Shown here: positions 1 to 64,000 of the stretch, one piece after another
Numbering within the stretch: position 1 is the stretch's first letter
How the letters are laid out: each line of letters opens with the position of its first letter
The notes under the pieces: generated by a model
Databases searched by the model: none
What the model was told of the DNA's origin: nothing
The model's input: the letters and a program-made list of their open reading frames with translations, nothing else
Virus record (IMG/VR): IMGVR_UViG_3300022932_000016
Span: 19,906 to 83,905 of that record
Direction: 5' to 3' (one strand)
DNA length: 64,000 bases
Origin: a virus
Taxonomy: Duplodnaviria; Heunggongvirae; Uroviricota; Caudoviricetes
Translations under genes and position numbers: made by a program

Positions 1-246
1 GAAAGTCACGTTGAAGTAAGGCACGTCTACTGCGTTGAGTAGTTGTTGCGCTCGTTCAAGCGTAGTAACCGTAATAGTTACGTTCACGTTAGGGAAGATA
101 CCGATGAAGTTAGCGACAATGTCACCACTCATGTTTCGGTACGCGTCAGACCAGAGCTTCGCATATTGAATCTGCCATGCCTTTATTTCGTTTGTGCCAA
201 CAACTACACCGTTGATGGTGATTGGTTGGTCAGGTATGTTAGACAT
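1..246 (-). CDS. tail structural protein, N-terminal part (possibly distal tail protein Dit); gene continues beyond the window start
   Basis: ATG at 246-244 (rc) with GGAGT RBS 8 nt upstream. Frame stays open to position 1 (MSNIPDQPITINGVVVGTNEIKAWQ...). Lies immediately downstream of the tape measure gene. Confidence 0.45.
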   Translation of the reverse strand, partial: MSNIPDQPITINGVVVGTNEIKAWQIQYAKLWSDAYRNMSGDIVANFIGIFPNVNVTITVTTLERAQQLLNAVDVPYFNVTF

Positions 247-3200
247 ATATTTGGTTTACTCCTGTTACCATTGAGCGGTCGTTGATTGAGTTGCTGATAG
301 CACCCCCAACCTTGTTACCGTCTAGGTATACGTTGATTACTGTTGGACCATCGCTACCCTTTGATTGACCGTTAAGTTTGCTTGCAAGCTCGTCGATCCA
401 CCCAGTGTTGTTCTCAAGAGGCATAACCGCTTCTCGACCGTCTTCACCGAACATCGCCAGTGTAGCTTGGTCAACGACACCACCGCGCGCAAGTCGAGGG
501 ATAGTAGGGAAGTTTGGTGATAGACCACCGATACCAGGCACGTTGTCTGGTACCTTAATCTTGTTGATTGATTTGATGACACCGTTGATTGCGTCGATGA
601 TACCGTTGAAGACACCCTTGATGATACTAAGGATACCGCTGAAGACGTTTACGATGCTGTTCTTTAGGTTGGTGAACACTGTACCGATTGCGCTCGCAAG
701 TTGGTTGAATGCGTTTGAGATAGGCGCGATGATGTTGTTGTAGATCCAGTTGAAGATAGGTGCAAGCACGCTAACGATTCGGCTGAAGATACCACTTGCG
801 ACACCGACGATACCGTTCCATAGGCTTGAGAATGCGTTTGCGATTGGGTCGATTACCTTTGCTTTTATCCATGCGAAGATTGGTGACAAGAACGCCATGA
901 CTGAGTTGAACCCAGCTGTCACACCTGCGACGATACCCTGCCAGAGCCCGACGAAGAATCCCGCTACTGGTGTAATTACGTTGACGAATACCCAGTTAGC
1001 GAAGAGACCGATTAGCTGAGTGATTACAGACCAAGCGAGAATGAATGCGTCTGATATTCCCATCCACAGGTTACCGAAGAACTGACCGAGTGGGGTAATT
1101 ACGTTCGTGAATACCCAAGCAGGTAGCGCAGCTAGTGCGTTAACGATAGTCGCGATTACCGCAATGATAACAACGACGATTGAAGCGAAGATTTGTGGGA
1201 TAGGACCGAATGCACCCTGTAGTGATAGCATGAAGATTTCACCAATTTGCGCACCGAGGTTGGTGAAGAATGTGATGATACCATTGAACACTCCAGTGAA
1301 CCAACTAGATACTGCTTCCCAGTTGAAGATGAGCGCGATGATTGCAGTAAGCGCAAGACCGATAGCTAGACCGACAGGGCCTAAGAACTTAACTACACTC
1401 GAGACGATTGTTAAGATTGCACGCAAGATACCTGGAAGTGCCCGCAGTAGCATAGGACCGAATGTCACGAAGAAGCGACCGATAGCAGGGCCAATCTCTG
1501 AGAAAGCGGCAACAATACGAGGACCGAGCGTTGTGAACACTCGAAGTATAGTAGGACCAATGTTCTTTAAGATGTTGACGATACCAGGCCCGAGTCCCTT
1601 GAATAGCGTGAACATATCTTGAATGAACGCTTTTGCGTATAAACCAGCCCACTTGAAGAATGTAGGGAACCAAGCACGAAGCTGTAGCAACCCAGCTAGT
1701 ACACCAGCAGGAATGATTAAGAAGTCCCACCAGTTTGACTTAGGTGCAAGACCGTCAAGACCAGCGAGCATACCCTTTAGCTTGTCTTTCAACGCACCAA
1801 AGTCAGGCAGAACAGGTTCGGTGATACCAAGGTCGCCAAGACCACCACCACCGCCACCTGCAGCGTCAGCTCCTGTAGGGCTGTTGATGACGTTCATCTT
1901 GTCGAATGCAGCGAGTTGCTTAGTGGCTTTCTTTGCAGCGTCACCAGCACCACCAAGGGCACCTGTTACGTCGCCAATACCTGTAGCAGCGTTACCAGTT
2001 GATTCAGTGATGCCGTCGAAGATGTCACCAAGTGCGTCAAGAGGACCCGTTGAAGGTGTCGCGCTGTTGAATACACCGAACAGTGAGATAAGGGCTACTA
2101 GAGCAGCAATAACGATTGCGACCCTACCCGCAGTCGATACGAGTGCGCGACCGAGGGTGAGTACAGCGGCAGCGATACCGAGAATGACTGGTGTAACCGC
2201 AAGACCGACCGCCAAGAAAGCGACAAACAATGTGATTGCTTGAGTTACTGATGGCCCTAAGAAGTTAGCGATTGATGTCGCCATCTGGATAACCGCGTTA
2301 AGACCAATAAGTACCGCTTGCGCAAGACCAAAGAACAGCCGTGTAGCGATAACGAGTGCAGGGGCAATGCCTTGACCAAGTACCTGTAGCAATTGTGCGA
2401 AGTTACCAAGCAATTGTCGGAATAGGCTTTCGTTTTGTTGAACGAATTGAATTGCGATACCCAGAACACTAACGAGTGCTTGTTGCATTGCTGATGATGA
2501 CGCAACCAGGGCTGCGAACAAACCGACCAAAAGACCAGTACCGTAACCAATTTCACCAATCAAGTTACCGATGAATGGAATACGTGAGATCAAGTCTGTT
2601 GCGAATGCTAGGAATAGACCACCTAGAATTGCAATAACTTGTGGGTATTGTTGAAGTAGGTTAAGTAGACCACCGACCGCTGAACCAATCTTTTCGAATG
2701 TCGCGACAACAAGTGGGTTTTCTACGAACGATAGGATACTTGCAAATAGGTTCTTAATTCGAGCGTATAGACCGTCAACCGCAACGGTCATACCGTCAGT
2801 GGTTACAGTCACACCGAAGAACGCGAGACCTACCCGCTTGAGGTTGTCTTGTAAGTTGTTCAAGATACCAGCGAATGTTGATGATTGCTTGATAGCACCC
2901 TGGAACGCTACCCCACCAGCTTTAGTAAGGTTGTTCAATGCTTTAACGATAACTTCAGATGTTACTGAACCATCACCGAATGCTCCACGAACTTCACCCG
3001 CGCTCTTGCCCATTGCTTCACCGATTGCTGAGATGAACCCAGGGAGTGAGTTTTGAATCTGCAAGAAGTCAGTACCAGTAGCTTTACCAGCACCGAAGAT
3101 TTGAGACAGAACGTAGTAGAAACGGTCTAATTGGTCAGAAGATGCACCGAAGGCACCACCGATGTCAGAGACACGTTGAATAACACCGAATGCTTGTTGA

Positions 3201-4114
3201 CCAGTAAGACCTACAGATACGAGCTTTTGTTCGTAAGCGATAAGACTTGAGGTGTCGTACGGTGTTGAGTTCGCGTAAGTGTAAAGGTCATAGATTGCTT
3301 TACCAGCTGCTTCAGTACTCTTCAGGAGGCTTTCAAGACCAAGTTGAGCAGACTCGATTAGCGAGATTGTTTTAAGAATAGGAATAGTCGAGAAGACCGC
3401 AACTGCGGCAGCAAGACCAAGACCCATACGACCGATTTCACCAGTCGCGGTGCGAATTGAGTTACCGAATTGTAGTACGCTCTTGCTACCCTCTGATAGG
3501 TCACCGAGCTTAATCTTGTTGAAGACTTGTCGGAAGTCAGTCCATGATTCTTTTAGCACCGATGACTGGTTAGCCGCTTTTTCTGTTTCGTCTTCAATCT
3601 GCTTAATACCAGCTGCGATAGTTGGTGCAAGTGAAGAAATGCCACCGAATTGTTGACCGAGTTGGCTTCCCATAGCTGAAGCGGTATCTTGTAGCGACGT
3701 GCGCTGTCGTTCTAGCCATGTGGTAGTGATTGCGCCAGCTGTAGCCGCGTCTGCACCCGTTCGGGTCAGAGTGTCGCGGTACGAGTTAGCGGTTCGGTCA
3801 AGACCTCGGTATTGTACGTCGAGCTTCTGTAGCTCGTTTGCGATTGATGATTGTTGCTTTGCGTATTGTGCGATGTTTTGTGCGTTAAAGGCGTTTTGAG
3901 TGCCCTTTTGAACGCTTGAAAGGCCTTTGTTGATAGCTTCGATGTTCTTTGCAAAACCTGCAGTAAGCGCATCAGCAGAGCCCTTAAAGGCGTTGGTCAT
4001 CGCACGGTCGATACTCTTCCCTGTTTGTTCGGCCTGTTTCTCAACAGCAGCCAGCTCGTTCTTGAGTTTGGTTGCGTCACCAGTTAGAAGATATTTTATT
4101 TCGCGGTCGTTCAT
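239..4114 (-). CDS. tail tape measure protein (1291 aa)
   Basis: Very long ORF downstream of major tail protein and chaperones. N-terminal coiled-coil-like region and a hydrophobic middle. About 8-10 tandem ~33-aa W/F-rich repeats in the C-terminal third. Conserved C-terminal motif ARGGVVDQATLAMFGEDGREAVMPL typical of siphovirus TMPs. Confidence 0.93.
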   Translation of the reverse strand: MNDREIKYLLTGDATKLKNELAAVEKQAEQTGKSIDRAMTNAFKGSADALTAGFAKNIEAINKGLSSVQKGTQNAFNAQNIAQYAKQQSSIANELQKLDVQYRGLDRTANSYRDTLTRTGADAATAGAITTTWLERQRTSLQDTASAMGSQLGQQFGGISSLAPTIAAGIKQIEDETEKAANQSSVLKESWTDFRQVFNKIKLGDLSEGSKSVLQFGNSIRTATGEIGRMGLGLAAAVAVFSTIPILKTISLIESAQLGLESLLKSTEAAGKAIYDLYTYANSTPYDTSSLIAYEQKLVSVGLTGQQAFGVIQRVSDIGGAFGASSDQLDRFYYVLSQIFGAGKATGTDFLQIQNSLPGFISAIGEAMGKSAGEVRGAFGDGSVTSEVIVKALNNLTKAGGVAFQGAIKQSSTFAGILNNLQDNLKRVGLAFFGVTVTTDGMTVAVDGLYARIKNLFASILSFVENPLVVATFEKIGSAVGGLLNLLQQYPQVIAILGGLFLAFATDLISRIPFIGNLIGEIGYGTGLLVGLFAALVASSSAMQQALVSVLGIAIQFVQQNESLFRQLLGNFAQLLQVLGQGIAPALVIATRLFFGLAQAVLIGLNAVIQMATSIANFLGPSVTQAITLFVAFLAVGLAVTPVILGIAAAVLTLGRALVSTAGRVAIVIAALVALISLFGVFNSATPSTGPLDALGDIFDGITESTGNAATGIGDVTGALGGAGDAAKKATKQLAAFDKMNVINSPTGADAAGGGGGGLGDLGITEPVLPDFGALKDKLKGMLAGLDGLAPKSNWWDFLIIPAGVLAGLLQLRAWFPTFFKWAGLYAKAFIQDMFTLFKGLGPGIVNILKNIGPTILRVFTTLGPRIVAAFSEIGPAIGRFFVTFGPMLLRALPGILRAILTIVSSVVKFLGPVGLAIGLALTAIIALIFNWEAVSSWFTGVFNGIITFFTNLGAQIGEIFMLSLQGAFGPIPQIFASIVVVIIAVIATIVNALAALPAWVFTNVITPLGQFFGNLWMGISDAFILAWSVITQLIGLFANWVFVNVITPVAGFFVGLWQGIVAGVTAGFNSVMAFLSPIFAWIKAKVIDPIANAFSSLWNGIVGVASGIFSRIVSVLAPIFNWIYNNIIAPISNAFNQLASAIGTVFTNLKNSIVNVFSGILSIIKGVFNGIIDAINGVIKSINKIKVPDNVPGIGGLSPNFPTIPRLARGGVVDQATLAMFGEDGREAVMPLENNTGWIDELASKLNGQSKGSDGPTVINVYLDGNKVGGAISNSINDRSMVTGVNQIYV

Positions 4115-4428
4115 ATTTCGATCAGTTTTTTGTATTCGTCGATTAGTTTCTTGATTGATTCACCCTTTTTAGAGTGAGGGGCTGCGGCAATCTGTACGTG
4201 GTTTATGTACTCGATTGCTTTCTGCTGGTGAGCTGTCTTGATAAGCAAGTTGACATCTCGAGCAGGCATCTGTTCAACGTCCTCGAGTCGATATTGCGGA
4301 TAATAGTAACAGACCAACGCGTATATTTGTCGGTTACTGTTACTATCATCATCGCTTTTGGGGTTTTTGTTTTTGACTGAACCACCATTGGCGCTGATTG
4401 ATACAGGCGCTTTAGGTGTGGTAGCCAT
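4111..4428 (-). CDS. tail assembly chaperone-like protein (second of pair)
   Basis: Position between the chaperone and TMP (ATGA overlap with the TMP start). Starts 2 nt after the upstream stop (TAATCATG). Confidence 0.45.
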   Translation of the reverse strand: MATTPKAPVSISANGGSVKNKNPKSDDDSNSNRQIYALVCYYYPQYRLEDVEQMPARDVNLLIKTAHQQKAIEYINHVQIAAAPHSKKGESIKKLIDEYKKLIEI

Positions 4429-4430
4429 GA

Positions 4431-4739
4431 TTAGTTAGCTGAGAGTTCTTTCTCTGCCATGTTGTTAAAGGCTTGTAGAACATTGATTGGTGAAGCGTCG
4501 AGTGCTTCTTCAATTGACACCTTGTGGTCTACTGGTGTGATGAGTCCGTAAACGAACTGTTGCATCTTGTTCGAAACAGCTTGTTTTTCTTCGTCTGTGC
4601 TTGCTGCGTCAAGTTCTTTTTGAATAGCTTGGTTAGCTTTCAACTCAGACACTAATGGTCGTCGAAAATCGAATACTTTACCGTCGATCTCGAATGCGAA
4701 CGATTTGCTAATGTTGTCTGATAGATTGTACTGTGACAT
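4431..4739 (-). CDS. tail assembly chaperone (G-like)
   Basis: About 100-aa acidic protein between the major tail protein and TMP, which is the conserved synteny. Confidence 0.5.
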   Translation of the reverse strand: MSQYNLSDNISKSFAFEIDGKVFDFRRPLVSELKANQAIQKELDAASTDEEKQAVSNKMQQFVYGLITPVDHKVSIEEALDASPINVLQAFNNMAEKELSAN

Positions 4740-4861
4740 CTTGTGTTAGTCTCCTTTGGACTTAGTTGTATTTCATCTCTAATTATATAGATTTGATAAA
4801 AACAGCACCCCCGATAGCGCAATGCCATCGAGGGTTAGTGTTTGATCTTCGAGAGCTATGA

Positions 4862-5362
4862 TTAGCTGTCGACGGTAGTGTCGCCACCACCAAGGATCTG
4901 TGCAACTGCTTCGCCTTGGCCAGGTTGACCTGTGAATGCTACAGTAATTGTAAGCAATGCACCGTCTTGCATGTCGATTGAGCTTAGTGTTGCCACCGCG
5001 CTGTTAATACGAACTGCTAGGTTACCAGTACAGTCAAGGATATCGAGGTCGTTTGCGATGTCTTCTTCAGAACATGCAGCAGGAACGATGTCGATAGCAC
5101 CATCAGCGTTGGTAACTTCTTGACCTGTTGAGAGAATCTCACCGTTGGCTTTGAAGTATTGTGGGAGTACGGCTGCAACTGATGATGGTGTAAGACCACG
5201 TAGTTGAAGCTCTACAGATGCTTTAATACCTGTAGTAATGGTTGATGTACGACCGTCAATTGTTGTGTAGTCGTTAGACGTAACATCAAATGATGGGCTG
5301 TAATCCATAACGTCGGTAATGGTTGTCGCACCAAATCGTACAGTGAAAGGACCTTTAAACAT
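4862..5362 (-). CDS. major tail (tube) protein
   Basis: 166-aa protein directly upstream of chaperones and TMP, downstream of head-tail joining genes. Composition resembles siphovirus tail tube proteins. Confidence 0.65.
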   Translation of the reverse strand: MFKGPFTVRFGATTITDVMDYSPSFDVTSNDYTTIDGRTSTITTGIKASVELQLRGLTPSSVAAVLPQYFKANGEILSTGQEVTNADGAIDIVPAACSEEDIANDLDILDCTGNLAVRINSAVATLSSIDMQDGALLTITVAFTGQPGQGEAVAQILGGGDTTVDS

Positions 5363-5379
5363 ATTTTTGTGTTTCCTTA

Positions 5380-5811
5380 TTAACTTTCTATATTTGGCGC
5401 GCTATTAGGCGCTCTGTATAATTGAACATTTACAGTGAGCAAGCCAGTTTGAAGTTCTTCGCTGTCAATGTCTTGACTTGAAGCAAACTGAGATGTAGAC
5501 ACGTAGTCTATATCAAACCCCTCAAGGTGAAAGCAGTCTTTCGCGTTCAATCGTTCTTCGAGGTTGAATAGAGTTCTATCAACGTCTTTGTTCGATGTGT
5601 CGCGGTACTGTACCTGTATTAGATACTGTTTTACTACTTCACCCGTGATAAGTCTTCGCACTGTTTGACCACCGTTGGTTGTGATAACAAAGCTATCTGC
5701 TGGGGCTTTCAGCGGTATTCGGTTGATAAACAAGTTATTGCCGAACGCACCGTAACCTTCGATTTCTAGCCACTGTACAAATGATTCTGATACGGTTACT
5801 GGGTCTGTCAT
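5380..5811 (-). CDS. tail terminator / tail completion protein
   Basis: Synteny: lies between the HK97 gp10-like gene and the major tail protein. 143 aa. Confidence 0.45.
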   Translation of the reverse strand: MTDPVTVSESFVQWLEIEGYGAFGNNLFINRIPLKAPADSFVITTNGGQTVRRLITGEVVKQYLIQVQYRDTSNKDVDRTLFNLEERLNAKDCFHLEGFDIDYVSTSQFASSQDIDSEELQTGLLTVNVQLYRAPNSAPNIES

Positions 5812-6173
5812 ATCGCGTCCATCATTGTTATGTCTAGTATAATCATAGCTTCGTCACCCTTTGCCACCTTGTTGATAGCGTTCTTCGCAAAGTCTTTACC
5901 TGTCCCAGGTGTTGTGTACCTGTGGATCTCGGTTCCGTCTGATGCGATACCTTCTTCTTGGTCACCTGCGTATGGTTCTGACCACTCAACTGAAACTTGG
6001 CGTTGGCCAGCTTTTGTTGGGTGAGCTGAGTTACGTAGGGCACCAGTCTTCTTCGGAGTGTTTGGGTCAGCTTCACGTATGACCGCTTCTGCGATCTGTA
6101 CGAGGGCTACCCCGAAGTGGTTGTCGATACTATCACCGATAACCTGTGCGTTGATATTCTTTACTAACGGCAT
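5808..6173 (-). CDS. HK97 gp10-like head-tail joining protein
   Basis: TGALRNS motif matches the DTGxLRNS signature of the HK97 gp10 family. Position within the connector module. Confidence 0.6.
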   Translation of the reverse strand: MPLVKNINAQVIGDSIDNHFGVALVQIAEAVIREADPNTPKKTGALRNSAHPTKAGQRQVSVEWSEPYAGDQEEGIASDGTEIHRYTTPGTGKDFAKNAINKVAKGDEAMIILDITMMDAI

Positions 6174-6174
6174 A

Positions 6175-6561
6175 TTATGATTCCTCTGGGTCTGGTAGGT
6201 CTGCGATTGCTTTAACTTTCGTTAAGAAGCAGTGCACGTTGTCTACGTTGTTAGCGAGTAACTTTCGTTGCCCCACTACTACGCGAGAGATACGGTACCA
6301 AGCGTCTGATTCATCACCACCGAACAGGTTAGCGACTATGTACAGACCTTCGAGACGGTAGGCGTTCGCAAGAACGATTGGGTCTTTCGGGTTTAAGTAC
6401 ACATGAGCGTCTGCTGCGTGTTCTTCGGCACTTGCCGTTTGCAAATATGAGCCACCTAGGTGAAACAATGACTTAACCGTTTGGTTTATAACGACGGTCT
6501 TATCGTTGTACCCATCTGTATCAACGTCGATTAGCTTAATTGAGTCTTTGTAGCTTATCAT
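6175..6561 (-). CDS. head closure / head-tail adaptor protein
   Basis: 128 aa. Synteny between the gp6-like and gp10-like genes. Confidence 0.5.
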   Translation of the reverse strand: MISYKDSIKLIDVDTDGYNDKTVVINQTVKSLFHLGGSYLQTASAEEHAADAHVYLNPKDPIVLANAYRLEGLYIVANLFGGDESDAWYRISRVVVGQRKLLANNVDNVHCFLTKVKAIADLPDPEES

Positions 6562-7334
6562 CGTACAGGCACCCTATTACGCTTAGCCCCGTTAGGACCA
6601 GCGAATAGAGCAACTGTGGCTGAATGATCGCTACTGCTAATTGGGGTTACTGGTTTGTCAGTCTTTGACCAACTGTGACCGTCAACTGATTCAGAAGTGA
6701 TGTTACCCATCGCTGCTGAGTTGTTTGGGTCTAGTCGGTAGTCAACCATGTCTGCAAGCAGATACATGATTGCTGGGTCTGACGCTACGTCGTGGTAATC
6801 TGCATCGACTGCGAGGGCTAGTTTCACTTGCTTCGGGTGACCTACTTGAAATAGAGTCGTGAAGTTAGCGATTACTGTAGGGTCATAAGACCACCCAGGA
6901 ACGTCGATTTCGATCCACTTGCCCCAACCGTTACCCATGTACTGAGGTATTGCTCCTACGAGATCGTCGAGAGTAATGAAACTCTCATTGTCGAGTACGA
7001 GGACCAACTTAGCTCGGTACGCTGTGTCGAATGGTTGTACGAGTGCAAACTTATCTTTGAGCTCAAGCGGAAACACCATCACATCACCGATAGGTTCGTC
7101 AGCAGGCAATAAATTGTCGATGACTTCTTGGGTGACAGGTAGTGTTTGACCGATGGAGAACCCGTTGTATTGGGTCTTACCAAGCTCACTGTAAATGTTC
7201 GTTTGTGGCGTCAGAGAGTAACCTAGAGCAGACTCAAGCTCAACGGTTGCACGAGCGATTGCTGCGAGAACCATATTTTCGTCTTCGTCAGATACAGTGT
7301 TTCCCGTAAGCTGTTCGTACTGTTCTATAGTCAC
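6558..7334 (-). CDS. head-tail connector (gp6-like N-terminal region) with C-terminal extension
   Basis: Immediately downstream of the capsid gene. N-terminus (EQYEQLTGNTVSDEDENMVLAAIARATVELESALGY) resembles gp6/gp15-type connector proteins. At 258 aa it is longer than usual. Confidence 0.45.
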   Translation of the reverse strand: MTIEQYEQLTGNTVSDEDENMVLAAIARATVELESALGYSLTPQTNIYSELGKTQYNGFSIGQTLPVTQEVIDNLLPADEPIGDVMVFPLELKDKFALVQPFDTAYRAKLVLVLDNESFITLDDLVGAIPQYMGNGWGKWIEIDVPGWSYDPTVIANFTTLFQVGHPKQVKLALAVDADYHDVASDPAIMYLLADMVDYRLDPNNSAAMGNITSESVDGHSWSKTDKPVTPISSSDHSATVALFAGPNGAKRNRVPVR

Positions 7335-7409
7335 TCTCTTATACCTTTTTTTTATTTTTCTTTTATCTTGGTGCCCCCGCCCATAAGACGGGAGCTATGC
7401 AACTATATC

Positions 7410-9695
7410 TTAGCTTTCTGAGCTAGAGATTGAGGCAACAAGTTCTGGTTCTGTAACAACACCACCACGGAAGAATGATCCACGGATCACAACTTCGTTG
7501 CGTTGGAATGCTGAACGAACTTCACCAGCTACTTCGTATGATGCACGACCGTCTACGTCGTATGAGAGACCACCAGATGTTCGTCCTGTGAATGCGCTCA
7601 TGTCTGCGTAGAAGATTGGGTCAGTAACAGTAACCGCTACACCGTGTACTAGGAAAGTACGAGTGTCACCTGCGTTAAGCGTAGGTAGAAGGTCGCTAGG
7701 AACTGTTACGAAAGATGTACCGAATACTGAACCAGCGTTCAATTCAGCAACAAGACCGAAGTTTTGTTCTGTGATTGCTGATCGTAGGATTGCAGCCTTA
7801 GTCTTGTTTGATAGGATCAACTTACCAACAGTTGTGCTGTCAGCAGCTTCGGCTACAGCTTCTGCTAGGTCAGCAGTGCTTCCTGAGAACTCAACTGTTT
7901 GACCAGTCGCGTTAACAGCTTGTTGTAGACGAGCGATAACAAGTTGTGCGCGCTTTTTGTCGTAGTCGTTTGTGAATTGCTTAGCAATGTCACGCATGAT
8001 GTCAACAGCAGCGAACTTGATTGTTGCAAGTGCTACAGCTGTAACGTATGCAAGTTCTTCTAGTTCGTCGTCGTGTGGCGCGAAAGTTGGTTCACCGTAT
8101 GGCTTCAATAGGTCGTCGTCGTCGATTGGACCAGTTGTTAGGCCACCTGAGTAACCAGTTGATACGTTTTGCATGTCAACTGTAGTACCACGTGATAGCC
8201 ATGCGAACTTGATCGCGTCAGTTTCACGCCAGTCAGTTGCTTCAAGTAGTGCAGAGTAGCTGTTTAGCTTACCTTGTACTTCAGAAAGAACTTCAGGACC
8301 GATAACTAGGTTACCGAGGTCTTCTAGCTTGATTGAGTTTTCTACTTTACCAGCTTCTACAAGTGCGTCGTAGTTAACCTTGTTGATAGCACGCAATTCG
8401 TTGTATGCTTCTACGTTAAGGTCGCGTGTTGATGCAATAGCAAGAGCAAGTTGGTTCTTGATTGTAGCGTTTTTGCTTACAGGAGCTTCTTCAACAAACT
8501 CAGTTTCTTCAACTTGAGCGTCAAGGGCGTTCTTCACAGCTGCGTCAATCATAGCTTGTGCTTCTTCTTTTGTCATTTCAATTTCCTTTTTATTTTCTGT
8601 TTTTTCTTCAACAACTTCTTCAGTCGCTTCCACCTCTTCGGTTTCAGTTTCTTCAGTTCCGTTGTCGACTGTTTCGCTTGCTTCGTTGTCGCTTACGTCA
8701 ACCTTGATGGTGATTTCTGCGTCATCGTCTTTAGCGAGTTCAGCTTCCCATCGAGCTTCTCGAGCTTGACGTTCTGCTTTTTCCTCTTCTGTTTCGATGT
8801 ATTCGCTAGTGCGAGTGGTAGTGACCGTTTCGATCCATGTACCGTTCTCAGCTTTTTCGCGAGTAGTTTCTTCGACAGTTTCGGCTTCTGCTTCAGGTGT
8901 TTCAACTTCAGCTTCAGCTACTTCTTCAGCAACTTCTTCTTCGGCTTCAACTTCTTCGGCTTCTTTTTCGGCTTCGATTTCTTCTGCAACGACTTCGGTA
9001 TCTTCTTCAGGTACTTCAACCACTTCAGGGACTTCGACAACCTTTGTTTCTTTATCTTCTACTTCTGCAGGGGCTTCATTGAGTTTAACTTCAACGAACT
9101 CTTCAGTAGCTTCAGAAATCTTTGTTTCTTTTGCCATATTTTCCTCTTTAGGTGCGATTACTAATTTTTCCTCTAGTCCGTCGACTTTGAGACCCTCAGC
9201 TTTCGCTTTTTCTAAGGAATTGTGGACAGTTTCGTTAAACGAGTTAACGTGTGCGTTATAGTTGTTAGGAGTAACTACTTGACTTAACCCACAAAGCTCA
9301 GCGTTATTGTAGATGCCAGTATCAGGATCAAGGCGACCGAGAGTTTCAATACTAAAGCTGTTAGAGAAACCACCGACCAACAGGTCGTACGCAACTTTAG
9401 CGTATGCGTTTTCTTTAACTGCGTAAATAATCTTCTCAACAGTAACTTTGTTGCCAGATTTCTTAACACCAACAGTTTTTCCAATAAGACTTCGCAATGT
9501 GTCGTCGTGATCGGCAGTAAGCTGGTTACCGTAATCTTCGAGGCTCATTGAATCAATGTCGTATCGTGTGCCGTTGCGTTGCGTAGAATCGTCAGTAATA
9601 GTTAGACCGTTCGGGAATGATACAACGCCATCTCCCTCATCCGTGAAACCGCCTACTTCGGCAGTGACAACGTAACTATTTCTACTTTTTTCCAC
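7410..9695 (-). CDS. prohead protease - scaffold (Glu-rich coiled coil) - HK97-fold major capsid protein fusion (761 aa)
   Basis: N-terminal ~150 aa has an S78-like prohead protease pattern (ADHDDTLRSLIGK...GGFSNSFSIETLG). It is followed by a ~200-aa E/K/V-rich low-complexity region. The C-terminal ~320 aa is HK97-type MCP-like (DWRETDAIKFAWLSRGTTVDMQ...). One continuous ORF downstream of the portal. Confidence 0.8.
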   Translation of the reverse strand: MEKSRNSYVVTAEVGGFTDEGDGVVSFPNGLTITDDSTQRNGTRYDIDSMSLEDYGNQLTADHDDTLRSLIGKTVGVKKSGNKVTVEKIIYAVKENAYAKVAYDLLVGGFSNSFSIETLGRLDPDTGIYNNAELCGLSQVVTPNNYNAHVNSFNETVHNSLEKAKAEGLKVDGLEEKLVIAPKEENMAKETKISEATEEFVEVKLNEAPAEVEDKETKVVEVPEVVEVPEEDTEVVAEEIEAEKEAEEVEAEEEVAEEVAEAEVETPEAEAETVEETTREKAENGTWIETVTTTRTSEYIETEEEKAERQAREARWEAELAKDDDAEITIKVDVSDNEASETVDNGTEETETEEVEATEEVVEEKTENKKEIEMTKEEAQAMIDAAVKNALDAQVEETEFVEEAPVSKNATIKNQLALAIASTRDLNVEAYNELRAINKVNYDALVEAGKVENSIKLEDLGNLVIGPEVLSEVQGKLNSYSALLEATDWRETDAIKFAWLSRGTTVDMQNVSTGYSGGLTTGPIDDDDLLKPYGEPTFAPHDDELEELAYVTAVALATIKFAAVDIMRDIAKQFTNDYDKKRAQLVIARLQQAVNATGQTVEFSGSTADLAEAVAEAADSTTVGKLILSNKTKAAILRSAITEQNFGLVAELNAGSVFGTSFVTVPSDLLPTLNAGDTRTFLVHGVAVTVTDPIFYADMSAFTGRTSGGLSYDVDGRASYEVAGEVRSAFQRNEVVIRGSFFRGGVVTEPELVASISSSES

Positions 9696-9842
9696 GTTTC
9701 TATTCCTTTTTTGTTTTAAGGGACGTTTTTTGTGTAAAACTTTTGTTTGTTTCTTTTACGAAGACCATTCGCAGTGTCTGTGCATGACCTCTATACGTTC
9801 TTCTAGTTGTATTATACATATTATTGTTTTATGATAGTTTCA

Positions 9843-10301
9843 ATGACTACCGAAGACCTCGAGCAGACAATTATTAAAGGCATTTTTACGCTGGGCAATC
9901 ACATCTTGATTTCACCAGAGTGTTTACACATGCGAAAAGAGTTAGTTGACGACAACCGTATCATGCTTTGTCGCAACGTCATACTGTATATCGACAAGAA
10001 CGGTATCACCGAGAACTTCCCACAAGCTCGCTACGAGATGAGACCACTAGCTTTTGCAACACTTATGACACCAGTATGCGACATCACCATAAGTCAAGGT
10101 GAAGTGTACTCTATAAGTTACAAGCATGTTCACGAAGTCGGGGTGTTCCCACAGAGTATCGACATCGAAGAGGTGCTAACAGAGGTAGATCGCGTCGCTT
10201 TCACGTTTGACGCAGAGTTTAACACCGCTCGAGTGCTGCGATTGTCGCGACACAAGCTAGACCCACGGTTTAACCAGCCAAAACGCTCTCTTATTGAATA
10301 A
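9843..10301 (+). CDS. hypothetical protein
   Basis: ORF on the strand opposite the flanking structural genes. Start chosen at the internal ATG (MTTEDLEQ). Confidence 0.45.
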   Translation: MTTEDLEQTIIKGIFTLGNHILISPECLHMRKELVDDNRIMLCRNVILYIDKNGITENFPQARYEMRPLAFATLMTPVCDITISQGEVYSISYKHVHEVGVFPQSIDIEEVLTEVDRVAFTFDAEFNTARVLRLSRHKLDPRFNQPKRSLIE

Positions 10302-10327
10302 AACCTATTGCGTTTTCTGTATATACG

Positions 10328-10516
10328 TTGTACGATATGTATATGTATACCGAAGAAGACTACGCAACAGTTGAAGCTATGACCATCTTTGGTGGTTCGT
10401 TCGTTGTCGCACTCGCCCATGCGTGTCGACAAGCTGACGCGGTTAACCTAGCGAAAATTAAAGCAACGTGGCCAGAATACTGGGCTGAGTATTCAGAAAT
10501 GAGCAAGAACTTATGA
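10328..10516 (+). CDS. hypothetical small protein
   Basis: ORF only. Confidence 0.3.
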   Translation: MYDMYMYTEEDYATVEAMTIFGGSFVVALAHACRQADAVNLAKIKATWPEYWAEYSEMSKNL

Positions 10517-10663
10517 GCAAGACACACCAAGAGAAACTAGAAAAGCTACACTGGTGGCGTAATTACTGGTTGATGATGATATTTATTATGCTGACAGCTA
10601 TAAACTTCACTCTCGCGCTGAACCTGAGCGCGATTACTGCGGCACTGAGGTATTTATAATGAA
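10514..10663 (+). CDS. small membrane protein (single TM, 49 aa)
   Basis: Read directly from sequence: MSKTHQEKLEKLHWWRNYWLMMIFIMLTAINFTLALNLSAITAALRYL. Start overlaps the upstream stop and its end overlaps the next ATG. Confidence 0.3.
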
Positions 10664-11027
10664 CGACAGCGAATTATTTAGTAACAACTTTGGTAAATGG
10701 TGCGAAGCACACGGTATTGAGCTTAGTAGCACGATACACGTAGAAGGTAAGTTTGCTGCTTTGGTCGATTTGAACCAGTTAAAAGAAGCTATTATGCGGT
10801 TTACTGATGAGCAAACGACCATTGAAGTCGAAGACGTGAAAAGTGAGCTGCTATTTGATCTTGATGAGATTGATAACAAACCTTGGCGCGTCTTCAGACA
10901 ACTTGGTGCGATTATGCCAGAATACAAGGACGAGTACCTACGATACGAGCACTTCTACATGCACGGTGGTAGCAAAGATGTAATGAAACTAATTGAAGAT
11001 TTTGAGAAGGAGCACCCAATAGTATGA
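10659..11027 (+). CDS. hypothetical protein
   Basis: ORF with translationally coupled neighbours. Confidence 0.45.
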   Translation: MNDSELFSNNFGKWCEAHGIELSSTIHVEGKFAALVDLNQLKEAIMRFTDEQTTIEVEDVKSELLFDLDEIDNKPWRVFRQLGAIMPEYKDEYLRYEHFYMHGGSKDVMKLIEDFEKEHPIV

Positions 11028-11197
11028 CCTTAGTACGATTTAGAATTACCCAAACCCTCTTTGGTTATGTTGACCGAGAGATTGGCGACCAAGACCCAGA
11101 CGAATACGCAGACGAGCTTATCGAAGAGGGTCTCACCTCACGCGACTTCAACGTAATGGGTGACGACACCGAAGTAGACAGCTGGGACAAGCTATAA
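11024..11197 (+). CDS. small acidic protein (57 aa)
   Basis: ATG overlaps the upstream TGA (GTATGA). Read from sequence. Confidence 0.3.
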   Translation: MTLVRFRITQTLFGYVDREIGDQDPDEYADELIEEGLTSRDFNVMGDDTEVDSWDKL

Positions 11198-11200
11198 CAA

Positions 11201-11659
11201 ATGATCTCGTCAAAAGAACGTGAAAAACTTCGCGAAGACCTGTTAAAGGTTAGATTTCTTCACCCTAAGAAGTGCTTAGAGGAGTGTGTCTGTGGTCGCG
11301 ATGAGTTACTATGGTCTATTGACGAGTACACCGAGTTAGTTACTGCCGAGCGGGTGCGTTTCGCAGAGAAGAAGGCAGAAGACTACGGTGCGATATTGCA
11401 ACGTATGGGAGCGAACAAATGCGCGACTTGCAAAGACTACATGGCAGAAGCTGATGAAGTCTATTGTGACAGTTGCGATGATATTATTCACCTCAAGTGT
11501 GCAGGGTTCACTACTACAAGTAGCGCGTACGATGATGACGGCACCGTTCTATGTGTCGATTGCAAGAAGAAGGAAGAAGAGCGAATAGAAAACGAGCCCA
11601 TCGAAATGGACCCGTGGGGGAGCACAGAAAGTATCTTTGACGATAACTTACCGTTTTAG
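11201..11659 (+). CDS. zinc-finger protein with PHD-type C4HC3 spacing
   Basis: CATC-x11-CDSC-x4-H-x2-C-x17-CVDC, plus an upstream CLEECVC cluster. Confidence 0.55.
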   Translation: MISSKEREKLREDLLKVRFLHPKKCLEECVCGRDELLWSIDEYTELVTAERVRFAEKKAEDYGAILQRMGANKCATCKDYMAEADEVYCDSCDDIIHLKCAGFTTTSSAYDDDGTVLCVDCKKKEEERIENEPIEMDPWGSTESIFDDNLPF

Positions 11660-13326
11660 GCTTTTACAGCGATTTTTTGTTTTGAGTAACGCTTTGTTAC
11701 TTCTTTGAGCGCGGCTTCTGTGTCGTCGAACAGTACAGTCAATAGTTTGACGTACCCGTTTTCGAACTTACCGAAGATGTCGGTAGTGCCTGATACTTCA
11801 CCGTCTTTAGCTTCAATACCGTTAAGGGTAATGATTGTGGTTTCATCTTTTACTGACGAGTTAATCATAGCGACAGGGTTATCTTCTTGCGCGAACTCGA
11901 TTTCAAGTTCAGGTAAGAATTGACGAATAGGGACTTTGTTAGTAGCGATTTCTACTAGGTCATCATCAGCCAGCTCGTTGAGGTTGTAAGTAACTTCTTT
12001 GGTGGTGTTTTCTTCAATGTCTTCGTCACCTCGGTCAGGACCGCCATCTACGTCACCATCGTTGCCGTCATCTGCAGTTGTCGCGTCTGGCTTACCAAGG
12101 TCGGTAACTTCGATTTCACCGCGCGCGAACTTTGAAGCCACGTCTGCAGCATAACCAGCATCAGTTAGAGCCTTCATTACGTCGAACTCAGCTTGTCGTA
12201 CTTCGACTGCCGCTTTTGCAGCGTCTTGGTCTGATTCAAGTGGGTTATCTAGAGCCATTTCGTAGTGGGTTTTGTCCCACTCGTCTTTGTAGTGTGTTCG
12301 GTAGTCGAGGTTCAATGCGTCAATGATTGTTTCGATCTGAGGCATAATCGCGTTTTCTGTGAAGTCGTCTTTTTGTGTACGAGATACTTCGCGACCAGTA
12401 CCAGATTCTTCCATACCCATGAGTGTCTTAGACACGCCACCGATAGCGAATAGGTTGTCGAGGTGAATCTTGTTAATGTCCGCTAGTGCCGCTTTGTCAA
12501 GGTCTTGTTGCATGTCGACCCAGTCAACAGTACCGCTACCGTTACCGAAGATTGGTTCACCCTTGTTGTGGTTCTGAAGACGTGAAACAAAGTTCGCAAA
12601 GTCTTCTTCTTCTAGTTCGATTGAAGTAGAGATGATACCAGGAGTATTAAGGTTACCTTGAATAGCCTGTCGAGCGTAGTCAGAGGCTTGCTTCATTGTA
12701 AACTGAGCATCGCGAGCCGCGTCTGCCATTGAGAAGTGACCGTTACTATTGAACGGGTCCATGAGACTGATAGGGATAATCATATCCTTGTGTAGCTCAC
12801 GGGTCTTCCCGTTTCGAGATTCGATGTAGCCACCGAGTTCACCAGTTTCGCTGTTGATGACCTTGCGTACGTTGTACGGGTTCAAAAGTGAGAATGATTG
12901 TACTGCACCTAAGTGACCGTCAGCGTATACACGTCGAGCTGCGTAGAGGTAGAAAACCCCTTCAAGGTCGAGGTATGTAGAGATGTTATACCAGAACACT
13001 CGTTCAGAGAAGTTCTTTGATTCACGGATAAGAGGAAGGTAAGGGTGAACTACCGCAGTCTTGTCGTGATTCGCTGCTTCAAGGACTTTCTTAGAAGCGT
13101 TTGTGTAGATGTTGCGCTTGCCGATGACAGCTGTTCGGTTAGCGCGTCGAGTAATAACAGCATAACCGAAGTCGCTGTACATGTCTTTGTCTGTAATCGT
13201 TGTAGCTGACCAAGACGGAGACATAGTTCGCCCGCCATTCCGAAGAAAGTCAGTCGATAAATTGTTCTTTGTCTTTGCTACGGCCGTTGCATTGGCTCTT
13301 GAAAGACTATCAAGATTTTTATTCAC
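11656..13326 (-). CDS. portal protein (HK97/SPP1-type)
   Basis: 556 aa with a portal-like core and an acidic D/E-rich C-terminal tail. Lies upstream of the capsid gene in the head module. Confidence 0.88.
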   Translation of the reverse strand: MNKNLDSLSRANATAVAKTKNNLSTDFLRNGGRTMSPSWSATTITDKDMYSDFGYAVITRRANRTAVIGKRNIYTNASKKVLEAANHDKTAVVHPYLPLIRESKNFSERVFWYNISTYLDLEGVFYLYAARRVYADGHLGAVQSFSLLNPYNVRKVINSETGELGGYIESRNGKTRELHKDMIIPISLMDPFNSNGHFSMADAARDAQFTMKQASDYARQAIQGNLNTPGIISTSIELEEEDFANFVSRLQNHNKGEPIFGNGSGTVDWVDMQQDLDKAALADINKIHLDNLFAIGGVSKTLMGMEESGTGREVSRTQKDDFTENAIMPQIETIIDALNLDYRTHYKDEWDKTHYEMALDNPLESDQDAAKAAVEVRQAEFDVMKALTDAGYAADVASKFARGEIEVTDLGKPDATTADDGNDGDVDGGPDRGDEDIEENTTKEVTYNLNELADDDLVEIATNKVPIRQFLPELEIEFAQEDNPVAMINSSVKDETTIITLNGIEAKDGEVSGTTDIFGKFENGYVKLLTVLFDDTEAALKEVTKRYSKQKIAVKA

Positions 13327-13601
13327 GCGTTGTATTTACCTAATTGTTTATTCTAACTTGATTATACATAGTAATGAAATACCAGAGAGTCAAGGGGTAG
13401 CTAATAAGAAACACCGCTCGTGAAAGCGGTGGTCTATAAGGGGGTATAAGATGATGTGTGCGCCCATGATGCCCAATGCACATATCGGTCGGAGGGTATT
13501 TGTGCTACTAATCAAGTCAACACAATGGTATATTATAGTATCGCCTACCCCCGAAGTCAACGACCCTAGACAACACCAGGACCTGATGATACAGTAGGGT
13601 T

Positions 13602-13868
13602 ATGAGCTATGAAAACTATGTAAAAGACGACGACGAGTTCTACCTCACCGTAGGTGATCTCCGCTCCGCCATGAGAGATTTGCCCGATAACGCAAAGGTC
13701 TACTACCAACGTATCGAAGACGTGTACTTCGAAAAACACGGGTGGAAGCCAGACCTCCTAGTCCCAGACGACTTTATGCCAGATGAACGTGAACTCGACA
13801 ACCAATATGTTCGAGCGTTCGCAGGTTTCAAGTATGACGGTCGACTATGCTTGACAGCACACTACTAG
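13602..13868 (+). CDS. hypothetical protein
   Basis: ORF; first gene of the plus-strand block, divergent from the portal. Confidence 0.4.
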   Translation: MSYENYVKDDDEFYLTVGDLRSAMRDLPDNAKVYYQRIEDVYFEKHGWKPDLLVPDDFMPDERELDNQYVRAFAGFKYDGRLCLTAHY

Positions 13869-14040
13869 AGCGATAAAATAGTAACGTGCGCTAGTCACAG
13901 TGTCATAGACACCTCCAACTTGCGTTAATCGTATAAAGCAAAGGCCACCCTCTTACTTTCCAGTTCAGGGGTGGTTTTTGTTTGTCCTAGAGTTGACAAA
14001 AGGTATTGTATTTTTACTAAAAGTGCAATATACTTATTCT

Positions 14041-14292
14041 ATGAGCAAACCAGTGAAACAATACAACGCGGTCACGATGAAGAACGGTGTCACACGACAG
14101 GTTCCAACGCAGTACCACAAACCAAGCGGTAAGAAGAAGACCGTCTCTATGACGCTACCTATTACACTTACCGAGGTGGTAGAAAATCTCGCGAACATCG
14201 ACTTTAACGATAACAAGAGTAACGCGTACGAAACGCTATTATTAGAAGCTCTAGAAAGCAGGGGTCTACATGTACAGTCGAACGATAACTAA
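14041..14292 (+). CDS. hypothetical protein
   Basis: ORF. Start uncertain (13978 or 14041). Confidence 0.35.
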   Translation: MSKPVKQYNAVTMKNGVTRQVPTQYHKPSGKKKTVSMTLPITLTEVVENLANIDFNDNKSNAYETLLLEALESRGLHVQSNDN

Positions 14293-14734
14293 ATCAGCAG
14301 AGTACCGAGCGTTGCTTCCGACGCTCCTACGGGTAGAACACACCCTCAAAGGTAATCAGATAGCACGTGATATTAGTATCTTCAAAGACTTCACAAGCGG
14401 TCTCTACACGTACGAGTCACTCGGTCTACGCTATAACAACCTACGCGGTTCACGTATATCTCAGATCGTTAGGTCAATCGAGCACCAAATAAAGAACCCG
14501 AATGCACCGAACCCTATAATGACCGACCAGACAATGTGGCGACGCAACCGTAAAATCTACGAGCTTTATTGCACTGGTGAATATAGTTTCGCTGACCTAG
14601 GTAAAAAGTTCAATCTCGGTGACGCTCGCGTCAGTCAAATCATCAAAGATGTCACACACAACGAAGAACTCCGACGCTCCCGAGAGGCGTTTAATGAACC
14701 ACTTATAAGCGATATGGTCAACCACCGTGCGTAA
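14270..14734 (+). CDS. sigma-70 region-4-like HTH protein (two tandem HTH-like segments)
   Basis: SLGLRYNNLRGSRISQIVRSIEHQI and FADLGKKFNLGDARVSQIIKDV resemble sigma region 4 and ArpU/RinA-type HTH. Confidence 0.55.
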   Translation: MYSRTITKSAEYRALLPTLLRVEHTLKGNQIARDISIFKDFTSGLYTYESLGLRYNNLRGSRISQIVRSIEHQIKNPNAPNPIMTDQTMWRRNRKIYELYCTGEYSFADLGKKFNLGDARVSQIIKDVTHNEELRRSREAFNEPLISDMVNHRA

Positions 14735-15000
14735 CCTCCGATGTTTTTTCGGTATGCACGACTGGAGACCTATCGAAGAACCCCACGTCGAGTTCGTCAC
14801 TAAGTGGGTCGTATACGAAGTAACGCTTGCTGTATGCTCTCGTTGCGCAGACCTCGCAGAGGTAAGAAAGGACTATAACTGATGAGTCAAAAGCTATATA
14901 ACATACTGATAATCTGGGCATTCGCGTTAGTGACCGCTATCGTTATCACGTTCATCTATACTATGCTGAACCCGAAACAGCTTATACTGGGGTGCTAAAA

Positions 15001-15333
15001 ATGGTGCGCGACCCTCTCTTCGGTGACCAAGTTCACATTGCTGACCTATCTCCCGCTCGACGCGATAGCGTCCAACGCTGCCGAGACGTCCAAGAGTTAG
15101 TCGCACTCGCAGAAGAGCGCAACCTATACCGACACTATGCGTCAACCGAGCGCAACCTCATCATGTTTCACGCATATTGTACAGGTAAGATGACCTACGA
15201 GCAGATGTCCCATGTGTCCAAACTCGGTATATCAACCATCAGCAGTATTATGTCGCGTATCATATACCAGACGCTGGCCCATGAAGGCGACATCGTTATG
15301 AACAACGCTAAAGAAAGGAGCATACTCGTATGA
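15001..15333 (+). CDS. sigma-70 region-4-like HTH protein (paralog 2)
   Basis: TYEQMSHVSKLGISTISSIMSRIIYQ. ATG with GGGGTG RBS. The track start at 14992 is GTG. Confidence 0.5.
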   Translation: MVRDPLFGDQVHIADLSPARRDSVQRCRDVQELVALAEERNLYRHYASTERNLIMFHAYCTGKMTYEQMSHVSKLGISTISSIMSRIIYQTLAHEGDIVMNNAKERSILV

Positions 15334-15788
15334 GTAATCCCAATTACGAGCGCACCCTCGCTAGGGTTGAGCAAAATAGGCTCAACATCGTGACCAACAA
15401 GGTTCGCAAGTTGTACCGAGAGGACCTGTATGGTATGAACGTACGAGAGCTGTCTGTTTATTACCTGTCGACCCTTAAAGCTCACGAGAGTGAGCTTATC
15501 CGACGCGCCCCAGAACACCACAACATGTCACGCTCTATCGCCATGGTGCGTCAATATGCTTCTGGTCTCACATACGAACAGGTGGGCAAACTACACGAAC
15601 GGTCTCCCCAAAGGGTACGTCAGGTCGTAACAAAAATGATTTCGCGCTTGAGAAAGCTACACGAACAAGACCTATTGAAGCAAAGTAAGGTAATCGCTAC
15701 CATCGTCAACAATATCGCAACCGTTGAAGCAAACGGGTACGACTACGATGACCTCATGCTCAAGTTCTCACAGGTGAAGCGTATATGA
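15330..15788 (+). CDS. sigma-70 region-4-like HTH protein (paralog 3)
   Basis: LTYEQVGKLHERSPQRVRQVVTKMISRLRKL is a strong sigma r4-type helix-turn-helix. Confidence 0.6.
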   Translation: MSNPNYERTLARVEQNRLNIVTNKVRKLYREDLYGMNVRELSVYYLSTLKAHESELIRRAPEHHNMSRSIAMVRQYASGLTYEQVGKLHERSPQRVRQVVTKMISRLRKLHEQDLLKQSKVIATIVNNIATVEANGYDYDDLMLKFSQVKRI

Positions 15789-16177
15789 GTTTCGCGTCCA
15801 ACCGATCTCCGATACGCCTATCTGGTGTGTCGCGGGGTAAAATCGTCATAGGTGGGGGTGCTAAGCGTGGTGGTTTCACGATGTACGGTGGTCGTCGTCG
15901 CAAGCGTAACAAGATCATGCTCCCTTCGCTGTACGAAAACTACAAAGTCGTTCAGACCTCCGATACTCCTAGTTCCAAAAAAAATCCCAACTCGGCAGTG
16001 ACGAGAGCAGACCGTATCGGTGGGTTGATACTGTTCATCGTATTCTCTTTTCTGATACTCACACTCGCGATAGGGTGGATCATAGTACTCATTGTCTTCG
16101 CAGCACCGTTGATTGTCGTGCTTGGGTTCTTAGGCTTATTCGCGCTACCCTTTTTCGCGCTCACTCATCGAAAATAG
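15785..16177 (+). CDS. membrane protein (basic N-terminus, 2-3 C-terminal TM helices)
   Basis: Hydrophobic stretch LILFIVFSFLILTLAIGWIIVLIVFAAPLIVVLGFLGLFALPFFAL. Confidence 0.45.
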   Translation: MSFASNRSPIRLSGVSRGKIVIGGGAKRGGFTMYGGRRRKRNKIMLPSLYENYKVVQTSDTPSSKKNPNSAVTRADRIGGLILFIVFSFLILTLAIGWIIVLIVFAAPLIVVLGFLGLFALPFFALTHRK

Positions 16178-16224
16178 AAGAAAAAATTACGAGGGGGGTT
16201 GCTACGGCCTCACGCAATTAAAAA

Positions 16225-16255
16225 GATGAACGGGTTTTTGGCCCGCTCATCTCTT
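16225..16255. terminator. stem-loop terminator between convergent genes
   Basis: GATGAACGGG-TTTTTG-GCCCGCTCATC hairpin. On the minus strand it is followed by TTTTT, so it is mainly a terminator for gene 16266-16592. Confidence 0.5.
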
Positions 16256-16265
16256 ATATTGTCGC

Positions 16266-16592
16266 TTATTTGCTTACTGGGATAAAGTAGTAAACGCTTT
16301 TCTTGCTATTGGTTAGCTCAAGAATGTTTTTTACCTTGTGCGCTAGTAATTCTTTACCGTATACAATCTGCATAGTGGTTGTAACTACCTTGTCGCCCTC
16401 GGTGTAACGTATCACGTGTTGGCGGTTTACCTTTTTACCTGTTTCGTCTCGGACGCTTGATGCTTTACCCTCTACACTCTTTACAATTTGCTTGCGGTAA
16501 TCGCTTGCAACTTGTAGCTTGTGCTTAGGCACTGTAACTTTTGCTTTAGTTGTTTTAGTTTTAGCGGTTGTAGTAGCTTTAGTGCTTACCAT
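16266..16592 (-). CDS. small basic protein, paralog A
   Basis: 108 aa, Lys/Thr-rich N-terminus. About 60% identical to 17081-17377 (shared ...VPKHKLQVA... and GKKVNRQHVI...GDKVVT...GKELLAH... segments). Confidence 0.5.
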   Translation of the reverse strand: MVSTKATTTAKTKTTKAKVTVPKHKLQVASDYRKQIVKSVEGKASSVRDETGKKVNRQHVIRYTEGDKVVTTTMQIVYGKELLAHKVKNILELTNSKKSVYYFIPVSK

Positions 16593-16794
16593 AATTGTTT
16601 ACCTCGTGCGCTTATAATTATAATTGTAGTAGTCGCGCCCTGTCTACTGTTAATAGTATACTACACTATGCAATAAAAGTCAATACCTTTTATCAATAAT
16701 CTTTTATGGATTTATGGCGATGGTAACTCCGTCCTCAGTACCATGGAACTCTTGGCGTCGCCAACTGAAGCCGTACCCCAGGCACAGGCCAATG

Positions 16795-16829
16795 TTTCAC
16801 GTGAAATGGTTTTTTGTTTTCACGTGAAA
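16795..16829. repeat. two copies of perfect 12-bp palindrome TTTCACGTGAAA
   Basis: Copies at 16795-16806 and 16818-16829, 23 bp centre to centre. Operator-like. Confidence 0.6.
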
Positions 16830-16877
16830 TGTTTTCGGTCCCCTGCCTGCCGCCCCACCTTTTCATCGCCTTACCTA

Positions 16878-16960
16878 AGATTCATTTGTTAGCCTTAGCC
16901 GCCATGCGGGCGCCCCACTATGGCGATAGCCTGTAGCGGATTACATTTGTCTGGCTTAGC
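16878..16960 (+). repeat. two copies of the motif (T)ACATTTGT-N-GCCTTAGCC
   Basis: Copies at 16878-16901 and 16934-16960. Further copies at 17561-17590 and 19160-19185. Confidence 0.5.
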
Positions 16961-17080
16961 CCAGCAGCGGTGTTGATCTTATCCTGAGAACACAGGAGGG
17001 AATAGTGGTAGCCGTGTGCCAGGTCCCCTGCCTGAGCTTGGAGTAGCGTACCCCACCAAGTACGCTATCCTATCGCCTAA

Positions 17081-17377
17081 CTACGCTGTAGGTACGAAGT
17101 AGTAGACCGAGCCCTTACGATTAGTAAGTTCGAGAATGTCCTTGCTTGTGTGTGCAAGTAGTTCTTTCCCGTAGATAATCTGTAGGGTAGCTGTAACGAC
17201 TTTGTCGCCCTCAAGATAAGTAATGACGTGTTGTCGGTTTACTTTCTTGCCTGCTTCATCACGAACGCTGGTAGCCTTACCAGTAACGCTCTTGATAATG
17301 TTCTTGCGAAAAGTTTTAGCCACTTCCAACTTGTGGGCTGGTACTGTAACTTTAACTGGTGCTTTGGTTGCTGTCAT
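17081..17377 (-). CDS. small basic protein, paralog B
   Basis: 98 aa, homologous to 16266-16592. AAGGAGA RBS. Confidence 0.5.
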   Translation of the reverse strand: MTATKAPVKVTVPAHKLEVAKTFRKNIIKSVTGKATSVRDEAGKKVNRQHVITYLEGDKVVTATLQIIYGKELLAHTSKDILELTNRKGSVYYFVPTA

Positions 17378-17560
17378 AATATCTCCTTATGATTATGATG
17401 ATGTGGGTATCTTTACCACTGTAAGTATTATCTCATAGGCTGAGGTAAAATACAATACCTTTTTGGCACATAAGGATTCCCCTGGATACCGTCCGGATCG
17501 GCAGTAAAGCCTCGGAATAGGGGAGTATGCCACCTGGAGTGAGGCTTTGGCAACCAGCCT

Positions 17561-17590
17561 CTAGCGATTTACATTTGTTTGCCTTAGTTC
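17561..17590 (+). repeat. third copy of the TACATTTGT...GCCTTAG motif
   Basis: Sequence CCTCTAGCGATTTACATTTGTTTGCCTTAG closely resembles the copy at 16929-16958. Confidence 0.5.
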
Positions 17591-18304
17591 TGTGGACTAG
17601 GATGGTGTTATATCCAACTTATCCACGTTCTCATGGATTCTAGGAGCTCTGAGATAACGCGGTGTTGGGAGGCCTCTAGGACATGGATATATCCACCTGG
17701 GTCAGGCTACCAAACTATGCGTTTTGCGGTGAAATGCTCAAATCTGCTGGGAGTAATCCAGGTAGTACAGGATTCGGAAGTCTGGCTTCTTCCAGCACGG
17801 GTAGGAGAAGGTCGTTGGCAATCCAGAGCTTCAATTCAGGGAAATGGGCGGCTCAATGGCAAAAAAACGTCTGGATTCGGCAAAAAGGGGTGGTCGATGG
17901 CAAAAAGGGGGCGGATTCCTACTCCAAAGGTGTTCAGAAAAGTTGGAGATTGTGGCGTGCTGTCCGCCTTTTCCGTGGTTCTTCGTTGGCTTTGGCTATG
18001 GAGATGTGGGATAGGAGTGTTTCAGTAGATAAAACCCAATATGTTTTCCTGCGATTGCTCGGCATGGGATCCTCTGTAGAGCCTTTAGTATAACGTCTTG
18101 TACTCTCTATATAGCAATTAGACACAGGAGAAGGGTTCTGGCGAGATTTTTTTCGTTTCGGGTGAGCCTTTGTACGTTGGAGTACAATCGGTCTTCACAG
18201 GAGCGTTTCGTTGAGCAAATGGGTGCGTGCAAGCCTTTACTGGGTATGTGTATCCACCTATACGATAAGTACAAGAAGAATTGGTCTTTGCCGAGTTTTT
18301 CTGC

Positions 18305-18742
18305 CTAGTATTGAAACTGACCGAAACGTGAGATGAGTTCGCCTCGTGCTAGTTCAAGCACCCTTGCGATGTCCCTGTCGTTCAGTGCCGCTCGGTTGCT
18401 TGGTAAACCTAGCTGTGCCGTATCGTTCAGTTTGACACGACTGAAACTGTTTAGAAGCCTACCGTACTTTGCATAGTTCATGCGATTGTACACTATCACT
18501 TCCTCTATATCGAAGAACTTGGTGTAAATGGTTATGCCAGTTCTTTTTTCTACTTTTTGAATGTAGATGTTCTTTGCCTGCTCTGTGTCGATGTGCGGTC
18601 CCGCTTTGACTAGCTGAATGACCTTGCGACCGTTGACTTTGATGCCGTGGTAAATACCAACCCGACTGTCCTTACCGTACTTTTCACTCGGTATAAAGCT
18701 CATTGCCGTGTCGGTAATTTGCTTTAGATTGTGCTGTTGCAT
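18305..18742 (-). CDS. hypothetical protein with C-terminal HTH-like segment
   Basis: 145-aa ORF. Its 5'UTR (ATAATCATAATCATCATAAGGGAAG) resembles that of gene 17081-17377. TATAAT at 18772-18777 (rc). Confidence 0.45.
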   Translation of the reverse strand: MQQHNLKQITDTAMSFIPSEKYGKDSRVGIYHGIKVNGRKVIQLVKAGPHIDTEQAKNIYIQKVEKRTGITIYTKFFDIEEVIVYNRMNYAKYGRLLNSFSRVKLNDTAQLGLPSNRAALNDRDIARVLELARGELISRFGQFQY

Positions 18743-19159
18743 AGTGATACTTCCCTTATGATGATTATGATTATAGCGTTTGTATCTGTTGCTATTAAGT
18801 ATAGTATAACACAGGCTGGGGTATTTTGCAATAGGTTTTATGTAGATTAGGACTGCGTGGCTTCAGTTGGATTCAACGGCAGCAGCGGGGGTTTGAGCCG
18901 TGATAAGATACGTTAAAGCCTGGTCTTTACATCAGGCGTGAAATGGGTTGTAATAGTTGCATCCTTCGTGTATAATTATGTCTAGCGAGTAGCTCTATAG
19001 TAGCAACGTAGGTTGAGCTAGTAGAGCAGTCGCGGCAGTTGAGTACTCCCTTTATAGGGGGTTCTTTTAATTGTAAGGGCAAGAACAGATTATAGCCGAG
19101 GTTTTCGAGCCTGTCTCCAGCACAACGATATAGCGGTGTGGGGCGGTCGAATGCGCCTT

Positions 19160-19185
19160 TGCGTATACATTTGTTTTAGCCTGCC
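19160..19185 (+). promoter_or_regulatory. fourth TACATTTGT motif; candidate promoter of the plus-strand early operon
   Basis: TTGTTT-16nt-CATAAT about 40 nt upstream of the ATG at 19227. Confidence 0.35.
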
Positions 19186-19226
19186 CCCAAATCATAATAA
19201 TTATCATTCTAAGAAAGGAAGCGATA

Positions 19227-19451
19227 ATGGCAAACACACAACACGATAACGTGGGTGAGGTTCTAGTCCTTAAAGACTTTACAACACCTGACGTTGCCTT
19301 TTCACTAAACGCAACCGTTGCCAGCGATGGCTCGATTGTACTGTATGACTACAAGCGTACGGGCTCAAATCACGATAGCAAAATCATTGTTATCAACGAG
19401 GACGAGTTCGACCAGTTAGCTTCATACCTAGGCTATATCAAAGAGGTATAA
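19227..19451 (+). CDS. hypothetical protein
   Basis: AAGGAAG RBS. First gene of the plus-strand block. Confidence 0.5.
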   Translation: MANTQHDNVGEVLVLKDFTTPDVAFSLNATVASDGSIVLYDYKRTGSNHDSKIIVINEDEFDQLASYLGYIKEV

Positions 19452-19453
19452 CC

Positions 19454-19816
19454 ATGGCAGAGTTCAAACCAACTAAGTTCGAGCCTATGAAAGGGTTGCA
19501 CAAAGTTGAAAAAGTGGACTACCGACGTTGGGCAATCGACCGTAACTTACGGGTTCTAGGGCGTGGCGAGTACAAACTCGCAGACATCGTAGATAACATA
19601 AGGGATTACACACGAGATTGGCAAAACGAAGCAAGGCAAGCGATGACTTACCCAATTAAAATGGATAAGCATATCAGCGTTTACTTGCTAGACAACGGTG
19701 TTCACTCCTTCGTATTGTTAGTAAACGATATGCAAGGCAGCTCATACAACCGCAACAGGTTCGAGAGTACACAAGAACAGGAAATCACACTGTTCATAGT
19801 ATCGGAGGTATCATAA
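19454..19816 (+). CDS. hypothetical protein
   Basis: ORF, tightly packed with its neighbours. Confidence 0.5.
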   Translation: MAEFKPTKFEPMKGLHKVEKVDYRRWAIDRNLRVLGRGEYKLADIVDNIRDYTRDWQNEARQAMTYPIKMDKHISVYLLDNGVHSFVLLVNDMQGSSYNRNRFESTQEQEITLFIVSEVS

Positions 19817-20298
19817 TGGCTAATAATCGAACACGGTTAGAGCAAATGGTGTCCGAGATCATGGCAAAAGGTGACGTTCGCCCCGTATTAAATAACCGCA
19901 ACTATTCAAATGTATTCGCTGATGGCAAGTATATTTACTCGTATGGGCCTCATTTTATTATGGGTGCGTATATAGGTAATACATGGCTGGTCAATAGCGA
20001 CCGTTACTCAACGAGTACGGGACGACAGCTGAGTTATTTGCGGGACGCTTTACGAAAGAACGGTATACCTGATAGCCGAATTATCTTCGCACCAATGGAA
20101 GGTAAGCAAAGCACAGTCGGGGACCTCTTGAGGCACGCAGTACGAGCTTGCGACGGAGAGATTGCCAATTATACCAAGCAACTCGAAAAGACACGAAACG
20201 GAAGCGGCAACAATCTTCGTATTAAAGGTTTAATCACCGATTACGAGGAATCGTTAAAGCGTCTGGTCGTATTAAAGGAGATGCAAGTAAATGGCTAA
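19816..20298 (+). CDS. hypothetical protein
   Basis: ORF, coupled. Confidence 0.5.
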   Translation: MANNRTRLEQMVSEIMAKGDVRPVLNNRNYSNVFADGKYIYSYGPHFIMGAYIGNTWLVNSDRYSTSTGRQLSYLRDALRKNGIPDSRIIFAPMEGKQSTVGDLLRHAVRACDGEIANYTKQLEKTRNGSGNNLRIKGLITDYEESLKRLVVLKEMQVNG

Positions 20299-20980
20299 TC
20301 AATCTAGTGCAGACGTAACAATTACAGCTCAGGCAAGTATTGCTAAAGAGCTGTTCGACTATATCAAGGCAGTTCAAGGTGATAGTGAATATAACATTAT
20401 CAGCGAAGAGGCTTTCGATGACGTAGAAATACCAACTGACCCAGAGGCTGAGGTAATAATCAGCGGTTGGGCAACTGGTAGGTGGTCGTATGGTAACGGT
20501 AATCTTCCTGGGTATTTTGCAGGTCGTCTTAATGATGACACGTGGCGATACGAGAAAGAGTCCCACATCGGCTACGGTAAGCTAGTTTCAGCAATCAAGC
20601 GCAAAAATGGCTGGTTCGAGCTAGAATACAAAGACCAAGAAGGCGGTTCGCAGTTTATTGACGTTGGCTCTATGAGAATAGACAAGGACAACGTAGATGA
20701 CAACGAGCCGAGCGTTTCATCAGACACTATGGACTATACCGTAGCTAATATGATGGACGTTTTCGGGTATAGCGAGTATGAAGCCCTTGACATAATGCAC
20801 GGGGACGAAATCGCAGATGCCTGGTCAGAATACTCAGACTTAGGAGGGGCAATACAAGATGCCGAGTCCTTCTATGATGAGCATAGTGAAGATATTTACG
20901 AAGGCAACTTTGACGTAGCCGAGGTGCTACTCGAAGAACAACGTAAAGCGAAAGAGGGTGAGGCGACAAAAACGCCTTAG
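20291..20980 (+). CDS. highly acidic protein (D/E-rich)
   Basis: 229 aa with a strongly acidic C-terminal half (DEHSEDIYEGNFDVAEVLLEEQ...). Confidence 0.5.
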   Translation: MANQSSADVTITAQASIAKELFDYIKAVQGDSEYNIISEEAFDDVEIPTDPEAEVIISGWATGRWSYGNGNLPGYFAGRLNDDTWRYEKESHIGYGKLVSAIKRKNGWFELEYKDQEGGSQFIDVGSMRIDKDNVDDNEPSVSSDTMDYTVANMMDVFGYSEYEALDIMHGDEIADAWSEYSDLGGAIQDAESFYDEHSEDIYEGNFDVAEVLLEEQRKAKEGEATKTP

Positions 20981-21039
20981 CCCATCAACATTTAGTTCAA
21001 TTTATTTTATTTATATCTCTTTGAAAGGAGAACAACACA

Positions 21040-21306
21040 GTGAACAATTATTCAAACGGACAAAAAGTAATCGTAATCGCACCAGAGGGCTACATCTTCG
21101 CAGGTATTCTTGCCGATGCAATGCTTCCTGGTCACCTTCGCCTAGAAAACTACAAGCAAATTGTTGGTTGGGATAGCGATAAGGGCGTTGGTGCAGTTGC
21201 AAATGGTACAATCGAAGCCCAACTTACAGAGGGTAGCGAATGGATTGAGCTCCCTGAGTTCAGTTACCGAGTCGTGATTGACGCCACCAAAATGAAAGGT
21301 CTGTAA
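21040..21306 (+). CDS. hypothetical protein
   Basis: ORF. Confidence 0.4.
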   Translation: MNNYSNGQKVIVIAPEGYIFAGILADAMLPGHLRLENYKQIVGWDSDKGVGAVANGTIEAQLTEGSEWIELPEFSYRVVIDATKMKGL

Positions 21307-21533
21307 TGCAGTACAAAGAGGAAATGACCTATATGCTTCCTCGGGTACGACTTGATGGACCAGTTAAGGCACCAGTCGACCAAGGACGCTTTCAACGACC
21401 AACTTATACTAAATCAGGCAAATCTCCGTTCTCATCAAGTATTAACGATACGTTCGTAAGAAAAGGTATCATGGAAATGCGAGTTCGGCTCAATTTTGCA
21501 ACCGCTAATGACTTCAAAGGAGTTAAATCGTAA
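21306..21533 (+). CDS. hypothetical protein
   Basis: ORF, coupled. Confidence 0.35.
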   Translation: MQYKEEMTYMLPRVRLDGPVKAPVDQGRFQRPTYTKSGKSPFSSSINDTFVRKGIMEMRVRLNFATANDFKGVKS

Positions 21534-22426
21534 TGGGTAGCAACAAATCACTAATCGAAAAGATGCTGGACCGTATCAAAGAGCAACCTCGTATTGCCTT
21601 AGCAATCGAAGGTCAAGCAGGTATGGGCAAATCAGCAATCGTTGAGAGCTGGGCTGCAGAGAACAATGTTCCTGTAGTTAAGCTACTCGCAAGTACACTA
21701 AGCGAGGAAGACATCGCAGGTGTAATCGTAGCCGACCATGAAAAGCACACAGGTGAATACTACAGCCTTGGTCTTCTTGACCGTGTAGTGAAAGAGCCTA
21801 CTGTATTGTTCCTAGATGAGCTTAATACCTCGGTCAAGGAAACAGCAGATGCTTTGCTGACACTTATTGAAAGTCGCCACCTCCCTGACGGTACTAAGCT
21901 ACACCCTGACACAATCATCGTGGCAGCTATGAACCCTGCAATCGCCTATGGTAACTATGAGTTATCACCTGCCATGCGTAACCGCTTTGCGTGGGTACGT
22001 TGGTCACAGGACGCGAAAGAATGGTGGACTAATTTCGGTGTCGAAGTGCCTGAAGAGGACGACGTTCGTGTTATGGTTGATAAACTAATCAACGAGGACG
22101 GTCTTGACTTTACAGACGACAAAGGCTTCACAGAAGAAACGAATACGTTTACCACTCCTCGATCTTTGACTAGGCTCTTGCAGTTTGCAGGTAGTGTAGC
22201 CGAAGTGAAGATGTTTGCACCGAGCTTTATCGGTAAGGACGCAGTAGCGTTGATTGACGCCTACAAAGAAGTTGACGTTGATATTCGCGGCAATAGTTTC
22301 TTTACTCGTGAAAAGGAAGAACCAACGTCTAAGACGACTGGTGTTAAGGGCGCAACTGGTACAGGTGGTGTTCAGACAACCAGCCTTCACGCTCGATTAG
22401 CTAAACGTATCGAAGAACGGGAATAA
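21533..22426 (+). CDS. MoxR-like AAA+ ATPase
   Basis: Walker A (EGQAGMGKS), Walker B (LFLDELN) and a sensor region (AAMNP...AMRNRF). Confidence 0.85.
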   Translation: MGSNKSLIEKMLDRIKEQPRIALAIEGQAGMGKSAIVESWAAENNVPVVKLLASTLSEEDIAGVIVADHEKHTGEYYSLGLLDRVVKEPTVLFLDELNTSVKETADALLTLIESRHLPDGTKLHPDTIIVAAMNPAIAYGNYELSPAMRNRFAWVRWSQDAKEWWTNFGVEVPEEDDVRVMVDKLINEDGLDFTDDKGFTEETNTFTTPRSLTRLLQFAGSVAEVKMFAPSFIGKDAVALIDAYKEVDVDIRGNSFFTREKEEPTSKTTGVKGATGTGGVQTTSLHARLAKRIEERE

Positions 22427-22427
22427 T

Positions 22428-23633
22428 ATGAAAATCTATGACGACCAGGACAAGCTAGACGCTCTCGTGAAATCCTTGAAGCGTCATGGCTATACTTCAT
22501 ACGGTGTTGCCCTACAGCAACTCGGTACTCGATGGACAGATGAAAAAGGTGTAATCGGCTTCACGAACCCACAAGGTATCGTGATTAACGGCACCCTTAA
22601 TATCAACGAGCAATCTTTGGTAGCCCGTCACGAAGTATTGCACACGCTTCTACGGCACCTCGATGACACAATCTGGGGTGACGGACGTGACGACCACGAA
22701 GTTCGTAATATGGCAGGCGACCTTGAGTTGTCCCACTACTACGATGATGTAGACAGCCGACACTTTAATATCGGTGGTCCTCTTGCAGGTGGTTTGAACG
22801 TACAACGTCGAGCCCACGGCAAGTACTTCGGTATGGACTGTGTCGAGATTTACGATGACCTAATCAAGAACGGCAAAGCTAAAGGCAAGCCGCTTGGTGA
22901 TTGTATTCAAGGCGATGGGCCAAAGGGTAAAAGTAGTGGGGCGAGCGCAGGCGACCTCGATGACAAGGGTAAGAAGGAAACATCTGTTTCGCCTAGTCCC
23001 CAGCCAGCGAAGATGTCTGACGAATTGAAGAAGGAACTCTTGAACAAGATTAAGGTAGAGCGACAGGAACGCTACGAGCAATCAACCATTGAACGTGGTC
23101 TGCGTGCGGAAGTAGATATTGACCCAGAGGTCGAGTTGTTCTACTCCCTTAACCGTTATTTCATCAAAGAGCAACAGCTTAGCCGAAACAAGAGTTATGC
23201 ACGACCGAACAAGAAATATCAAGGCGCAATCGTCAAGAAGGGCCGACGTAAGACTCGCAGCCCAGGTAAGACGTTAGTGGTGTATATCGACCGTTCGGGA
23301 AGTATGAGCGACGAAAAGACTGGTAAAGCGGAAGCAATTCTTGCAAACACAGTCAAAAGGCTCAACCACGTTACCGTTGTAACTAAATACTTTAGCGATG
23401 AAGTATCAATGGACGGTAATATCGGTGGTGGTACAAATTATTCTGCCGTTATTGACGACATAATGATTAACAAGTACCGAGATGTGGCAATCGTAACCGA
23501 CAACGACAACGATGGACGTGCGAATATCGCAGACGTTGATGCCGTGTGGATCGTATCGGTTGAACCAGGATACCCAACGAGAATTGCTCAACGCTTTAAT
23601 GCGACAATGCTTGTGGAAACGGAGATTAGGTAA
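22428..23633 (+). CDS. VWA-domain protein with N-terminal HExxH putative metallopeptidase domain (DUF2201-like)
   Basis: ARHEVLHTLLRH HExxH motif. C-terminal MIDAS (VVYIDRSGSMSD...GGTNY). Adjacent to MoxR, a known pairing. Confidence 0.75.
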   Translation: MKIYDDQDKLDALVKSLKRHGYTSYGVALQQLGTRWTDEKGVIGFTNPQGIVINGTLNINEQSLVARHEVLHTLLRHLDDTIWGDGRDDHEVRNMAGDLELSHYYDDVDSRHFNIGGPLAGGLNVQRRAHGKYFGMDCVEIYDDLIKNGKAKGKPLGDCIQGDGPKGKSSGASAGDLDDKGKKETSVSPSPQPAKMSDELKKELLNKIKVERQERYEQSTIERGLRAEVDIDPEVELFYSLNRYFIKEQQLSRNKSYARPNKKYQGAIVKKGRRKTRSPGKTLVVYIDRSGSMSDEKTGKAEAILANTVKRLNHVTVVTKYFSDEVSMDGNIGGGTNYSAVIDDIMINKYRDVAIVTDNDNDGRANIADVDAVWIVSVEPGYPTRIAQRFNATMLVETEIR

Positions 23634-23869
23634 TGCGAATACTCGATAAGAAATGGAAACACGACCTGTTTCAAATCGGTGCTTTTGTTTTAGTGGCGTC
23701 GATGTTGAATAAGGCTGCTGACGGTGATATGGTCTTGTACCTATTGTCGCTTGCCTACCTTATCGGGTTCGGTGTATCAAACTTTCACGAGGGCGAGATG
23801 CGAGCTGATGTTCGCAACGCCCTTCGTAAGAAGATTGCAGAAAAAGAGGCTCAAGATGACAAAAGCTAA
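23633..23869 (+). CDS. small membrane protein (2 TM)
   Basis: Hydrophobic segments IGAFVLVASML and LLSLAYLIGFGV. Confidence 0.4.
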   Translation: MRILDKKWKHDLFQIGAFVLVASMLNKAADGDMVLYLLSLAYLIGFGVSNFHEGEMRADVRNALRKKIAEKEAQDDKS

Positions 23870-24152
23870 GACAAATCTGCCTGATTACAGCAATTATACG
23901 GCACCTAAAATCAAAGACGGTGTACCGATTACTCGGGAGCACTATACGTTCGATGAACGTGTGATGTTGATGATGAAGGACCGTTACCCAGACCGTAGCG
24001 ATGCCCTTATCCGATCTTCGGTGAGCATACTGTATTCGCTAAGTGGGTGGCAACCGTCAGACGGTGAACCAAGCGAGTACACGGAAAACTATATAACCAA
24101 CTTACTCATAATGAGCATAGTAGAAGAGGAGCGACAAAATGGCGATATTTGA
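23856..24152 (+). CDS. hypothetical protein
   Basis: Internal ATG with AAAGAGG RBS. The track ORF extends upstream to 23724. Confidence 0.4.
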   Translation: MTKAKTNLPDYSNYTAPKIKDGVPITREHYTFDERVMLMMKDRYPDRSDALIRSSVSILYSLSGWQPSDGEPSEYTENYITNLLIMSIVEEERQNGDI

Positions 24153-24423
24153 AAGAACACCTAGAGATATAGGCTATCTTACCGTTACCTATGACGAGCT
24201 AATGTCATACAGCAGGATACCAGAACTGGTTTGCGATAATTGCAACAACCTGTTGAAACACGATGAGCTTGCCGTAGTGATACCAGTATTGAACTCAGCC
24301 TATTGCCCTATCTGTACACCTGATTATTTTGAGAGTGTAAAAGACTACCCAGAAGACAGGCCGATCAGAGCAAGGCGCGAGCAGTTCTGGTGCGACTTCT
24401 ATGGTATAGAAAGGACAATATGA
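24139..24423 (+). CDS. small Cys-rich (zinc-ribbon-like) protein
   Basis: CDNCNN...CPICTP. Confidence 0.4.
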   Translation: MAIFERTPRDIGYLTVTYDELMSYSRIPELVCDNCNNLLKHDELAVVIPVLNSAYCPICTPDYFESVKDYPEDRPIRARREQFWCDFYGIERTI

Positions 24424-24614
24424 TAACCAAGAACCCAAAAACTTATAGTGATATAAAAACTGGCAAGATGGTGTTGGCGAAACTCGATGTGCTAATTATG
24501 CCTAACGGTGAAATGTTATGCGCGGGAGAACACATCACGTGGCTTCCTGTTTCTTCGAATATAGTGGAGCAGTTAAGCGACTTCAAAGACGCGATTACGG
24601 GAGAACCTGTATGA
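24420..24614 (+). CDS. hypothetical small protein
   Basis: ORF, coupled. Confidence 0.3.
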   Translation: MITKNPKTYSDIKTGKMVLAKLDVLIMPNGEMLCAGEHITWLPVSSNIVEQLSDFKDAITGEPV

Positions 24615-24748
24615 GTTTCTACGAAGATTATGTAGCCGATGGTTTGTGTTGCATGGTTTGCGGCACGCTCATCGACGGTGAAGAGCCTGGTTACCCACGA
24701 GAGTGTGGTTGTGAACTTAACGAGGAGGAAGGAGATGACGATGAATAA
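24611..24748 (+). CDS. small Cys-rich acidic protein
   Basis: CCMVCG...CGCELNEEEGDDDE. Confidence 0.3.
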   Translation: MSFYEDYVADGLCCMVCGTLIDGEEPGYPRECGCELNEEEGDDDE

Positions 24749-24947
24749 CGAAGATGATAATTATATCTATGTTGATATTCCTGGGACCAATATGACGGTT
24801 CAGGTGAAATGTGAATATGAAGGAATTGTAGTTGACGTTTTCGAGGTAGCCTCTGACGACAGCGTTGAGCCTATAGCCTCTACCTACAAGTTCTACAGTG
24901 AGCTTGGTGTAGAGTTGAAACAGACCTCGAGTGAGGCGACCGAATGA
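24735..24947 (+). CDS. hypothetical small protein
   Basis: GAGGAGGAAGGAG RBS. Confidence 0.35.
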   Translation: MTMNNEDDNYIYVDIPGTNMTVQVKCEYEGIVVDVFEVASDDSVEPIASTYKFYSELGVELKQTSSEATE

Positions 24948-25165
24948 CATTTGTTTGGCCTTGCCGCGCTCCGAAACAAAGGACGCAGCGTGTGATTATC
25001 CACCGCAGAAAAGGTCGTGGGCGTGTAAAGAGTAAGTACGACAAGATGTTCGGCACAAAGGGTAAGTGGGCTGTGCTGTGCGGTCAATGGGTTACGGGCG
25101 ATGTGAACGTAACTACCGATGATAGAAAAGTAACGTGTATGAAATGTTTAAGGAGAATGCGATGA
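24944..25165 (+). CDS. small Cys-containing protein
   Basis: ORF, coupled. C-x2-C at the C-terminus. Confidence 0.35.
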   Translation: MTFVWPCRAPKQRTQRVIIHRRKGRGRVKSKYDKMFGTKGKWAVLCGQWVTGDVNVTTDDRKVTCMKCLRRMR

Positions 25166-25329
25166 GCGTGAGTTTACGAGAAGTCCTTGAAGGGGCTGAA
25201 TACGATTTGAACACCTACAATGACGCTATCTGGCTTTTGTCGAAGCGAAGTGAGTTTGAGGACTTAATCGAAGAGGCAGAAGAAACAGTTGAGCGTATTG
25301 GTGAAGAACGAGAGCGGGATTTCGAATGA
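25162..25329 (+). CDS. hypothetical small acidic protein
   Basis: ORF. Confidence 0.3.
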   Translation: MSVSLREVLEGAEYDLNTYNDAIWLLSKRSEFEDLIEEAEETVERIGEERERDFE

Positions 25330-25511
25330 TCGACAGGATAACCTACCGAATTACAGACGAAACACCAGCCCACATACGTTTTAGCCTTTGGGTTAACGGT
25401 GGTTTGATTTGCACACCTGGCGGCTTATGTTTGCGGGTTGACGAGTTTGAACCTTTTATGGCTAAACTTGGCGCGGTTTCTGACTCTGAGTGGTATAACA
25501 GTTTAGATTAG
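25326..25511 (+). CDS. hypothetical small protein
   Basis: ORF. Confidence 0.3.
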   Translation: MIDRITYRITDETPAHIRFSLWVNGGLICTPGGLCLRVDEFEPFMAKLGAVSDSEWYNSLD

Positions 25512-25556
25512 ATAAAAGCTATTGTATTTTATCTTGAAACGTGTTACTATTAGAGT

Positions 25557-25784
25557 ATGAAACAGATTAAAGTCAATTATATTGCGACAGGTGAATGGGC
25601 CAGTTATGGCACACCTTTTTGGTTAGAGTGTCAGCACTCTGATTACGAAGAGGACGGTCAGCGATTATATTGCGACCACTGTGACAAAATGGGCTACCGA
25701 TATGAAGAACAAGAGTACGAGGGTACAGACGACAATGGCAACATTGAGTTCAGCACCCATACCGTAATTGAATGGTTTGAATAA
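25557..25784 (+). CDS. small Cys/His-containing acidic protein
   Basis: CQHSDYEEDGQRLYCDHCDKMGY. Confidence 0.4.
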   Translation: MKQIKVNYIATGEWASYGTPFWLECQHSDYEEDGQRLYCDHCDKMGYRYEEQEYEGTDDNGNIEFSTHTVIEWFE

Positions 25785-25801
25785 CCAGAAAGGAGCAAGT
25801 T

Positions 25802-26527
25802 ATGCGTGTACGAAACGAAGTAAACAATATATTCGATGAAATGATGATACCTAGGATTACAAGTACAGTCGAGAAGAACCGATTGAAAATTGGTTACACA
25901 GAGATTGGACAGGAAGTCGACCTTGGCTTAAAGCAAGCGTCGCACACCCTTATCAGCGGTATTAGTCGCTCGGGCAAGACCCAAATGGCGTTACACCTGT
26001 TAGACAGCTTAACGAAGTATTCTATGGTGGTGGTTTATTCGATGAAACCAGGAGACTTCTTTATGTATCGGGACAAGGTCAGACTTGTTGAAGATAAATA
26101 TGAAATGTTCAGCTTATTGCGTATGACGGTGGGCGAGATTGAAAAACGAGCGAACCGTATTCGTGAGCAGAGCGAGAAGGCTGGTCACGTCGTTGAATGT
26201 ACCGACCGACCGATGATTGTTATGATTGATGAATATGCGTCACTTTCAAAGGACATGGACGATGCAACCGAAAACGCTATCGAAAAGATTGCGGCAGTTG
26301 GTGCAGGTCTAAACGTCTACTTGTATATTATTACCCAAGTACCAAAGAAATCAGTTATGCTAGGTACGCTAAGGGATAATATGATGACAGACATCGCTTT
26401 CAAACAGCGTTCACCTGAAACAAGCAGAATGGCGATTGGCTCGAATGCGGCAATGATGCTACCACTCGGTCAATGTATCGTGCGAAACGTCGACAGGAAC
26501 TTCAAAGTTACCCACATGACGGAATAG
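25802..26527 (+). CDS. FtsK/SpoIIIE-like P-loop ATPase domain protein
   Basis: Walker A (ISGISRSGKTQ) and Walker B (IVMIDEYASL) arranged as in the FtsK/HerA motor domain. 241 aa. Confidence 0.6.
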   Translation: MRVRNEVNNIFDEMMIPRITSTVEKNRLKIGYTEIGQEVDLGLKQASHTLISGISRSGKTQMALHLLDSLTKYSMVVVYSMKPGDFFMYRDKVRLVEDKYEMFSLLRMTVGEIEKRANRIREQSEKAGHVVECTDRPMIVMIDEYASLSKDMDDATENAIEKIAAVGAGLNVYLYIITQVPKKSVMLGTLRDNMMTDIAFKQRSPETSRMAIGSNAAMMLPLGQCIVRNVDRNFKVTHMTE

Positions 26528-26534
26528 AAAATAA

Positions 26535-26563
26535 CCGCAGAGTAAAATCTGCGGATTTTCTTT
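26535..26563 (+). terminator. rho-independent terminator
   Basis: CCGCAGA-GTAAAA-TCTGCGG followed by ATTTTCTTT. Confidence 0.65.
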
Positions 26564-26836
26564 CGCTGGTACAAAGCCTGTGTTTGTTGGATTACTCTTC
26601 GCTGCTGCCTGAAGCCTTAAGCCTGCGACCGCCCCACACACTGCACGTTACGCTATGGTAATGACGTACCATCTCCATAAATCCACGATAAAATCGTATC
26701 CTCGAGTTAACAAAATACTTGACTTCCTATGCTGGATATGATTATTTAGGAGTAAATAGGCGTTGCGTTTTTCTCGGTTGTTTTTTTTCGTTGCAATTTT
26801 TTGACGATACCTTCGCATCAGAACTTAATCCACGAA

Positions 26837-26865
26837 TTGACGTACCCCTTGCCAAGCGGTATAAT
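26837..26865 (+). promoter_or_regulatory. sigma-70-type promoter TTGACG-17-TATAAT
   Basis: Near-consensus hexamers with 17-nt spacing. The spacer contains TTGCCAAGCGG. ATG at 26873 is only 8 nt downstream, so the mRNA may be leaderless. Confidence 0.55.
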
Positions 26866-26872
26866 AGTAGTA

Positions 26873-27037
26873 ATGTTTGACTATGCAATACAGCTACCCA
26901 CGATTGACAAGGTACTCGGTTGCCCTTGGGGAAGAGCGGTTTGGCGGCATGGGCACAAAACTGGTCGTTTCGTTCGACACGGCAGGTTGCAATACGTACA
27001 AAGGCATAACAAAAAATACTTGGTGGTAATGGGCTAA
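26873..27037 (+). CDS. small protein (54 aa), paralogous N-terminus with the next ORF
   Basis: MFDYAIQLPTIDKVL versus downstream MIDYIIELPPIDEML. Starts directly after the promoter. Confidence 0.3.
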   Translation: MFDYAIQLPTIDKVLGCPWGRAVWRHGHKTGRFVRHGRLQYVQRHNKKYLVVMG

Positions 27038-27237
27038 TGATTGATTATATAATCGAGCTACCTCCTATAGATGAAATGTTATACCGAGATAAGCGGGTTA
27101 ACCTGGCTATGCAACCAGCTAGACCAGATATAGGAATGTTCAAGTTCTTCAAGCTCGAACGGCACCTATTCAGGCGAAGGCGCACGGGGTGTTACCTCCT
27201 TGTAACAGATAACCCAGAAGTGGCGGCAATAGGCTGA
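27037..27237 (+). CDS. small protein (66 aa)
   Basis: ORF. ATGA overlaps at both ends. Confidence 0.3.
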   Translation: MIDYIIELPPIDEMLYRDKRVNLAMQPARPDIGMFKFFKLERHLFRRRRTGCYLLVTDNPEVAAIG

Positions 27238-27860
27238 TGACCCAAGACGAGATGTACGAGATTATGCAAAAGCATTTGTCTAGCCCTGCCCCCTGGCGGC
27301 AGAAACTTTCTGGTTCTTGGGACGGTTTTCGTAAAGCTAATCACTACACTGGACCCGTGAAGAACGACATCTTTGTTCGACCACCTGTTGAACACGACAA
27401 TAAGTTTGTTTTTGAGATGAAAAAACCCGCAAAAGTTGATCGCGGGAAGAAGAATAACATTGAACACATGATTAAGGGCCGAATGGGGCAGTTGAAACAC
27501 TCGAGAAGTGCCTATACAATCACAACCCTCGATTCTGGAGAAGTCGAGATGGTAGACCACACTGGGGGGTTAATACATTCGTTTGACCTTGCCCGCCACC
27601 AGTCAAGCTCAGTGTCTACACCGTTTCCACCTCGATGGGAGAGTGCTTGGGGACAGGGGGTAGAGGATTTCACTGCTCATCACAGAATGGCGACACCAAG
27701 TTTTGAGATAGAAACGGAAGAGTTGACAACGCTTTCTGGTGAATCCCACACTGTTCTTAGAAGTATATCGCAGAAGAATACATGGGTTAGGGACGAGTGG
27801 GAAAAACCACGCTTCGCACAAGGTGGAATCATCAAGTTAGATGACTACACCGATTGGTAA
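27237..27860 (+). CDS. hypothetical protein
   Basis: 207-aa ORF. Confidence 0.5.
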   Translation: MTQDEMYEIMQKHLSSPAPWRQKLSGSWDGFRKANHYTGPVKNDIFVRPPVEHDNKFVFEMKKPAKVDRGKKNNIEHMIKGRMGQLKHSRSAYTITTLDSGEVEMVDHTGGLIHSFDLARHQSSSVSTPFPPRWESAWGQGVEDFTAHHRMATPSFEIETEELTTLSGESHTVLRSISQKNTWVRDEWEKPRFAQGGIIKLDDYTDW

Positions 27861-27891
27861 CCATCTTCGAACTCAGAACGCAGCCAGCGAG

Positions 27892-27921
27892 CTCCTGTGA
27901 TGTCACAGGGGCTTTATTTAT
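27892..27921 (+). terminator. rho-independent terminator between convergent genes
   Basis: CTCCTGTGA-TG-TCACAGGGG stem followed by GCTTTATTTAT. Confidence 0.65.
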
Positions 27922-29420
27922 GCACCGATGACTTCGATTTGTGAACCTGTGATCGCTGCTGCGTCAGCCAGCTTGACCGACTTAGTACCGAAAGTAGTAT
28001 CGACAGGGACCCCGAGAAGCACATCGTCTTCGTCTGGTATAGCCATCGTACCTGTTTTATTGTCAGAATCGTATACCACGCCATCACGAACGTCAGCTGG
28101 TGAGAGATTTGAGTCTGCATTTGTCAGGTTATCCCCGTCTGGTATAAACGTACCGTCTGGACTGAAAGTACCGTACCTGTAGATGATAGTCGCACCGTCT
28201 ACGATTTGAATTGGGCCGTAGTAGAACCGTGTTTTAGAGTTTTCGTTGATGTATGAGGTCACACCAGAAGCCCCAACGCGTAATGCACCAGTATTAGCTG
28301 TGAATGCCCAGTCGAGAACGGGTCGGGTTGCCATGTTGTCGACATAGATATTACCCTTGATCCATACAGTAGTTGCGGTTGAGCGAGAAATTGCTGTACC
28401 ACCGATACCAGTTGCGCTTTCGTAGTTAAGGCTAGGACCTGATCGAACGTCTCCATTGATAGTGAGAAGCTGACCATTTTGCATATCTATAGCTGGACCA
28501 CCTGATTGTGAGCTGTTACCGATACCACCTGTGACGTTGCCGTTGACGACTACAGTACAACCTGTAGCTGTAGAAGCAATCTGCATAGCGTAAGTGCTAG
28601 GGTTTTGACCACCTAATAGGTTACCGTTAAAAACAACCGATTTAGCTCGAATAATCATAATGACGATTGAACCACCGTTTGAGTTGGTAGTAGGGGACGC
28701 GTCACCAGTAAGTATAACGTCACTATTTGCGTTATCAATGTAGACAAGTACACCAGATTGGCCGCTTTGCTTAACCAGACTGGCTGTTACTGAGATGGTA
28801 TTTGCGAGCGTACCGATTACCGCGACAACACCTCCAGGGTTAGGTACTGAGTTTGTTGCGTGGAATGCAAGCGCGGTAACTGTGAGGTCGCCTGAAGATG
28901 TGTTGTAGATACCTGATGTCGTTTGCGTGTTTGTGATAGTACCGCTTACGTTAATAGTAACGTCTACGTCACTCGCATTGAGAACAAGTGAGGTTGCGAC
29001 CCCCGTTGCGCTTGAGTCACCAGTCCAGTTAGTCCCCGTCATTGATAATGTACCTGTCGCACCCGATAATAGGGACACGAACGCTGCTGCGGTTCCTGTG
29101 ATTGCACCAGCTGCGATAAGACCCGCATTGATTACTGAACCAGTCGCGGAGTAAGACGCATCTAGTTCGATTAGAGAAGATGTCGCTGTCAGAGCAAGGA
29201 TTAGCGAAACACTGCAGGTCACTGTGCGAGCCGTGCTACCCGTGAGAACAAACTTACCGCTACCAGTGTTTGAGAGCGACTGTACGGCTACGTTTTGGTC
29301 GATGGTAACTGTGTGACCAGTCAACGCTTGGGCAACGTCGTTTACGCCAGGGAGTACACCACCGCTCCATGTTGCGGGGTTAGACCAGTTTCCAGATGCT
29401 TGAGATGCGATATTTGCCAT
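27918..29420 (-). CDS. beta-helix tail fiber/tailspike-like protein, paralog 2
   Basis: N-terminus has a passenger/autotransporter-associated beta-strand-repeat-like motif (G-W-x-P-x-TW-GG-V-PG-x-D-V). Ser/Thr/Gly/Asn-rich repeats. Homologous to 29427-30827. Confidence 0.65.
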   Translation of the reverse strand: MANIASQASGNWSNPATWSGGVLPGVNDVAQALTGHTVTIDQNVAVQSLSNTGSGKFVLTGSTARTVTCSVSLILALTATSSLIELDASYSATGSVINAGLIAAGAITGTAAAFVSLLSGATGTLSMTGTNWTGDSSATGVATSLVLNASDVDVTINVSGTITNTQTTSGIYNTSSGDLTVTALAFHATNSVPNPGGVVAVIGTLANTISVTASLVKQSGQSGVLVYIDNANSDVILTGDASPTTNSNGGSIVIMIIRAKSVVFNGNLLGGQNPSTYAMQIASTATGCTVVVNGNVTGGIGNSSQSGGPAIDMQNGQLLTINGDVRSGPSLNYESATGIGGTAISRSTATTVWIKGNIYVDNMATRPVLDWAFTANTGALRVGASGVTSYINENSKTRFYYGPIQIVDGATIIYRYGTFSPDGTFIPDGDNLTNADSNLSPADVRDGVVYDSDNKTGTMAIPDEDDVLLGVPVDTTFGTKSVKLADAAAITGSQIEVIGA

Positions 29421-29426
29421 TGATTA

Positions 29427-30827
29427 TTACTCGCTTAGGGTGGCGATTTGACCACCAGTTATATTTGCTAGGTCGGGGTTGTCGAGAAGTGCTGTACCTA
29501 CAGTAGCATCAACGTCGACTCCTGCTCTTACTGAATCGGGACTAGGCACATTGAGGGTTCCTTCTATCCCCGTTGGGTAAGCAGTACCCTTACGAGTGTT
29601 ACTCACTGACGGACCTTGACCCTCAGCTTTGAGGTTGACCGCTGCACCAGTCCATGCTGGGTAGGCTGACGCTGATTGGTAGCCGATAATAAAGTAATTA
29701 CCGTCAGTGCGGACGAGCTTACCTGCAACCGCAGCCGCTGAACTGTATGCACCGATAGTATATGTGTTACCCGTGTGTGGTTCCCCCACTATAACAGGCG
29801 TATAACCATTGTTAATCGCGGTTTGAGTTCCATTTGATATGATATCCCCGTAGACCCGAATGTAGGCAGTAGATGCAGAAGCAGGAGTAATAAGCGGTGT
29901 AGTTGTCACACCTGTGGTTGCAGATGAGATAACGTCACCGTGTATTTCAGCGGTAAGAGGGCCGTTAAGTGCGAAACCAGGGCCTGTATATGTGTTGAGA
30001 ATATCACCGTAGACGTAAACGTATGCACGGTTGTTAAATGAAGCGAGGTTACCTAAGTTTGTCACTTTCATATCCCCGTTAACGATCAGCGTAGGTATAG
30101 GCATTGGCTGGTTGGTCACCGCTTGAGATGACGCTGTCGTCATTGTGAGAATGTAGGTGTTAGCAAGGTTTGGGGTCACCATATCACCGTTCCATGTAAA
30201 CGTACCAATAAATGCAGTGCCCATAGCAAACGCTGCGGGGGTTTGTAGCATAGTCCATGTAGTGTTGCTGGTCACGTTGAGTGTGAAGTAACTTGCAAGA
30301 CCCGCGTTATAAACGACCTGGCTGTTGCTTAGTGTCATATAGTTGAGGTTGAGCGTAATACCAGTACTAGCGGTTGCGGCTACGTTAATAAGAGCAGGCT
30401 CGTTACCTGAGTTGTTTGTGTCACCGTTGAATGTGTTAACGCTAATAGTGACCGTACCTGAAGCACCTGCGATGAAGCCAATGACTGAAAGCATTGATGA
30501 GCCAGTGTGAGCACCGATAGTTACCGTATCAGCTGTAATAACAGACCCAGTCGCAGAATATAAAGCCGTGAACTCGATAAAGTCAGAGTTTGTTGAACCG
30601 ACTGCCGTTCGCAGTAGTGTTGTGACGGTGAGGGTTCTTGGGGTACTACCTGTAATCTGTAGCACGGCAGCATTGGCGTTTTGAGTGAGGTTTGTAACCG
30701 TCACGTTTGTGTCGAGTGTAACAACGTGGTTGATGTTCACAGTATCAGCGGAGCCTGGAACTACACCACCCGTCCATGTAGACGGTGATGACCAAGGACC
30801 TGCTGCACCTGAAGTAATTGTAGCCAT
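29427..30827 (-). CDS. beta-helix tail fiber/tailspike-like protein, paralog 1
   Basis: MATITSGAAGPWSSPSTWTGGVVPGSADTVNI... aligns with the N-terminus of 27918-29420. Shared C-terminal G..VD.T.GT......A.ITG.QI motif. Confidence 0.65.
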   Translation of the reverse strand: MATITSGAAGPWSSPSTWTGGVVPGSADTVNINHVVTLDTNVTVTNLTQNANAAVLQITGSTPRTLTVTTLLRTAVGSTNSDFIEFTALYSATGSVITADTVTIGAHTGSSMLSVIGFIAGASGTVTISVNTFNGDTNNSGNEPALINVAATASTGITLNLNYMTLSNSQVVYNAGLASYFTLNVTSNTTWTMLQTPAAFAMGTAFIGTFTWNGDMVTPNLANTYILTMTTASSQAVTNQPMPIPTLIVNGDMKVTNLGNLASFNNRAYVYVYGDILNTYTGPGFALNGPLTAEIHGDVISSATTGVTTTPLITPASASTAYIRVYGDIISNGTQTAINNGYTPVIVGEPHTGNTYTIGAYSSAAAVAGKLVRTDGNYFIIGYQSASAYPAWTGAAVNLKAEGQGPSVSNTRKGTAYPTGIEGTLNVPSPDSVRAGVDVDATVGTALLDNPDLANITGGQIATLSE

Positions 30828-30839
30828 ATATCTATTCTA

Positions 30840-33800
30840 CTACGAGTAGGTCGCAGTAGCTCTGTTGTCCCATGAGTCGATGGCTGTCATTACCACGACT
30901 GGTGAAGTTAATGTTAATCGAGTGAGTGACCAACCACTTGTGGCTTCAGAAGTCGCAGAAGGTGCTGAACCCATGTAATCGTAGATACCAGATTGAGCGT
31001 GACGAATCTCACCTAATCCACCACCACCGCCCCCACCTGCTGAAGGAGCCCAGCGCAAACCATTTGTTGCGGTTGAGTCAGCGGTTAGAACGTAAGCGTC
31101 TGCACCGATTGGTAGAGGGACGGAGTTACCGACTGGGTTACCAACAACCACGTCACCCTTTGCGGTTGTAACCGCGCCACCAGCAACACCCGTGGCACCT
31201 ACTGGACCAGTATTACCAGTAGAACCGACTAGACCGTTTGGACCAGTCGCACCGATTGGACCAGTAGCACCAGGATCACCCTGCACACCTTGCACACCAG
31301 TGAAACCACGTAGACCTGAAGCACCCGATGGGCCAGTAGCCCCAGTTGGACCCGTTACGCCCGCACCAGTTGCACCCTGTGGCCCAGTAGCACCACCAGG
31401 AGAACCAGCAACACCAGTCGCACCTGCAGGGCCAGTCGCACCATTTGTACCAGCGACCCCTGTTGCACCACGTGGACCAGTTGCACCCACTGGGCCTTCT
31501 GCTGAGTTAGGGACGTAGATGAATGTGTAATCGTTGTTTGAGAACGCTGTACCTGACACTGGGGTAATATCTAATAGATACCAACCAGATTGAGGTACGA
31601 TGTCGTTGACTGCGATGACGTTCATTTGTGGTGAGCCCGCTGTTCGGTGCATGTATAGGTAACCCTTTGGAGATACCGTAGATGAATCAATCAATGTAAA
31701 TAGAGCAGAGCGGTCTTGACTAGCAGCATCAAGCGTGTCCATACGTAGCTTCGTAATTGAAGCGAACGCGGCATTGTCAGATGTGAACTTTCCTGTAGTA
31801 GGGTCAGCGTCTATAGCGGTGTCACCTGTGTATGAGTATGTGAACCCAGCAACCGCACCAGTCGCACCAGTTGGGCCAGTGTAACCTAATGCACCAAGAC
31901 CACCAGATACACCCGTAGCACCGACTGGACCAGTCGCACCTGTTATACCAGTAGCACCTGTTGAACCAGAACCAGTGGCGCCTTGTGGGCCAGTAAATCC
32001 TCGAACACCCGTTTCACCCTGTGGACCTGTCGCACCACCTGGAGTACCAGGAGTACCTGGCGTACCAGAAGCACCAGTCGCACCAATCAATAGAGCAGGA
32101 CCTAGGTCGCTCCAGTCAGAACCCGTCCAGACCCATGCGTGACCAGTATCGTTTGTAACGAAGATTTCACCGAGATTTGGTGTAGAAGGTAGAGCCGCGA
32201 AGTTTGCGACAGTACCCTTAATAATAAGACCAGGACCGATAGGACCAGTTGCCCCTGTTCGACCGATAGGACCAGTCGCACCTGTAGTACCCGCACCTGT
32301 TGAACCCGCAGGACCAGAAGGACCTGTTGGCCCAAGCACGCTACCTGTTGATTGCCAGAGTGAACCGTCCCAGATGTATAGGTCACCGTTAACGAGCCAT
32401 GCGTCACCAACTACGTTACCAGTAGAAGGCAGAGATTCAACATCAGGTTTTGACCCCTTGACTTCGATACCAACACCCGATGGACCAGTTGGACCCATTG
32501 GCCCTGTTTGACCATTTACACCGTTAGACCCTGTAGGACCTTGAATACCTGTTGCGCCCGTTCGTCCTAGAGGACCAGTTGCACCAGAAGCACCCGCGAT
32601 TCCAGCGAGACCCATATCTTGCCAAGCTGAACCGCTCCATACCCAGTTGTGCCCGTCATCTGCTGTGGTGTAGATGTCACCCGCAGTTGGGAGAGCAGGA
32701 AGTGAAGCGTAGTTAGCTACTACACCCTTGACACGTAGACCGATACCTGTCGCACCAGTGTTACCTAGGTTACCAGTAGCACCTTGTACACCCGTAAAGC
32801 CACGCACACCAGTAAGACCTTGAGGCCCTGTTGGACCAGTTGTACCTTGGTTACCTGTTGCACCCGTGAAACCGACTGTGATAGGACCGATATTGTCCCA
32901 TGTCGCTCCATTCCACAACCATGCTTCATTGTTAGGTTCGATTACAACGTAAATGTCACCTTGTTCGACACCCTCTAGACCGTAAAGGTCAAACTCCTCA
33001 ACGACAGTACCCTTAATTCGGGCACCTTCACCACGAGGACCAGTTGCCCCCGTGTTACCAGTTGCACCAGTGTTACCAGTTTGACCCTGAACACCCGTGA
33101 AACCTCTAACCCCAGTCCAACCTTGAGGACCAGTGTTACCAGACGCTCCTGTTGGACCCATAATGCGACCAACATTTTCCCAGCTGTCACCGTCCCACAT
33201 CCAGAGTTCACCATTAACCATCCAGCCATCACCGATTGTATTACCAGTAGAAGGAAGGAACTCAACACCTGTTTTTGTACCAAGAATGCGAACACCGACA
33301 CCTGTTGCCCCAGTTACACCTTGAGGACCTGTGAAACCTCGTACACCAGTGTTACCAGTTTGGCCGATTGCTCCAGTTACACCCGCACCAGTTGCACCTT
33401 GAGGACCAGTTGGGCCAACCATAGGACCGATGTCCATCCAAGAAGAACCGTTCCATGACCAACCGTGCCCCGTGTCAGCTGTAATGTAAACGTCACCCGT
33501 TGTGCCCGAGCCAGGAAGAGCTGCTGAGTTAGCAACAACACCCTTAATCGTGATACCCACACCAGTTGCCCCTGTCCCACCGATAGCACCCGTAGGACCA
33601 GATGGGCCAGTAGGACCGCTGAACCCGATGTCACCTTGCGGACCAGTAGGACCCGCGACACCAGTTGAACCACGACTGAAAGCTAAGAATGCGCCCGTAC
33701 CACCAGTACCACCATTCAATACCCATAACTCATAGTTTGAAGCACCAGTAGGCCCAGTTGTACCTTGGGGACCTGTAGCACCAGAAGGACCAGCAGGACC

Positions 33801-35501
33801 AGATTCACCTTGAACACCTTGTGGACCTGTAGCACCTGTCGTACCAGCTCCAGTTGCACCCGTGACTCCAGTGAAGCCGCGTACACCTGTTGCACCTGTA
33901 TAACCACGAACACCCGCAGGGCCAGTTGCACCTGTTTGACCTTGAGGACCTGTCGCACCAGTTCGCCCAGAACCAGTAGCACCGCTACCACCGACAGGGC
34001 CAGATGGACCTTCAGGGGCGACTGACACAATGTAGTCGTCCATTGAGATACCCTTGTAATAAATAACGTCATCGTTACCGATTTTGAATAGAGGGATTGA
34101 TCGTTCTAGGGTGAAGAAATAAGACTTAGTTTCGAGCTTGTCAGTCATCTTCACTTCGATTTGGTATGTGTTAGCTTCTGCGAATGTAGTTTCACCGTCA
34201 GCAAAGGTTGTAGCCGTGAAGTCAGGTACGGTTACGTTACCAGAAGTGTCGCTACTATTTGTAACATCGTCCCAAGAGCCCCAATCACCTGCAGTGGTTA
34301 GGTTACGAGAGCGGTATGAAACACCAGTGGTAGCATTTACCGCGTTCTTAGGTGTGCCAGAAATGGTTAGTGGTGAGAACCGACCACCGATTTGCATTTG
34401 TACTGCGTCAAAGTCGCCAGCACCTGAGTCAATACGTTCAGCATTAATGTTAAGAACTGGAGAGTTGTATGGTAGAAGATTTGCTGTCTTGCTTGCAAGG
34501 GTCATCTTGCCGCGTGAGTCTTTTGCGCTTACTTGAAAGTTGAAGTTATCACCGTAATTAGCAACGTCTAGAGAAACGTCGATGTCTTCATCGTCATAAG
34601 GAATGTTTACCGAGTTCCAAGGAGTAACAGCGAGGTACGAATCCATTGTTGCGTATTTATTCGCTGTGGCTGCTTGATCTGGGTATGTGATCGTAACGTG
34701 CGGTTCAGAGTAGCTCTGGACAAGGTATTGATCGTCACCTGTAATCGTAACAGTGTCGGGGTTGTTGTCGTAGTAGCCGAATGTAGTAAATGTAGGTTCG
34801 CCACCTACGATAGAAACAGTTCGGTCGATTGTTTGGTCAGAACCAAGACCGTTACCGATGTAGTAGCGGACAGTCGTAGAAGCGACATTCTTCATCGCAT
34901 TTCGAATTGCGTTTCGCTCAGCGGTGCTTAGTGTCCAGTTATAAGTTTGACCACCGTTCGCACCGAAGTTTCGCCATGCGTATTGAGTACCACCAGTAAT
35001 GCTAGGTAGCATGAAGAACCCAGTAACGGTGTTTCCTGCTGGGTTTGCGTAAGATACGCTAGGTGTACCCTCATCGTTGAAGTCAGAAGCACCCTGAATG
35101 TTAGGGTTACGAGGGATATTATCAAGACCGAAGTTACCACCGACATCTCGTGGGCCACCTGAGTTATTGTAGAGTGACCAACCAGAGCTGAAGTTGCCAC
35201 CGATGTAGATACCTTTTGTACCGTTGTCATCGTGTTGCACCCACGCTGAGAAAGAGTGAATGTTGTGCGTACCTGCGCCACGGGTTGTAGAACCACGAGA
35301 GAAGCTACCAACCTGACCGTTGATACTGATAGAACCAGACTCTGTGGCAGCAATTGAGGCACCACTAGGGATAATTAACTGAAGGGTGGCGTCAACACGT
35401 GAGCGGTTGTTTGGTATGTCAACGTATGAGCTCCAGACAATACGAAGCCCCCAGTTCGCGAAAGAACCTGAACCGTTACGTTGTGTTGATGAACCTGCCA
35501 T
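30840..35501 (-). CDS. tail fiber / anti-receptor protein with extensive collagen-like (G-X-Y, Thr-rich) repeats, 1553 aa
   Basis: N-terminal ~480-aa globular domain. Long GxT/GPTGP triple-helix repeats interrupted 6 times by a ~48-aa W-rich module. Conserved fiber-like C-terminus (KGDVVVGNPVGNSVPLPIGADAYVLTADSTATNGLRWAP). Confidence 0.85.
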   Translation of the reverse strand: MAGSSTQRNGSGSFANWGLRIVWSSYVDIPNNRSRVDATLQLIIPSGASIAATESGSISINGQVGSFSRGSTTRGAGTHNIHSFSAWVQHDDNGTKGIYIGGNFSSGWSLYNNSGGPRDVGGNFGLDNIPRNPNIQGASDFNDEGTPSVSYANPAGNTVTGFFMLPSITGGTQYAWRNFGANGGQTYNWTLSTAERNAIRNAMKNVASTTVRYYIGNGLGSDQTIDRTVSIVGGEPTFTTFGYYDNNPDTVTITGDDQYLVQSYSEPHVTITYPDQAATANKYATMDSYLAVTPWNSVNIPYDDEDIDVSLDVANYGDNFNFQVSAKDSRGKMTLASKTANLLPYNSPVLNINAERIDSGAGDFDAVQMQIGGRFSPLTISGTPKNAVNATTGVSYRSRNLTTAGDWGSWDDVTNSSDTSGNVTVPDFTATTFADGETTFAEANTYQIEVKMTDKLETKSYFFTLERSIPLFKIGNDDVIYYKGISMDDYIVSVAPEGPSGPVGGSGATGSGRTGATGPQGQTGATGPAGVRGYTGATGVRGFTGVTGATGAGTTGATGPQGVQGESGPAGPSGATGPQGTTGPTGASNYELWVLNGGTGGTGAFLAFSRGSTGVAGPTGPQGDIGFSGPTGPSGPTGAIGGTGATGVGITIKGVVANSAALPGSGTTGDVYITADTGHGWSWNGSSWMDIGPMVGPTGPQGATGAGVTGAIGQTGNTGVRGFTGPQGVTGATGVGVRILGTKTGVEFLPSTGNTIGDGWMVNGELWMWDGDSWENVGRIMGPTGASGNTGPQGWTGVRGFTGVQGQTGNTGATGNTGATGPRGEGARIKGTVVEEFDLYGLEGVEQGDIYVVIEPNNEAWLWNGATWDNIGPITVGFTGATGNQGTTGPTGPQGLTGVRGFTGVQGATGNLGNTGATGIGLRVKGVVANYASLPALPTAGDIYTTADDGHNWVWSGSAWQDMGLAGIAGASGATGPLGRTGATGIQGPTGSNGVNGQTGPMGPTGPSGVGIEVKGSKPDVESLPSTGNVVGDAWLVNGDLYIWDGSLWQSTGSVLGPTGPSGPAGSTGAGTTGATGPIGRTGATGPIGPGLIIKGTVANFAALPSTPNLGEIFVTNDTGHAWVWTGSDWSDLGPALLIGATGASGTPGTPGTPGGATGPQGETGVRGFTGPQGATGSGSTGATGITGATGPVGATGVSGGLGALGYTGPTGATGAVAGFTYSYTGDTAIDADPTTGKFTSDNAAFASITKLRMDTLDAASQDRSALFTLIDSSTVSPKGYLYMHRTAGSPQMNVIAVNDIVPQSGWYLLDITPVSGTAFSNNDYTFIYVPNSAEGPVGATGPRGATGVAGTNGATGPAGATGVAGSPGGATGPQGATGAGVTGPTGATGPSGASGLRGFTGVQGVQGDPGATGPIGATGPNGLVGSTGNTGPVGATGVAGGAVTTAKGDVVVGNPVGNSVPLPIGADAYVLTADSTATNGLRWAPSAGGGGGGGLGEIRHAQSGIYDYMGSAPSATSEATSGWSLTRLTLTSPVVVMTAIDSWDNRATATYS

Positions 35502-35522
35502 TTATTTATATACCTTTTAGTT

Positions 35523-38051
35523 TTATACTGGGTCTCTAATGTAATATGAGAGACCGTCGCTGTCCTGTCGAATGAATACTCGTGAGCTTGGGTAATATGT
35601 GTCACCATTTACAGTCATATTGTTCATTTCGATAGTGTCATTGTTTGCGCGGAATGCGACTTCGTTGTTCGAGTCGTATGAGGCGAACTCGCTCGGTGTC
35701 ATCATTGTGTATGACCCTACGTTCTCATCTGAGTATACCCGAATACCGCGTGTGTCAATCTGGACACTTGTGTTAAGGATTTCACCGTTGAACTGAGACC
35801 AGACTTGTCGGTAAACACCTGTTACTAACATTGGGTCAGTTATATAGAATGCGGACGCACCGTCTGATTCGATTTCGAGGTCGAAGTATACGTCATTGCT
35901 TATTATAGCCTCTGTATAAAAGAAAGTCCAAGTGTAGATTTGCCCTGAAAGCATGTCGAACTCGTAGTTGTCTACTGAGTTTTTCAGACGAATATGAGCA
36001 TTACCTGTAGTCGTTTTGCTTGCGTAGACTGAGAATGAGTAAGTACCACCGAGTGTCACAGGGATACGCTGGCTTATCTTCTTGCTGCTGCCTGCAATCA
36101 TAATCGAGTGACCAGATACCGCACCGTATGCAAGTGAAGATGGAGCGTCTTGCTCTTCGAGCGTGCCCACACCAGTTTCTGTCCAGTGGGACAGGGCATT
36201 TCCTTCGCGAGAGAAGCCAACAGAGTTTTGGATTAAGTTACCGCCACCAGTTGATTGAATCGTTGATGTGATGTTTTCGAGGGTTTGCAGAACTTGTGTG
36301 AACTGTGAGGTTGTTTCATTCGCAAACGACGTGTACTCAGCCACGAGAGATGTGATGCTGTTGTTTTGGTGGTCTACCTGGATCTTTGTGTTGTAGAGCG
36401 TGGTCAAGACATTACCAGCAGTTTGTTGGTTTGTCGTACCGTCGTCAAATGGAACTGAAACGAGAGTTTCTTTGATGCTACCACCCTCCATGACGATACC
36501 GATTTCGTTGATGAACATATCGTATTCGTCGCCACCGTTATCCATAGTAATTACGTCACCTACGTCATAGACACATAGACCGATTGTAGTAGCTTGACCT
36601 GTGTAGTAAACAACACCGTCATAAATATCTTCAAAGAGGTTTTCGATGAAAGCATTGCGGTCGGGGTCCATGATCCAGTTGTTAACAATGCGGTAAGTCG
36701 TAAGACCATCTGCTAGGGCTGATGTCTCGTCGGTCACCACGATGTTGTCGTCTTGTGGTTGTCGAGATAGCGATAGTTGGTTGACGATACCAGTTGAAGC
36801 GATTACCTTGAGCTTGCTGAGTGTGCTGTGGTCGAGCGTGTCGACTGGGTTCATGTCGATTGGGGTGAACTGAAGTTGGTTTTCTGGCGTGATGCGAGCT
36901 GTTGAGCCTGTCGCTTCTGCGATGTCCGCGATGAAGTCACGAACCATGTAGTTGTTGATGTTCGCGAATGCGTCAGAAGGGAGTGAATAGTCGAGGTTTG
37001 GTAGTGTTGGATCGTATACCGCGCTACCATTTGTGATGATAGATGTTGCTACTTCTTCGATAAGACCCTCAATTGTGATTGGGTAAACGAGGTTCAGACC
37101 ACCGTAAGGTGTTGAAGCGGCTACGACAAGCGCGTCATCAATGGTGATTGTAGTGCTAGGTGCGTCTTCGTCTTTTTCGACCTTCGTTACTTCCCCACGG
37201 TGAAGGATAAAACGGTCGAAGTAAGCCAGGTCAGCGTTGTTGCTAACTTGTGGTGCAAGCACGAGGTCGTCTAAGTAGTAGTCGATGTCAGCAGAACCGT
37301 TACCAGTTTGCAAGTACAAATCCATGACAGGTGATTGCATTAGTCGAACTCGGTCTTGAGCTTCGAAGTTGATCGTATATTGAGTCCAGGTTGTGCTTGT
37401 TGAGATAGCGATGTTTGGTGTTTCGTCCCATGTACCGTCAGCCTGTAGGTAAACAACCGTACCGTCTGCTTGTTGCATTGTCAAAACGAGGGTTAGAACA
37501 CCGTCTGCTGTAGATTTGTGCCAGAAAGAGAAGGTGTATAGACCTTCAGGTGTAAGCCGTATCATGTTAGGGCTGTCATTCGCGTTACTAACACCAGCTG
37601 TAACATAATTGTCGTCTGCGTCAACGTGTAGCCGAAGTGATTTCGTACCACTGTGGTGTTCAGAAGCTGTTATCGAAGCAAGACTTTCGCCACCTTCTGT
37701 GCCTAAGTACCAACCAGACACTGTAGATGTTGGCCATGTGTCAATTGACTCGAGATTGCCGTTATAAATAACTTCAAAAGTCTCTTTTTGCACGAGAAGT
37801 GCTGAGTCTGCGCTCAATCCTTCTTTGTCTTCAACGATACCGTGTATCTTTAGAACATTTCGTGAACCAACTGCTGAGTTGAATGAGCCAGCTGTGGTGA
37901 TATTGCTTGAGATGATTGTAGGAGCGTCAGTACCTTGCTCGTAGTATTCGACAGAGTCGATATTTGTTTCAGAATAGAAAGCAGTAGCGTAGTGAATACG
38001 CTTGATAGTCTGCTTCATTGTTCGGAGCTTGTCTGGTCGGACGGTCTTCAT
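35523..38051 (-). CDS. tail-tip/baseplate structural protein (putative adhesin or receptor-binding component)
   Basis: 842-aa protein immediately upstream of the fiber genes in the same operon. Confidence 0.55.
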   Translation of the reverse strand: MKTVRPDKLRTMKQTIKRIHYATAFYSETNIDSVEYYEQGTDAPTIISSNITTAGSFNSAVGSRNVLKIHGIVEDKEGLSADSALLVQKETFEVIYNGNLESIDTWPTSTVSGWYLGTEGGESLASITASEHHSGTKSLRLHVDADDNYVTAGVSNANDSPNMIRLTPEGLYTFSFWHKSTADGVLTLVLTMQQADGTVVYLQADGTWDETPNIAISTSTTWTQYTINFEAQDRVRLMQSPVMDLYLQTGNGSADIDYYLDDLVLAPQVSNNADLAYFDRFILHRGEVTKVEKDEDAPSTTITIDDALVVAASTPYGGLNLVYPITIEGLIEEVATSIITNGSAVYDPTLPNLDYSLPSDAFANINNYMVRDFIADIAEATGSTARITPENQLQFTPIDMNPVDTLDHSTLSKLKVIASTGIVNQLSLSRQPQDDNIVVTDETSALADGLTTYRIVNNWIMDPDRNAFIENLFEDIYDGVVYYTGQATTIGLCVYDVGDVITMDNGGDEYDMFINEIGIVMEGGSIKETLVSVPFDDGTTNQQTAGNVLTTLYNTKIQVDHQNNSITSLVAEYTSFANETTSQFTQVLQTLENITSTIQSTGGGNLIQNSVGFSREGNALSHWTETGVGTLEEQDAPSSLAYGAVSGHSIMIAGSSKKISQRIPVTLGGTYSFSVYASKTTTGNAHIRLKNSVDNYEFDMLSGQIYTWTFFYTEAIISNDVYFDLEIESDGASAFYITDPMLVTGVYRQVWSQFNGEILNTSVQIDTRGIRVYSDENVGSYTMMTPSEFASYDSNNEVAFRANNDTIEMNNMTVNGDTYYPSSRVFIRQDSDGLSYYIRDPV

Positions 38052-38059
38052 CTGTATAT

Positions 38060-38299
38060 CTACTTATCTTTGGTGTGGTTTGCACTCACAACTTGTTGGA
38101 TAGTTTGAGTCTGAACATTACCGTCTTTTACAGTAAAGATGAAGTTTGCGTAGCATTTACGGCATCGAGCTTCACCAGCTGAGCCATCTGATACTTTTAC
38201 GCACAGAGAGTTACACTTATAGTTTTGACCGTTGGTTCGAGATAGCTTCTCGTAAGGGCACCGTACTTCGTGGAAGTTATTTACCTGCATTGTCGTCAT
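38060..38299 (-). CDS. small Cys-rich (zinc-ribbon) protein
   Basis: CPYEKLSRTNGQNYKCNSLC...CRKC. Confidence 0.4.
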   Translation of the reverse strand: MTTMQVNNFHEVRCPYEKLSRTNGQNYKCNSLCVKVSDGSAGEARCRKCYANFIFTVKDGNVQTQTIQQVVSANHTKDK

Positions 38300-38570
38300 C
38301 TCGCAGGTTAACTACATCTTCTTCTGGTATTTCACCAGTTTCTCGCTCGAAGTAGTTCCGAGTGAATGTAGGGGTGTCGTTAGGGGTTGTGCTGACAGTT
38401 GCAGGGGTAGTCTTTGCGCGCTTGCGTGATTTCTTCTGCGGTAAGCTCGTCGAATCGCTTTCCGAGCTTTTCGCTAAAAAATCGTCAAGAATCTCCTGTT
38501 GAGCCTTGGTCAGCTTGTAAAACTTATTCTTGCTAAGTTTGAGTAGTAGTTGTGGGTTAGTCACGGACAT
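38277..38570 (-). CDS. hypothetical basic protein
   Basis: Trimmed to the internal ATG (MSVTNPQLL...). The upstream part of the track ORF overlaps a divergent promoter region. Confidence 0.4.
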   Translation of the reverse strand: MSVTNPQLLLKLSKNKFYKLTKAQQEILDDFLAKSSESDSTSLPQKKSRKRAKTTPATVSTTPNDTPTFTRNYFERETGEIPEEDVVNLRDDDNAGK

Positions 38571-38675
38571 GTTGTCGTCTCTTTCTATTTGTTTGTCTAT
38601 CTCTAGTATATATAAAGGTGAAAAACAGGGGTTACGGAAAGGCGGCACGGTAGTGGTAAACTTGGTGGTAAAAAT

Positions 38676-39044
38676 GTGTTGACAGCTCGTTTTATGGGTG
38701 GTACGATAGGTGTGTACATTAAAATATCGGTAGTTCACAGGAGGTGTGTTATCACAAGTTTCCAATCACAGATTACACAGAACAACAGAAAGGGTGCTAG
38801 AAACGCTTGGGTGCAAGCTAAAGACAATACATATTGTCTAGAGAAAGGTTGTGACTTTAAGTCAGAAGCGAACCTAATGATACACGTATCGCGTGTTCAC
38901 GGTTTGAACCGAACTCAATATCTTGCTAACCACAAGCTACCGTTCAGCACTAGACTGTACACACAAAAACACGCAGAGAAAATGCAGAGGGCTGCAGAAC
39001 TGCGAGTAATCAATAAACAACTCAAGAGAGAGCGAGGTGAATAA
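38676..39044 (+). CDS. C2H2-like zinc-finger protein
   Basis: C-x4-C-x11-H-x4-H (CLEKGCDFKSEANLMIHVSRVH). Start uncertain; an AGGAGG lies at 38730-38735 but has no canonical in-frame start after it. Confidence 0.4.
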   Translation: MLTARFMGGTIGVYIKISVVHRRCVITSFQSQITQNNRKGARNAWVQAKDNTYCLEKGCDFKSEANLMIHVSRVHGLNRTQYLANHKLPFSTRLYTQKHAEKMQRAAELRVINKQLKRERGE

Positions 39045-39047
39045 ATA

Positions 39048-39458
39048 ATGGCACTAACTGAGTTTACAGTAGGAATGCGAGACCCTAAATCGCACGACGA
39101 GGGGATCATTAGTCTCACCGTTGACGGTATCTACTTTGGTCAAGATAAACCAGACTTCGAGTTCGCAAAGATTCTTTTCGACCAAGACGCAGGTATTATC
39201 AAGTTAGAACCAGTCGCTACGAAAGAACACCTAGGAGTAGCTTACTTAAAGTCAATGACTCGAAACGGTCGGACTAACTACACACTACGTTCAATTCGTT
39301 TTGCGAAGAGCGGTATTGCACCACGAGGCAAGTACGTTCAAGTAGCAGGTGAAGAGAATACATATAGGTTCTTCAAACCAGCAGCTCGTTCAGCAGACGT
39401 ACGACTTGGTACTAAAAAGCCAGGCTACGTTCGACCACGAACACGCACAATCGAGTAG
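39048..39458 (+). CDS. hypothetical protein
   Basis: 136-aa ORF. Confidence 0.5.
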   Translation: MALTEFTVGMRDPKSHDEGIISLTVDGIYFGQDKPDFEFAKILFDQDAGIIKLEPVATKEHLGVAYLKSMTRNGRTNYTLRSIRFAKSGIAPRGKYVQVAGEENTYRFFKPAARSADVRLGTKKPGYVRPRTRTIE

Positions 39459-39559
39459 TCGATTTCTGCCCTGCACGGTATGGCAGAAAACTACGGGTGT
39501 ATAAGCAACAGACCGCGAGGTCACCAAAATAATTAAGTCGCACACAAGGAGAACATAAC

Positions 39560-40294
39560 ATGGCACGAAGCACAAACCAAGTACAGTCTACAACTGACTA
39601 TGGGCAATTTAAAGTATTAGACGGTAACCGAAACGTAGACCAACGACACGTTAAGCGTCTTATCGCTCAAATCGAACGACCAGACTCAAAAGGTAAACCA
39701 ACTAACATTACAGAAATCTCACCGATTATTGTAAACGACCGCATGGAAGTTATTGATGGTCAACACCGTCTACAAGCTGCCGAAAAAGCAGGTATCGCAG
39801 TTGGTTACATCATGCGCCCAGGTCTTAAAGTTGGCGACGCTCTACAGATGAACATTACATCTAAGACTTGGAACCTAATGGACTACCTACACCTCTACGT
39901 CTCACAAGGTTCACAGACATACAAGAACTTTGCAGAGATTCTAGAAAACTTTACATGGTTAACACCAACCATTCTTTTGTCTATCATCGTGGGCGGTGAG
40001 TCATCAGGTAAGAACAAGCGATTTAAGCTCGGGCAATTAGCAGACTTCGACCACGAAGTTATCTCTGCTCGTGTACAACAAATCGAAGACGTTGCACGTA
40101 TCAACCCTATCTTTATTCAAGGTAAGATGATTCGGGCATACTTGTCAGCTCTTGGTACACCAGGATTCTCACACGACCGTTTCTACAATAACTTCAAGCA
40201 CACTGGTGGTGTATTTCGTGCTCAACTACAATGGTTTGACAACGTGTCAATCATTATGAACATTCACGACAAAGCTATTGCAGAAGTAAAATAG
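39560..40294 (+). CDS. ParB-like nuclease domain / DGQHR-motif protein
   Basis: VIDGQHRLQAAEKAGI motif characteristic of the ParB N-terminal / DGQHR domain. Confidence 0.65.
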   Translation: MARSTNQVQSTTDYGQFKVLDGNRNVDQRHVKRLIAQIERPDSKGKPTNITEISPIIVNDRMEVIDGQHRLQAAEKAGIAVGYIMRPGLKVGDALQMNITSKTWNLMDYLHLYVSQGSQTYKNFAEILENFTWLTPTILLSIIVGGESSGKNKRFKLGQLADFDHEVISARVQQIEDVARINPIFIQGKMIRAYLSALGTPGFSHDRFYNNFKHTGGVFRAQLQWFDNVSIIMNIHDKAIAEVK

Positions 40295-40343
40295 TCGAGT
40301 TACAATAGCGTTACGCATAGGTAAAAACCTTAGCGACGTATCG

Positions 40344-40378
40344 AAAGAGAGACTAACCTACGGGCTGGTCTCTTTTTC
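40344..40378 (+). terminator. putative terminator
   Basis: AAAGAGAGAC...GGTCTCTTTTT hairpin plus T-run. Overlaps the 3' end of the convergent gene. Confidence 0.4.
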
Positions 40379-40894
40379 GTTGTTGTATTGAAAGTTGGTG
40401 CGCGCGAAGTCACCGAATAGTTGCATAGCCCACTGGTCATAGATGTACGCGGCTTGTATAGGGTCGTCATCTGCCCAAACCCGCTTGATCTTCATACCAG
40501 GGATTTGAATAAATACAGCCCACTTGTTAAGGCGTGAGTCCCAAGAGACTCCTTTATAGCCAGAAGTATTTTGCTTACCGATGGCTACGTTCTGCGCATT
40601 CTGCTGCCGAGTGACTTTTCTCAGATTGCTCTTGCGGTTATCGAAACGGTTGCCGCTTTTGTGGTCGATCATCTGACTATTCATAATGAAGTTGTGCAGA
40701 CCGATTTGCTTCTCACCAACCACCGTGATTGCATACCCGCTTCTACCGACCAACCAGCGACGCTTCAAGACACGCTCAGCGTCATCTTCGTCAACGATTG
40801 TCTTAGCGCGTACCTTACCGTCTTTATCTAACAAAAACAGGGTGCAAACCCCGTCTTTGATGATATGTGGGTTACCTGTTAACTTTTTACCCAT
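40358..40894 (-). CDS. HNH homing endonuclease with AP2 DNA-binding domain
   Basis: HNH_3-like motif (HNFIMNSQMIDHKSGNRFDNRKSNLRKVTRQQNAQN). AP2-like motif (SGYKGVSWDSRLNKWAVFIQ...RVWADD...AAYIYDQWAMQLFGDFARTNF). Confidence 0.8.
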   Translation of the reverse strand: MGKKLTGNPHIIKDGVCTLFLLDKDGKVRAKTIVDEDDAERVLKRRWLVGRSGYAITVVGEKQIGLHNFIMNSQMIDHKSGNRFDNRKSNLRKVTRQQNAQNVAIGKQNTSGYKGVSWDSRLNKWAVFIQIPGMKIKRVWADDDPIQAAYIYDQWAMQLFGDFARTNFQYNNEKETSP

Positions 40895-40933
40895 AATCGT
40901 TCCTGCCCGCTGGAGACGGGTGGCAGAGGCTGT

Positions 40934-41368
40934 TTAGCTCTCTACTTCCTCGTCTTCATCTTGTTGTTTGTATTTCGCGTTGAACTCGAGTGTTTGACGT
41001 TCGCGAAGTCCTTCGTAACCAAGCTCTTCAAGGTCAGCAAGTGATTGCTTTGCACCCGCGAGTTGCTTTTCGAAGATGTCGATACGTGACTGGATGAACT
41101 TCTTCTCGAGTAGGTCACGGTCAATCTTGTTTTCTAGCTCTTTAGCGACCGTTTCTAGGTCTTCTAGTGAGGTCAATACAGAGGTAATTGGCGCGAATGT
41201 ACCGTCGAGGTTCTGAATGTTCAAAGAGTACTTGACTACACCTGGATCAAGTGAAGATACGCTCAGTTGAACGTGATAATCGGTTTCATTGTTGCGAATG
41301 CTCTTGCGGATTACGCGCTGCACCTTTTTTTCAATCGCAAGCAATCGTGATTCTGTTGTCTTTGCCAT
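40934..41368 (-). CDS. hypothetical coiled-coil protein
   Basis: GGGAGA RBS. 144-aa ORF. Confidence 0.5.
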   Translation of the reverse strand: MAKTTESRLLAIEKKVQRVIRKSIRNNETDYHVQLSVSSLDPGVVKYSLNIQNLDGTFAPITSVLTSLEDLETVAKELENKIDRDLLEKKFIQSRIDIFEKQLAGAKQSLADLEELGYEGLRERQTLEFNAKYKQQDEDEEVES

Positions 41369-41518
41369 TTATTTTCTCCCTAATTTTCGTTTACGTCGTA
41401 GCTCAGCTTTCGGCTGCATAGCCCAACGCGCTTTCGTGTACTTTGGATCTGACGGCTTAGTCGCTCGTCGTTGTTCACGGTTTTGTGGGCTGCTGATGTG
41501 TATTTTATCTTCTACCAT
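41369..41518 (-). CDS. small basic protein (49 aa)
   Basis: Read from sequence: MVEDKIHISSPQNREQRRATKPSDPKYTKARWAMQPKAELRRKRKLGRK. Its stop abuts the downstream ATG. Confidence 0.25.
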   Translation of the reverse strand: MVEDKIHISSPQNREQRRATKPSDPKYTKARWAMQPKAELRRKRKLGRK

Positions 41519-41858
41519 ATTACTATTATACAGGACAATGAAAAAAGTAGCATTGGCAAAGGACGCCCTGTATGATATGAATTGGGACGAGAACCAGGAA
41601 GAGGTGCAAACCCTCGACGCTATATTCTTATCGACTTCTGATTTGCAGTTTACTGCTTGGACAGAATGATATAGCAGGTTATCGCTGTAACCCTTTGACG
41701 TGACAGGTCATTGTACTACTTATAGGGGGTGGTTACACTGATGAAACTCCGACGGCATGGCTCCGAGAAAGATTCAGCTTACCTATCCTTCAAGACGTTT
41801 AAGTTCTTGGGGGGTAGGGGGGGCTGTTTCACCACGCTCTAACAATCACCAAAAAAGA

Positions 41859-42374
41859 TTAGGGTTTGCTAACGTGGTAGTAAGCACAGACTTCACCAAC
41901 AATAGAAGTGAAATCGTTATCAGCCAAGAAATCGTCCATCTCTTCTACGTCCCAATGGTCAACGTGTGTCTCAAAATCATTACCTTCGGCTCCTGCGTGC
42001 TGGTCGTGATGAACTACAGGGAAGCAAAGCAGCAAAGTTTTTGAATGCTCAATCAATTTTTTAATGAGGGTTTTCGCGTCTTCTTTTTCCATGTGCTCAA
42101 TCATATCTGCCGCAATGATAAGATCGTAGTCTTTATACTCGTGAGTACGCGCGTCTTCGACAATTACTTCATCGTATTTATTTTCAAGGTTGAACATCTC
42201 AACGTACGGCTCGAAAACCTCGAGCGCGGTCCAGTGCTGGGAGGGCATACGACCCATTAGCGAATATGTACCAACACCCGCACCAATGTCGAGCACGGTT
42301 TTGAAATCATCTTCATGGTCTAGAAGCCACTGTCTAATAATATGTTTGTTCTCGAAATCTGAAACGCCTGCCAT
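41859..42374 (-). CDS. class I SAM-dependent methyltransferase
   Basis: Motif I (VLDIGAGVGTYS) and motif post-II (DLIIAADMIEHM). Confidence 0.75.
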   Translation of the reverse strand: MAGVSDFENKHIIRQWLLDHEDDFKTVLDIGAGVGTYSLMGRMPSQHWTALEVFEPYVEMFNLENKYDEVIVEDARTHEYKDYDLIIAADMIEHMEKEDAKTLIKKLIEHSKTLLLCFPVVHHDQHAGAEGNDFETHVDHWDVEEMDDFLADNDFTSIVGEVCAYYHVSKP

Positions 42375-42386
42375 TATGACTCTTTT

Positions 42387-43781
42387 CTATTTATGTTTGA
42401 ATCGTTCGGTGCCATCTGACTTGAACGACTTGAATTGATTTGTGACACCCGCAGTGATAACCCTACCAGCGTAGAAGGTTCGCAGCAAAAAGCCATAAAT
42501 TGGCATTTCGACTGTGATTTTCTTACCGCTATCGAAGTATCGGGTGTAAATACCCCTACAAATGTCGATAATGTCTTCACGAGAGCCACCGACTACACCG
42601 CAGTTGAGTATGTGTTGGCGGTTTCGCGCGGTGAAAGTGCGATATGGTTCGACGGTTGAGTGCTGTCGCAACCATCTACTTTGTGAAGGCACACCCTGCT
42701 CGATACCAGAATAAATCTTTCCAGGTTGCATATCTCTGAACGGGTTATTGACCACCTCGACATCGGTTGAATCTACGCAGAAAACATTATCAATTTCGGG
42801 GTGCTGTTTCAGGTAGCGGTAAATGCTAAGCCACCGCTGAAAGTACGGGTTTAATACGCTTTCAACTTTTATGTGGGTGACCTGCTCGGTATCGGGTTCG
42901 TCGAAGCAATCGTGCAGAAGCACTAGCTTTTCGCCCTGCAATGAATCAATGAGCGGCTTCATCGCGCTATAGTCTGCTGACCAGTTCACCTTGCGTTGAG
43001 GGTCTTCGTGCGAAGTAAAGTAAGAAGCGATAATTACGTTATTCATTCCTGCACTATCAGACTTCTTAACCTCTCGGTAATCAATGTACTCGCTGGATTT
43101 TAGCGATTCGCGGTATAATTTCGCGTTGTTCGCGAGACCAGTTCGACGTGCGTGCTGTTCGATTGAACTTGAAACCTCTTGGTATTCGTCCATGCTGTAA
43201 ATAAGGTTCGAACTATCGGGCACGTCCATTGCTCTGAACGTAGTAAGGCCAGCGTTGAAGATGCGATTAGTCCATGCGGTGTGTTCAAACATAGAGATAC
43301 CGAATCGCGGGTCTAAGCCACCCACCTTTTCAAGCACTACCTTGTTAGCATAAATCATGCAACCGCGAGTATGCGAGTAAGCCACGATTGTGCTGTCGCG
43401 ATATATCTCAAGCATATCGGTTAGTTGTTTTGCTGGGTTATTTGCGAACTCCCGAAACTGGTACATAAGGTGGGGCTCTTCGCTATCGACGTACGGTTTC
43501 CACCAGTCTTTCACCTTTGGGTATGTGTCGTCATCGAACAGGAAGAAGTCAGTCGCACCGCGTTCTTCGAGCAATTCGAGACATTTGTTTTTGACCCTTG
43601 CGACACCACCCCGTTCAGGGAAAACGTAATCAGCTTCTTTGGGCGCATTTTCATCGTGGTCTGATACAACGACAAGCACGGCACCTTTTGGCAGATACTT
43701 TTTAATTTCTTTGTATGTTTTCTTGAAAACATCTGGTCTTTTGTAGGTTGATATTGCAACCCCGACTACAGGTTCATTCAT
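42387..43781 (-). CDS. glycosyltransferase (GT-A/GT2-like N-terminal domain plus additional C-terminal domain)
   Basis: VVGVAISTYKRPD...FLFDDDTYP (DxD). Confidence 0.65.
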   Translation of the reverse strand: MNEPVVGVAISTYKRPDVFKKTYKEIKKYLPKGAVLVVVSDHDENAPKEADYVFPERGGVARVKNKCLELLEERGATDFFLFDDDTYPKVKDWWKPYVDSEEPHLMYQFREFANNPAKQLTDMLEIYRDSTIVAYSHTRGCMIYANKVVLEKVGGLDPRFGISMFEHTAWTNRIFNAGLTTFRAMDVPDSSNLIYSMDEYQEVSSSIEQHARRTGLANNAKLYRESLKSSEYIDYREVKKSDSAGMNNVIIASYFTSHEDPQRKVNWSADYSAMKPLIDSLQGEKLVLLHDCFDEPDTEQVTHIKVESVLNPYFQRWLSIYRYLKQHPEIDNVFCVDSTDVEVVNNPFRDMQPGKIYSGIEQGVPSQSRWLRQHSTVEPYRTFTARNRQHILNCGVVGGSREDIIDICRGIYTRYFDSGKKITVEMPIYGFLLRTFYAGRVITAGVTNQFKSFKSDGTERFKHK

Positions 43782-44437
43782 AGTAATTGATCCAAGAACT
43801 TCTTATATTTTTCGAACTTTACGTTACTTGTTGATAGGTAATCAGTAACGTCTTCGATTTTAATGTTTTTAACATCATCATACGGCACTGAGCTTTGCCC
43901 GTCAAGCGGGTTATAGAAGTTGAAGTACAGGCTTTTAATTTGCAGATCAAAATCCGTGTCTACGATGTTGTTGGTGACGTAGAGTGCTTTTTGCTTCTCG
44001 ATAACAACAGGGATATGGAGCTCGTAGTTTGTGTCATTCATATCGTTCTCCGTGAGATACCTACCCGTTTTCATTAACGAGGTTTTGTACGGGTCGTTCG
44101 CTCTGCTTTTTATTTTGTCAGCTAACGTCGGGTACTTTCGGTCGTGAACTACCTGCGGGTTGAACGGTGCGGTCAGATAGACATCGTCCATCATAAGAAT
44201 GAACTGGTCGCTCAACTCTGGCATTCGAACTGCGAGTGCAAACTTGAGCATTTGGTCAGCGAACTTACCCGCTTGAGAGCGGTGATGAACGTGGATAATT
44301 TCACCAGCGAGCCGTGCTGGGGGTTTATCCCCGATGATGTATACGGTGCCTAAGCTGGGGTAGAACTTCTTTAACAAGCGAACCGAATAAACCAATTCAT
44401 CGCTGTTCGTATGCTTGTAGAGATAGACCGCGTCCAT
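43778..44437 (-). CDS. Stealth CR2-like sugar-phosphate transferase domain protein
   Basis: NSDELVYSVRLLKKFYPSLGTVYIIGDKPP resembles the Stealth conserved region 2 signature. LMMDDVY acidic motif. Confidence 0.45.
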   Translation of the reverse strand: MDAVYLYKHTNSDELVYSVRLLKKFYPSLGTVYIIGDKPPARLAGEIIHVHHRSQAGKFADQMLKFALAVRMPELSDQFILMMDDVYLTAPFNPQVVHDRKYPTLADKIKSRANDPYKTSLMKTGRYLTENDMNDTNYELHIPVVIEKQKALYVTNNIVDTDFDLQIKSLYFNFYNPLDGQSSVPYDDVKNIKIEDVTDYLSTSNVKFEKYKKFLDQLL

Positions 44438-44438
44438 G

Positions 44439-44696
44439 TTATTTCTTCTTAGCGGGCTCGACTACATCTTCTTTAGTGATGATGTACTTGTACTTAACGA
44501 AGTATTTGATACCGTCACCATCGAGAACAGTGTAGCCACGCAACGTGTGGTGAGTGATTTGCACCTTGTAAATGTATGGTGGTATGCGGTCACCAGCTAA
44601 GAAAAGAGCGAGACCAGTCTTTTGTTGCATGACTGATGAGCGAACGAGAATCGTATCATTTTCTTTATAGAAGTATTTTTCAAATGGATTTTTCAT
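44439..44696 (-). CDS. hypothetical protein
   Basis: ORF, coupled. Confidence 0.4.
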   Translation of the reverse strand: MKNPFEKYFYKENDTILVRSSVMQQKTGLALFLAGDRIPPYIYKVQITHHTLRGYTVLDGDGIKYFVKYKYIITKEDVVEPAKKK

Positions 44697-45061
44697 AGCA
44701 AGTTTTTTAGCTCCTCTGCAATGTGGTTACGTCGAGATTGCGACACGTTGATGAGTCGCCACGATGAGTCGATTAGTTTATTAAGACGTGCGATTGTAGC
44801 TCGGTTCGCTGCGCTTTCAAGTCGCACTTTCTGGTTGACCTTTGTGTCTGACCAGTTGTTTTTTGAAAGCTCTCTTACCTTCTCGGCTTCGAACAGAATC
44901 ATTTCTGACTCGATGTCAGCGACAATCTCTTCTGCGGCTGAAACGTACTGTGCAAGTTTGTACATATTTTCGCTTAGTACTACAGGGGCAATGAGCGCAT
45001 CAGGAGATCGCAATTCCTCGCGAGTTTCTTTGATACCTTTGATTACTTCCTCTAGTGTCAT
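44693..45061 (-). CDS. hypothetical protein
   Basis: ORF. Confidence 0.45.
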   Translation of the reverse strand: MTLEEVIKGIKETREELRSPDALIAPVVLSENMYKLAQYVSAAEEIVADIESEMILFEAEKVRELSKNNWSDTKVNQKVRLESAANRATIARLNKLIDSSWRLINVSQSRRNHIAEELKNLL

Positions 45062-45107
45062 CTGCTGTTAATTATACAGGAATACCGATTGTTTTACCAT
45101 AGAGCCA

Positions 45108-45542
45108 ATGATAAACTGTAGAAAAGCAAAGGTTAAAAACGTGGCAAAAGTACTATCAACTTCTAAGTGGAAAACCACTAGGCAAAAATGGGTAAAGAAA
45201 AACCCAGTGACCGAGTTCAGTGAAGAGGGCGACACAGGTTGGGTGTGTGGTTTTTGCGGTGAACCAGTCTGGAAGTACGAGTTATCGCTTGACCATATTC
45301 TAAGGGTGCAAGACTACCCAAAGTTGAAGTACGACCACCACAATCTACGGCCAATGCACCAGCGTTGCAACTCGAACCTCGACGCGATCTGGCGAACCGA
45401 AAAAGGTCGCACCACTTTCGTTAAGCGCAAGAGAGAAGAACGCTCTTACAAGATACGCTGTATCAATGAAACGATTGAGTGGTACGAACTTGCTATCAGT
45501 ACTGGTGCCATTCCATACACTGCCAGCAAAAATCTTCTGTGA
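45108..45542 (+). CDS. HNH endonuclease
   Basis: CGFCGEP...LSLDHILRV...HHNLRPMHQRCN. Confidence 0.65.
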   Translation: MINCRKAKVKNVAKVLSTSKWKTTRQKWVKKNPVTEFSEEGDTGWVCGFCGEPVWKYELSLDHILRVQDYPKLKYDHHNLRPMHQRCNSNLDAIWRTEKGRTTFVKRKREERSYKIRCINETIEWYELAISTGAIPYTASKNLL

Positions 45543-45894
45543 AGCGTCGCGGGTCGATTGGTATTGCTTTACCGTTTACTTTAACTTGTATAGGGAATGA
45601 TCGAATGCCACTAGACCCCTCGACTTGAATCTTGAGGGGTAGTGACTTTACTCGTTTTTTGTACACGGTTTTACCGCAGGTATTGCACTTGCAGGTGTAC
45701 CATGTGAACGCTTCGTATTTTGAGCGGTGAAGCGTTTGTACAAAGTCGTGGGGTTTGCCCACTTTACCTTTGCACCATTTGTTTGTGTCTTTTTTGCTCT
45801 TGTGAACACTACGTTCAACCACAGCGGGTTGTTGGTATTTGATCCAGAGACCACTTGAGTGATAACCCCCGTGGTCGCGTTTAAGTTGTCCCAT
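45496..45894 (-). CDS. Cys-rich hypothetical protein
   Basis: Multiple CxxC pairs (CKCNTCGK, CWQC). Confidence 0.4.
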   Translation of the reverse strand: MGQLKRDHGGYHSSGLWIKYQQPAVVERSVHKSKKDTNKWCKGKVGKPHDFVQTLHRSKYEAFTWYTCKCNTCGKTVYKKRVKSLPLKIQVEGSSGIRSFPIQVKVNGKAIPIDPRRFTEDFCWQCMEWHQY

Positions 45895-46043
45895 GGGACC
45901 TCCTATGCTTATTGGTACTTGATTGTACCTAAGTCATAGCAGCCAGTACCGTCTTGCGGTCTTCAAGTTTCTTGCTGTTACCAATGCGCTTCCATGGTTT
46001 ACAAAGCCCACATGATCGTTTGGACTTGTAATTTGGTTTTCGT

Positions 46044-46352
46044 TTATGATTCGCCATTTAGTATATCTGCAATTTCTTGATAATCTTTATCTGTTAATTG
46101 TACCTCTGAGGTGTGTTTACCGCAAGCACAAGTAAACGTGACGTTTGGGTCACGCGGTTTCAGTTTGTCCGCTTCGAAGCGTGCTTTGATTTCTTCTGCT
46201 GTAACCATAATAATTTCTGGGGTCAGACAATACATCATTGACCCAAAGACTCGTCCTGCCCGCTGACCCCATTCGTTCGTATAGATACGCGTCGATTTTG
46301 TTTGGCAGTCTATCTCTGGTGTACTTCTATTATAACTGTTATAGCACGGCAC
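46044..46352 (-). CDS. hypothetical protein
   Basis: ORF. Confidence 0.4.
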   Translation of the reverse strand: MPCYNSYNRSTPEIDCQTKSTRIYTNEWGQRAGRVFGSMMYCLTPEIIMVTAEEIKARFEADKLKPRDPNVTFTCACGKHTSEVQLTDKDYQEIADILNGES

Positions 46353-46367
46353 GACAATTATTTTATT

Positions 46368-46820
46368 TTAAGATTCTGTTGGTTCTGTGATGCCATCAGG
46401 CCCACTGTTGATTGAGTAACCGCTTTCACCAACGATTTGCCCTGATCGCAGGGTCACGTTGCTGTAACGGTTGTAAATTGCTTGTTTGATGAGCGACTTA
46501 AATGCCTTGCGTTGATCTTTGTCTGTAATGGTCGCGTCTACGATAGTGAGTACTGCGCCTACGATTTGTTCAACGTCTCGGTCTGTAATGATGTTCGGTA
46601 CCATATTGATCCAACCCGTGTCAGATGAACCAGACGATTTACCGTCTTCTGAGCCAGTTGTGATGGTGCTTTTTACTTTTGCCCCGACTAGGTGAACACC
46701 TTGGTCGAAGCCCATTTCTGGTATTGGTAGGTCAATCGTGTGTTTAACGATGTCGCTACTAAGGCCCCAGCTAGTGCCGTTCTTTTCAAATACTAATTCT
46801 ACTTCTTGTGTTTTTGTCAT
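46368..46820 (-). CDS. hypothetical protein
   Basis: 150-aa ORF. Confidence 0.5.
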   Translation of the reverse strand: MTKTQEVELVFEKNGTSWGLSSDIVKHTIDLPIPEMGFDQGVHLVGAKVKSTITTGSEDGKSSGSSDTGWINMVPNIITDRDVEQIVGAVLTIVDATITDKDQRKAFKSLIKQAIYNRYSNVTLRSGQIVGESGYSINSGPDGITEPTES

Positions 46821-47249
46821 ATCTTTTCTTGTCTTTTCTTTATGAGTCGTGCCGTGTTGTAAAGGTTCTAATTGGTGGAAGCGTCGGGTATTGCACCCGA
46901 GTCCAGCGGTTTAATAGTTAAGCGTCTACAAGTTTGTTCTGTTTAAGACAGACATCTAGGTGGTGTGTTCACTTTTTATTTTGCGTGGTGGTGAGAAACC
47001 ACGACAACGACATTTATAGGGCGTATGACGTTTTATACGCTAATGAAGAACTTGTATAAAACGCACTGCTAGTAAGCAGCTGTGGCAAGAACTGGGCTGG
47101 CAACGAATTGCGCAACTGCGTTCTTAACTTTTGAAACGAATGTGTTTGCATTTAAGTGTGATTGAACTAATCATGTACTTGCAACTTAACTGTTAGGTAC
47201 TACTGTCGAAATCTATATCGCCCCCGTTACATCTATTATACACCTCTTG

Positions 47250-47278
47250 TTGACTTTGCCAAGGGCAAGCAGTATCGT
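47250..47278 (+). promoter_or_regulatory. promoter TTGACT-17-TATCGT with an inverted repeat TTGCC-N3-GGCAA in the spacer
   Basis: Seen directly. ATG at 47288 is 9 nt after the -10 element, so the mRNA may be leaderless. Shares TTGCCAAG and AGTAG-CAAT elements with the promoter at 26837. Confidence 0.45.
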
Positions 47279-47287
47279 AGTAGCAAT

Positions 47288-47773
47288 ATGATAGACATTG
47301 ATAGCATCGAAACACTTGAAGAGGCAAAGCAATTATTGCGTGATAACTGGGAACAAGGAATTAAGTGCCCTTGTTGCGGGCAGTGGGTGAAACGATACCC
47401 GTACAAGCTAAACTCGAACGCAGCTATATCTCTTATTTGGATATACCGTCTCGGTCTTGATGAAAAAGATGGCTGGGTTCACGTTCAACAGCGATTCACC
47501 GAAGTGTTCAACCGAAACGCTACAGCGATGAGCTACATCGTTTTGAAACACTGGGGCTTTATTGAACCTAAACCAAACAACCTCGACCCAGATAAAAACG
47601 CAAGCGGTTACTGGCGAATTACCACTAGGGGAATCAATTTCGTGCTTCACGGTACTAAAGAGCCAACGCACGCCCACGTATACAACAATCGTGCTGTAGG
47701 ATTTGCAGAAGAGTATGCTGATATTAAACAGGCACTCGGTGTCAAGTTTAGCTACGCAGAACTAATGCAATAA
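47288..47773 (+). CDS. hypothetical protein (CxxC zinc motif)
   Basis: 161-aa ORF. CPCCGQW. Confidence 0.5.
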   Translation: MIDIDSIETLEEAKQLLRDNWEQGIKCPCCGQWVKRYPYKLNSNAAISLIWIYRLGLDEKDGWVHVQQRFTEVFNRNATAMSYIVLKHWGFIEPKPNNLDPDKNASGYWRITTRGINFVLHGTKEPTHAHVYNNRAVGFAEEYADIKQALGVKFSYAELMQ

Positions 47774-47824
47774 TAGCTCGCGCGTGGTATAATCTCTTCA
47801 AAGTATATTAACTCGGAGATTATA

Positions 47825-48406
47825 ATGGCACCACCTAAGACACCTTGGTACGCGACAAGTAAAGCAATCAGTATTTTTATCGGTCTAGGAGTAGCGTTCG
47901 TGCTACTTTGGATCATCGTCGGTTCACTCGCAGGGTACAACAACACTTACGTTAACAAGACTGAAACTGTAGCGACCGCAAAGTCAAACATCAGCAAAGA
48001 AGAACAACGACGTGTCGACCTATTCAATAACCTTGTAGACGCTGTACAGTCAGCTAAGACGTTCGAACAAGAAACACAGACGCAAATCGCGACTGCACGT
48101 TCACAAGCTAACGGTGGTAACGTAGAACAAGCACAGCTAACACTTCAAGCGGTTACAGAAGCATACCCAGAGATCAAATCGACAGAACTATATAAGCAAA
48201 CAATGCTAGAGTTTAGCGCGACCGAAAACCGTCTCGCACAATACCGCGAACAGTACAACAGCACGGTTCAAGACTACAACCAGTACGTTCAAGGGTTCCC
48301 AAACACTCTATTCTTGAGCATTCTTGGTAAAGACCTTACTCGCAAACCACTGCTTGACTACAACGTAAACAACGCAGAAGCTCGCGACCTTTTCGACAAG
48401 GAATAA
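47825..48406 (+). CDS. LemA family membrane protein
   Basis: N-terminal TM. RRVDLFNNLVDAV motif. C-terminal YNxxVQxYNQYVQGFPNTL. Confidence 0.7.
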   Translation: MAPPKTPWYATSKAISIFIGLGVAFVLLWIIVGSLAGYNNTYVNKTETVATAKSNISKEEQRRVDLFNNLVDAVQSAKTFEQETQTQIATARSQANGGNVEQAQLTLQAVTEAYPEIKSTELYKQTMLEFSATENRLAQYREQYNSTVQDYNQYVQGFPNTLFLSILGKDLTRKPLLDYNVNNAEARDLFDKE

Positions 48407-48407
48407 T

Positions 48408-48647
48408 ATGGCAGAGTACGAAGCTAAACCTGTCTATATGCACGACTGCCCAGCCCTCGGTAAGAACACGAAGATTATCGAGTCTACTATGTTGAGCGAC
48501 GGTGACGACAAGGTGCTTCTGTACCGACAAAACAAGTGCCCATTCTGCTCTAAAACCGCAGGTGAAAAGCGGTACGGTGCTGGTGTGATACCTCTCGCTA
48601 ATGGTGGGTATTCAGTAGACATGGGACTGGCTGAGAAGTTCGAATGA
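48408..48647 (+). CDS. small zinc-ribbon protein
   Basis: C-x..-CPFC. Confidence 0.4.
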   Translation: MAEYEAKPVYMHDCPALGKNTKIIESTMLSDGDDKVLLYRQNKCPFCSKTAGEKRYGAGVIPLANGGYSVDMGLAEKFE

Positions 48648-49390
48648 ACGACCTAAAGCGGATACTCATCATATTTATCGCTGCTTGTATTATGATTGGG
48701 TTAGGCTTATGGATCAAAGACTTTGCTGACACCGAGGGTTGGAAAACCGCGTACAAATATAACATCGCGATACCCGCAGAGAAAAAGGACGAGTTCAACT
48801 ATGATGTCGACTCGCACCAAGGGCTTGTTCTATCTCGCGGTGAGTTTGAAACTAAAAAGGGCATCAAGTTTGACGACCAAAAAGAGACGTTCACATACGT
48901 AGAGGAGGTACATGAACACTACACTAGACACACCCAAACATATTCTTGCGGTTCTAGCAAACACCCACGTACTTGTACTCGTACCTACTACTCGTGGGAC
49001 AGGGTTGGTAGCGAAGAAAAGTATGCTGATAAAATCACCTACTTCGGGCGAGAGTACAACGCGAATAACTTCAATATCGGTAACTTCGTCTCTCGAGTTG
49101 ACGGGTATCACCGTTCGAACTGGGCAGACAGATACTACTACAATGTCGTACCGCTAAAGTTCACCGCTTCATTTTTGACTGATACATCAGAGGGGACTGT
49201 AGCATCGGCTTTTGACGGTCAGGTGAAACTCGAAACTGTTTCGGTTGAGCAACTGCGCAAAGACTCGTTGAATTACAAGCTCGTGAACAACGTCATCGTG
49301 ACGATTGTATCAATCATTATTCTAATTGCTGCGAGTATTGGCGCATGGTCATGGGTATGGTCAGACGGTAAGTGGAGTATGAAAGACTAA
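48644..49390 (+). CDS. membrane protein with N- and C-terminal TM helices
   Basis: ILIIFIAACIMIGLGLW and IVTIVSIIILIAASIGAWSW. Confidence 0.5.
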   Translation: MNDLKRILIIFIAACIMIGLGLWIKDFADTEGWKTAYKYNIAIPAEKKDEFNYDVDSHQGLVLSRGEFETKKGIKFDDQKETFTYVEEVHEHYTRHTQTYSCGSSKHPRTCTRTYYSWDRVGSEEKYADKITYFGREYNANNFNIGNFVSRVDGYHRSNWADRYYYNVVPLKFTASFLTDTSEGTVASAFDGQVKLETVSVEQLRKDSLNYKLVNNVIVTIVSIIILIAASIGAWSWVWSDGKWSMKD

Positions 49391-49704
49391 GTTAGGTCGT
49401 TGTCGAGTGAGTTCATCTGGTACTCCATGTAGTAATCAACTACATCGTCAGCAGGGTATTTCTGCCAGACCATTGTGAAATCATTGTCATCAAGTATAGA
49501 GATAAGTTCTGGCTGATTGAATAGCATTATAGCCTTCATTGCTGTTTGACCCATGGCTTCGCGAGTGTGCACCACGTGGTTCATGTTCTCATATTCTTCA
49601 GAGTAGAGGCGAATGACCGTGTTGTCGCGGTCTAGTTCGTAGTCTTCTTCACCTGTGTGTATTTCGATTACTGGGCTTTGTTCTCTAGGTATTAGCATGT
49701 TCAC
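49387..49704 (-). CDS. hypothetical protein
   Basis: ORF. Confidence 0.45.
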   Translation of the reverse strand: MNMLIPREQSPVIEIHTGEEDYELDRDNTVIRLYSEEYENMNHVVHTREAMGQTAMKAIMLFNQPELISILDDNDFTMVWQKYPADDVVDYYMEYQMNSLDNDLT

Positions 49705-49879
49705 CCTCCACTGTCAGCTGTGTGCTGTATTCAATTTCGTCTCTCAGAGCAGCGATTGCGAGTGAGCGACTAAGTTCGCCACGATCAACCATTCGCATGT
49801 AGTCTTCAAACCGCTTTAATCTATAGAGCTTTATCTCTTCTTCGATTTTGCGAGGCGACTTCCATTCTTTCTCTGTCAT
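49685..49879 (-). CDS. hypothetical small protein
   Basis: ORF. Confidence 0.35.
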   Translation of the reverse strand: MTEKEWKSPRKIEEEIKLYRLKRFEDYMRMVDRGELSRSLAIAALRDEIEYSTQLTVEGEHANT

Positions 49880-49888
49880 CTACCCTGA

Positions 49889-50215
49889 TTATAGCTGAAT
49901 ACCATTATCTTTACGGTTGTGACACCTTCGACACAGCCATTGCAGGTTACTTTGAACGTACCGCAGGTCAGGACGAACGCTACGTTTGATGATGTGGTCG
50001 ACATCGGTTGCGGGGTTACCACAGAACGAACACTTCGCATCGGGGTTATTAGCCACGAAGATAGCACGAGCTTCTTGCCATAAATCATAGTGCTTACCGC
50101 GTTGCTTGATTGCTTTGCGCGGTTTCGCTTCTACCTCTTTACGGGGTCGCTGTGAGCATTGGAACGAATAGTGCTTATCAACCGCTTTGCAGTATTTGCA
50201 GACGGTAGCTTTCAC
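49889..50215 (-). CDS. HNH endonuclease (terminase-associated type)
   Basis: CKYC...CSFCG...DVDHIIKRS...LQWLCRRCHNRKD. Adjacent to the packaging genes. Confidence 0.75.
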   Translation of the reverse strand: MKATVCKYCKAVDKHYSFQCSQRPRKEVEAKPRKAIKQRGKHYDLWQEARAIFVANNPDAKCSFCGNPATDVDHIIKRSVRPDLRYVQSNLQWLCRRCHNRKDNGIQL

Positions 50216-50805
50216 TACTTGACCCTAATGGTGACACCGCTGTACCCGTTCACAATATCGCGAATTGCGTCATTGATTTCGAGTATCGTTTCCTCGTCTT
50301 GGCTTTTGATCGTGAGTGAATACAGTTTCGGTTGGTCTTCAACCATACTTGAGAGAGCTTCGTCTTCTTCTTCGTTCACGTCCACGAATGCGTCGTTTGC
50401 AAGTGTATAGTCGAGCGCATCAAAGTGTATGTTCGAAATATCCAAGTGTTCAAGGCCTACTACGAAGTCATTGAAGCCGTCTTCTGTAATTACCCCGTAC
50501 TGTGACGAGATGAACAGAATCTTGCGTCGGGCTTCATCGTAATCTTCAGCTTCGACAGCCACGTAAGGTACTTCGACGTCCCAGCCTTCTTTTTCCATGA
50601 CCTTTTGTCGCGAGTGACCGTCGAGCAGGTAGATGTCACCATCGTGCTTCCAGACAAAGATAGGCAGGTAGAACCCGTCATCAATGATTGACTGCTTCAG
50701 CTTATCGTAGTTCTCTTTAGTGAGCACTTTTAATTCACCCTGAACAGGTATCGCTTCGCTAATTTTAACGAGTGGTAGGTTGGTCGGGTTGTGTACTTGT
50801 ATCAT
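50215..50805 (-). CDS. ParB-like nuclease domain protein
   Basis: YLLDGHSRQKV (ParB/Srx motif). Acidic C-terminus. Confidence 0.6.
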   Translation of the reverse strand: MIQVHNPTNLPLVKISEAIPVQGELKVLTKENYDKLKQSIIDDGFYLPIFVWKHDGDIYLLDGHSRQKVMEKEGWDVEVPYVAVEAEDYDEARRKILFISSQYGVITEDGFNDFVVGLEHLDISNIHFDALDYTLANDAFVDVNEEEDEALSSMVEDQPKLYSLTIKSQDEETILEINDAIRDIVNGYSGVTIRVK

Positions 50806-50813
50806 ATAATCTC

Positions 50814-51897
50814 CTAATTTAGTTTCACCACCATCGAAAAGCGTGGACCGAGATTCGTGGGGTTGCAGACTGCCATTTCGTTAATGACATCGACTGCGTA
50901 CACCTTTCCAGTGTATTTCTTCTTGATAATGTCCTCTACCTTTATTCTAGCGAACTTTGGTCTATTAACAACCAATACTATGTAGTTGTCGCGGTCAGTA
51001 ATGGTAGTTGGGTAACCTATTTTGAAGAACAGGTCTGCGAGTTGTTCAGCCAGCTCGATGTTGCTGAGAGTAAACGTAAGCGGGTCACCTTTTGATGGGA
51101 TACCAAGATCAAAATCCATTTCTGGTTTCTTGATGCGAAGTATCTCCGTAACGAATGCGTACACCGCGTCGGGCGAGGTAGAACGCATAATAACTTTGGG
51201 TAATGTTCGTGCAGACATTCTTTTGCTAATGAACTTCTTCAGAGAGCGAGCCGCACCTGCACCGCTACGAAGAATCACTAAACGCTCAAGGTTACCCTTC
51301 TTTTCAGCTACAGAGATACGGTAGGGTATATTGTTGCTGTCGAGCAAGTCCATCAAGCGGGTTGGGTCGTCTTTCTCGCGTATTCTGAACATCGTAACTG
51401 TCGAGCTACTGGTTCGGTCGTATTTGATTGAACCCCGCATAATAGCGTAAGCAAGAAACCTAAAGTATTCTACCTCGCTCATATCGACTGACCCGTTCTT
51501 AATAACGCCAGCTTGGTGACGTTTATCTTTCATACTGAACTGCAGAGGGCTTTTGACGATTGCTTGAACGTCTTTGGTGAGGGTGTTCAATTTCACTGTG
51601 TCGATTTGCTCAACTGCTATACGGTTACCCGTGAGAACGCTCTTTCGGTACAACGTCTTTCTAATAGGTAAAACGCTGTCTTCGGTGAGTGAAAAGTGGC
51701 TGATGATACCACCCTGTCGCTTAAAGATATTCACATGTTCATAAATGTATCCATCGTAATCGTACTCTGTAATGTTGAGTATCGGTGAGAATATACCGTG
51801 ACCCGCGAAGTTGGTAGTGAGAATCTCATCACCGACATTTAATTCAGTGACGTTTTTCCAACCGTCAACGGTTAACAGGTTGTTTGATGGGGTAAGC
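50814..51897 (-). CDS. Hint/intein-N-like domain protein, possible mobile endonuclease
   Basis: N-terminus (LTPSNNLLTVDGWKNVTELNVGDEILT) resembles Hint/intein block A. GTG start with AGGTGG RBS lying within the last codons of TerL. The frame differs from TerL. Confidence 0.4.
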
Positions 51898-51900
51898 ACG

Positions 51901-53307
51901 TTACCACCTGATGTATGCGCCAACAGGCTTTGGTTTGAACGCGTTGTATGCCATGTTAGCAATCATCATCGCGTCAGCCCAGTCAGGCGACCGACCGATT
52001 TTCTTGCGAAGAATGCTTTTTTTGACGACCCGCGTTTTCCCTGTGTCGAGATCGTAGGTGTGAGCAATAAGCTCTTTCTTAATTTCTGATATGTTGAAGT
52101 CTTTAGAACCCTCGAGTAGCTTCATACGTCCAGCGTCTAGGTCGAGCATAAGGTTGTAGAAGCCGTCTGAGCGCGTTTGTTGTGTCGCGATGTATACATT
52201 TACCTTCCAGCCCTTTGCGCGCAGTGCGTCGCGTGCTGAAGCCCCCACACCGTTACCCTCAATGGTGATGTACTTAGCAACTGCAGGAGTGAACCCATTT
52301 TTCATAGCAAAGTCGATGAGTTTCTCTGCAATAGCGTAGCCGATAGCTTGGTCGCTACCTTTTGGTGATTTGATTTCGATAGCTTTGACACCGACACCGT
52401 TTTCAACGAGTACCGCGATAGTTGCGTCCTTACCGCTGTCTGAAAGGTCGACACCGATTGCTTTGTTGAACTTCTCGTCTACTGGCTCGTCTAGGTCTGC
52501 TTCGAATGTCGTAGCTTTGTCGAGCAGTTTCATAGGGAACAGCGAGTCGTCGTCATCGAGATAATTCCAGTCCCCGTCAAGCAAACGCTTACGTTCTTGT
52601 GGTGGTAGCTTCTTCAAGTTTTCGATGTAGTTCGGGTCGATGAACGGGTTAGAGGTTACGGTTGCACGAATGTACACGTCGTATGCTGGCACTTTGACTC
52701 CATCTACCCAGACTTGACCGTTCTCCCACTTCTGAACTGGCCCCATACCACGCTTTTCATAAGGGTCATAGAACTCTTGACGAAGCCAGTTAGTTGAGGG
52801 GTTACACGCAAGCAGGGTTGTGCCGACTAGACCAAACTCGCGATTCATCCAGCGTCCTACACGTGAAGAAAGCACATCAACTGCGCGCTTGTCTGTTTCA
52901 CCCGCTTCGTCAACGAGTGCGATTGTAAGTTCAAGTGAACCCAGACTTTCGAAGTCAGGGTCTGATGGCTTTGCAGTTAGATCAAGAAACTGAACCCGCG
53001 AACCGTTACGATATTCAAGAAAGTTTTCACGACCGTTAATAGTGTAGTCGTCTTGGGTGATACCTAATGCGGGGTGCACCTTTGAAAGCAGTGTCGAGAG
53101 TGTTGTTTGTCGCAAGCTCATCAACTCTTTTCGAGCTAGACCAATGCGTATACCAGCGTACTTTCGTGACATAAGCGCAACAATAAGACATATAAAAAAT
53201 GACTTACCACCACCCGCACCACCACCATAAAGAATACGGGTACTTTGCGGGTTTAAGAACTCGTTATAAGCGAGCAACTGCGCGTCTGAAAATACGACAT
53301 CTGCCAT
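51901..53307 (-). CDS. terL: terminase large subunit
   Basis: Walker A (GGGAGGGKS). Nuclease motifs (GVDLSDSGKDATIAV...SPDWADAMMIA). Confidence 0.9.
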   Translation of the reverse strand: MADVVFSDAQLLAYNEFLNPQSTRILYGGGAGGGKSFFICLIVALMSRKYAGIRIGLARKELMSLRQTTLSTLLSKVHPALGITQDDYTINGRENFLEYRNGSRVQFLDLTAKPSDPDFESLGSLELTIALVDEAGETDKRAVDVLSSRVGRWMNREFGLVGTTLLACNPSTNWLRQEFYDPYEKRGMGPVQKWENGQVWVDGVKVPAYDVYIRATVTSNPFIDPNYIENLKKLPPQERKRLLDGDWNYLDDDDSLFPMKLLDKATTFEADLDEPVDEKFNKAIGVDLSDSGKDATIAVLVENGVGVKAIEIKSPKGSDQAIGYAIAEKLIDFAMKNGFTPAVAKYITIEGNGVGASARDALRAKGWKVNVYIATQQTRSDGFYNLMLDLDAGRMKLLEGSKDFNISEIKKELIAHTYDLDTGKTRVVKKSILRKKIGRSPDWADAMMIANMAYNAFKPKPVGAYIRW

Positions 53308-53882
53308 TAAGATTCATCGACTTCTGCATCAAGTTCGGTGCCTAGGTGTTCTTCAATCATTTCAGAAGCGTTTGATTCGATATATTTTGGTTCTTCGCCC
53401 TGCAATTCCTCAACGGTGTATGTTGGGTTGACCACACGAATCGTGAAGTCTGGCTTACCGAAGAATGAATCGTCTTCAGCTTCGACAGTAACTTTTTCAC
53501 CGAAACCAGTCTTTCGAACCCAGTCAGCAGCTTTGAGGTTACCAGACATAGCCATAGTAATCATACTGGTTGTCATAATGTATGCGGCATTCTTAACAGG
53601 TAGACCTTGCCACCAGTCAGGTTGGTTACGGATTACCTTGTCGATCCACTCTGGGTCAGCAAGAACTTCTTGCACGATTTTTGAGAGGTTTTTCACAGAT
53701 GGTTTACGTTGCACAACGTCACCGTCTTTTGTTAGCTGGTAATCAGACGGGTCCATGCCCGCTGCTTCCATAAGTTCTTTCTTTTCTTTTGCAATTTCGC
53801 GACCACGCTCTAGCTGAGCGATGAGTCGGGCTCGTCGTTCTTCGGGGGTCTCTTTGGGTTTTTGGTCGGGTTGATTATTCAT
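53307..53882 (-). CDS. putative terminase small subunit
   Basis: 191-aa gene immediately upstream of TerL, with an ATGA overlap. Confidence 0.5.
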   Translation of the reverse strand: MNNQPDQKPKETPEERRARLIAQLERGREIAKEKKELMEAAGMDPSDYQLTKDGDVVQRKPSVKNLSKIVQEVLADPEWIDKVIRNQPDWWQGLPVKNAAYIMTTSMITMAMSGNLKAADWVRKTGFGEKVTVEAEDDSFFGKPDFTIRVVNPTYTVEELQGEEPKYIESNASEMIEEHLGTELDAEVDES

Positions 53883-53896
53883 AATTCTATTACCTA

Positions 53897-54811
53897 TTAT
53901 ACTTTCTTATGCTCTTCGCGAAGGATAAGCGGAGCGGTATTACGCCAGTTGATTCGGTGGTGAATGCGAAACGCGTTGTTGTCTTTCTCTTTACCTGCAC
54001 CTTTTATAGCTGAGGTATTGTAGAGAACCGAGAACTTTGCACCTGACGGGTGAGTAATAATTGTGTACGCGGTCTTGGTATATGTACCGAGCGATTTGTA
54101 CATCTCAGACATACCGCCAGTGTTTGTCTGGGTGGTCTTCTGATTAAGCGCGATGAATGCTGTCGTCAAGAACAAGAACCCTTGGTGTGCGAGCGACGTG
54201 TAGGTGTTTACGTCTTCATTGATACGACCGACAAACTTGAACCGTCTGTCTGTCGAGCAAATGAAGCTGTTCATCACTTTGCGTCTGAACTGATCGGAGA
54301 CCATTTTCGAACCACCGCCACCGATATAGTCACCAGACTGTGCCATACAGAGTGAGTACATCATGGGTACTGACTTGAAATAGTCGAGCATTACGTCAAA
54401 TACTTTATCGAGGGTCTGCTCTTCTGGCAGTGGTGAAAGCATAAGCGATGAGTATTCGATGTTTTCGTTCATTCGCCACCTGAAACTATCGTAGTCGTCA
54501 TCAAGCTGGATAAAGTACTTGTAACCGAGCTGTTCTGCAATGTCAAAGGACGCGTTGCGAGCGTAGAAAATCGTTCGTCGCTCACCTGAGTTGTCGACTT
54601 CATCGAAACGCTCTGCTATTTCATTTTTGCTAAAGGTTACGACCCTATCATCACCCCATATTCTGCGGTACTCGAGAAGGGTTGCATCTTCAGTATCCAC
54701 GACTAACTTCCAATCACCTGTGTACCCGTGACGCTTGAGCGTGTTTACGGTTACTTGGTTATTCGGTCGCCCGTGGGTCAGGATCAGTGCTACGAAGTTT
54801 TTGTTTTCCAT
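53897..54811 (-). CDS. hypothetical protein, possible nucleotide-sugar transferase-like (DxD)
   Basis: VALILTHGRPN...QLDDDYD. Weak call. Confidence 0.3.
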   Translation of the reverse strand: MENKNFVALILTHGRPNNQVTVNTLKRHGYTGDWKLVVDTEDATLLEYRRIWGDDRVVTFSKNEIAERFDEVDNSGERRTIFYARNASFDIAEQLGYKYFIQLDDDYDSFRWRMNENIEYSSLMLSPLPEEQTLDKVFDVMLDYFKSVPMMYSLCMAQSGDYIGGGGSKMVSDQFRRKVMNSFICSTDRRFKFVGRINEDVNTYTSLAHQGFLFLTTAFIALNQKTTQTNTGGMSEMYKSLGTYTKTAYTIITHPSGAKFSVLYNTSAIKGAGKEKDNNAFRIHHRINWRNTAPLILREEHKKV

Positions 54812-55175
54812 GTAATTCTTTGTCGTAATTTGTTTGTGTTGACCTAATACTCATTAGGCGTTTGTTCATCTGTACATATCCCTCTTCGATTGCTTTGTCG
54901 AAGTCGATAATCACAAGGTGCGACGCTTCAAAGAGTTCTTGCACTTCTTTGGGGGCGTGGGCATAATACTCCGCGATCTTTCGATAGTCATAAACATAGT
55001 GCCGAGTCGCAGCTTTGCGAAGAAACACCTGAATATCTGAGGGTATATTTGACGCACGAATGCGCTCGTTGAGGTCGCGTACCTTTTTGTCATCAACCAG
55101 TTCGTCGATGTCGGGCTTATCGCCAGTTGGCGTATAAATCGGGGTCTTTATTTTGTCGCTATATATCTCGCTCAT
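54759..55175 (-). CDS. hypothetical protein
   Basis: Start trimmed to the internal ATG (MSEIYSDK...). Confidence 0.4.
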   Translation of the reverse strand: MSEIYSDKIKTPIYTPTGDKPDIDELVDDKKVRDLNERIRASNIPSDIQVFLRKAATRHYVYDYRKIAEYYAHAPKEVQELFEASHLVIIDFDKAIEEGYVQMNKRLMSIRSTQTNYDKELHGKQKLRSTDPDPRATE

Positions 55176-55217
55176 TCTGTATCTTATTGTACGGGAAAAT
55201 GTTATACTGACCTTCAA

Positions 55218-55385
55218 ATGGCAGAGCATCTAGACAACGTAAGGTACTTACCCGTACCGAAACAGTTGACACCAGAGCAACGCGAACACTGGGAATACCA
55301 GCTCGAGGTTGCAGAACGCGCAAGAGAGTATGCGCTACGAATGCTGGGACGTCTAGGTGTAGAGAAAGGTTTAAGTGAAGACTGA
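55218..55385 (+). CDS. small protein (55 aa)
   Basis: Read from sequence: MAEHLDNVRYLPVPKQLTPEQREHWEYQLEVAERAREYALRMLGRLGVEKGLSED. ATG lies 9 nt after a TGTTATACT extended -10-like element. Confidence 0.3.
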   Translation: MAEHLDNVRYLPVPKQLTPEQREHWEYQLEVAERAREYALRMLGRLGVEKGLSED

Positions 55386-55578
55386 CGAAGACATCTTAAA
55401 AGGTAAAGACCACGAACACGAATACTACGCGTCACAATGCGAAGAGGGTTGCGGTTGTGACTATTTGCATTTAGGGTGTAAAGACACTGACTGTACTTTC
55501 TACGCAATCGCTGACGGGTGGAAAGACTGCAACGTCGACTGGGAATACCGTATCAAGGAGCTGAAAAATGAATCGTGA
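55375..55578 (+). CDS. small Cys-rich protein
   Basis: CEEGCGCDYLHLGCKDTDC. Confidence 0.4.
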   Translation: MKTDEDILKGKDHEHEYYASQCEEGCGCDYLHLGCKDTDCTFYAIADGWKDCNVDWEYRIKELKNES

Positions 55579-55894
55579 AGAAAAGCTGAACAAGTATCAA
55601 CGTGAACACACCCTCTTATTAAATGAAATCAAAGAACTGCAAGAGCAGAAGAAGCCGATTGAAAACCGCTTACGCAAACTAAACTCACGTCGTCACCGAG
55701 TCGGTATGGCTATCTACGATTTGAAGCACGATGGTATGGTACCCGAAGTAACCGACCACGCAATCGTTCGTTATTTGCAACGCGTGGAGGGTTATGATAT
55801 AAATGACCTAAAGCTGAAAGTATCTCAATCGAAACAATCAGTCAAAGTGGGCAACGTAATCGTAACCGTTAATGAGGACCGCGAAGATGACTGA
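55568..55894 (+). CDS. hypothetical coiled-coil protein
   Basis: ORF. Confidence 0.45.
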   Translation: MNREEKLNKYQREHTLLLNEIKELQEQKKPIENRLRKLNSRRHRVGMAIYDLKHDGMVPEVTDHAIVRYLQRVEGYDINDLKLKVSQSKQSVKVGNVIVTVNEDREDD

Positions 55895-56174
55895 AAAAGA
55901 CACACGACTCCTGAAGAAGATTCGTCAACACCTGCACGACTTACACGTTGAATGGGAGAACGACCCAGAAACAGACGGTCACTGCAAAAGCACCGAGGGG
56001 TATGTCGGTCTTATATTGAGCTACCCGAACTGGTTCGAAACCGATGATTACGTAAACGCAAAGCCCGAAGTTGGTTGCGAGGTCTACTCCTACCTGTTTG
56101 GGCCACACCGTCTGCACCAATACAACACTATGGAAGAAGCATGGGACGCAGTCAAGCAATGGCGATACCGATAA
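55887..56174 (+). CDS. hypothetical protein
   Basis: ORF from the internal ATG. Confidence 0.4.
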   Translation: MTEKDTRLLKKIRQHLHDLHVEWENDPETDGHCKSTEGYVGLILSYPNWFETDDYVNAKPEVGCEVYSYLFGPHRLHQYNTMEEAWDAVKQWRYR

Positions 56175-56473
56175 AAAACCGCAACGTACCCGACATAGCT
56201 GACATCGAAGACATCATTGATAAGTTTATGCGTGACGCACACGTGAATATGCAAGCGGGTCGCAACTCATTACGTGCAGAAAAGCGAGCTATGGCTGCAA
56301 TCGTTGAACAACTCGCGTTTCGTGACGAGTACGCGGTCAAGATGACTATTGCCATGTTCTTACGTATGCAACTCGAAAGTATCAGTAAAGAAGACAAGCA
56401 CATAAACGTGGACGAGGTGCGTCGTCGTGCGGTAGAATATCTACAGGAGAACCGCGATGAGCAAATACGATGA
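56159..56473 (+). CDS. hypothetical protein
   Basis: ORF from the internal ATG (MAIPIKN...). Confidence 0.4.
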   Translation: MAIPIKNRNVPDIADIEDIIDKFMRDAHVNMQAGRNSLRAEKRAMAAIVEQLAFRDEYAVKMTIAMFLRMQLESISKEDKHINVDEVRRRAVEYLQENRDEQIR

Positions 56474-56645
56474 ACTACGACTCAAGTTTCTGAAAGACCA
56501 CGAGAAAGCTGACGAGATGGTTTTCAAGCTAAACGATGACTTTATCACCCCTGTTAAAGCAATTTATCTTGCACCAGACCCCGAAGTAGACTATGATGAA
56601 CTTGATACACTAATCGAGCAAATAAATCAAACTACAGAGGAGTAG
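56457..56645 (+). CDS. hypothetical small acidic protein
   Basis: ORF. Confidence 0.35.
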   Translation: MSKYDELRLKFLKDHEKADEMVFKLNDDFITPVKAIYLAPDPEVDYDELDTLIEQINQTTEE

Positions 56646-56648
56646 CAA

Positions 56649-57464
56649 ATGGAATACGGTAGCAATAACAATTCTAACGTGAAAAAGTACATCAAGTGGG
56701 GTGTCTGGGGCTTTATCGGTCTTCTAGTTCTCATTACACTTACTGGTTCACTCGCGTCAATCGGTACAGGTAAAGTCGGTGTCGTTACGAGTTACGGTCG
56801 CGTTACTGGTCGTGAACTAACTGAGGGTCTTTCAATCAAAGCACCTTGGGGTATCAACAGTGTTACTGAATACGACACTAAGACACAAAAGGTTCAGTCT
56901 AACGCAACAGCGTCTACTAAAGACTTGCAAGACGTTAACGCGACTGTCGTACTTACATACGCGCTAAATCGCGGTAAGGTATCAGAAGTTCACCAGAACG
57001 TCGGCAAAGACTTCCAAGCAATCGAAATTGACCCGCAGGTTCAAGAAGCATTCAAAGCAGTATCAGCTAAATATACTGCAAGCGAACTAATCACTAACCG
57101 CGCAGAAGTAAAGCGTGACGTGGTAGATAACCTAAAAGATCGTGTTGAGAAAAATGGTCGCTACAACATTCAAGACGTAGCTATCACTGAGTTCAAGTTC
57201 AGTGAAGCATTCAATCAAGCTATCGAAGCAGTGCAAATCGCTAACCAGAAGGTCGCACAAGCTCGTCAGGAGCTCGAGACAACAAAGGTTGAAGCAGAGA
57301 AGCAAGTTGCAGAAGCAACCGCACAGGCAGAGTCTCAGCGTCTTCGTCAGCAAACACTCACACCAGAGATTTTGCAACAACAATGGATCGCTAAGTGGAA
57401 TGGTGTACTACCAACTACTGACGCAAGCGGTGGCAACGCACAGTTTTACATTCCAACTAAATAA
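56649..57464 (+). CDS. SPFH/band-7 (prohibitin/stomatin-like) domain membrane protein
   Basis: N-terminal TM. GKVGVVTSYGRVTGRELTEGLSIKAPWG... followed by a coiled-coil region. Confidence 0.75.
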   Translation: MEYGSNNNSNVKKYIKWGVWGFIGLLVLITLTGSLASIGTGKVGVVTSYGRVTGRELTEGLSIKAPWGINSVTEYDTKTQKVQSNATASTKDLQDVNATVVLTYALNRGKVSEVHQNVGKDFQAIEIDPQVQEAFKAVSAKYTASELITNRAEVKRDVVDNLKDRVEKNGRYNIQDVAITEFKFSEAFNQAIEAVQIANQKVAQARQELETTKVEAEKQVAEATAQAESQRLRQQTLTPEILQQQWIAKWNGVLPTTDASGGNAQFYIPTK

Positions 57465-57682
57465 TGGCAAAGACGTTTATAGCGTTACGAGTCTACAGAA
57501 GGGCACCGATATTCGGTGACCCTTCTGGGAAACTCTATGACCGATTCACGTTTATGCTTGACGGTCAAGAATACGCAATAATGGCAGAAAGTGAAAAACA
57601 TGGCAACGAAGACAATCAGCGACGTGCTGGAATACCTGTACCGAAACAAGAAAAAAGAATTAGCAGAAGCAGTAATAGCTGA
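57464..57682 (+). CDS. hypothetical small protein
   Basis: ATG overlaps the SPFH stop. Overlaps the next ORF in another frame. Confidence 0.25.
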   Translation: MAKTFIALRVYRRAPIFGDPSGKLYDRFTFMLDGQEYAIMAESEKHGNEDNQRRAGIPVPKQEKRISRSSNS

Positions 57683-57884
57683 GTTGCGTCGACCCGCACC
57701 CGTTGCTCCCACACTGCAGCCTTCACGACCGTACTCACCGCTAACACCTATCTTCACAACACCGACACCGAAGTCACCCACTAACCCATACTTTGTTGGT
57801 GACCGACCTGACGCTTGGATGGGCACCTCTAGTTCTGTTGACAAACCCGAGGATAAAGAGTACCCTACGATTACAAAGCAATAA
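57600..57884 (+). CDS. hypothetical Pro/Thr-rich protein
   Basis: ORF from the internal ATG. Confidence 0.3.
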   Translation: MATKTISDVLEYLYRNKKKELAEAVIAELRRPAPVAPTLQPSRPYSPLTPIFTTPTPKSPTNPYFVGDRPDAWMGTSSSVDKPEDKEYPTITKQ

Positions 57885-57899
57885 TAGGAGAGAAAGAAA

Positions 57900-58190
57900 A
57901 TGATCTTGACCAACTGGCTCGTAGTCAACAAAAACGGTGTTAAATCAGTACGCAAACAAAAACCATCGCTCGACTGGGACGAAGTAGCGGTAAAATTGAA
58001 CATCGACGTACCAAAAGAATTATTCGAACGCCCAACTCTTGAGGCTTCACTCGTCGTAACAGATATCCCGAACAACGCATACCACCCAGACGTTATCCTC
58101 GATACTGTCGACTTGATTGAACAACAAACAGGTGCTAAGATTAACTTCACAGTAAGCACCGTAATTGAAAATGAATCAAACGAATCCTAA
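57900..58190 (+). CDS. hypothetical protein
   Basis: ORF. Confidence 0.4.
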   Translation: MILTNWLVVNKNGVKSVRKQKPSLDWDEVAVKLNIDVPKELFERPTLEASLVVTDIPNNAYHPDVILDTVDLIEQQTGAKINFTVSTVIENESNES

Positions 58191-58623
58191 CGAATACGAT
58201 TTTACCCAAGTTAACCCCCGTGATATTCATAGGGGCGACATCTTGTGGGAGTCTGGTCAATACGGTAGTATTCAGTTCGAAGTGCTAAACGAACCGACAC
58301 ACGTAGACGGTAAGTGGGAGTGGAAAGCTCGCACGACAGGTCACGGTGTTGTCGACTACCTTATTACTGACGGTATGGAGCATTATGGCCCACGCATCTA
58401 TCGCAACGCGGTTTATATGTTTGGTATCGAACCACTCGAAGATGAAGAAGACACAGAAGAACTCACACCGCTCGACAACTGGTTCAATGAATACGTTATG
58501 GTATCGAAAACAGGTAAGCAAACCGAAGCGGTTCACACCCTTATTCAACTGATGGCTCAAGAGCGTGAAAACGCGTTTTACCACGGGTTAACTCAGGGTA
58601 GAAAAGAAGGCAACGATGACTGA
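58165..58623 (+). CDS. hypothetical protein
   Basis: ORF. Confidence 0.45.
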   Translation: MKMNQTNPNEYDFTQVNPRDIHRGDILWESGQYGSIQFEVLNEPTHVDGKWEWKARTTGHGVVDYLITDGMEHYGPRIYRNAVYMFGIEPLEDEEDTEELTPLDNWFNEYVMVSKTGKQTEAVHTLIQLMAQERENAFYHGLTQGRKEGNDD

Positions 58624-58897
58624 TAAAGAAATCAGAGAGATCAAAAAGGAAGCGTACAAGCAGGGTTGGAACGAATGCGAAGACGAAATGCTTTTCGGTA
58701 CAGCTAAGCTACAAAGCCCAATCTATTCTGAACGTCACGTCAAAGTTGCTAAGCTAGAAGCGACTATCGAAACGCTTGAACAAATGCAGATGTCAGCGAA
58801 CCTGTATTCAGACTCGAGTAGTTTTTCGCAGGTTATCACTATATGGTTACCTCACCGTCTTGAAGAAGCTAAGAAGCAGTTAGAAGAGCTAGTATGA
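58616..58897 (+). CDS. hypothetical protein
   Basis: ORF. Confidence 0.4.
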   Translation: MTDKEIREIKKEAYKQGWNECEDEMLFGTAKLQSPIYSERHVKVAKLEATIETLEQMQMSANLYSDSSSFSQVITIWLPHRLEEAKKQLEELV

Positions 58898-59304
58898 AAC
58901 GCAACCCGTTCACTTGGTATGTAGACCGCTATAATATGGTCGGTAAGAGTCGTCGCAAGGCATCATTCAGGTTCAGCAAGCAAAGCTGGGAATCTCTTTT
59001 GCAGTATATTCAGTGGGACAAAGAAGACGCTGTTAAAGAGGCTCTCAGGGGACCGAACCTGCAACTTCTCAAGTCATGGGCGCACCGAGAAATTGTATGC
59101 GAAGACTGTGCTAACCGTGGTTGGATAGGTGGGGCTGCAATGACTTCTTGGTCTTGCAAACAATGCAGTCAACCAAAGATGTATGGTAGCACCGCGATAC
59201 CTCAAATATGTACCGCTTGTGCAATTAACTTGTTCAAGTGTCAGCGTTGTCTTAAAAGTCTTGACGATGACCTCGAAAAGTTATATAATCAACCCATAAA
59301 GTAA
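58894..59304 (+). CDS. Cys-rich (multi-CxxC) protein
   Basis: CEDC...CKQC...CTAC...CQRC. Confidence 0.45.
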   Translation: MKRNPFTWYVDRYNMVGKSRRKASFRFSKQSWESLLQYIQWDKEDAVKEALRGPNLQLLKSWAHREIVCEDCANRGWIGGAAMTSWSCKQCSQPKMYGSTAIPQICTACAINLFKCQRCLKSLDDDLEKLYNQPIK

Positions 59305-59436
59305 GATAAAGGTTTATTATGAGTTTTCTAGATAAGTTGAAATGCAAGTTTGGTTTTCACGACTGGGACAAGTACTCAGGTTACTACAAAGAACGTGTGT
59401 CTAAAAGCGCAGTGTGTCAGCGTTGTGGCAAGAAGA

Positions 59437-59832
59437 ATGTCTAAGATACTTGAAGCTATTGACGAACTAGCGTTGTCACTAGATGGCAAGGTCGTTTCAA
59501 CTGACGCGGCTGCAGAGCTGCAAAACTTCGTGAAAGAAGCTACTAAAAAGCTCGAGAATCTTTTATACAAAACTGGTGGTGATTACATACTCTTAAAATG
59601 CGGCAGTCTAAAGGGCTGGGAGCTTCACAGCGCAAAAGGCAAGAACCTGTCTGACGACTATATCAATAACGGTCGGTCAATGAGCGCAATGCTTCAAAAA
59701 GATAATGCACGTCAAAAAGAAATCATCTTAGAAATGATCGAAGAGTGCAACGGTACCATTCAGAACGACTGGGACGGTGACTACTACACCAAAGAGCAAG
59801 CTCGCGATTATATCACAACTTATAGCGCATAA
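59437..59832 (+). CDS. hypothetical protein
   Basis: ORF from the internal ATG. Confidence 0.4.
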   Translation: MSKILEAIDELALSLDGKVVSTDAAAELQNFVKEATKKLENLLYKTGGDYILLKCGSLKGWELHSAKGKNLSDDYINNGRSMSAMLQKDNARQKEIILEMIEECNGTIQNDWDGDYYTKEQARDYITTYSA

Positions 59833-59878
59833 CGACCAAACTGTATAATAGGTAATGAAATACAGAGAGGTTTTTTAT

Positions 59879-60049
59879 ATGGCAAACGTACCAACAAAAG
59901 CAGAAATCAAAAAGCTGCAAGAGCAATCACAAAAAGCTGACGACAAGAAACAAGCGTCACAAGAAAAACAAGGCAAAGACTTTGTTAATAACGGTCAAGG
60001 TAATATCCCAGAAACTATCTGGAAGGCTCTGCCTGGGAAGTCTGAATAA
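59879..60049 (+). CDS. small hydrophilic protein upstream of the endolysin
   Basis: ORF, with TAATG overlap to the endolysin. No TM, so not a holin. Confidence 0.3.
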   Translation: MANVPTKAEIKKLQEQSQKADDKKQASQEKQGKDFVNNGQGNIPETIWKALPGKSE

Positions 60050-61215
60050 TGGCTGATGTAAACCGAAAAACTGTTGACTACCTCGTACTTCACCACGCGG
60101 TGACACCTCTCTGGTCAGACAAATCTAAAGCATGGCTCGCTCAGTGGTTCAGCGACAATGGGTACGCTCGAGCTTATAGCTCAAACCCTGGCAACTGGTC
60201 TGGGCTTACTAACCCTTATACTGGCGCACGCTCTTACTCACAAGCCCACTTTGCAGGGCAACGTGTTGATGGTAGCACTCCTGACGCAACCGACCAAGAA
60301 CGAGCTGATGGTTACCGTCTAGTTCCTTTAGTCTCTGATGTATGGGGTCAAATCACATGGCACGCGGGTAACTGGGACATCAACACTCGTTCTATCGGTA
60401 TTGAAAACCTAGGTGACTACCGAAACTACACACTCCGTGATGGTGACGCAAAAGTTATCGCTGCTTTCTGGCGACCACAAGACCAAAAACTCGGTGGTGC
60501 AACTGCTGTAGTAGGTCACAAAGAAGTATCACAACTTGGTACTGAATGCCCTGCTCGAATCATGGAAATGCGTGACACAGTCGTTAACTACATTAACAAC
60601 CCACCTCAACCACCAAAGCCAGCTGAACCAACATGGCAAGCAATGGACGCACCACGTCGTATGCGAGCTAAGGCTGGTGGTACGACACTCGTTGAAGTAA
60701 AGACTGGTAACGGTGTCAAAGCCTACCCAGCTGGCACTGAGTTCGACCTTAACCAGAAATCTGACTGGAACGGCAAGACTTACCTGCGCACACCTTACTC
60801 ATCTACCAACAACATTGGTAACGGGTTCGACCAAGATTCACTCGAAAACCTACCTACTGTAGAAGTGAAAGAAGAAAGCAAGACTGAAGAAGTCGCATTC
60901 CAAAGCACTAAGTCTACAGACGCTACACTACCCGTTGGTGAAGAAAAGGTTATCCGAGCTGGTGTCAAGGGCGTTCGAACAATCGTCTGGACGGTCACTT
61001 ACACAAACGGTGTTGAAACCTCACGCACAGTTAAGTCTGACGCGGTAACAACTCCTGCTGTCGATGAGCTAATCGCGGTTGGTTCATACGTCGCACCTCC
61101 TACTACTCCACCAGTGATTCCTATCCCTGAAGATGGTGAAAGCGCAACTAGCTGGCTATCTAAGGTCATCAAGTTGATCGTTGAGTTCCTCTCAAAGTTC
61201 ACTTTCAAGAAGTAA
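60049..61215 (+). CDS. endolysin: N-acetylmuramoyl-L-alanine amidase (amidase_2/PGRP) with a G5 domain and a C-terminal amphipathic tail
   Basis: DYLVLHHAVT...HAGNWDINTRSIGIEN...VGHKEVS...TECP. G5-like VTYTNGVETSRTV...VDELIAVGS. C-terminus WLSKVIKLIVEFLSKFTFKK. Confidence 0.85.
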   Translation: MADVNRKTVDYLVLHHAVTPLWSDKSKAWLAQWFSDNGYARAYSSNPGNWSGLTNPYTGARSYSQAHFAGQRVDGSTPDATDQERADGYRLVPLVSDVWGQITWHAGNWDINTRSIGIENLGDYRNYTLRDGDAKVIAAFWRPQDQKLGGATAVVGHKEVSQLGTECPARIMEMRDTVVNYINNPPQPPKPAEPTWQAMDAPRRMRAKAGGTTLVEVKTGNGVKAYPAGTEFDLNQKSDWNGKTYLRTPYSSTNNIGNGFDQDSLENLPTVEVKEESKTEEVAFQSTKSTDATLPVGEEKVIRAGVKGVRTIVWTVTYTNGVETSRTVKSDAVTTPAVDELIAVGSYVAPPTTPPVIPIPEDGESATSWLSKVIKLIVEFLSKFTFKK

Positions 61216-61386
61216 AGTAGTATACTGTCTCTATGACAGTACAAGAAGCAGAAGAATACTATGAACCGCTGTCAGCTGCAGAAGCCCAGCGGTTCAATCT
61301 TTTAGTTACCGTTGGTATGAAACTAGGTAAACCTATCGAGGGTGCTTACGATTACGCTAAGGTTATTATGGAGAAGGCAAAAGAAG

Positions 61387-61641
61387 ATGAGCGCAAATAA
61401 CTTTTATTTTGCAAAAGAAATAGACGGTACATGGTACGGTTGGGACGAGATGGCAGAGGCGTGGGGCGATCACGATGAGAACAACCCCGTAAAACTGCAC
61501 TTAGTGCGCGCGATTACCGCGAACTCGTTGCAAGAGCTTGAGAGCAAGCTAAACGAAAAAGGTCTTGGGTACTCTGAATATGGTTTGACGACACAACCGT
61601 ATCTACCTAAAGACGGTACACCGATAGAAGTCGTTATTTAA
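61387..61641 (+). CDS. hypothetical protein
   Basis: ORF from the internal ATG. Confidence 0.35.
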   Translation: MSANNFYFAKEIDGTWYGWDEMAEAWGDHDENNPVKLHLVRAITANSLQELESKLNEKGLGYSEYGLTTQPYLPKDGTPIEVVI

Positions 61642-61846
61642 TAAAGTCAGTAATAGTAGTCTGACCCTCAAGAACGGGTATGTTGCTCGGTTGCGGTACA
61701 GATTTATTCTTCTTTTTACTCATAATCTTCATTTTAACAGAAAACAACAGAGGTGAACCCTATGTTGATTATTCTACATCGCTTAAAAGTGGACTTGACA
61801 ACCCTATGTAGCCTATGATAGGCACATAAATAGGAAAATATATCAC

Positions 61847-62662
61847 ATGCAAAGTCAAGCGCGTACAGTAACAATTGACCTCGAAGTGTCACCGTTACTA
61901 GCATATAGCTACCCCCCAATGTGGCAAGCGAACACGTTCAACATCGTTCACAACCAAATCTTAATGAGCTTTTCGTACAAGTGGCTCGATGAGAACAAAG
62001 TCCACCACGTTCAACTACCTGATTTTAAGACCCGATACAAAGCTGACAAACACGATGACAAAGATGTGGCTATCGCGCTGCACAAAATCCTAGACGAAGC
62101 GGCTATTGTCGTCGGACACAACATCCGTGGTTTCGACATCAAGATGGCAAACACCTACTTCATTAAGCACAAGCTAGGGGCACCGTCACCATACAAGACA
62201 GTTGATACGCTCGCGCAAGCAAGGCGTATTTTTAAATACCCGTCTAACCGACTCGATGAAATCAGCAAGTATCACGGGTACACTGGTAAATCGGACATCA
62301 AGGTTGGGGCGTTGTGGTATGATTGTCTCGAGAAGAAAGACAGCAAAAGCTGGAAACTCTTAAAAGAATATAACGACCAAGACGTTATCATCACTGAACA
62401 AACGTACATCGACCAACGTGGCTTCGACAGAACTCACCCAAATATGGGTATCATTCTCAATAAGCAGGGCGTTTGTGCGCACTGTGGTACAAGCTCTGCG
62501 GCCTTCCAGTCTCGAGGTACCGAGCTCCGCATCAACGGGCCAATCCGTCGTTACTGGTGTAACCCAGCTAAGGGCGGTTGCGGTGGTTGGAACAACGTAC
62601 GATACGTTGAAGATGAAGATCGCGTCGCTAAAGAGGACCGCCCTGACTTTGTCTCGGCATAA
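61847..62662 (+). CDS. DEDD-family 3'-5' exonuclease (DnaQ-like) with C-terminal zinc ribbon
   Basis: Exo I (IDLEVSP), Exo II (VVGHNIRGFDIKM), Exo III (YNDQDVIITEQ). C-terminal CAHCG...CNPAKGGCGG. Confidence 0.75.
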   Translation: MQSQARTVTIDLEVSPLLAYSYPPMWQANTFNIVHNQILMSFSYKWLDENKVHHVQLPDFKTRYKADKHDDKDVAIALHKILDEAAIVVGHNIRGFDIKMANTYFIKHKLGAPSPYKTVDTLAQARRIFKYPSNRLDEISKYHGYTGKSDIKVGALWYDCLEKKDSKSWKLLKEYNDQDVIITEQTYIDQRGFDRTHPNMGIILNKQGVCAHCGTSSAAFQSRGTELRINGPIRRYWCNPAKGGCGGWNNVRYVEDEDRVAKEDRPDFVSA

Positions 62663-62667
62663 AAGAT

Positions 62668-62922
62668 ATGAAATACAAAAGATACGACAAAAACAAAATG
62701 AGCTTCTGGGTCTACGCTGATAAAGTAGTTATCGCTATGACCCCGTTGCAAACCGTCCGCTACGATATTTACACTACAGCTAATAAGCGTAATTTCTACA
62801 CTTTCAAAAAAGCCATAGTCGAACTCGTGACAGACGATACCAAAGAAGTAACCGTGTACGATGTTATGACACTAGGTCAGAATAGTCGCATACACAGCGC
62901 GTCAGCGAGTAAACCAGAATGA
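62668..62922 (+). CDS. hypothetical protein
   Basis: ORF. Confidence 0.4.
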   Translation: MKYKRYDKNKMSFWVYADKVVIAMTPLQTVRYDIYTTANKRNFYTFKKAIVELVTDDTKEVTVYDVMTLGQNSRIHSASASKPE

Positions 62923-63290
62923 AAATGCAAGACTACATGTTTCAATTAACGGGTCGCATACCGTCTAAGAAAAACTCGCGAATCACTTTGCGCAACGGTC
63001 GCACTATACCAAGTAAAGCGTATACCGCATGGCACAGTATTGCCGAAGCACAACTGCTCGATTTAGCGAACGAGGGTTTAGACGAACCGCTATCCATAAC
63101 CTACCAATTCTACCTACCAGACAGACGCAGGACTGATCTATCTAACAAGATTGAATCCGTGAATGACCTGTTAGTAGATATTGGGTTCATTACAGATGAC
63201 AACGCGAACATTCTTAGCGTGTTGCACGTTTACTATATGGGTGTAGATAAAGAAAACCCTCGATGTGAAATCGGGGTTTCTAAGAACTAG
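62919..63290 (+). CDS. rusA: RusA-like Holliday junction resolvase
   Basis: RIPSKKNSR...PSKAYTAWH...DRRRTDLSNKIESVNDLLVDIGFITDDN. Confidence 0.7.
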   Translation: MKMQDYMFQLTGRIPSKKNSRITLRNGRTIPSKAYTAWHSIAEAQLLDLANEGLDEPLSITYQFYLPDRRRTDLSNKIESVNDLLVDIGFITDDNANILSVLHVYYMGVDKENPRCEIGVSKN

Positions 63291-63726
63291 GTGTTGGGTA
63301 TTGTATTCGCGCGAGCTTAATTGCTTCTGCGAGTGATTTACCATCTTCGTCCATCAATTGCTTTACAAGCTCACCTCGTGCTTTCTGTAGCGGGGTGAGT
63401 TCTTTGTCTTTAGGTCGTTCAGTTGTAGGTTTAACTTCGCCCCAACCTTGTTTACAGACGGTCTCATCACGTGAGTGCCAGTGACCACGTTCGCACTGCC
63501 AGTCACCTTTCTTGCGACGGTTCATTTCTTCAACCTTTGCGGTTGGTGCAACCATCGTTATTTCACGTACCTGTATGAGGGTGTCGTCAATTTCAACGTA
63601 GTCGGGTTTGTTCGGTGATAGCAAGAGTGCTTCAACCTTTGCCGCTCGTTCTAGATCAAGATAAAAAAGTGCACCGTTTCGGGTGATAACCACTTTCTGT
63701 TGTACTGATACTTCGTTTTCTTTCAT
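63280..63726 (-). CDS. hypothetical protein
   Basis: 148-aa ORF. Confidence 0.45.
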   Translation of the reverse strand: MKENEVSVQQKVVITRNGALFYLDLERAAKVEALLLSPNKPDYVEIDDTLIQVREITMVAPTAKVEEMNRRKKGDWQCERGHWHSRDETVCKQGWGEVKPTTERPKDKELTPLQKARGELVKQLMDEDGKSLAEAIKLARIQYPTPSS

Positions 63727-63905
63727 ATTTTTTCAACTCTTGTTTTAGTATAGTGCTTTTCAGCTGATTGGTAAATCTTTAACCAATGTTTTCGTAAACC
63801 CAAGGCAGATTGAACGATAAACTTCTCGCCCCAGAACGGTATGTTGAGGTAGATATTAAGAATACCGTGTATCTGTTCAACCGACACTTTGTCGTTTTCT
63901 ACCAT
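63723..63905 (-). CDS. hypothetical small protein
   Basis: ORF. Confidence 0.3.
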   Translation of the reverse strand: MVENDKVSVEQIHGILNIYLNIPFWGEKFIVQSALGLRKHWLKIYQSAEKHYTKTRVEKI

Positions 63906-64000
63906 GAGCTGAATAGCTTTATAATCGCTACTCTTTGAGGTGAGCTTTTTACCGTTAGCGGGTGCAGTCTCATTGATAATCTTATACAGGTGTTCGATGA

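What the first reader, a model, noticed from the sequence alone, without database searches (positions are those of the whole stretch)
32100..33700. Collagen-like fiber punctuated by six copies of a ~48-aa Trp-rich module
Within the 1553-aa fiber, the long G-X-Y runs (mostly G-x-T and GPTGP) are interrupted six times by a repeating non-collagen module. Its consensus is G-[TV]-V-A-N-x-x-x-L-P-x-x-G-x-x-G-D-x-Y-x-x-x-D-x-G-H-x-W-x-W-x-G-S-x-W-x-D-x-G. One example is GVVANSAALPGSGTTGDVYITADTGHGWSWNGSSWMDIGP. Regularly alternating triple-helix and small globular units are unusual. They may be hinge or ligand-binding beads along the fiber. I do not recognise the module as a named family.
Basis: seen in the sequence. 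Interest (0 to 1): 0.65.

Follow-up and report, generated by a model that had tools for sequence, protein, structure and literature searches.

The report
Collagen-like phage fibre with beta-sheet nodes
A 1553-residue phage tail fibre really does alternate collagen-like triple-helix stretches with six copies of a small Trp-rich beta-sheet module; the module has no family name, but the same design is common in phage fibres, so this is an ordinary member of a poorly curated class.

Summary
ORF 30840-35501 (- strand, 1553 aa) holds about 534 residues of Gly-X-Y repeat. Six 42-50 aa non-collagen modules interrupt it at aa 650-1139 (window 32085-33554). A profile built only from foreign sequences finds exactly these six (40-65 bits) and nothing else in the window.

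The module profile matches 8,721 cluster representatives. These include tail-fibre proteins of isolated phages (phiTE gp215 with seven copies, phi92 gp151, 4MG, CR3). An analogous design, collagen linker plus "3-beta domain" repeated ten times, is published for phage BK5-T.

The module is absent from Pfam and NCBIfam. Its only weak link is to DUF2793 (hhalign probability 79%).

Close relatives have the same fibre with three modules instead of six.

Best reading: these are trimeric structural nodes that register and stabilise short triple-helix segments. Node-plus-collagen cassettes of about 90 aa set the fibre length. Trimerization is inferred, not shown.

Verdict: a new member of a known kind, of modest interest.

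The parts
30840..35501 (-). Fibre gene, 1553 aa plus stop codon
   Evidence: ORF list. Pfam Collagen PF01391 at 177.6 bits in 12 stretches. PHROG tail-fibre families phrog_3904 and phrog_819, among others.
34011..35501 (-). N-terminal non-collagen domain (aa 1-497), probably the virion or tail anchor
   Evidence: phrog_372 'tail protein', E 1.1e-43 over aa 11-475. No Pfam or PDB sequence hit. 88-89% identical in three IMG/VR relatives.
33555..34010 (-). First collagen-like region (aa 498-649). It contains a short, different interruption, NYELWVLNGGTGGTGAFLAFSR, at aa 589-610 (window 33672-33737).
   Evidence: Gly-X-Y parsing. A similar 'SAYE..GF.G...W..SLKG' insert occurs in phiTE gp215 and in 51 of 155 family proteins.
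33417..33554 (-). Module 1 (aa 650-695), subtype A: ITIKGVVANSAALPGSGTTGDVYITADTGHGWSWNGSSWMDIGPMV
   Evidence: External HMM 64.7 bits. AF2 pLDDT 87 with four strands.
33159..33293 (-). Module 2 (aa 737-781), subtype B: VRILGTKTGVEFLPSTGNTIGDGWMVNGELWMWDGDSWENVGRIM
   Evidence: External HMM 62.9 bits. Same four-strand fold with pLDDT >90 in the three-module model.
32874..33023 (-). Module 3 (aa 827-876), the divergent copy: ARIKGTVVEEFDLYGLEGVEQGDIYVVIEPNNEAWLWNGATWDNIGPITV
   Evidence: External HMM 40.6 bits. Same fold in the three-module model.
32613..32738 (-). Module 4 (aa 922-963), subtype A
   Evidence: External HMM 48.8 bits. 52% identical to module 1. Absent from relatives L006-L008.
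32334..32468 (-). Module 5 (aa 1012-1056), subtype B
   Evidence: External HMM 64.0 bits. 49% identical to module 2. On its own it finds 194 phage records by tblastn. Absent from relatives L006-L008.
32085..32228 (-). Module 6 (aa 1092-1139), subtype A
   Evidence: External HMM 53.2 bits. Absent from relatives L006-L008.
32229..33416 (-). Span that holds the five collagen-like spacers between modules: aa 696-736, 782-826, 877-921, 964-1011 and 1057-1091 (35-48 aa each). In window coordinates: 33294-33416, 33024-33158, 32739-32873, 32469-32612 and 32229-32333.
   Evidence: Gly-X-Y parsing. The module start-to-start period is 80-95 aa.
31851..32084 (-). Collagen-like region, aa 1140-1217
31497..31850 (-). 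118-aa non-collagen domain (aa 1218-1335), unrelated to the module
   Evidence: No Pfam hit. Only the collagen part of the C-terminal third hits PDB sequences. 62% identical in relatives.
31173..31496 (-). Collagen-like region, aa 1336-1443
   Evidence: Best Pfam Collagen stretch at aa 1381-1438.
30840..31172 (-). C-terminal region (aa 1444-1553) plus stop codon. It has a GDVVVG...LPIGADAYVLTADS..GLRWA motif, a Gly7 run and a 57-aa tail. It is the presumed distal, receptor-binding end.
   Evidence: No Pfam hit. 64% identical in relatives. The receptor-binding role is inferred from position only.

Best explanation
The gene encodes a long homotrimeric collagen-like tail fibre of an uncultured tailed phage.

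Each of the six modules is a small four-stranded antiparallel beta-sheet domain. The proposal is that the three copies at the same level of the trimer pack around the fibre axis into a compact beta 'node'. These nodes would act as in-line trimerization and registration points. They would nucleate and clamp the flanking Thr-rich Gly-X-Y segments of 35-48 residues, which lack hydroxyproline. This would divide a shaft of about 150 nm into independently folding rods of 10-14 nm.

Node plus collagen spacer forms a cassette of about 90 aa, roughly 15 nm. Gain or loss of cassettes tunes fibre length. Receptor recognition would be left to the C-terminal domains.

Shown:
- the six copies
- the wide family
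- the confident predicted fold
- its nearest structural neighbours
- the 3-versus-6 copy-number difference among relatives

Inferred:
- that the modules trimerize on the axis
- that they nucleate or stabilise the triple helix
For: 1. Six genuine copies sit directly in phase with the Gly-X-Y runs. The junctions are conserved...G-x-G-[hydrophobic]-x-[hydrophobic]-x-G at entry and ...G-x-x-x-G-P-x-G at exit.

2. AF2 with 130 homologous modules gives mean pLDDT 87.3 and strands at 5-10, 24-28, 33-37 and 42-47. Modules 1-3 in one chain each reach pLDDT >90 with the same topology, while the linkers fall below 50.

3. The nearest solved folds are parts of trimeric fibres and spikes, or collagen trimerization units:
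Foldseek TM-scores to the collagen XV/XVIII domains are 0.5-0.58. In GVE2 ORF18 the motif VATFADIATTYPNPQHGDTVMV...VYRYENGQWNL lies between an Ala/Asn coiled coil and the beta-helix.

4. Conserved positions are Gly, Pro and aromatic or aliphatic residues (G8, L16, P17, G23, D24, Y26, W35, W37, G39, W42, G46). The loops vary. This is the pattern of a structural core or interface rather than a shared ligand site.

5. The module occurs in fibres of phages with unrelated hosts: enterobacteria, Ralstonia, Agrobacterium, Campylobacter, Bacteroides, Synechococcus, Gordonia, Lactobacillus and crAss-like phages. It lies between collagen spacers in 281 cases, other spacers in 333 and in tandem in 42. 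In one protein it lies between Ala-rich coiled-coil segments. So it goes with trimeric shafts in general.

6. Three IMG/VR relatives share the N-terminal domain (88-89% identity), the 118-aa domain and the C-terminus. Their fibre is 1289 aa with three modules. The missing 264 aa equals modules 4-6 with their spacers.

7. Published AF2 trimer models of an analogous design show the 3-beta domains as trimeric units on the fibre axis. In BK5-T Tal a collagen linker plus '3-beta domain' is repeated ten times (PMC9692632 and PMC9437275).
Against: - No trimer model could be computed. The single-chain three-module model gives no confident inter-module packing (pTM 0.36).
- Trp and Tyr richness is also typical of carbohydrate-binding sites.
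- I could not inspect coordinates to see which face the aromatic residues occupy.
- No experimental data exist for any member found.
Confidence: 0.55

Rival explanations
1. The modules are lectin-like adhesion beads. Each trimeric or monomeric module would bind a host surface glycan weakly, so six of them along the shaft would give multivalent, reversible first contact.
For: - The module is aromatic-rich (three conserved Trp/Tyr positions plus Tyr26), as in many carbohydrate-binding modules.
- The neighbouring upstream gene carries a CBM_4_9 domain, so glycan binding is part of this adsorption apparatus.
- Two conserved acidic or amide positions (D24, D/N44) could take part in binding.
Against: - The conserved residues are the same in phages of very different hosts, while the surface loops vary.
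- Close relatives do with half as many modules while keeping the distal domains.
- The same domain sits as a single copy at the neck of tailspikes, where the enzyme domain does the binding.
Confidence: 0.15
2. The modules are mainly hinges. They interrupt the stiff triple helix, so that the fibre can bend at six defined points.
For: - Non-collagen interruptions are known to give flexibility in animal collagens (general knowledge).
- The collagen-to-module junctions contain G-x-G and variable 2-5 residue linkers.
- The eCIS and phage literature invokes collagen shafts for flexibility (PMC12923769).
Against: - A confidently folded, conserved 45-aa beta-domain is far more than a hinge needs.
- The same protein already has 1-2 residue breaks in the Gly-X-Y pattern (VT, TT, RT, ST), which would serve as kinks.
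- This reading is not exclusive of the node model, because bending could occur at the junctions.
Confidence: 0.15
3. The repeats have no function of their own. They would be residue of recombination between fibre genes, tolerated as filler.
For: Fibre genes are mosaic. The block with modules 4-6 is present or absent among relatives. Spacer lengths in the family vary widely, with a 10-90% range of 14-78 aa.
Against: The copies have diverged to 24-52% identity yet keep every core position. The family numbers thousands and keeps the same motif. This indicates purifying selection on the fold.
Confidence: 0.05

Closest known systems
Collagen-like tail fibre proteins of isolated phages that carry the same module: Pectobacterium phage phiTE gp215, Escherichia phage phi92 gp151, phage 4MG, and the Cronobacter CR3/CR9/PBES02 fibres
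   Same: They have the same module by HMM. phiTE gp215 has seven copies at 39-63 bits, set between Gly-X-Y runs. Module 5 alone finds 194 phage records. The predicted folds superpose at TM 0.8-0.9. Some also share the SAYE..W..SLKG-type insert.
   Different: The N-terminal anchor and C-terminal domains differ. There is no nucleotide similarity, and protein identity is below 42% and confined to the repeat region. None of these proteins has an experimentally determined structure or function. The phiTE cryo-EM paper does not mention collagen. The phi92 paper lists gp151 only as an AF3-predicted fibre candidate of unknown role.
Collagen-like linker plus '3-beta domain' repeats in Tal extensions of lactococcal and streptococcal siphophages (BK5-T has ten repeats; also DT1 and TP-778L). 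Source: Goulet et al. 2022, PMC9692632 and PMC9437275.
   Same: The architecture is the same. Short trimeric collagen-like linkers alternate with small beta-domains of about 45-60 aa along a phage adhesion protein, and this extends its length.
   Different: It is a different domain family. The module HMM does not match BK5-T Tal (E 1) or DT1 Tal (E 0.09). Three strands are reported there, against four predicted here. The repeats there are near-identical tandem copies, whereas here the copies are old and diverged.
N-terminal domain of the Geobacillus virus E2 ORF18 tailspike (PDB 7CHU), and the neck or anchor domains of the Acinetobacter and CBA120 tailspikes
   Different: It is a single copy between a coiled coil and a beta-helix enzyme domain, not repeated and not next to collagen. 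The sequence match is marginal (3.5 bits). The aligned range in 7CHU was not reported by the tool.
DUF2793 (Pfam PF10983), for example the N-terminal 'thigh' domain of the JBD30 receptor-binding protein gp54 (PDB 8RK3/8RK4)
   Different: The match is below Pfam's threshold: 0 of 6 window modules and 2 of 130 family members, with best E 0.008. DUF2793 is longer, has large insertions and packs around an alpha-helical bundle. It is not associated with collagen.
Trimerization domains of the multiplexin collagens XV and XVIII (PDB 3N3F, 3HON/3HSH, 9BNB)
   Different: There is no sequence similarity (8-16% identity), and the Foldseek E-value is about 1. It is a terminal single domain in animal collagens, not an in-line repeat. 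Any relationship would be convergence.

Membership tests
Collagen triple helix repeat (Pfam PF01391) | Uninterrupted Gly-X-Y repeats that score above Pfam's gathering threshold | tested here: met
   177.6 bits against a cut-off of 27.2, in 12 stretches. 534 residues lie in Gly-X-Y runs of at least 3 triplets.
Unnamed module family of the phiTE gp215 / phi92 gp151 type | Significant match to a profile built from modules of other proteins, with the core L-P...G-D-x-[YW]...[WY]-x-W-x-G-x-x-W-x-[DN]-x-G | tested here: met
   Six domains at 40.6-64.7 bits with an external-only HMM. The family has 8,721 representatives at E<=1e-3 and 1,314 at E<=1e-10.
Unnamed module family of the phiTE gp215 / phi92 gp151 type | Small all-beta fold shared with other members | tested here: met
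   AF2 pLDDT 87. Foldseek against BFVD gives 41 hits at E<=1e-3 with TM 0.72-0.90, in proteins annotated as tail fibre or collagen repeat.
   No such family for the whole protein. None for the single modules at E<=10. None for 130 family members at E<=1.
DUF2793 (Pfam PF10983) | Score above Pfam's gathering threshold | tested here: not met
   0 of 6 window modules match. 2 of 130 family members match, with best E 0.0083.
DUF2793 (Pfam PF10983) | Remote homology by profile-profile and fold comparison with a solved member (JBD30 gp54) | tested here: inconclusive
'3-beta domain' of lactococcal and streptococcal phage Tal (Goulet et al. 2022) | Sequence relationship to the DT1 and BK5-T repeat units | tested here: not met
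   The module HMM gives E 0.09 against DT1 Tal and E 1 against BK5-T Tal. The sequences are visibly different.
'3-beta domain' of lactococcal and streptococcal phage Tal (Goulet et al. 2022) | Three antiparallel strands in about 60 aa | tested here: not met
   Four strands are predicted in about 45 aa. The description of the 3-beta domain comes from PMC9437275.
'3-beta domain' of lactococcal and streptococcal phage Tal (Goulet et al. 2022) | Alternates with collagen-like linkers along a phage adhesion protein | tested here: met
Multiplexin (collagen XV/XVIII) trimerization domain | Shared fold | tested here: inconclusive
Multiplexin (collagen XV/XVIII) trimerization domain | Forms a stable homotrimer that nucleates the adjacent triple helix | not testable with these tools
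This needs AF-Multimer or biophysics.

The most novel reading that the evidence does not exclude
The module may be an unrecognised and very widespread in-line trimerization and registration domain for collagen-like and other trimeric phage shafts. It has at least 8,700 clusters at 50% identity and is missing from Pfam and NCBIfam. It would be a prokaryotic-virus counterpart, by convergence, of the multiplexin NC1 trimerization unit, and distantly derived from the same stock as DUF2793 and tailspike neck domains. If so, it would explain how phages fold shafts of 100-200 nm that lack hydroxyproline, by working in short clamped segments. It would also offer a compact 45-residue 'staple' for engineered collagen materials.
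Probability: 0.4. Interest if true: 0.5.

Novelty: new member of a known kind. Interest (0 to 1): 0.33.

Why it matters
For this window the result is mainly a clarification. The fibre is a normal representative of a large class of collagen-like phage fibres.

Two points have wider use:
- A domain present in thousands of phage fibre proteins, including those of well-studied phages (phi92, phiTE, rV5-like), has no family model and no description in the literature I could search. Annotation pipelines therefore label these proteins only as 'collagen triple helix repeat'. A curated model would improve fibre annotation.
- If the node hypothesis holds, the module is a natural solution to folding and registering short triple helices without hydroxyproline. 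That is relevant to recombinant collagen design. The cassette structure (3 versus 6 units in close relatives) would be a simple way for phages to tune fibre reach.

Tried and rejected
- **Nucleotide search.** Megablast of the gene against 50,697 phage records gave no match.
- **Word-indexed protein search.** The six-module profile gave only 5 short hits, because the word filter limits it. The exhaustive HMM search was needed.
- **PDB sequence search, six-copy profile.** Only chance beta-hairpin matches appeared (designed 'Cake' propellers, villin).
- **PDB sequence search, 130-copy profile.** This gave marginal hits to PhiKZ gp184 and JBD30 gp54. PhiKZ gp184 is an inner-capsid protein (PMC11297242). 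I treat that hit as chance.
- **Linked trimer.** A Gly-Ser-linked trimer of collagen-module-collagen, with a matching alignment, was meant to mimic AF-Multimer.
- **Natural three-module segment.** Used instead, it confirmed the fold of modules 1-3 but gave no confident packing (pTM 0.36).
- **afdb50 fold library.** Not available.
- **Pa223 capsid spike gp52.** The phi92 paper says it resembles gp151. That similarity concerns a triple beta-helix and a TNF-like knob, not this module.
- **Host assignment.** The exact protein is on record only in assemblies of a public sequencing run, SRR7967959, so no host can be named.
- **Fixed structural period.** Collagen spacer lengths in the family are broad (median 32 aa, 10-90% range 14-78 aa). 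Regular spacing is a feature of this protein, not of the family.
Full report
**What is there**

The finding lies inside one long ORF on the minus strand, 30840-35501, encoding 1553 aa. Pfam sees only the collagen triple-helix repeat (PF01391, 177.6 bits, 12 stretches). PHROGs place the protein among tail-fibre families. Its first 475 residues match phrog_372 'tail protein' (E 1e-43).

Parsing the Gly-X-Y register gives this domain order:
- an N-terminal non-collagen domain (aa 1-497)
- collagen runs with a short 22-aa insert (aa 589-610)
- six non-collagen modules of 42-50 aa at aa 650-695, 737-781, 827-876, 922-963, 1012-1056 and 1092-1139, separated by collagen spacers of 35-48 aa
- more collagen
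- an unrelated 118-aa domain (aa 1218-1335)
- collagen again
- a 110-aa C-terminal region

In all, 534 residues lie in Gly-X-Y runs, about 150 nm if triple-helical at 0.286 nm per residue. Thr dominates the Y position (81 times) and Ala/Pro the X position.

**Is the repeat real?**

Yes. The six copies align with invariant G, L, G, W, G, W and G columns. I built an HMM from 124 modules taken only from other proteins. It recovers exactly these six segments at 40.6-64.7 bits and nothing else in any of the six reading frames of the window.

The copies are old, at 24-52% amino-acid and 47-64% nucleotide identity, so this is not a recent tandem duplication. They fall into two subtypes. Copies 2 and 5 have a shorter beta2-beta3 hairpin ('VNGDLYIWDG'). 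Copy 3 is divergent. Both subtypes are also present in phiTE gp215, so the split is ancient.

**How common is it?**

It is not.
- An exhaustive HMM search of 1.84 billion cluster representatives with the six-copy profile returns 8,721 proteins at E<=1e-3, 1,314 at E<=1e-10 and 125 at E<=1e-30. Up to 15-22 stretches occur per protein.
- In the 155 proteins in hand (the 150 listed from that search plus 5 short hits) I count 814 modules. Of these, 597 are flanked by Gly-X-Y on at least one side.
- tblastn of the whole fibre, and of module 5 alone, finds fibres of isolated phages. They include phiTE, phi92 (gene 151), 4MG, phAPEC8/rV5-like phages, CR3/CR9/PBES02, Erwinia and Ralstonia jumbo phages, Agrobacterium Atu_ph07, Campylobacter phages and Bacteroides phage Versailles.
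- phiTE gp215 has seven copies between collagen runs.
- Foldseek against predicted viral structures adds Synechococcus, Gordonia and crAss-like phages, with TM-scores of 0.72-0.90.

The module is not tied to collagen alone. Among adjacent module pairs in the 155 proteins, 281 have collagen spacers, 147 mixed, 186 non-collagen and 42 are tandem. One protein has the core motif between Ala-rich coiled-coil segments.

**Is it a named family?**

No.
- No Pfam family matches single modules, even at E<=10.
- Scanning 130 diverse members individually gives only scattered chance hits. The most frequent, on 2 of 130 members, is DUF2793 at E 0.008.
- NCBIfam gives only collagen adhesin models, below their cut-offs.

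**Literature**

The phiTE cryo-EM paper does not mention collagen or gp215. The 2026 phi92 paper lists gp151 only as an AlphaFold3-predicted fibre candidate of uncharacterised function. I found no description of this module.

The architecture as such has been described. Goulet and colleagues report collagen-like linkers associated with a ~60-aa '3-beta domain' in streptococcal phage Tal proteins (PMC9437275). They report a collagen linker plus 3-beta domain 'repeated 10 times' in lactococcal phage BK5-T Tal (PMC9692632). I checked both proteins. Their repeat units are a different sequence family.

**Structure**

AlphaFold2 on module 1, with the 130-sequence alignment, gives mean pLDDT 87.3 and four strands with a short helical turn after strand 1. 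A second run on the natural segment aa 638-890 gives the same topology for modules 1-3, each at pLDDT >90. The collagen linkers are unconfident, as expected for a single chain.

Foldseek against the PDB finds nothing significant. The best full-length superpositions are the collagen XV/XVIII trimerization domains (TM 0.5-0.58).

The JBD30 paper describes the gp54 N-terminal domain as peripheral beta-sheets around a trimeric helical bundle. It notes homologues in those same tailspikes, which anchor the spike to the baseplate (PMC11445458).

**Conservation pattern**

In the 130-member alignment the informative columns are Gly (turns), L16-P17, G23-D24, Y26, V/I28, W/Y35, W37, G39, W42, D/N44, G46 and the G-P-x-G re-entry into collagen. 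The loop between L-P and G-D and the beta2-beta3 hairpin vary in sequence and length. This looks like a conserved core or interface with variable surfaces.

**Relatives**

The N-terminal domain finds three IMG/VR contigs at 88-89% identity. Their fibre is 1289 aa with the same domain order but only three modules. The missing 264 aa corresponds to modules 4-6 with their spacers. The 118-aa domain and the C-terminus are retained at 62-64% identity. So the module-plus-spacer cassette, about 88-90 aa, is a unit of length variation between otherwise equivalent fibres.

**Interpretation**

The best-supported reading is that the modules are structural trimer nodes. Three four-stranded sheets, one per chain, would pack on the fibre axis. 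They would set the register of, and stabilise, the short Thr-rich triple-helical segments on either side, in the way that foldon or multiplexin NC1 domains stabilise short collagen peptides (general knowledge). Cassette number would set fibre length.

The supports are:
- conserved in-phase junctions
- association with trimeric shafts of several kinds
- fold neighbours that are trimerization or neck domains
- conservation that does not depend on the host
- the 3-versus-6 variation

The weak point is that trimerization itself is inferred.

The rivals are lectin-like adhesion beads, hinges and neutral filler. They are less likely but not excluded. The hinge role could coexist with the node role.

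**Verdict**

This fibre is a new member of a known kind of phage protein. The worthwhile residue is a curation and biophysics lead: a very abundant, unmodelled domain that may be a natural collagen 'staple'.

Noticed in passing
window 30840-35501, aa 530, 539, 719, 797, 898, 1165, 1396: The heptad G-[VL]-R-G-[FY]-T-G recurs seven times inside the collagen runs. It is also present in the IMG/VR relatives and in some other family members. A conserved Arg/aromatic pair inside a triple helix could be a stabilising or binding motif.
   Followed up: no
window 33672-33737 (aa 589-610): A seventh interruption of the collagen, of a different kind: NYELWVLNGGTGGTGAFLAFSR. It resembles the 'SAYE[IL]A..GF.G...W..SLKG' insert repeated in phiTE gp215. 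51 of 155 module-bearing proteins have it. It is probably a second in-line element of these shafts.
   Followed up: partly
window 31497-31850 (aa 1218-1335): A 118-aa non-collagen domain sits between two collagen regions. It has no Pfam or PDB sequence match and is 62% identical in relatives.
   Followed up: partly
window 30840-31172 (aa 1444-1553): The C-terminal region has the motif GDVVVG..LPIGADAYVLTADS..GLRWA, then a run of seven Gly and a 57-aa tail. The L-P..G.D.Y core loosely echoes the start of the module. There is no Pfam hit.
   Followed up: no
L006, L007, L008 (IMG/VR contigs), fibre ORF from position 6001: Close relatives of the phage carry the same fibre with three modules instead of six (1289 aa). 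The difference equals modules 4-6 plus their spacers.
   Followed up: yes
window 29427-30827 and 27918-29420 (- strand): Two paralogous ORFs of 466 and 500 aa lie directly downstream of the fibre. They are 38% identical over the first 149 aa, with an N-terminal G.WS.P.TW.GGV.PG motif. They have no PHROG or Pfam family. They may be further adsorption proteins.
   Followed up: partly
window 35523-38051 (- strand): The 842-aa ORF directly upstream of the fibre has a CBM_4_9 carbohydrate-binding domain (E 1.2e-6, above the Pfam cut-off). Its C-terminal part matches tail-fibre PHROGs.
   Followed up: partly
window 42387-43781 and 53897-54811 (- strand): These are glycosyltransferase genes. One matches the PHROG for beta-glucosyl-HMC-alpha-glucosyltransferase (E 2.5e-60), which suggests hypermodified phage DNA. 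Whether either could glycosylate the Thr-rich collagen, as happens with BclA-type collagens, was not examined.
   Followed up: no
window 239-4114 (- strand) versus 30840-35501 and 51901-53307: The tape-measure gene lies about 27 kb downstream of the fibre gene on the same strand. The large terminase lies about 16 kb upstream of the fibre. The structural genes are therefore widely dispersed rather than in one compact module.
   Followed up: no
window 31192-31518, 33081-33458, 34138-34536 (+ strand), and the short - strand ORFs inside the fibre gene: The mechanical ORFs that overlap the fibre gene, such as the Pro/Val/Ala-rich 108-aa ORF on the + strand, are by-products of the repetitive Gly-X-Y coding sequence. 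They are not likely genes.
   Followed up: no
L005 5287-7458 (Geobacillus virus E2 ORF18, PDB 7CHU): The tailspike has a long N-terminal GDYA / Ala-Asn-rich repeat region, presumably a coiled coil. A single copy of the module-like motif follows at aa 214-254, before the pectin-lyase domain. This gives a solved structure in which the trimer-interface question could be checked.
   Followed up: partly

Follow-up and report, generated by a model that had tools for sequence, protein, structure and literature searches.

On balance, and with modest confidence, we consider that the three-gene cassette at 41859..44437 of the phage DNA analyzed here (64,000 nucleotides, hereafter the window) O-glycosylates the C-terminal serine of virion proteins, possibly through a phosphate link and with O-methylation of the sugar. 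Sequence comparisons make the C-terminal x-Ser of the capsid, tail tube and connector proteins the likely acceptor, and this is the new point of the present work. The first-pass annotation of this DNA had already suggested glycosylation and O-methylation of virion proteins. That function has kept the best comparative support, from the homology of ORF-B and from the precedent of the Che8 and Cluster O mycobacteriophages, while the acceptors proposed with it had to be replaced.

The products of the cassette (ORF-A, ORF-B and ORF-C; Table 1) would act in the cytoplasm late in infection and would put a short O-linked glycan on the phage's own structural proteins. The acceptor would be the hydroxyl of the C-terminal serine ([D/E]-Ser-COOH) in the major capsid and tail tube proteins and in one or two of the head-tail connectors. 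The conserved core would consist of ORF-A and the N-terminal GT-A domain of ORF-B, one of the two starting the glycan on serine. ORF-A may add hexose-1-phosphate, giving a phosphodiester link to the serine or inside the glycan. Extension of the chain may be due to the C-terminal GT-A domain of ORF-B, and ORF-C may O-methylate the sugar, probably as a chain cap. The glycan target, the sequence of steps, the phosphodiester bond and what the methyl group does are all inferred. Close relatives swap tailoring genes, and the glycan structure would therefore diversify rapidly.

Organization of the cassette and its predicted products

Three co-directional genes had been reported in this region, and three ORFs of the minus strand indeed fill the interval exactly. 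They are packed in an operon-like manner, since ORF-A overlaps ORF-B by 4 nt, a gap of 12 nt separates ORF-B from ORF-C, and the ORF upstream of the cassette stops 1 nt ahead of ORF-A. Scans for promoters and terminators near the cassette gave signals no better than shuffled sequence, and none of the three proteins contains a membrane segment. Less in favour of a virion target, the surrounding genes are small and early-looking, and the capsid gene lies ~33 kb away. A nucleotide search with the region 41000..45500 gave no match in the phage collection; therefore, the phage appears to be novel. Its lineage has a genome of ~84 kb encoding an NAD-dependent epimerase/dehydratase and no fewer than three additional glycosyltransferases. 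The terminase is a distant relative of Bacteroidota-phage terminases, and the lysis genes look Gram-positive: the endolysin consists of Amidase_2 and G5 domains and a CHAP protein is also encoded, so that the host is probably Gram-positive.

Table 1. Positions in the window of the cassette genes, the candidate acceptors and a further glycosyltransferase gene
Feature	Coordinates	Strand	Description
ORF-A, Stealth-fold enzyme (model)	43778..44437	minus	219 aa
ORF-B, two GT-A domains fused (model)	42387..43781	minus	464 aa
ORF-B N-terminal GT-A domain	43068..43781	minus	residues 1-238; DxD D83/D85; phrog_2456 E 2e-54
ORF-B C-terminal GT-A domain	42390..43037	minus	residues 249-464; pLDDT above 90; D337-x-T339-D340
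ORF-C, putative class I SAM methyltransferase	41859..42374	minus	171 aa
Major capsid protein, candidate acceptor	7410..9695	minus	761-aa fusion, C-terminal part HK97-fold; end ...SISSSES
Tail tube protein, candidate acceptor	4862..5362	minus	166 aa; end ...GGGDTTVDS
Head-tail connector (C128), candidate acceptor	6175..6561	minus	128 aa; end ...LPDPEES
Connector/tail-terminator-position protein, possible acceptor	5380..5811	minus	143 aa; end ...SAPNIES
Collagen-like tail fibre, alternative acceptor	30840..35501	minus	1553 aa; collagen-like tail fibre PHROGs; end ...ATATYS
TAGT-family GT-A glycosyltransferase	53897..54811	minus	304 aa; adjoins terminase genes

The AlphaFold model of ORF-A (pLDDT 87.6, pTM 0.86) was compared with the PDB by Foldseek, and the top 13 matches were all Stealth enzymes, including GlcNAc-1-phosphotransferase (GNPTAB; 9bgg, 7dxi, 7s6n) and CpsY (8j2n), with E values of 2e-8 to 7e-6 and TM scores of 0.54-0.61. 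The Pfam model Stealth_CR2 (PF11380) matched ORF-A with 31.8 bits (E 1.7e-7), below its gathering score of 39.4, and several homologues carry a precomputed PF11380 match; the CR1, CR3 and CR4 models found nothing in ORF-A at E <= 1. ORF-A is also matched by phrog_7999 (E 5e-22). Its conserved motifs are MDAVY, IGDxPP, NDD/MDD and ELHxP, and in the alignment, judged by eye, MDAVY and ELHxP are no more than analogous to motifs of the other Stealth regions. The model thus indicates a Stealth catalytic-domain fold, and ORF-A is predicted to be a hexose-1-phosphate (sugar-phosphate) transferase. This agrees with the first-pass annotation of a Stealth-CR2-like sugar-phosphate transferase, as the fold matches are exclusively to Stealth enzymes despite the Pfam score. 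With the known Stealth hexose-1-phosphate transferases (GNPTAB, Mycobacterium tuberculosis CpsY, Neisseria CsaB and CsxA) ORF-A shares the predicted fold and a CR2-like region with the NDD/MDD motif. It differs from the characterized members in being far smaller, in its subthreshold CR2 and in the lack of matches to the three other models. Moreover, its proposed acceptor is serine or a protein-linked glycan, whereas the known Stealth acceptors are polysaccharides or the mannose of N-glycans.

ORF-B is a full-length member of the phrog_1579 'glycosyltransferase' family of Boomer gp102 and mEp390 gp54 (E 4e-124, residues 5-443 against positions 21-460 of the 482-position profile; tblastn coverage 99-100%). 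Searching the PDB by sequence gave nothing informative for ORF-B, and a fold search was used instead; the best matches of the model (pLDDT 91.9) were the double-GT-A enzymes PmHS2, K4CP, LH3 and Mimivirus R699. The acidic motifs of both domains, D83-x-D85 and D337-x-T339-D340, are invariant across 28 ORF-B homologues. PF00535 (Glycos_transf_2) did not match ORF-B at E <= 1, and many homologues have weak precomputed PF00535/PF02709 matches. According to the model, ORF-B therefore carries a pair of Rossmann-like GT-A domains, and both have an acidic motif of the DxD type. The 'extra domain' previously noted in this glycosyltransferase can be identified as the second GT-A domain, because of the two-domain model, the double-GT-A matches and the invariant motifs.

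Tandem GT-A domains on a single chain, each with its own acidic metal-/nucleotide-binding motif, are also found in K4CP of E. coli K4, the Pasteurella heparosan synthase PmHS2 and LH3, with which ORF-B shares only ~10% identity. K4CP is a chondroitin polymerase, whereas ORF-B shows no sign of being a polymerase. Unlike in these enzymes, in close relatives of the phage the two domains of ORF-B are separate genes or the second domain is replaced; in two relatives, L020 and L022, the N-terminal domain is a stand-alone 237-aa gene (42-47% identity). Lambdoid coliphages (e.g., HK542 and mEp390) and jumbo phages of Klebsiella have relatives of ORF-B, and at least 553 IMG/VR contigs carry one.

ORF-C scored above the cut-offs of three Pfam families, Methyltransf_23 (31.6 bits, cut-off 27), Methyltransf_25 (29.5, cut-off 27) and Methyltransf_11 (21.9, cut-off 21.2), and contains the GxGxG SAM motif I (VLDIGAGVG). 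In the PDB it matched 3dtn (E 4e-5), and it is weakly similar to the O-antigen methyltransferase RfbT of V. cholerae. The earlier assignment to the class I SAM-dependent methyltransferases is well borne out by these sequence features, and a sugar O-methyltransferase activity is predicted.

Kinship with virion glycosylation systems of other phages

Over its full length, ORF-B is 36-38% identical to a glycosyltransferase of more than 380 mycobacteriophages of Clusters F and I, including Rita gp101 (37.7%, E 5e-99) and its 92% identical counterpart Boomer gp102 (~38% for both). The only other glycosyltransferase of Rita, gp103, is 85% identical to Che8 gp110. The capsids of Che8 and Rita were reported to bear glycans (PMC11256854), and Che8 gp110 was described as essential for capsid glycosylation (PMC12363180). 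By sequence, ORF-B is thus homologous to a glycosyltransferase of a phage with experimentally glycosylated virions. The cassette of Cluster O (Corndog) reportedly consists of an O-methyltransferase and three glycosyltransferases (Freeman et al., Cell Host Microbe 31:1216, 2023), and glycosyltransferases are combined with an O-methyltransferase in the experimentally studied virion-glycosylation cassettes of Che8 and Cluster O.

The systems of Che8 (gp108-110) and Cluster O, with the two-gene version of Rita (gp101 and gp103) and Boomer (gp102 and gp105), resemble the cassette, in which soluble GT-A enzymes go together with a sugar methyltransferase. The connection with Che8 goes via Boomer and Rita, which also have its gp110-type enzyme; in BLAST, Che8 gp108-110 had no detectable homology to ORF-A, ORF-B or ORF-C. 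This includes the methyltransferase domain of gp108, a GT2 fused to a TylF-like methyltransferase, whereas ORF-C is a separate small class I enzyme. Other differences concern the presumed acceptor motif (GS in mycobacteriophages, [DE]S here), the host, which here is a non-actinobacterium, and the further glycosyltransferases and epimerase of the present phage.

The main difference lies in the partner of ORF-B. Boomer and Rita have a gp110-type GT25 at the position taken here by the predicted Stealth-fold sugar-phosphate transferase. An intact GT25 of this type was not found in the window, where the sole match (34 bits) was a 78-aa ORF at 26801..27037; the initiating step therefore has no characterized homologue here. 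Among 80 IMG/VR loci with an ORF-B homologue, a gp110-type GT25 was present within ~2 kb in ~57 and a Stealth-like gene adjoined in six. The two never occurred together, and Stealth thus looks like an alternative partner to GT25. It should be mentioned that the small 'glucosyltransferase' partner in Boomer and mEp390 was considered as a relative of ORF-A and rejected, as it belongs to the different family GT25. In lambdoid phages the ORF-B-type glycosyltransferase pair is found at the end of the late operon, and in Cronobacter phage ENT47670 the ORF-B/GT25 pair immediately follows the major tail gene, inside the tail module.

The first-pass annotation had listed a host-surface target as an alternative. 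The cassette could modify lipid-linked precursors of teichoic acid or cell-wall polysaccharide on the cytoplasmic face of the membrane of a Gram-positive host, in the manner of the prophage enzyme TarP or of Stealth capsule phosphotransferases, and so block superinfection or keep progeny from sticking to debris. The characterized bacterial Stealth enzymes, such as CpsY (8j2n), make or modify surface polysaccharides; phage GT-A enzymes are similar to TarP, the lysis genes point to a Gram-positive host, and the weak match of ORF-C is to an O-antigen methyltransferase. The missing membrane segments are not decisive, because soluble glycosyltransferases can act on membrane-bound precursors. Nevertheless, we consider this target unlikely. 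A flippase, a polyprenyl-phosphate transferase, a ligase and membrane proteins are all missing from the cassette, and no integrase or repressor was seen, which makes classical lysogenic conversion unlikely. In addition, ENT47670 has a separate GtrABC set for O-antigen conversion besides its ORF-B/GT25 pair in the tail module, and both the link to Che8 gp110 and the serine motif described below would be left unexplained. The case for the host surface is thus weakened.

TAGT-family gene and possible DNA modification

The window also encodes a genuine member of the TAGT family (53897..54811; PF20691, E 1e-32, 114 bits; phrog_842, E 2.5e-60), conserved in the relative L020. Judging from its sequence, its product might glycosylate DNA or be a further glycosyltransferase of virion proteins. 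In the former case the TAGT enzyme would put the first sugar on a hydroxymethylated base, and the cassette would extend and tailor the DNA-linked glycan with a sugar-phosphate, second and third sugars and an O-methyl group, as a protection against restriction. This would agree with the relative L020, in which the TAGT gene and the cassette with its Stealth and GT-A genes lie within one co-directional block, with the fast turnover of tailoring genes, as in a restriction arms race, and with the weak TAGT match of the N-terminal domain of ORF-B (E 0.042). Some ORF-B homologues have a precomputed PF20691 match; ORF-B itself reaches 14.2 bits, below the cut-off of 27.5. Documented phage clusters for 5hmC hypermodification (Pyle et al., bioRxiv 10.1101/2023.12.21.572611) likewise comprise a TAGT gene, variable tailoring enzymes, and several glycosyltransferases with a partner epimerase that build di- or trisaccharides on 5hmC, and an epimerase is encoded in the present genome as well.

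In these clusters, however, the TAGT and other glycosyltransferases are tied to a C5-methyltransferase and 5mYOX. No C5-cytosine methyltransferase, TET/JBP (5mYOX) dioxygenase or dCMP/dUMP hydroxymethylase was detected among the window ORFs of at least 145 aa, nor in ~20 kb of the rest of the genome (all but ~1 kb, small ORFs apart); hence no precursor base is predicted. Furthermore, the cassette lies 9.5 kb from the TAGT gene, not adjoining it, and relatives of ORF-B go with virion modules. Members of the ORF-B family are frequent among coliphages of the lambdoid type and among mycobacteriophages of Clusters F and I, whose DNA is not known to be modified, and there the family is partnered with the capsid-glycosylation GT25. 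As the DNA target does not explain the C-terminal serine motif either, this alternative, also listed in the first-pass annotation, is weakened and seems to us rather improbable.

C-terminal serines of virion proteins

An ES ending was found in seven of 97 window ORFs and a [DE]S ending in nine (P ~2e-7). An origin of the ES endings from a nucleotide motif (ribosome-binding site, stop-codon context) was rejected; the codons differ between the endings, so that the signal is at the protein level. Among the structural proteins, homologues of the capsid protein carry PF05065 and have a final serine in 115 of 120 cases. The tail tube protein was identified by its position between connector genes on one side and chaperone and tape-measure genes on the other, and ~23 of its ~33 full-length representatives are Ser-terminal. 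The 143-aa protein at the connector/tail-terminator position belongs to the ES-terminated set of the window, and 16 of its 44 homologues end in serine. [quoted passage not shown]

To compare genomes, we used 49 distinct IMG/VR relatives of the capsid module of the present phage. A terminal serine was found in the capsid protein of 48 of the 49, in all 45 syntenic homologues of the tail tube and in 37 of 45 C128 connectors. Two adjacent structural proteins serving as controls were Ser-terminal in 0/45 and 2/45 cases, and the background in ORFs was 12%. Within a genome, the residue preceding this serine varies in concert, giving VS/VS/VS or ES/ES/ES. Its class is the same in the capsid and tube proteins of 42 of 45 loci (permutation p < 1e-5) and in the capsid and connector proteins of 34 of 37, both values being uncorrected for shared ancestry.

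The motif is also found outside this lineage. In every examined phage with an ORF-B-type glycosyltransferase, the major capsid and tail tube proteins are Ser-terminal: VPDGS and YSDGS, respectively, in Boomer, NKTGS and YSDGS in Rita, FSSGS and YASGS in mEp390 (with an adaptor ending in EEGS), GEATS and SEPSS in ENT47670, ETAS and GDGS in Sbash, GGGS and GGGS in Sparky, and ETAS and EDGS in Xula. TM4 and L5, which lack the glycosyltransferase, have other ends (A/V in TM4 and A/G in L5), and the TM4 capsid protein ends in APAA, yet is a homologue of that of Boomer. At other ORF-B loci, groups of proteins share a terminal TT or an EES followed by one further residue.

The association is not strict. 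The capsid protein and adaptor of HK97, which presumably lacks such a glycosyltransferase, both end in GS, and at one VS-type locus (L031) no glycosyltransferase was present within 10 kb on either side; therefore, the motif could serve another purpose or another enzyme. Fionnbharth has a Stealth-like gene and a capsid protein ending in GS, and its tail protein is not Ser-terminal. In two IMG/VR scans, contigs of four ES-type loci (L054, L056, L085 and L029) and those with Stealth genes did not overlap among the best 80 of at least 366 matches. Neither Stealth-like nor ORF-B-like genes were found within 10 kb on either side of the capsid genes in 62 related loci, as the 33 kb between the cassette and the capsid gene in the window would lead one to expect. 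No excess of Ser-terminal ORFs was seen up to 3 kb from 77 Stealth-like genes, which seldom have structural genes so near.

To our knowledge, glycosylation of virions has been demonstrated experimentally in mycobacteriophages only, and Freeman and colleagues reportedly saw, in 2023, little evidence for it elsewhere. If the preferred reading, glycosylation of the C-terminal serine, is true, the present phage would extend the same strategy to an unrelated lineage with a different initiating chemistry. A broader and more tentative possibility, to which we give rather little credence, is that such glycosylation is widespread and modular in tailed phages of Gram-positive and Gram-negative bacteria, the penultimate residue being a code matched to the initiating enzyme, here a Stealth one. 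The code would then consist of G, V/I or E/D before the serine, or of a terminal TT, and in the present lineage a minimal Stealth initiator would attach the glycan via a sugar-1-phosphate, which would make this virion the first of a phage to be phosphoglycosylated. A C-terminal x-Ser rule would serve as a sequence-only predictor of modified virion proteins. Glycan shields alter the recognition of phages by antibodies, which is relevant to phage therapy, and small soluble enzymes with short acceptor tags might be of use in site-specific protein glycoengineering.

As acceptors, the first-pass annotation had proposed a Thr-rich collagen-like fibre with G-x-T repeats and Ser/Thr-rich beta-helix proteins. 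Both are indeed encoded: of the 167 G-x-y triplets in the fibre, 78 have Thr at Y, and two proteins with 24% Ser/Thr are encoded at 27918..30827. Collagen repeats of the BclA type are O-glycosylated in Bacillus, the fibre is also Ser-terminal, and the ORF-B model is similar to the collagen-glycosylating enzymes LH3 and Mimivirus R699, so that glycans could be attached to internal Thr/Ser residues of these proteins. However, the likeness to LH3 and R699 reflects the common double-GT-A architecture at an identity of only ~10%, and many phages with a member of the ORF-B family have no collagen-like fibre (mEp390, ENT47670, Cluster F). No co-variation or co-occurrence connects the fibre with the cassette. 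We therefore regard these proteins as unlikely acceptors, and the co-varying C-terminal x-Ser points to the capsid, tail tube and connector proteins instead.

Organization of the cassette and properties of its products

Three minus-strand ORFs with operon-like packing (a 4 nt overlap between ORF-A and ORF-B and a 12 nt gap between ORF-B and ORF-C) form the cassette seen in the first-pass annotation, and that observation was confirmed. The phage carrying it is siphovirus-like and novel: a nucleotide search with 41000..45500 gave no match among 50,697 phage records, and the large terminase shares only ~29% identity with its counterparts in Cellulophaga and Flavobacterium phages. Since near-identical IMG/VR contigs measure 84-86 kb, the window represents about three quarters of the genome. 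An endolysin with Amidase_2 and G5 domains, together with a CHAP protein encoded outside the window, points to a probable Gram-positive host.

Features of the window and of the remaining genome
Feature	Position	Strand	Remarks
ORF-A	43778..44437	-	219 aa
ORF-B	42387..43781	-	464 aa
ORF-C	41859..42374	-	171 aa
Major capsid protein	7410..9695	-	761-aa fusion
Glu-Ser-ending ORFs	ends 5380, 6175, 7410, 40934, 46044, 46368, 53307	-	seven ORFs
Asp-Ser-ending ORFs	4862, 57485		two ORFs
PHD-finger protein	11201..11659	+	152 aa
MoxR-like AAA_5 ATPase and DUF2201 VWA/metallopeptidase protein	21533..23633	+	paired
ORF weakly similar to GT25	26756..27034	+	78 aa
LemA protein	47825..48406	+	
TAGT-family gene	53897..54811	-	PF20691, 114 bits; phrog_842
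SPFH/Band-7 protein	56649..57464	+	
GT2-like and GT17-like pair	L033:9317-10590		directly downstream of tape-measure gene, just outside the left end of the window
NAD-dependent sugar epimerase/dehydratase	L182:12437-13189		same genome, outside window

The domain calls of that annotation proved correct for all three products, as follows from fold, profile and motif results. ORF-A scored under the threshold of Pfam Stealth_CR2 (31.8 against 39.4 bits), so that Stealth membership was missed at the sequence level but recovered by fold: the AlphaFold model is of good quality (pLDDT 87.6, pTM 0.86), and the 13 best PDB matches of this model are Stealth enzymes only (GlcNAc-1-phosphotransferases and M. 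tuberculosis CpsY). The most fitting name for ORF-A is minimal Stealth-fold enzyme. ORF-B matches phrog_1579 across its full length (E 4e-124), and its model (pLDDT 91.9) contains two GT-A domains, with the double-GT-A enzymes PmHS2, K4CP, LH3 and Mimivirus R699 as best PDB matches; the motifs D83-x-D85 and D337-x-T339-D340 are invariant in 28 homologues. ORF-C exceeds the Pfam thresholds of three class I methyltransferase models and contains a GxGxG motif. No membrane segment was found in ORF-A, ORF-B or ORF-C.

Relatives of ORF-B and turnover of partner genes

Mycobacteriophages of Clusters F and I yielded more than 380 full-length tblastn matches to ORF-B (36-38% identity). Further matches come from Klebsiella jumbo phages and from lambdoid enterobacterial phages such as mEp390, HK542, ECP1, ENT39118 and ENT47670. 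In total, its relatives comprise at least 681 database proteins and occur on at least 553 IMG/VR contigs. No ORF-B homologue was detectable by BLAST in the experimentally studied mycobacteriophage Che8. The Che8 protein gp110, which according to a later paper is essential for capsid glycosylation (PMC12363180), is a GT25 enzyme that shares 84-85% identity with Boomer gp105 and Rita gp103; it is also homologous to the product of the small partner gene adjoining the ORF-B homologue of mEp390, ENT47670 and FBKp24. Rita, for which capsid glycosylation has been reported (PMC11256854), has only two glycosyltransferases, gp101 and gp103, and the former shares 92% identity with Boomer gp102 and 37.7% with ORF-B. 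The glycosyltransferase pair of ENT47670 is located within the tail module, straight after the major tail gene. Like the cassette with its ORF-C, the studied cassettes also include O-methyltransferases; Che8 gp108 is a GT2 fused to a TylF-like methyltransferase.

A GT25 gene lies within ~2 kb of the ORF-B homologue in about 57 of 80 IMG/VR loci and a Stealth-like gene adjoins it in six; the two were never found together (0/80), and ~17 loci have neither. In L020 and L022, which are more remotely related to the window phage (ORF-A identity 46%), ORF-A is followed by a stand-alone gene for the ORF-B N-domain and the genes beyond differ: a Methyltransf_21 gene, one for a protein of 312 aa and a SAM-synthetase-like gene in L020, and GT32 and NTP-transferase genes in L022. 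Polysaccharide pyruvyl transferase comes next after other homologues, and one near-identical genome has the N-domain gene and a different 435-aa protein in place of the double glycosyltransferase. From these swaps downstream of ORF-A and the N-domain it follows that the conserved core is the Stealth enzyme plus one GT-A domain, while tailoring genes turn over quickly.

Even at 95-99% genome identity, ORF-A identity falls to 77%. The comparison with L004/L005 and L096 covers contigs whose ORF-B and ORF-C remain 99% identical to those of the window, as well as the near-identical genome with the replaced double glycosyltransferase, and the pattern resembles local mosaicism or diversifying selection on this island. 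It should also be noted that a 78-aa ORF in an otherwise poorly coding stretch of the window shows weak similarity (34 bits; HMM E 1e-3) to the Che8 gp110 GT25 family, over the C-terminal third of the latter; this may be the remnant of a gene or a chance similarity.

C-terminal serines of structural proteins

Freeman et al. reportedly found the glycans of Che8 on the C-terminal ends of its capsid and tail tube subunits. Among structural proteins of Che8, Boomer and Rita, the GS ending is limited to these two. All ORF-B-bearing phages examined have a C-terminal serine on capsid and tail, even though their capsids belong to unrelated types: mEp390 has SGS on capsid and tail and EGS on the adaptor, ENT47670 has ATS on the capsid and PSS on the tail, and Sbash, Sparky and Xula conform as well. 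The pattern is absent from TM4 and L5, where no ORF-B-like gene was seen, and the TM4 capsid protein ends in APAA despite its homology to that of Boomer. Some observations fit the link less well. In Fionnbharth, with a Stealth-like gene upstream of the terminase, the capsid is GS-terminated but the tail lacks the final serine. HK97 bears the same tags as mEp390 (gene 5 and 6 products: capsid gp5 FSSGS, adaptor SEEGS); it is not known to carry a glycosyltransferase of this kind, and the tags could be left over from an exchange of modules. Sets of proteins with other endings were found at further ORF-B loci, namely Thr-Thr instead of x-Ser on four (L142) and two (L112) apparently structural proteins, and EES plus one extra residue on two proteins at L108 and L109; these may be variant acceptor tags.

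In the capsid family of the window phage, serine is the last residue of 115 out of 120 database homologues, although the residues before it vary. Across 49 distinct IMG/VR loci of the lineage, a final serine is present in the major capsid protein (48/49), the tail tube (45/45), a 128-aa connector (37/45) and a 143-aa connector (16/44), compared with 12% of background ORFs and with neighbouring proteins of 258 aa (0/45) and 121 aa (2/45). The class of the pre-serine residue co-varies within a genome: capsid agrees with tube in 42 of 45 loci and with connector in 34 of 37 (permutation p <= 1e-5, uncorrected for phylogeny), giving sets such as VS/VS/VS, ES/ES/ES or AS/GS/AS. As a further caveat, one VS-type locus has no glycosyltransferase within 10 kb on either side; in another, genes of GT47-like and GT-B type lie just upstream of the terminase.

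The window endings are SSES (capsid), PEES and NIES (connectors) and TVDS (tube). Seven of 97 window ORFs end in Glu-Ser (binomial P ~2e-7), with differing codons, and two more in Asp-Ser. Five of these nine are not known structural proteins; among them are the TerS-like protein and a coiled-coil protein of 144 aa whose gene directly follows the cassette. The pattern would be most simply explained by a shared enzyme reading the C-terminus.

On balance, we lean towards a role of the cassette in O-glycosylating virion proteins, the acceptor being a C-terminal [D/E]-Ser; a predicted Stealth-type sugar-phosphate step and a predicted terminal O-methylation would be plausible parts of the pathway. 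The first-pass interpretation, a virion glycosylation and O-methylation system, is supported in part. The acceptor motif on capsid, tail tube and connectors is new in this analysis, and its broader implication would be a C-terminal x-Ser glycosylation code widespread on phage capsids and tails.

The window capsid protein itself consists of a ~190-aa N-terminal domain, a ~200-aa very acidic Glu-rich stretch and an HK97-fold capsid domain; many homologues, of ~620-630 aa, share this layout.

Other glycosyltransferases, other acceptors and auxiliary genes

At least five glycosyltransferase genes are present in this genome. A genuine member of the TAGT family directly adjoins the genes for the small and large terminase subunits. 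The cassette might then extend a glycan on a hypermodified DNA base initiated by this enzyme; phage clusters building oligosaccharides on 5hmC are known, and the genome also has the epimerase/dehydratase and the GT2-like/GT17-like pair. We nevertheless regard this as improbable: no C5-methyltransferase, TET/JBP or hydroxymethylase was detected in window ORFs of at least 145 aa or ~20 kb of the remaining genome (~95% of the genome together), the TAGT gene and the cassette are not adjacent, and ORF-B relatives occur in phages that are not known to have modified DNA. As those enzymes went undetected over that span, the TAGT gene is an orphan, and one may speculate that it acts on protein.

Soluble GT-A and Stealth enzymes are also able to act on lipid-linked wall polymers, but modification of host wall glycopolymers is similarly improbable, as the cassette lacks a flippase, primase-type transferase or ligase, and ENT47670 has a separate GtrABC set. 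Also improbable is that virion glycans are carried by the collagen-like fibre instead of C-terminal serines. The Thr-rich repeats described in the first-pass annotation do exist (78 G-x-T triplets), yet nothing comparative ties the fibre to the cassette, and this part of its proposal is not favoured.

The window phage also has auxiliary genes (a MoxR-like/DUF2201 pair, SPFH/Band-7 and LemA). In addition, a 152-aa protein passes the Pfam threshold for a PHD finger (PF00628, 26.4 bits against 24), a zinc-finger type known mainly from eukaryotes and unusual in phage.
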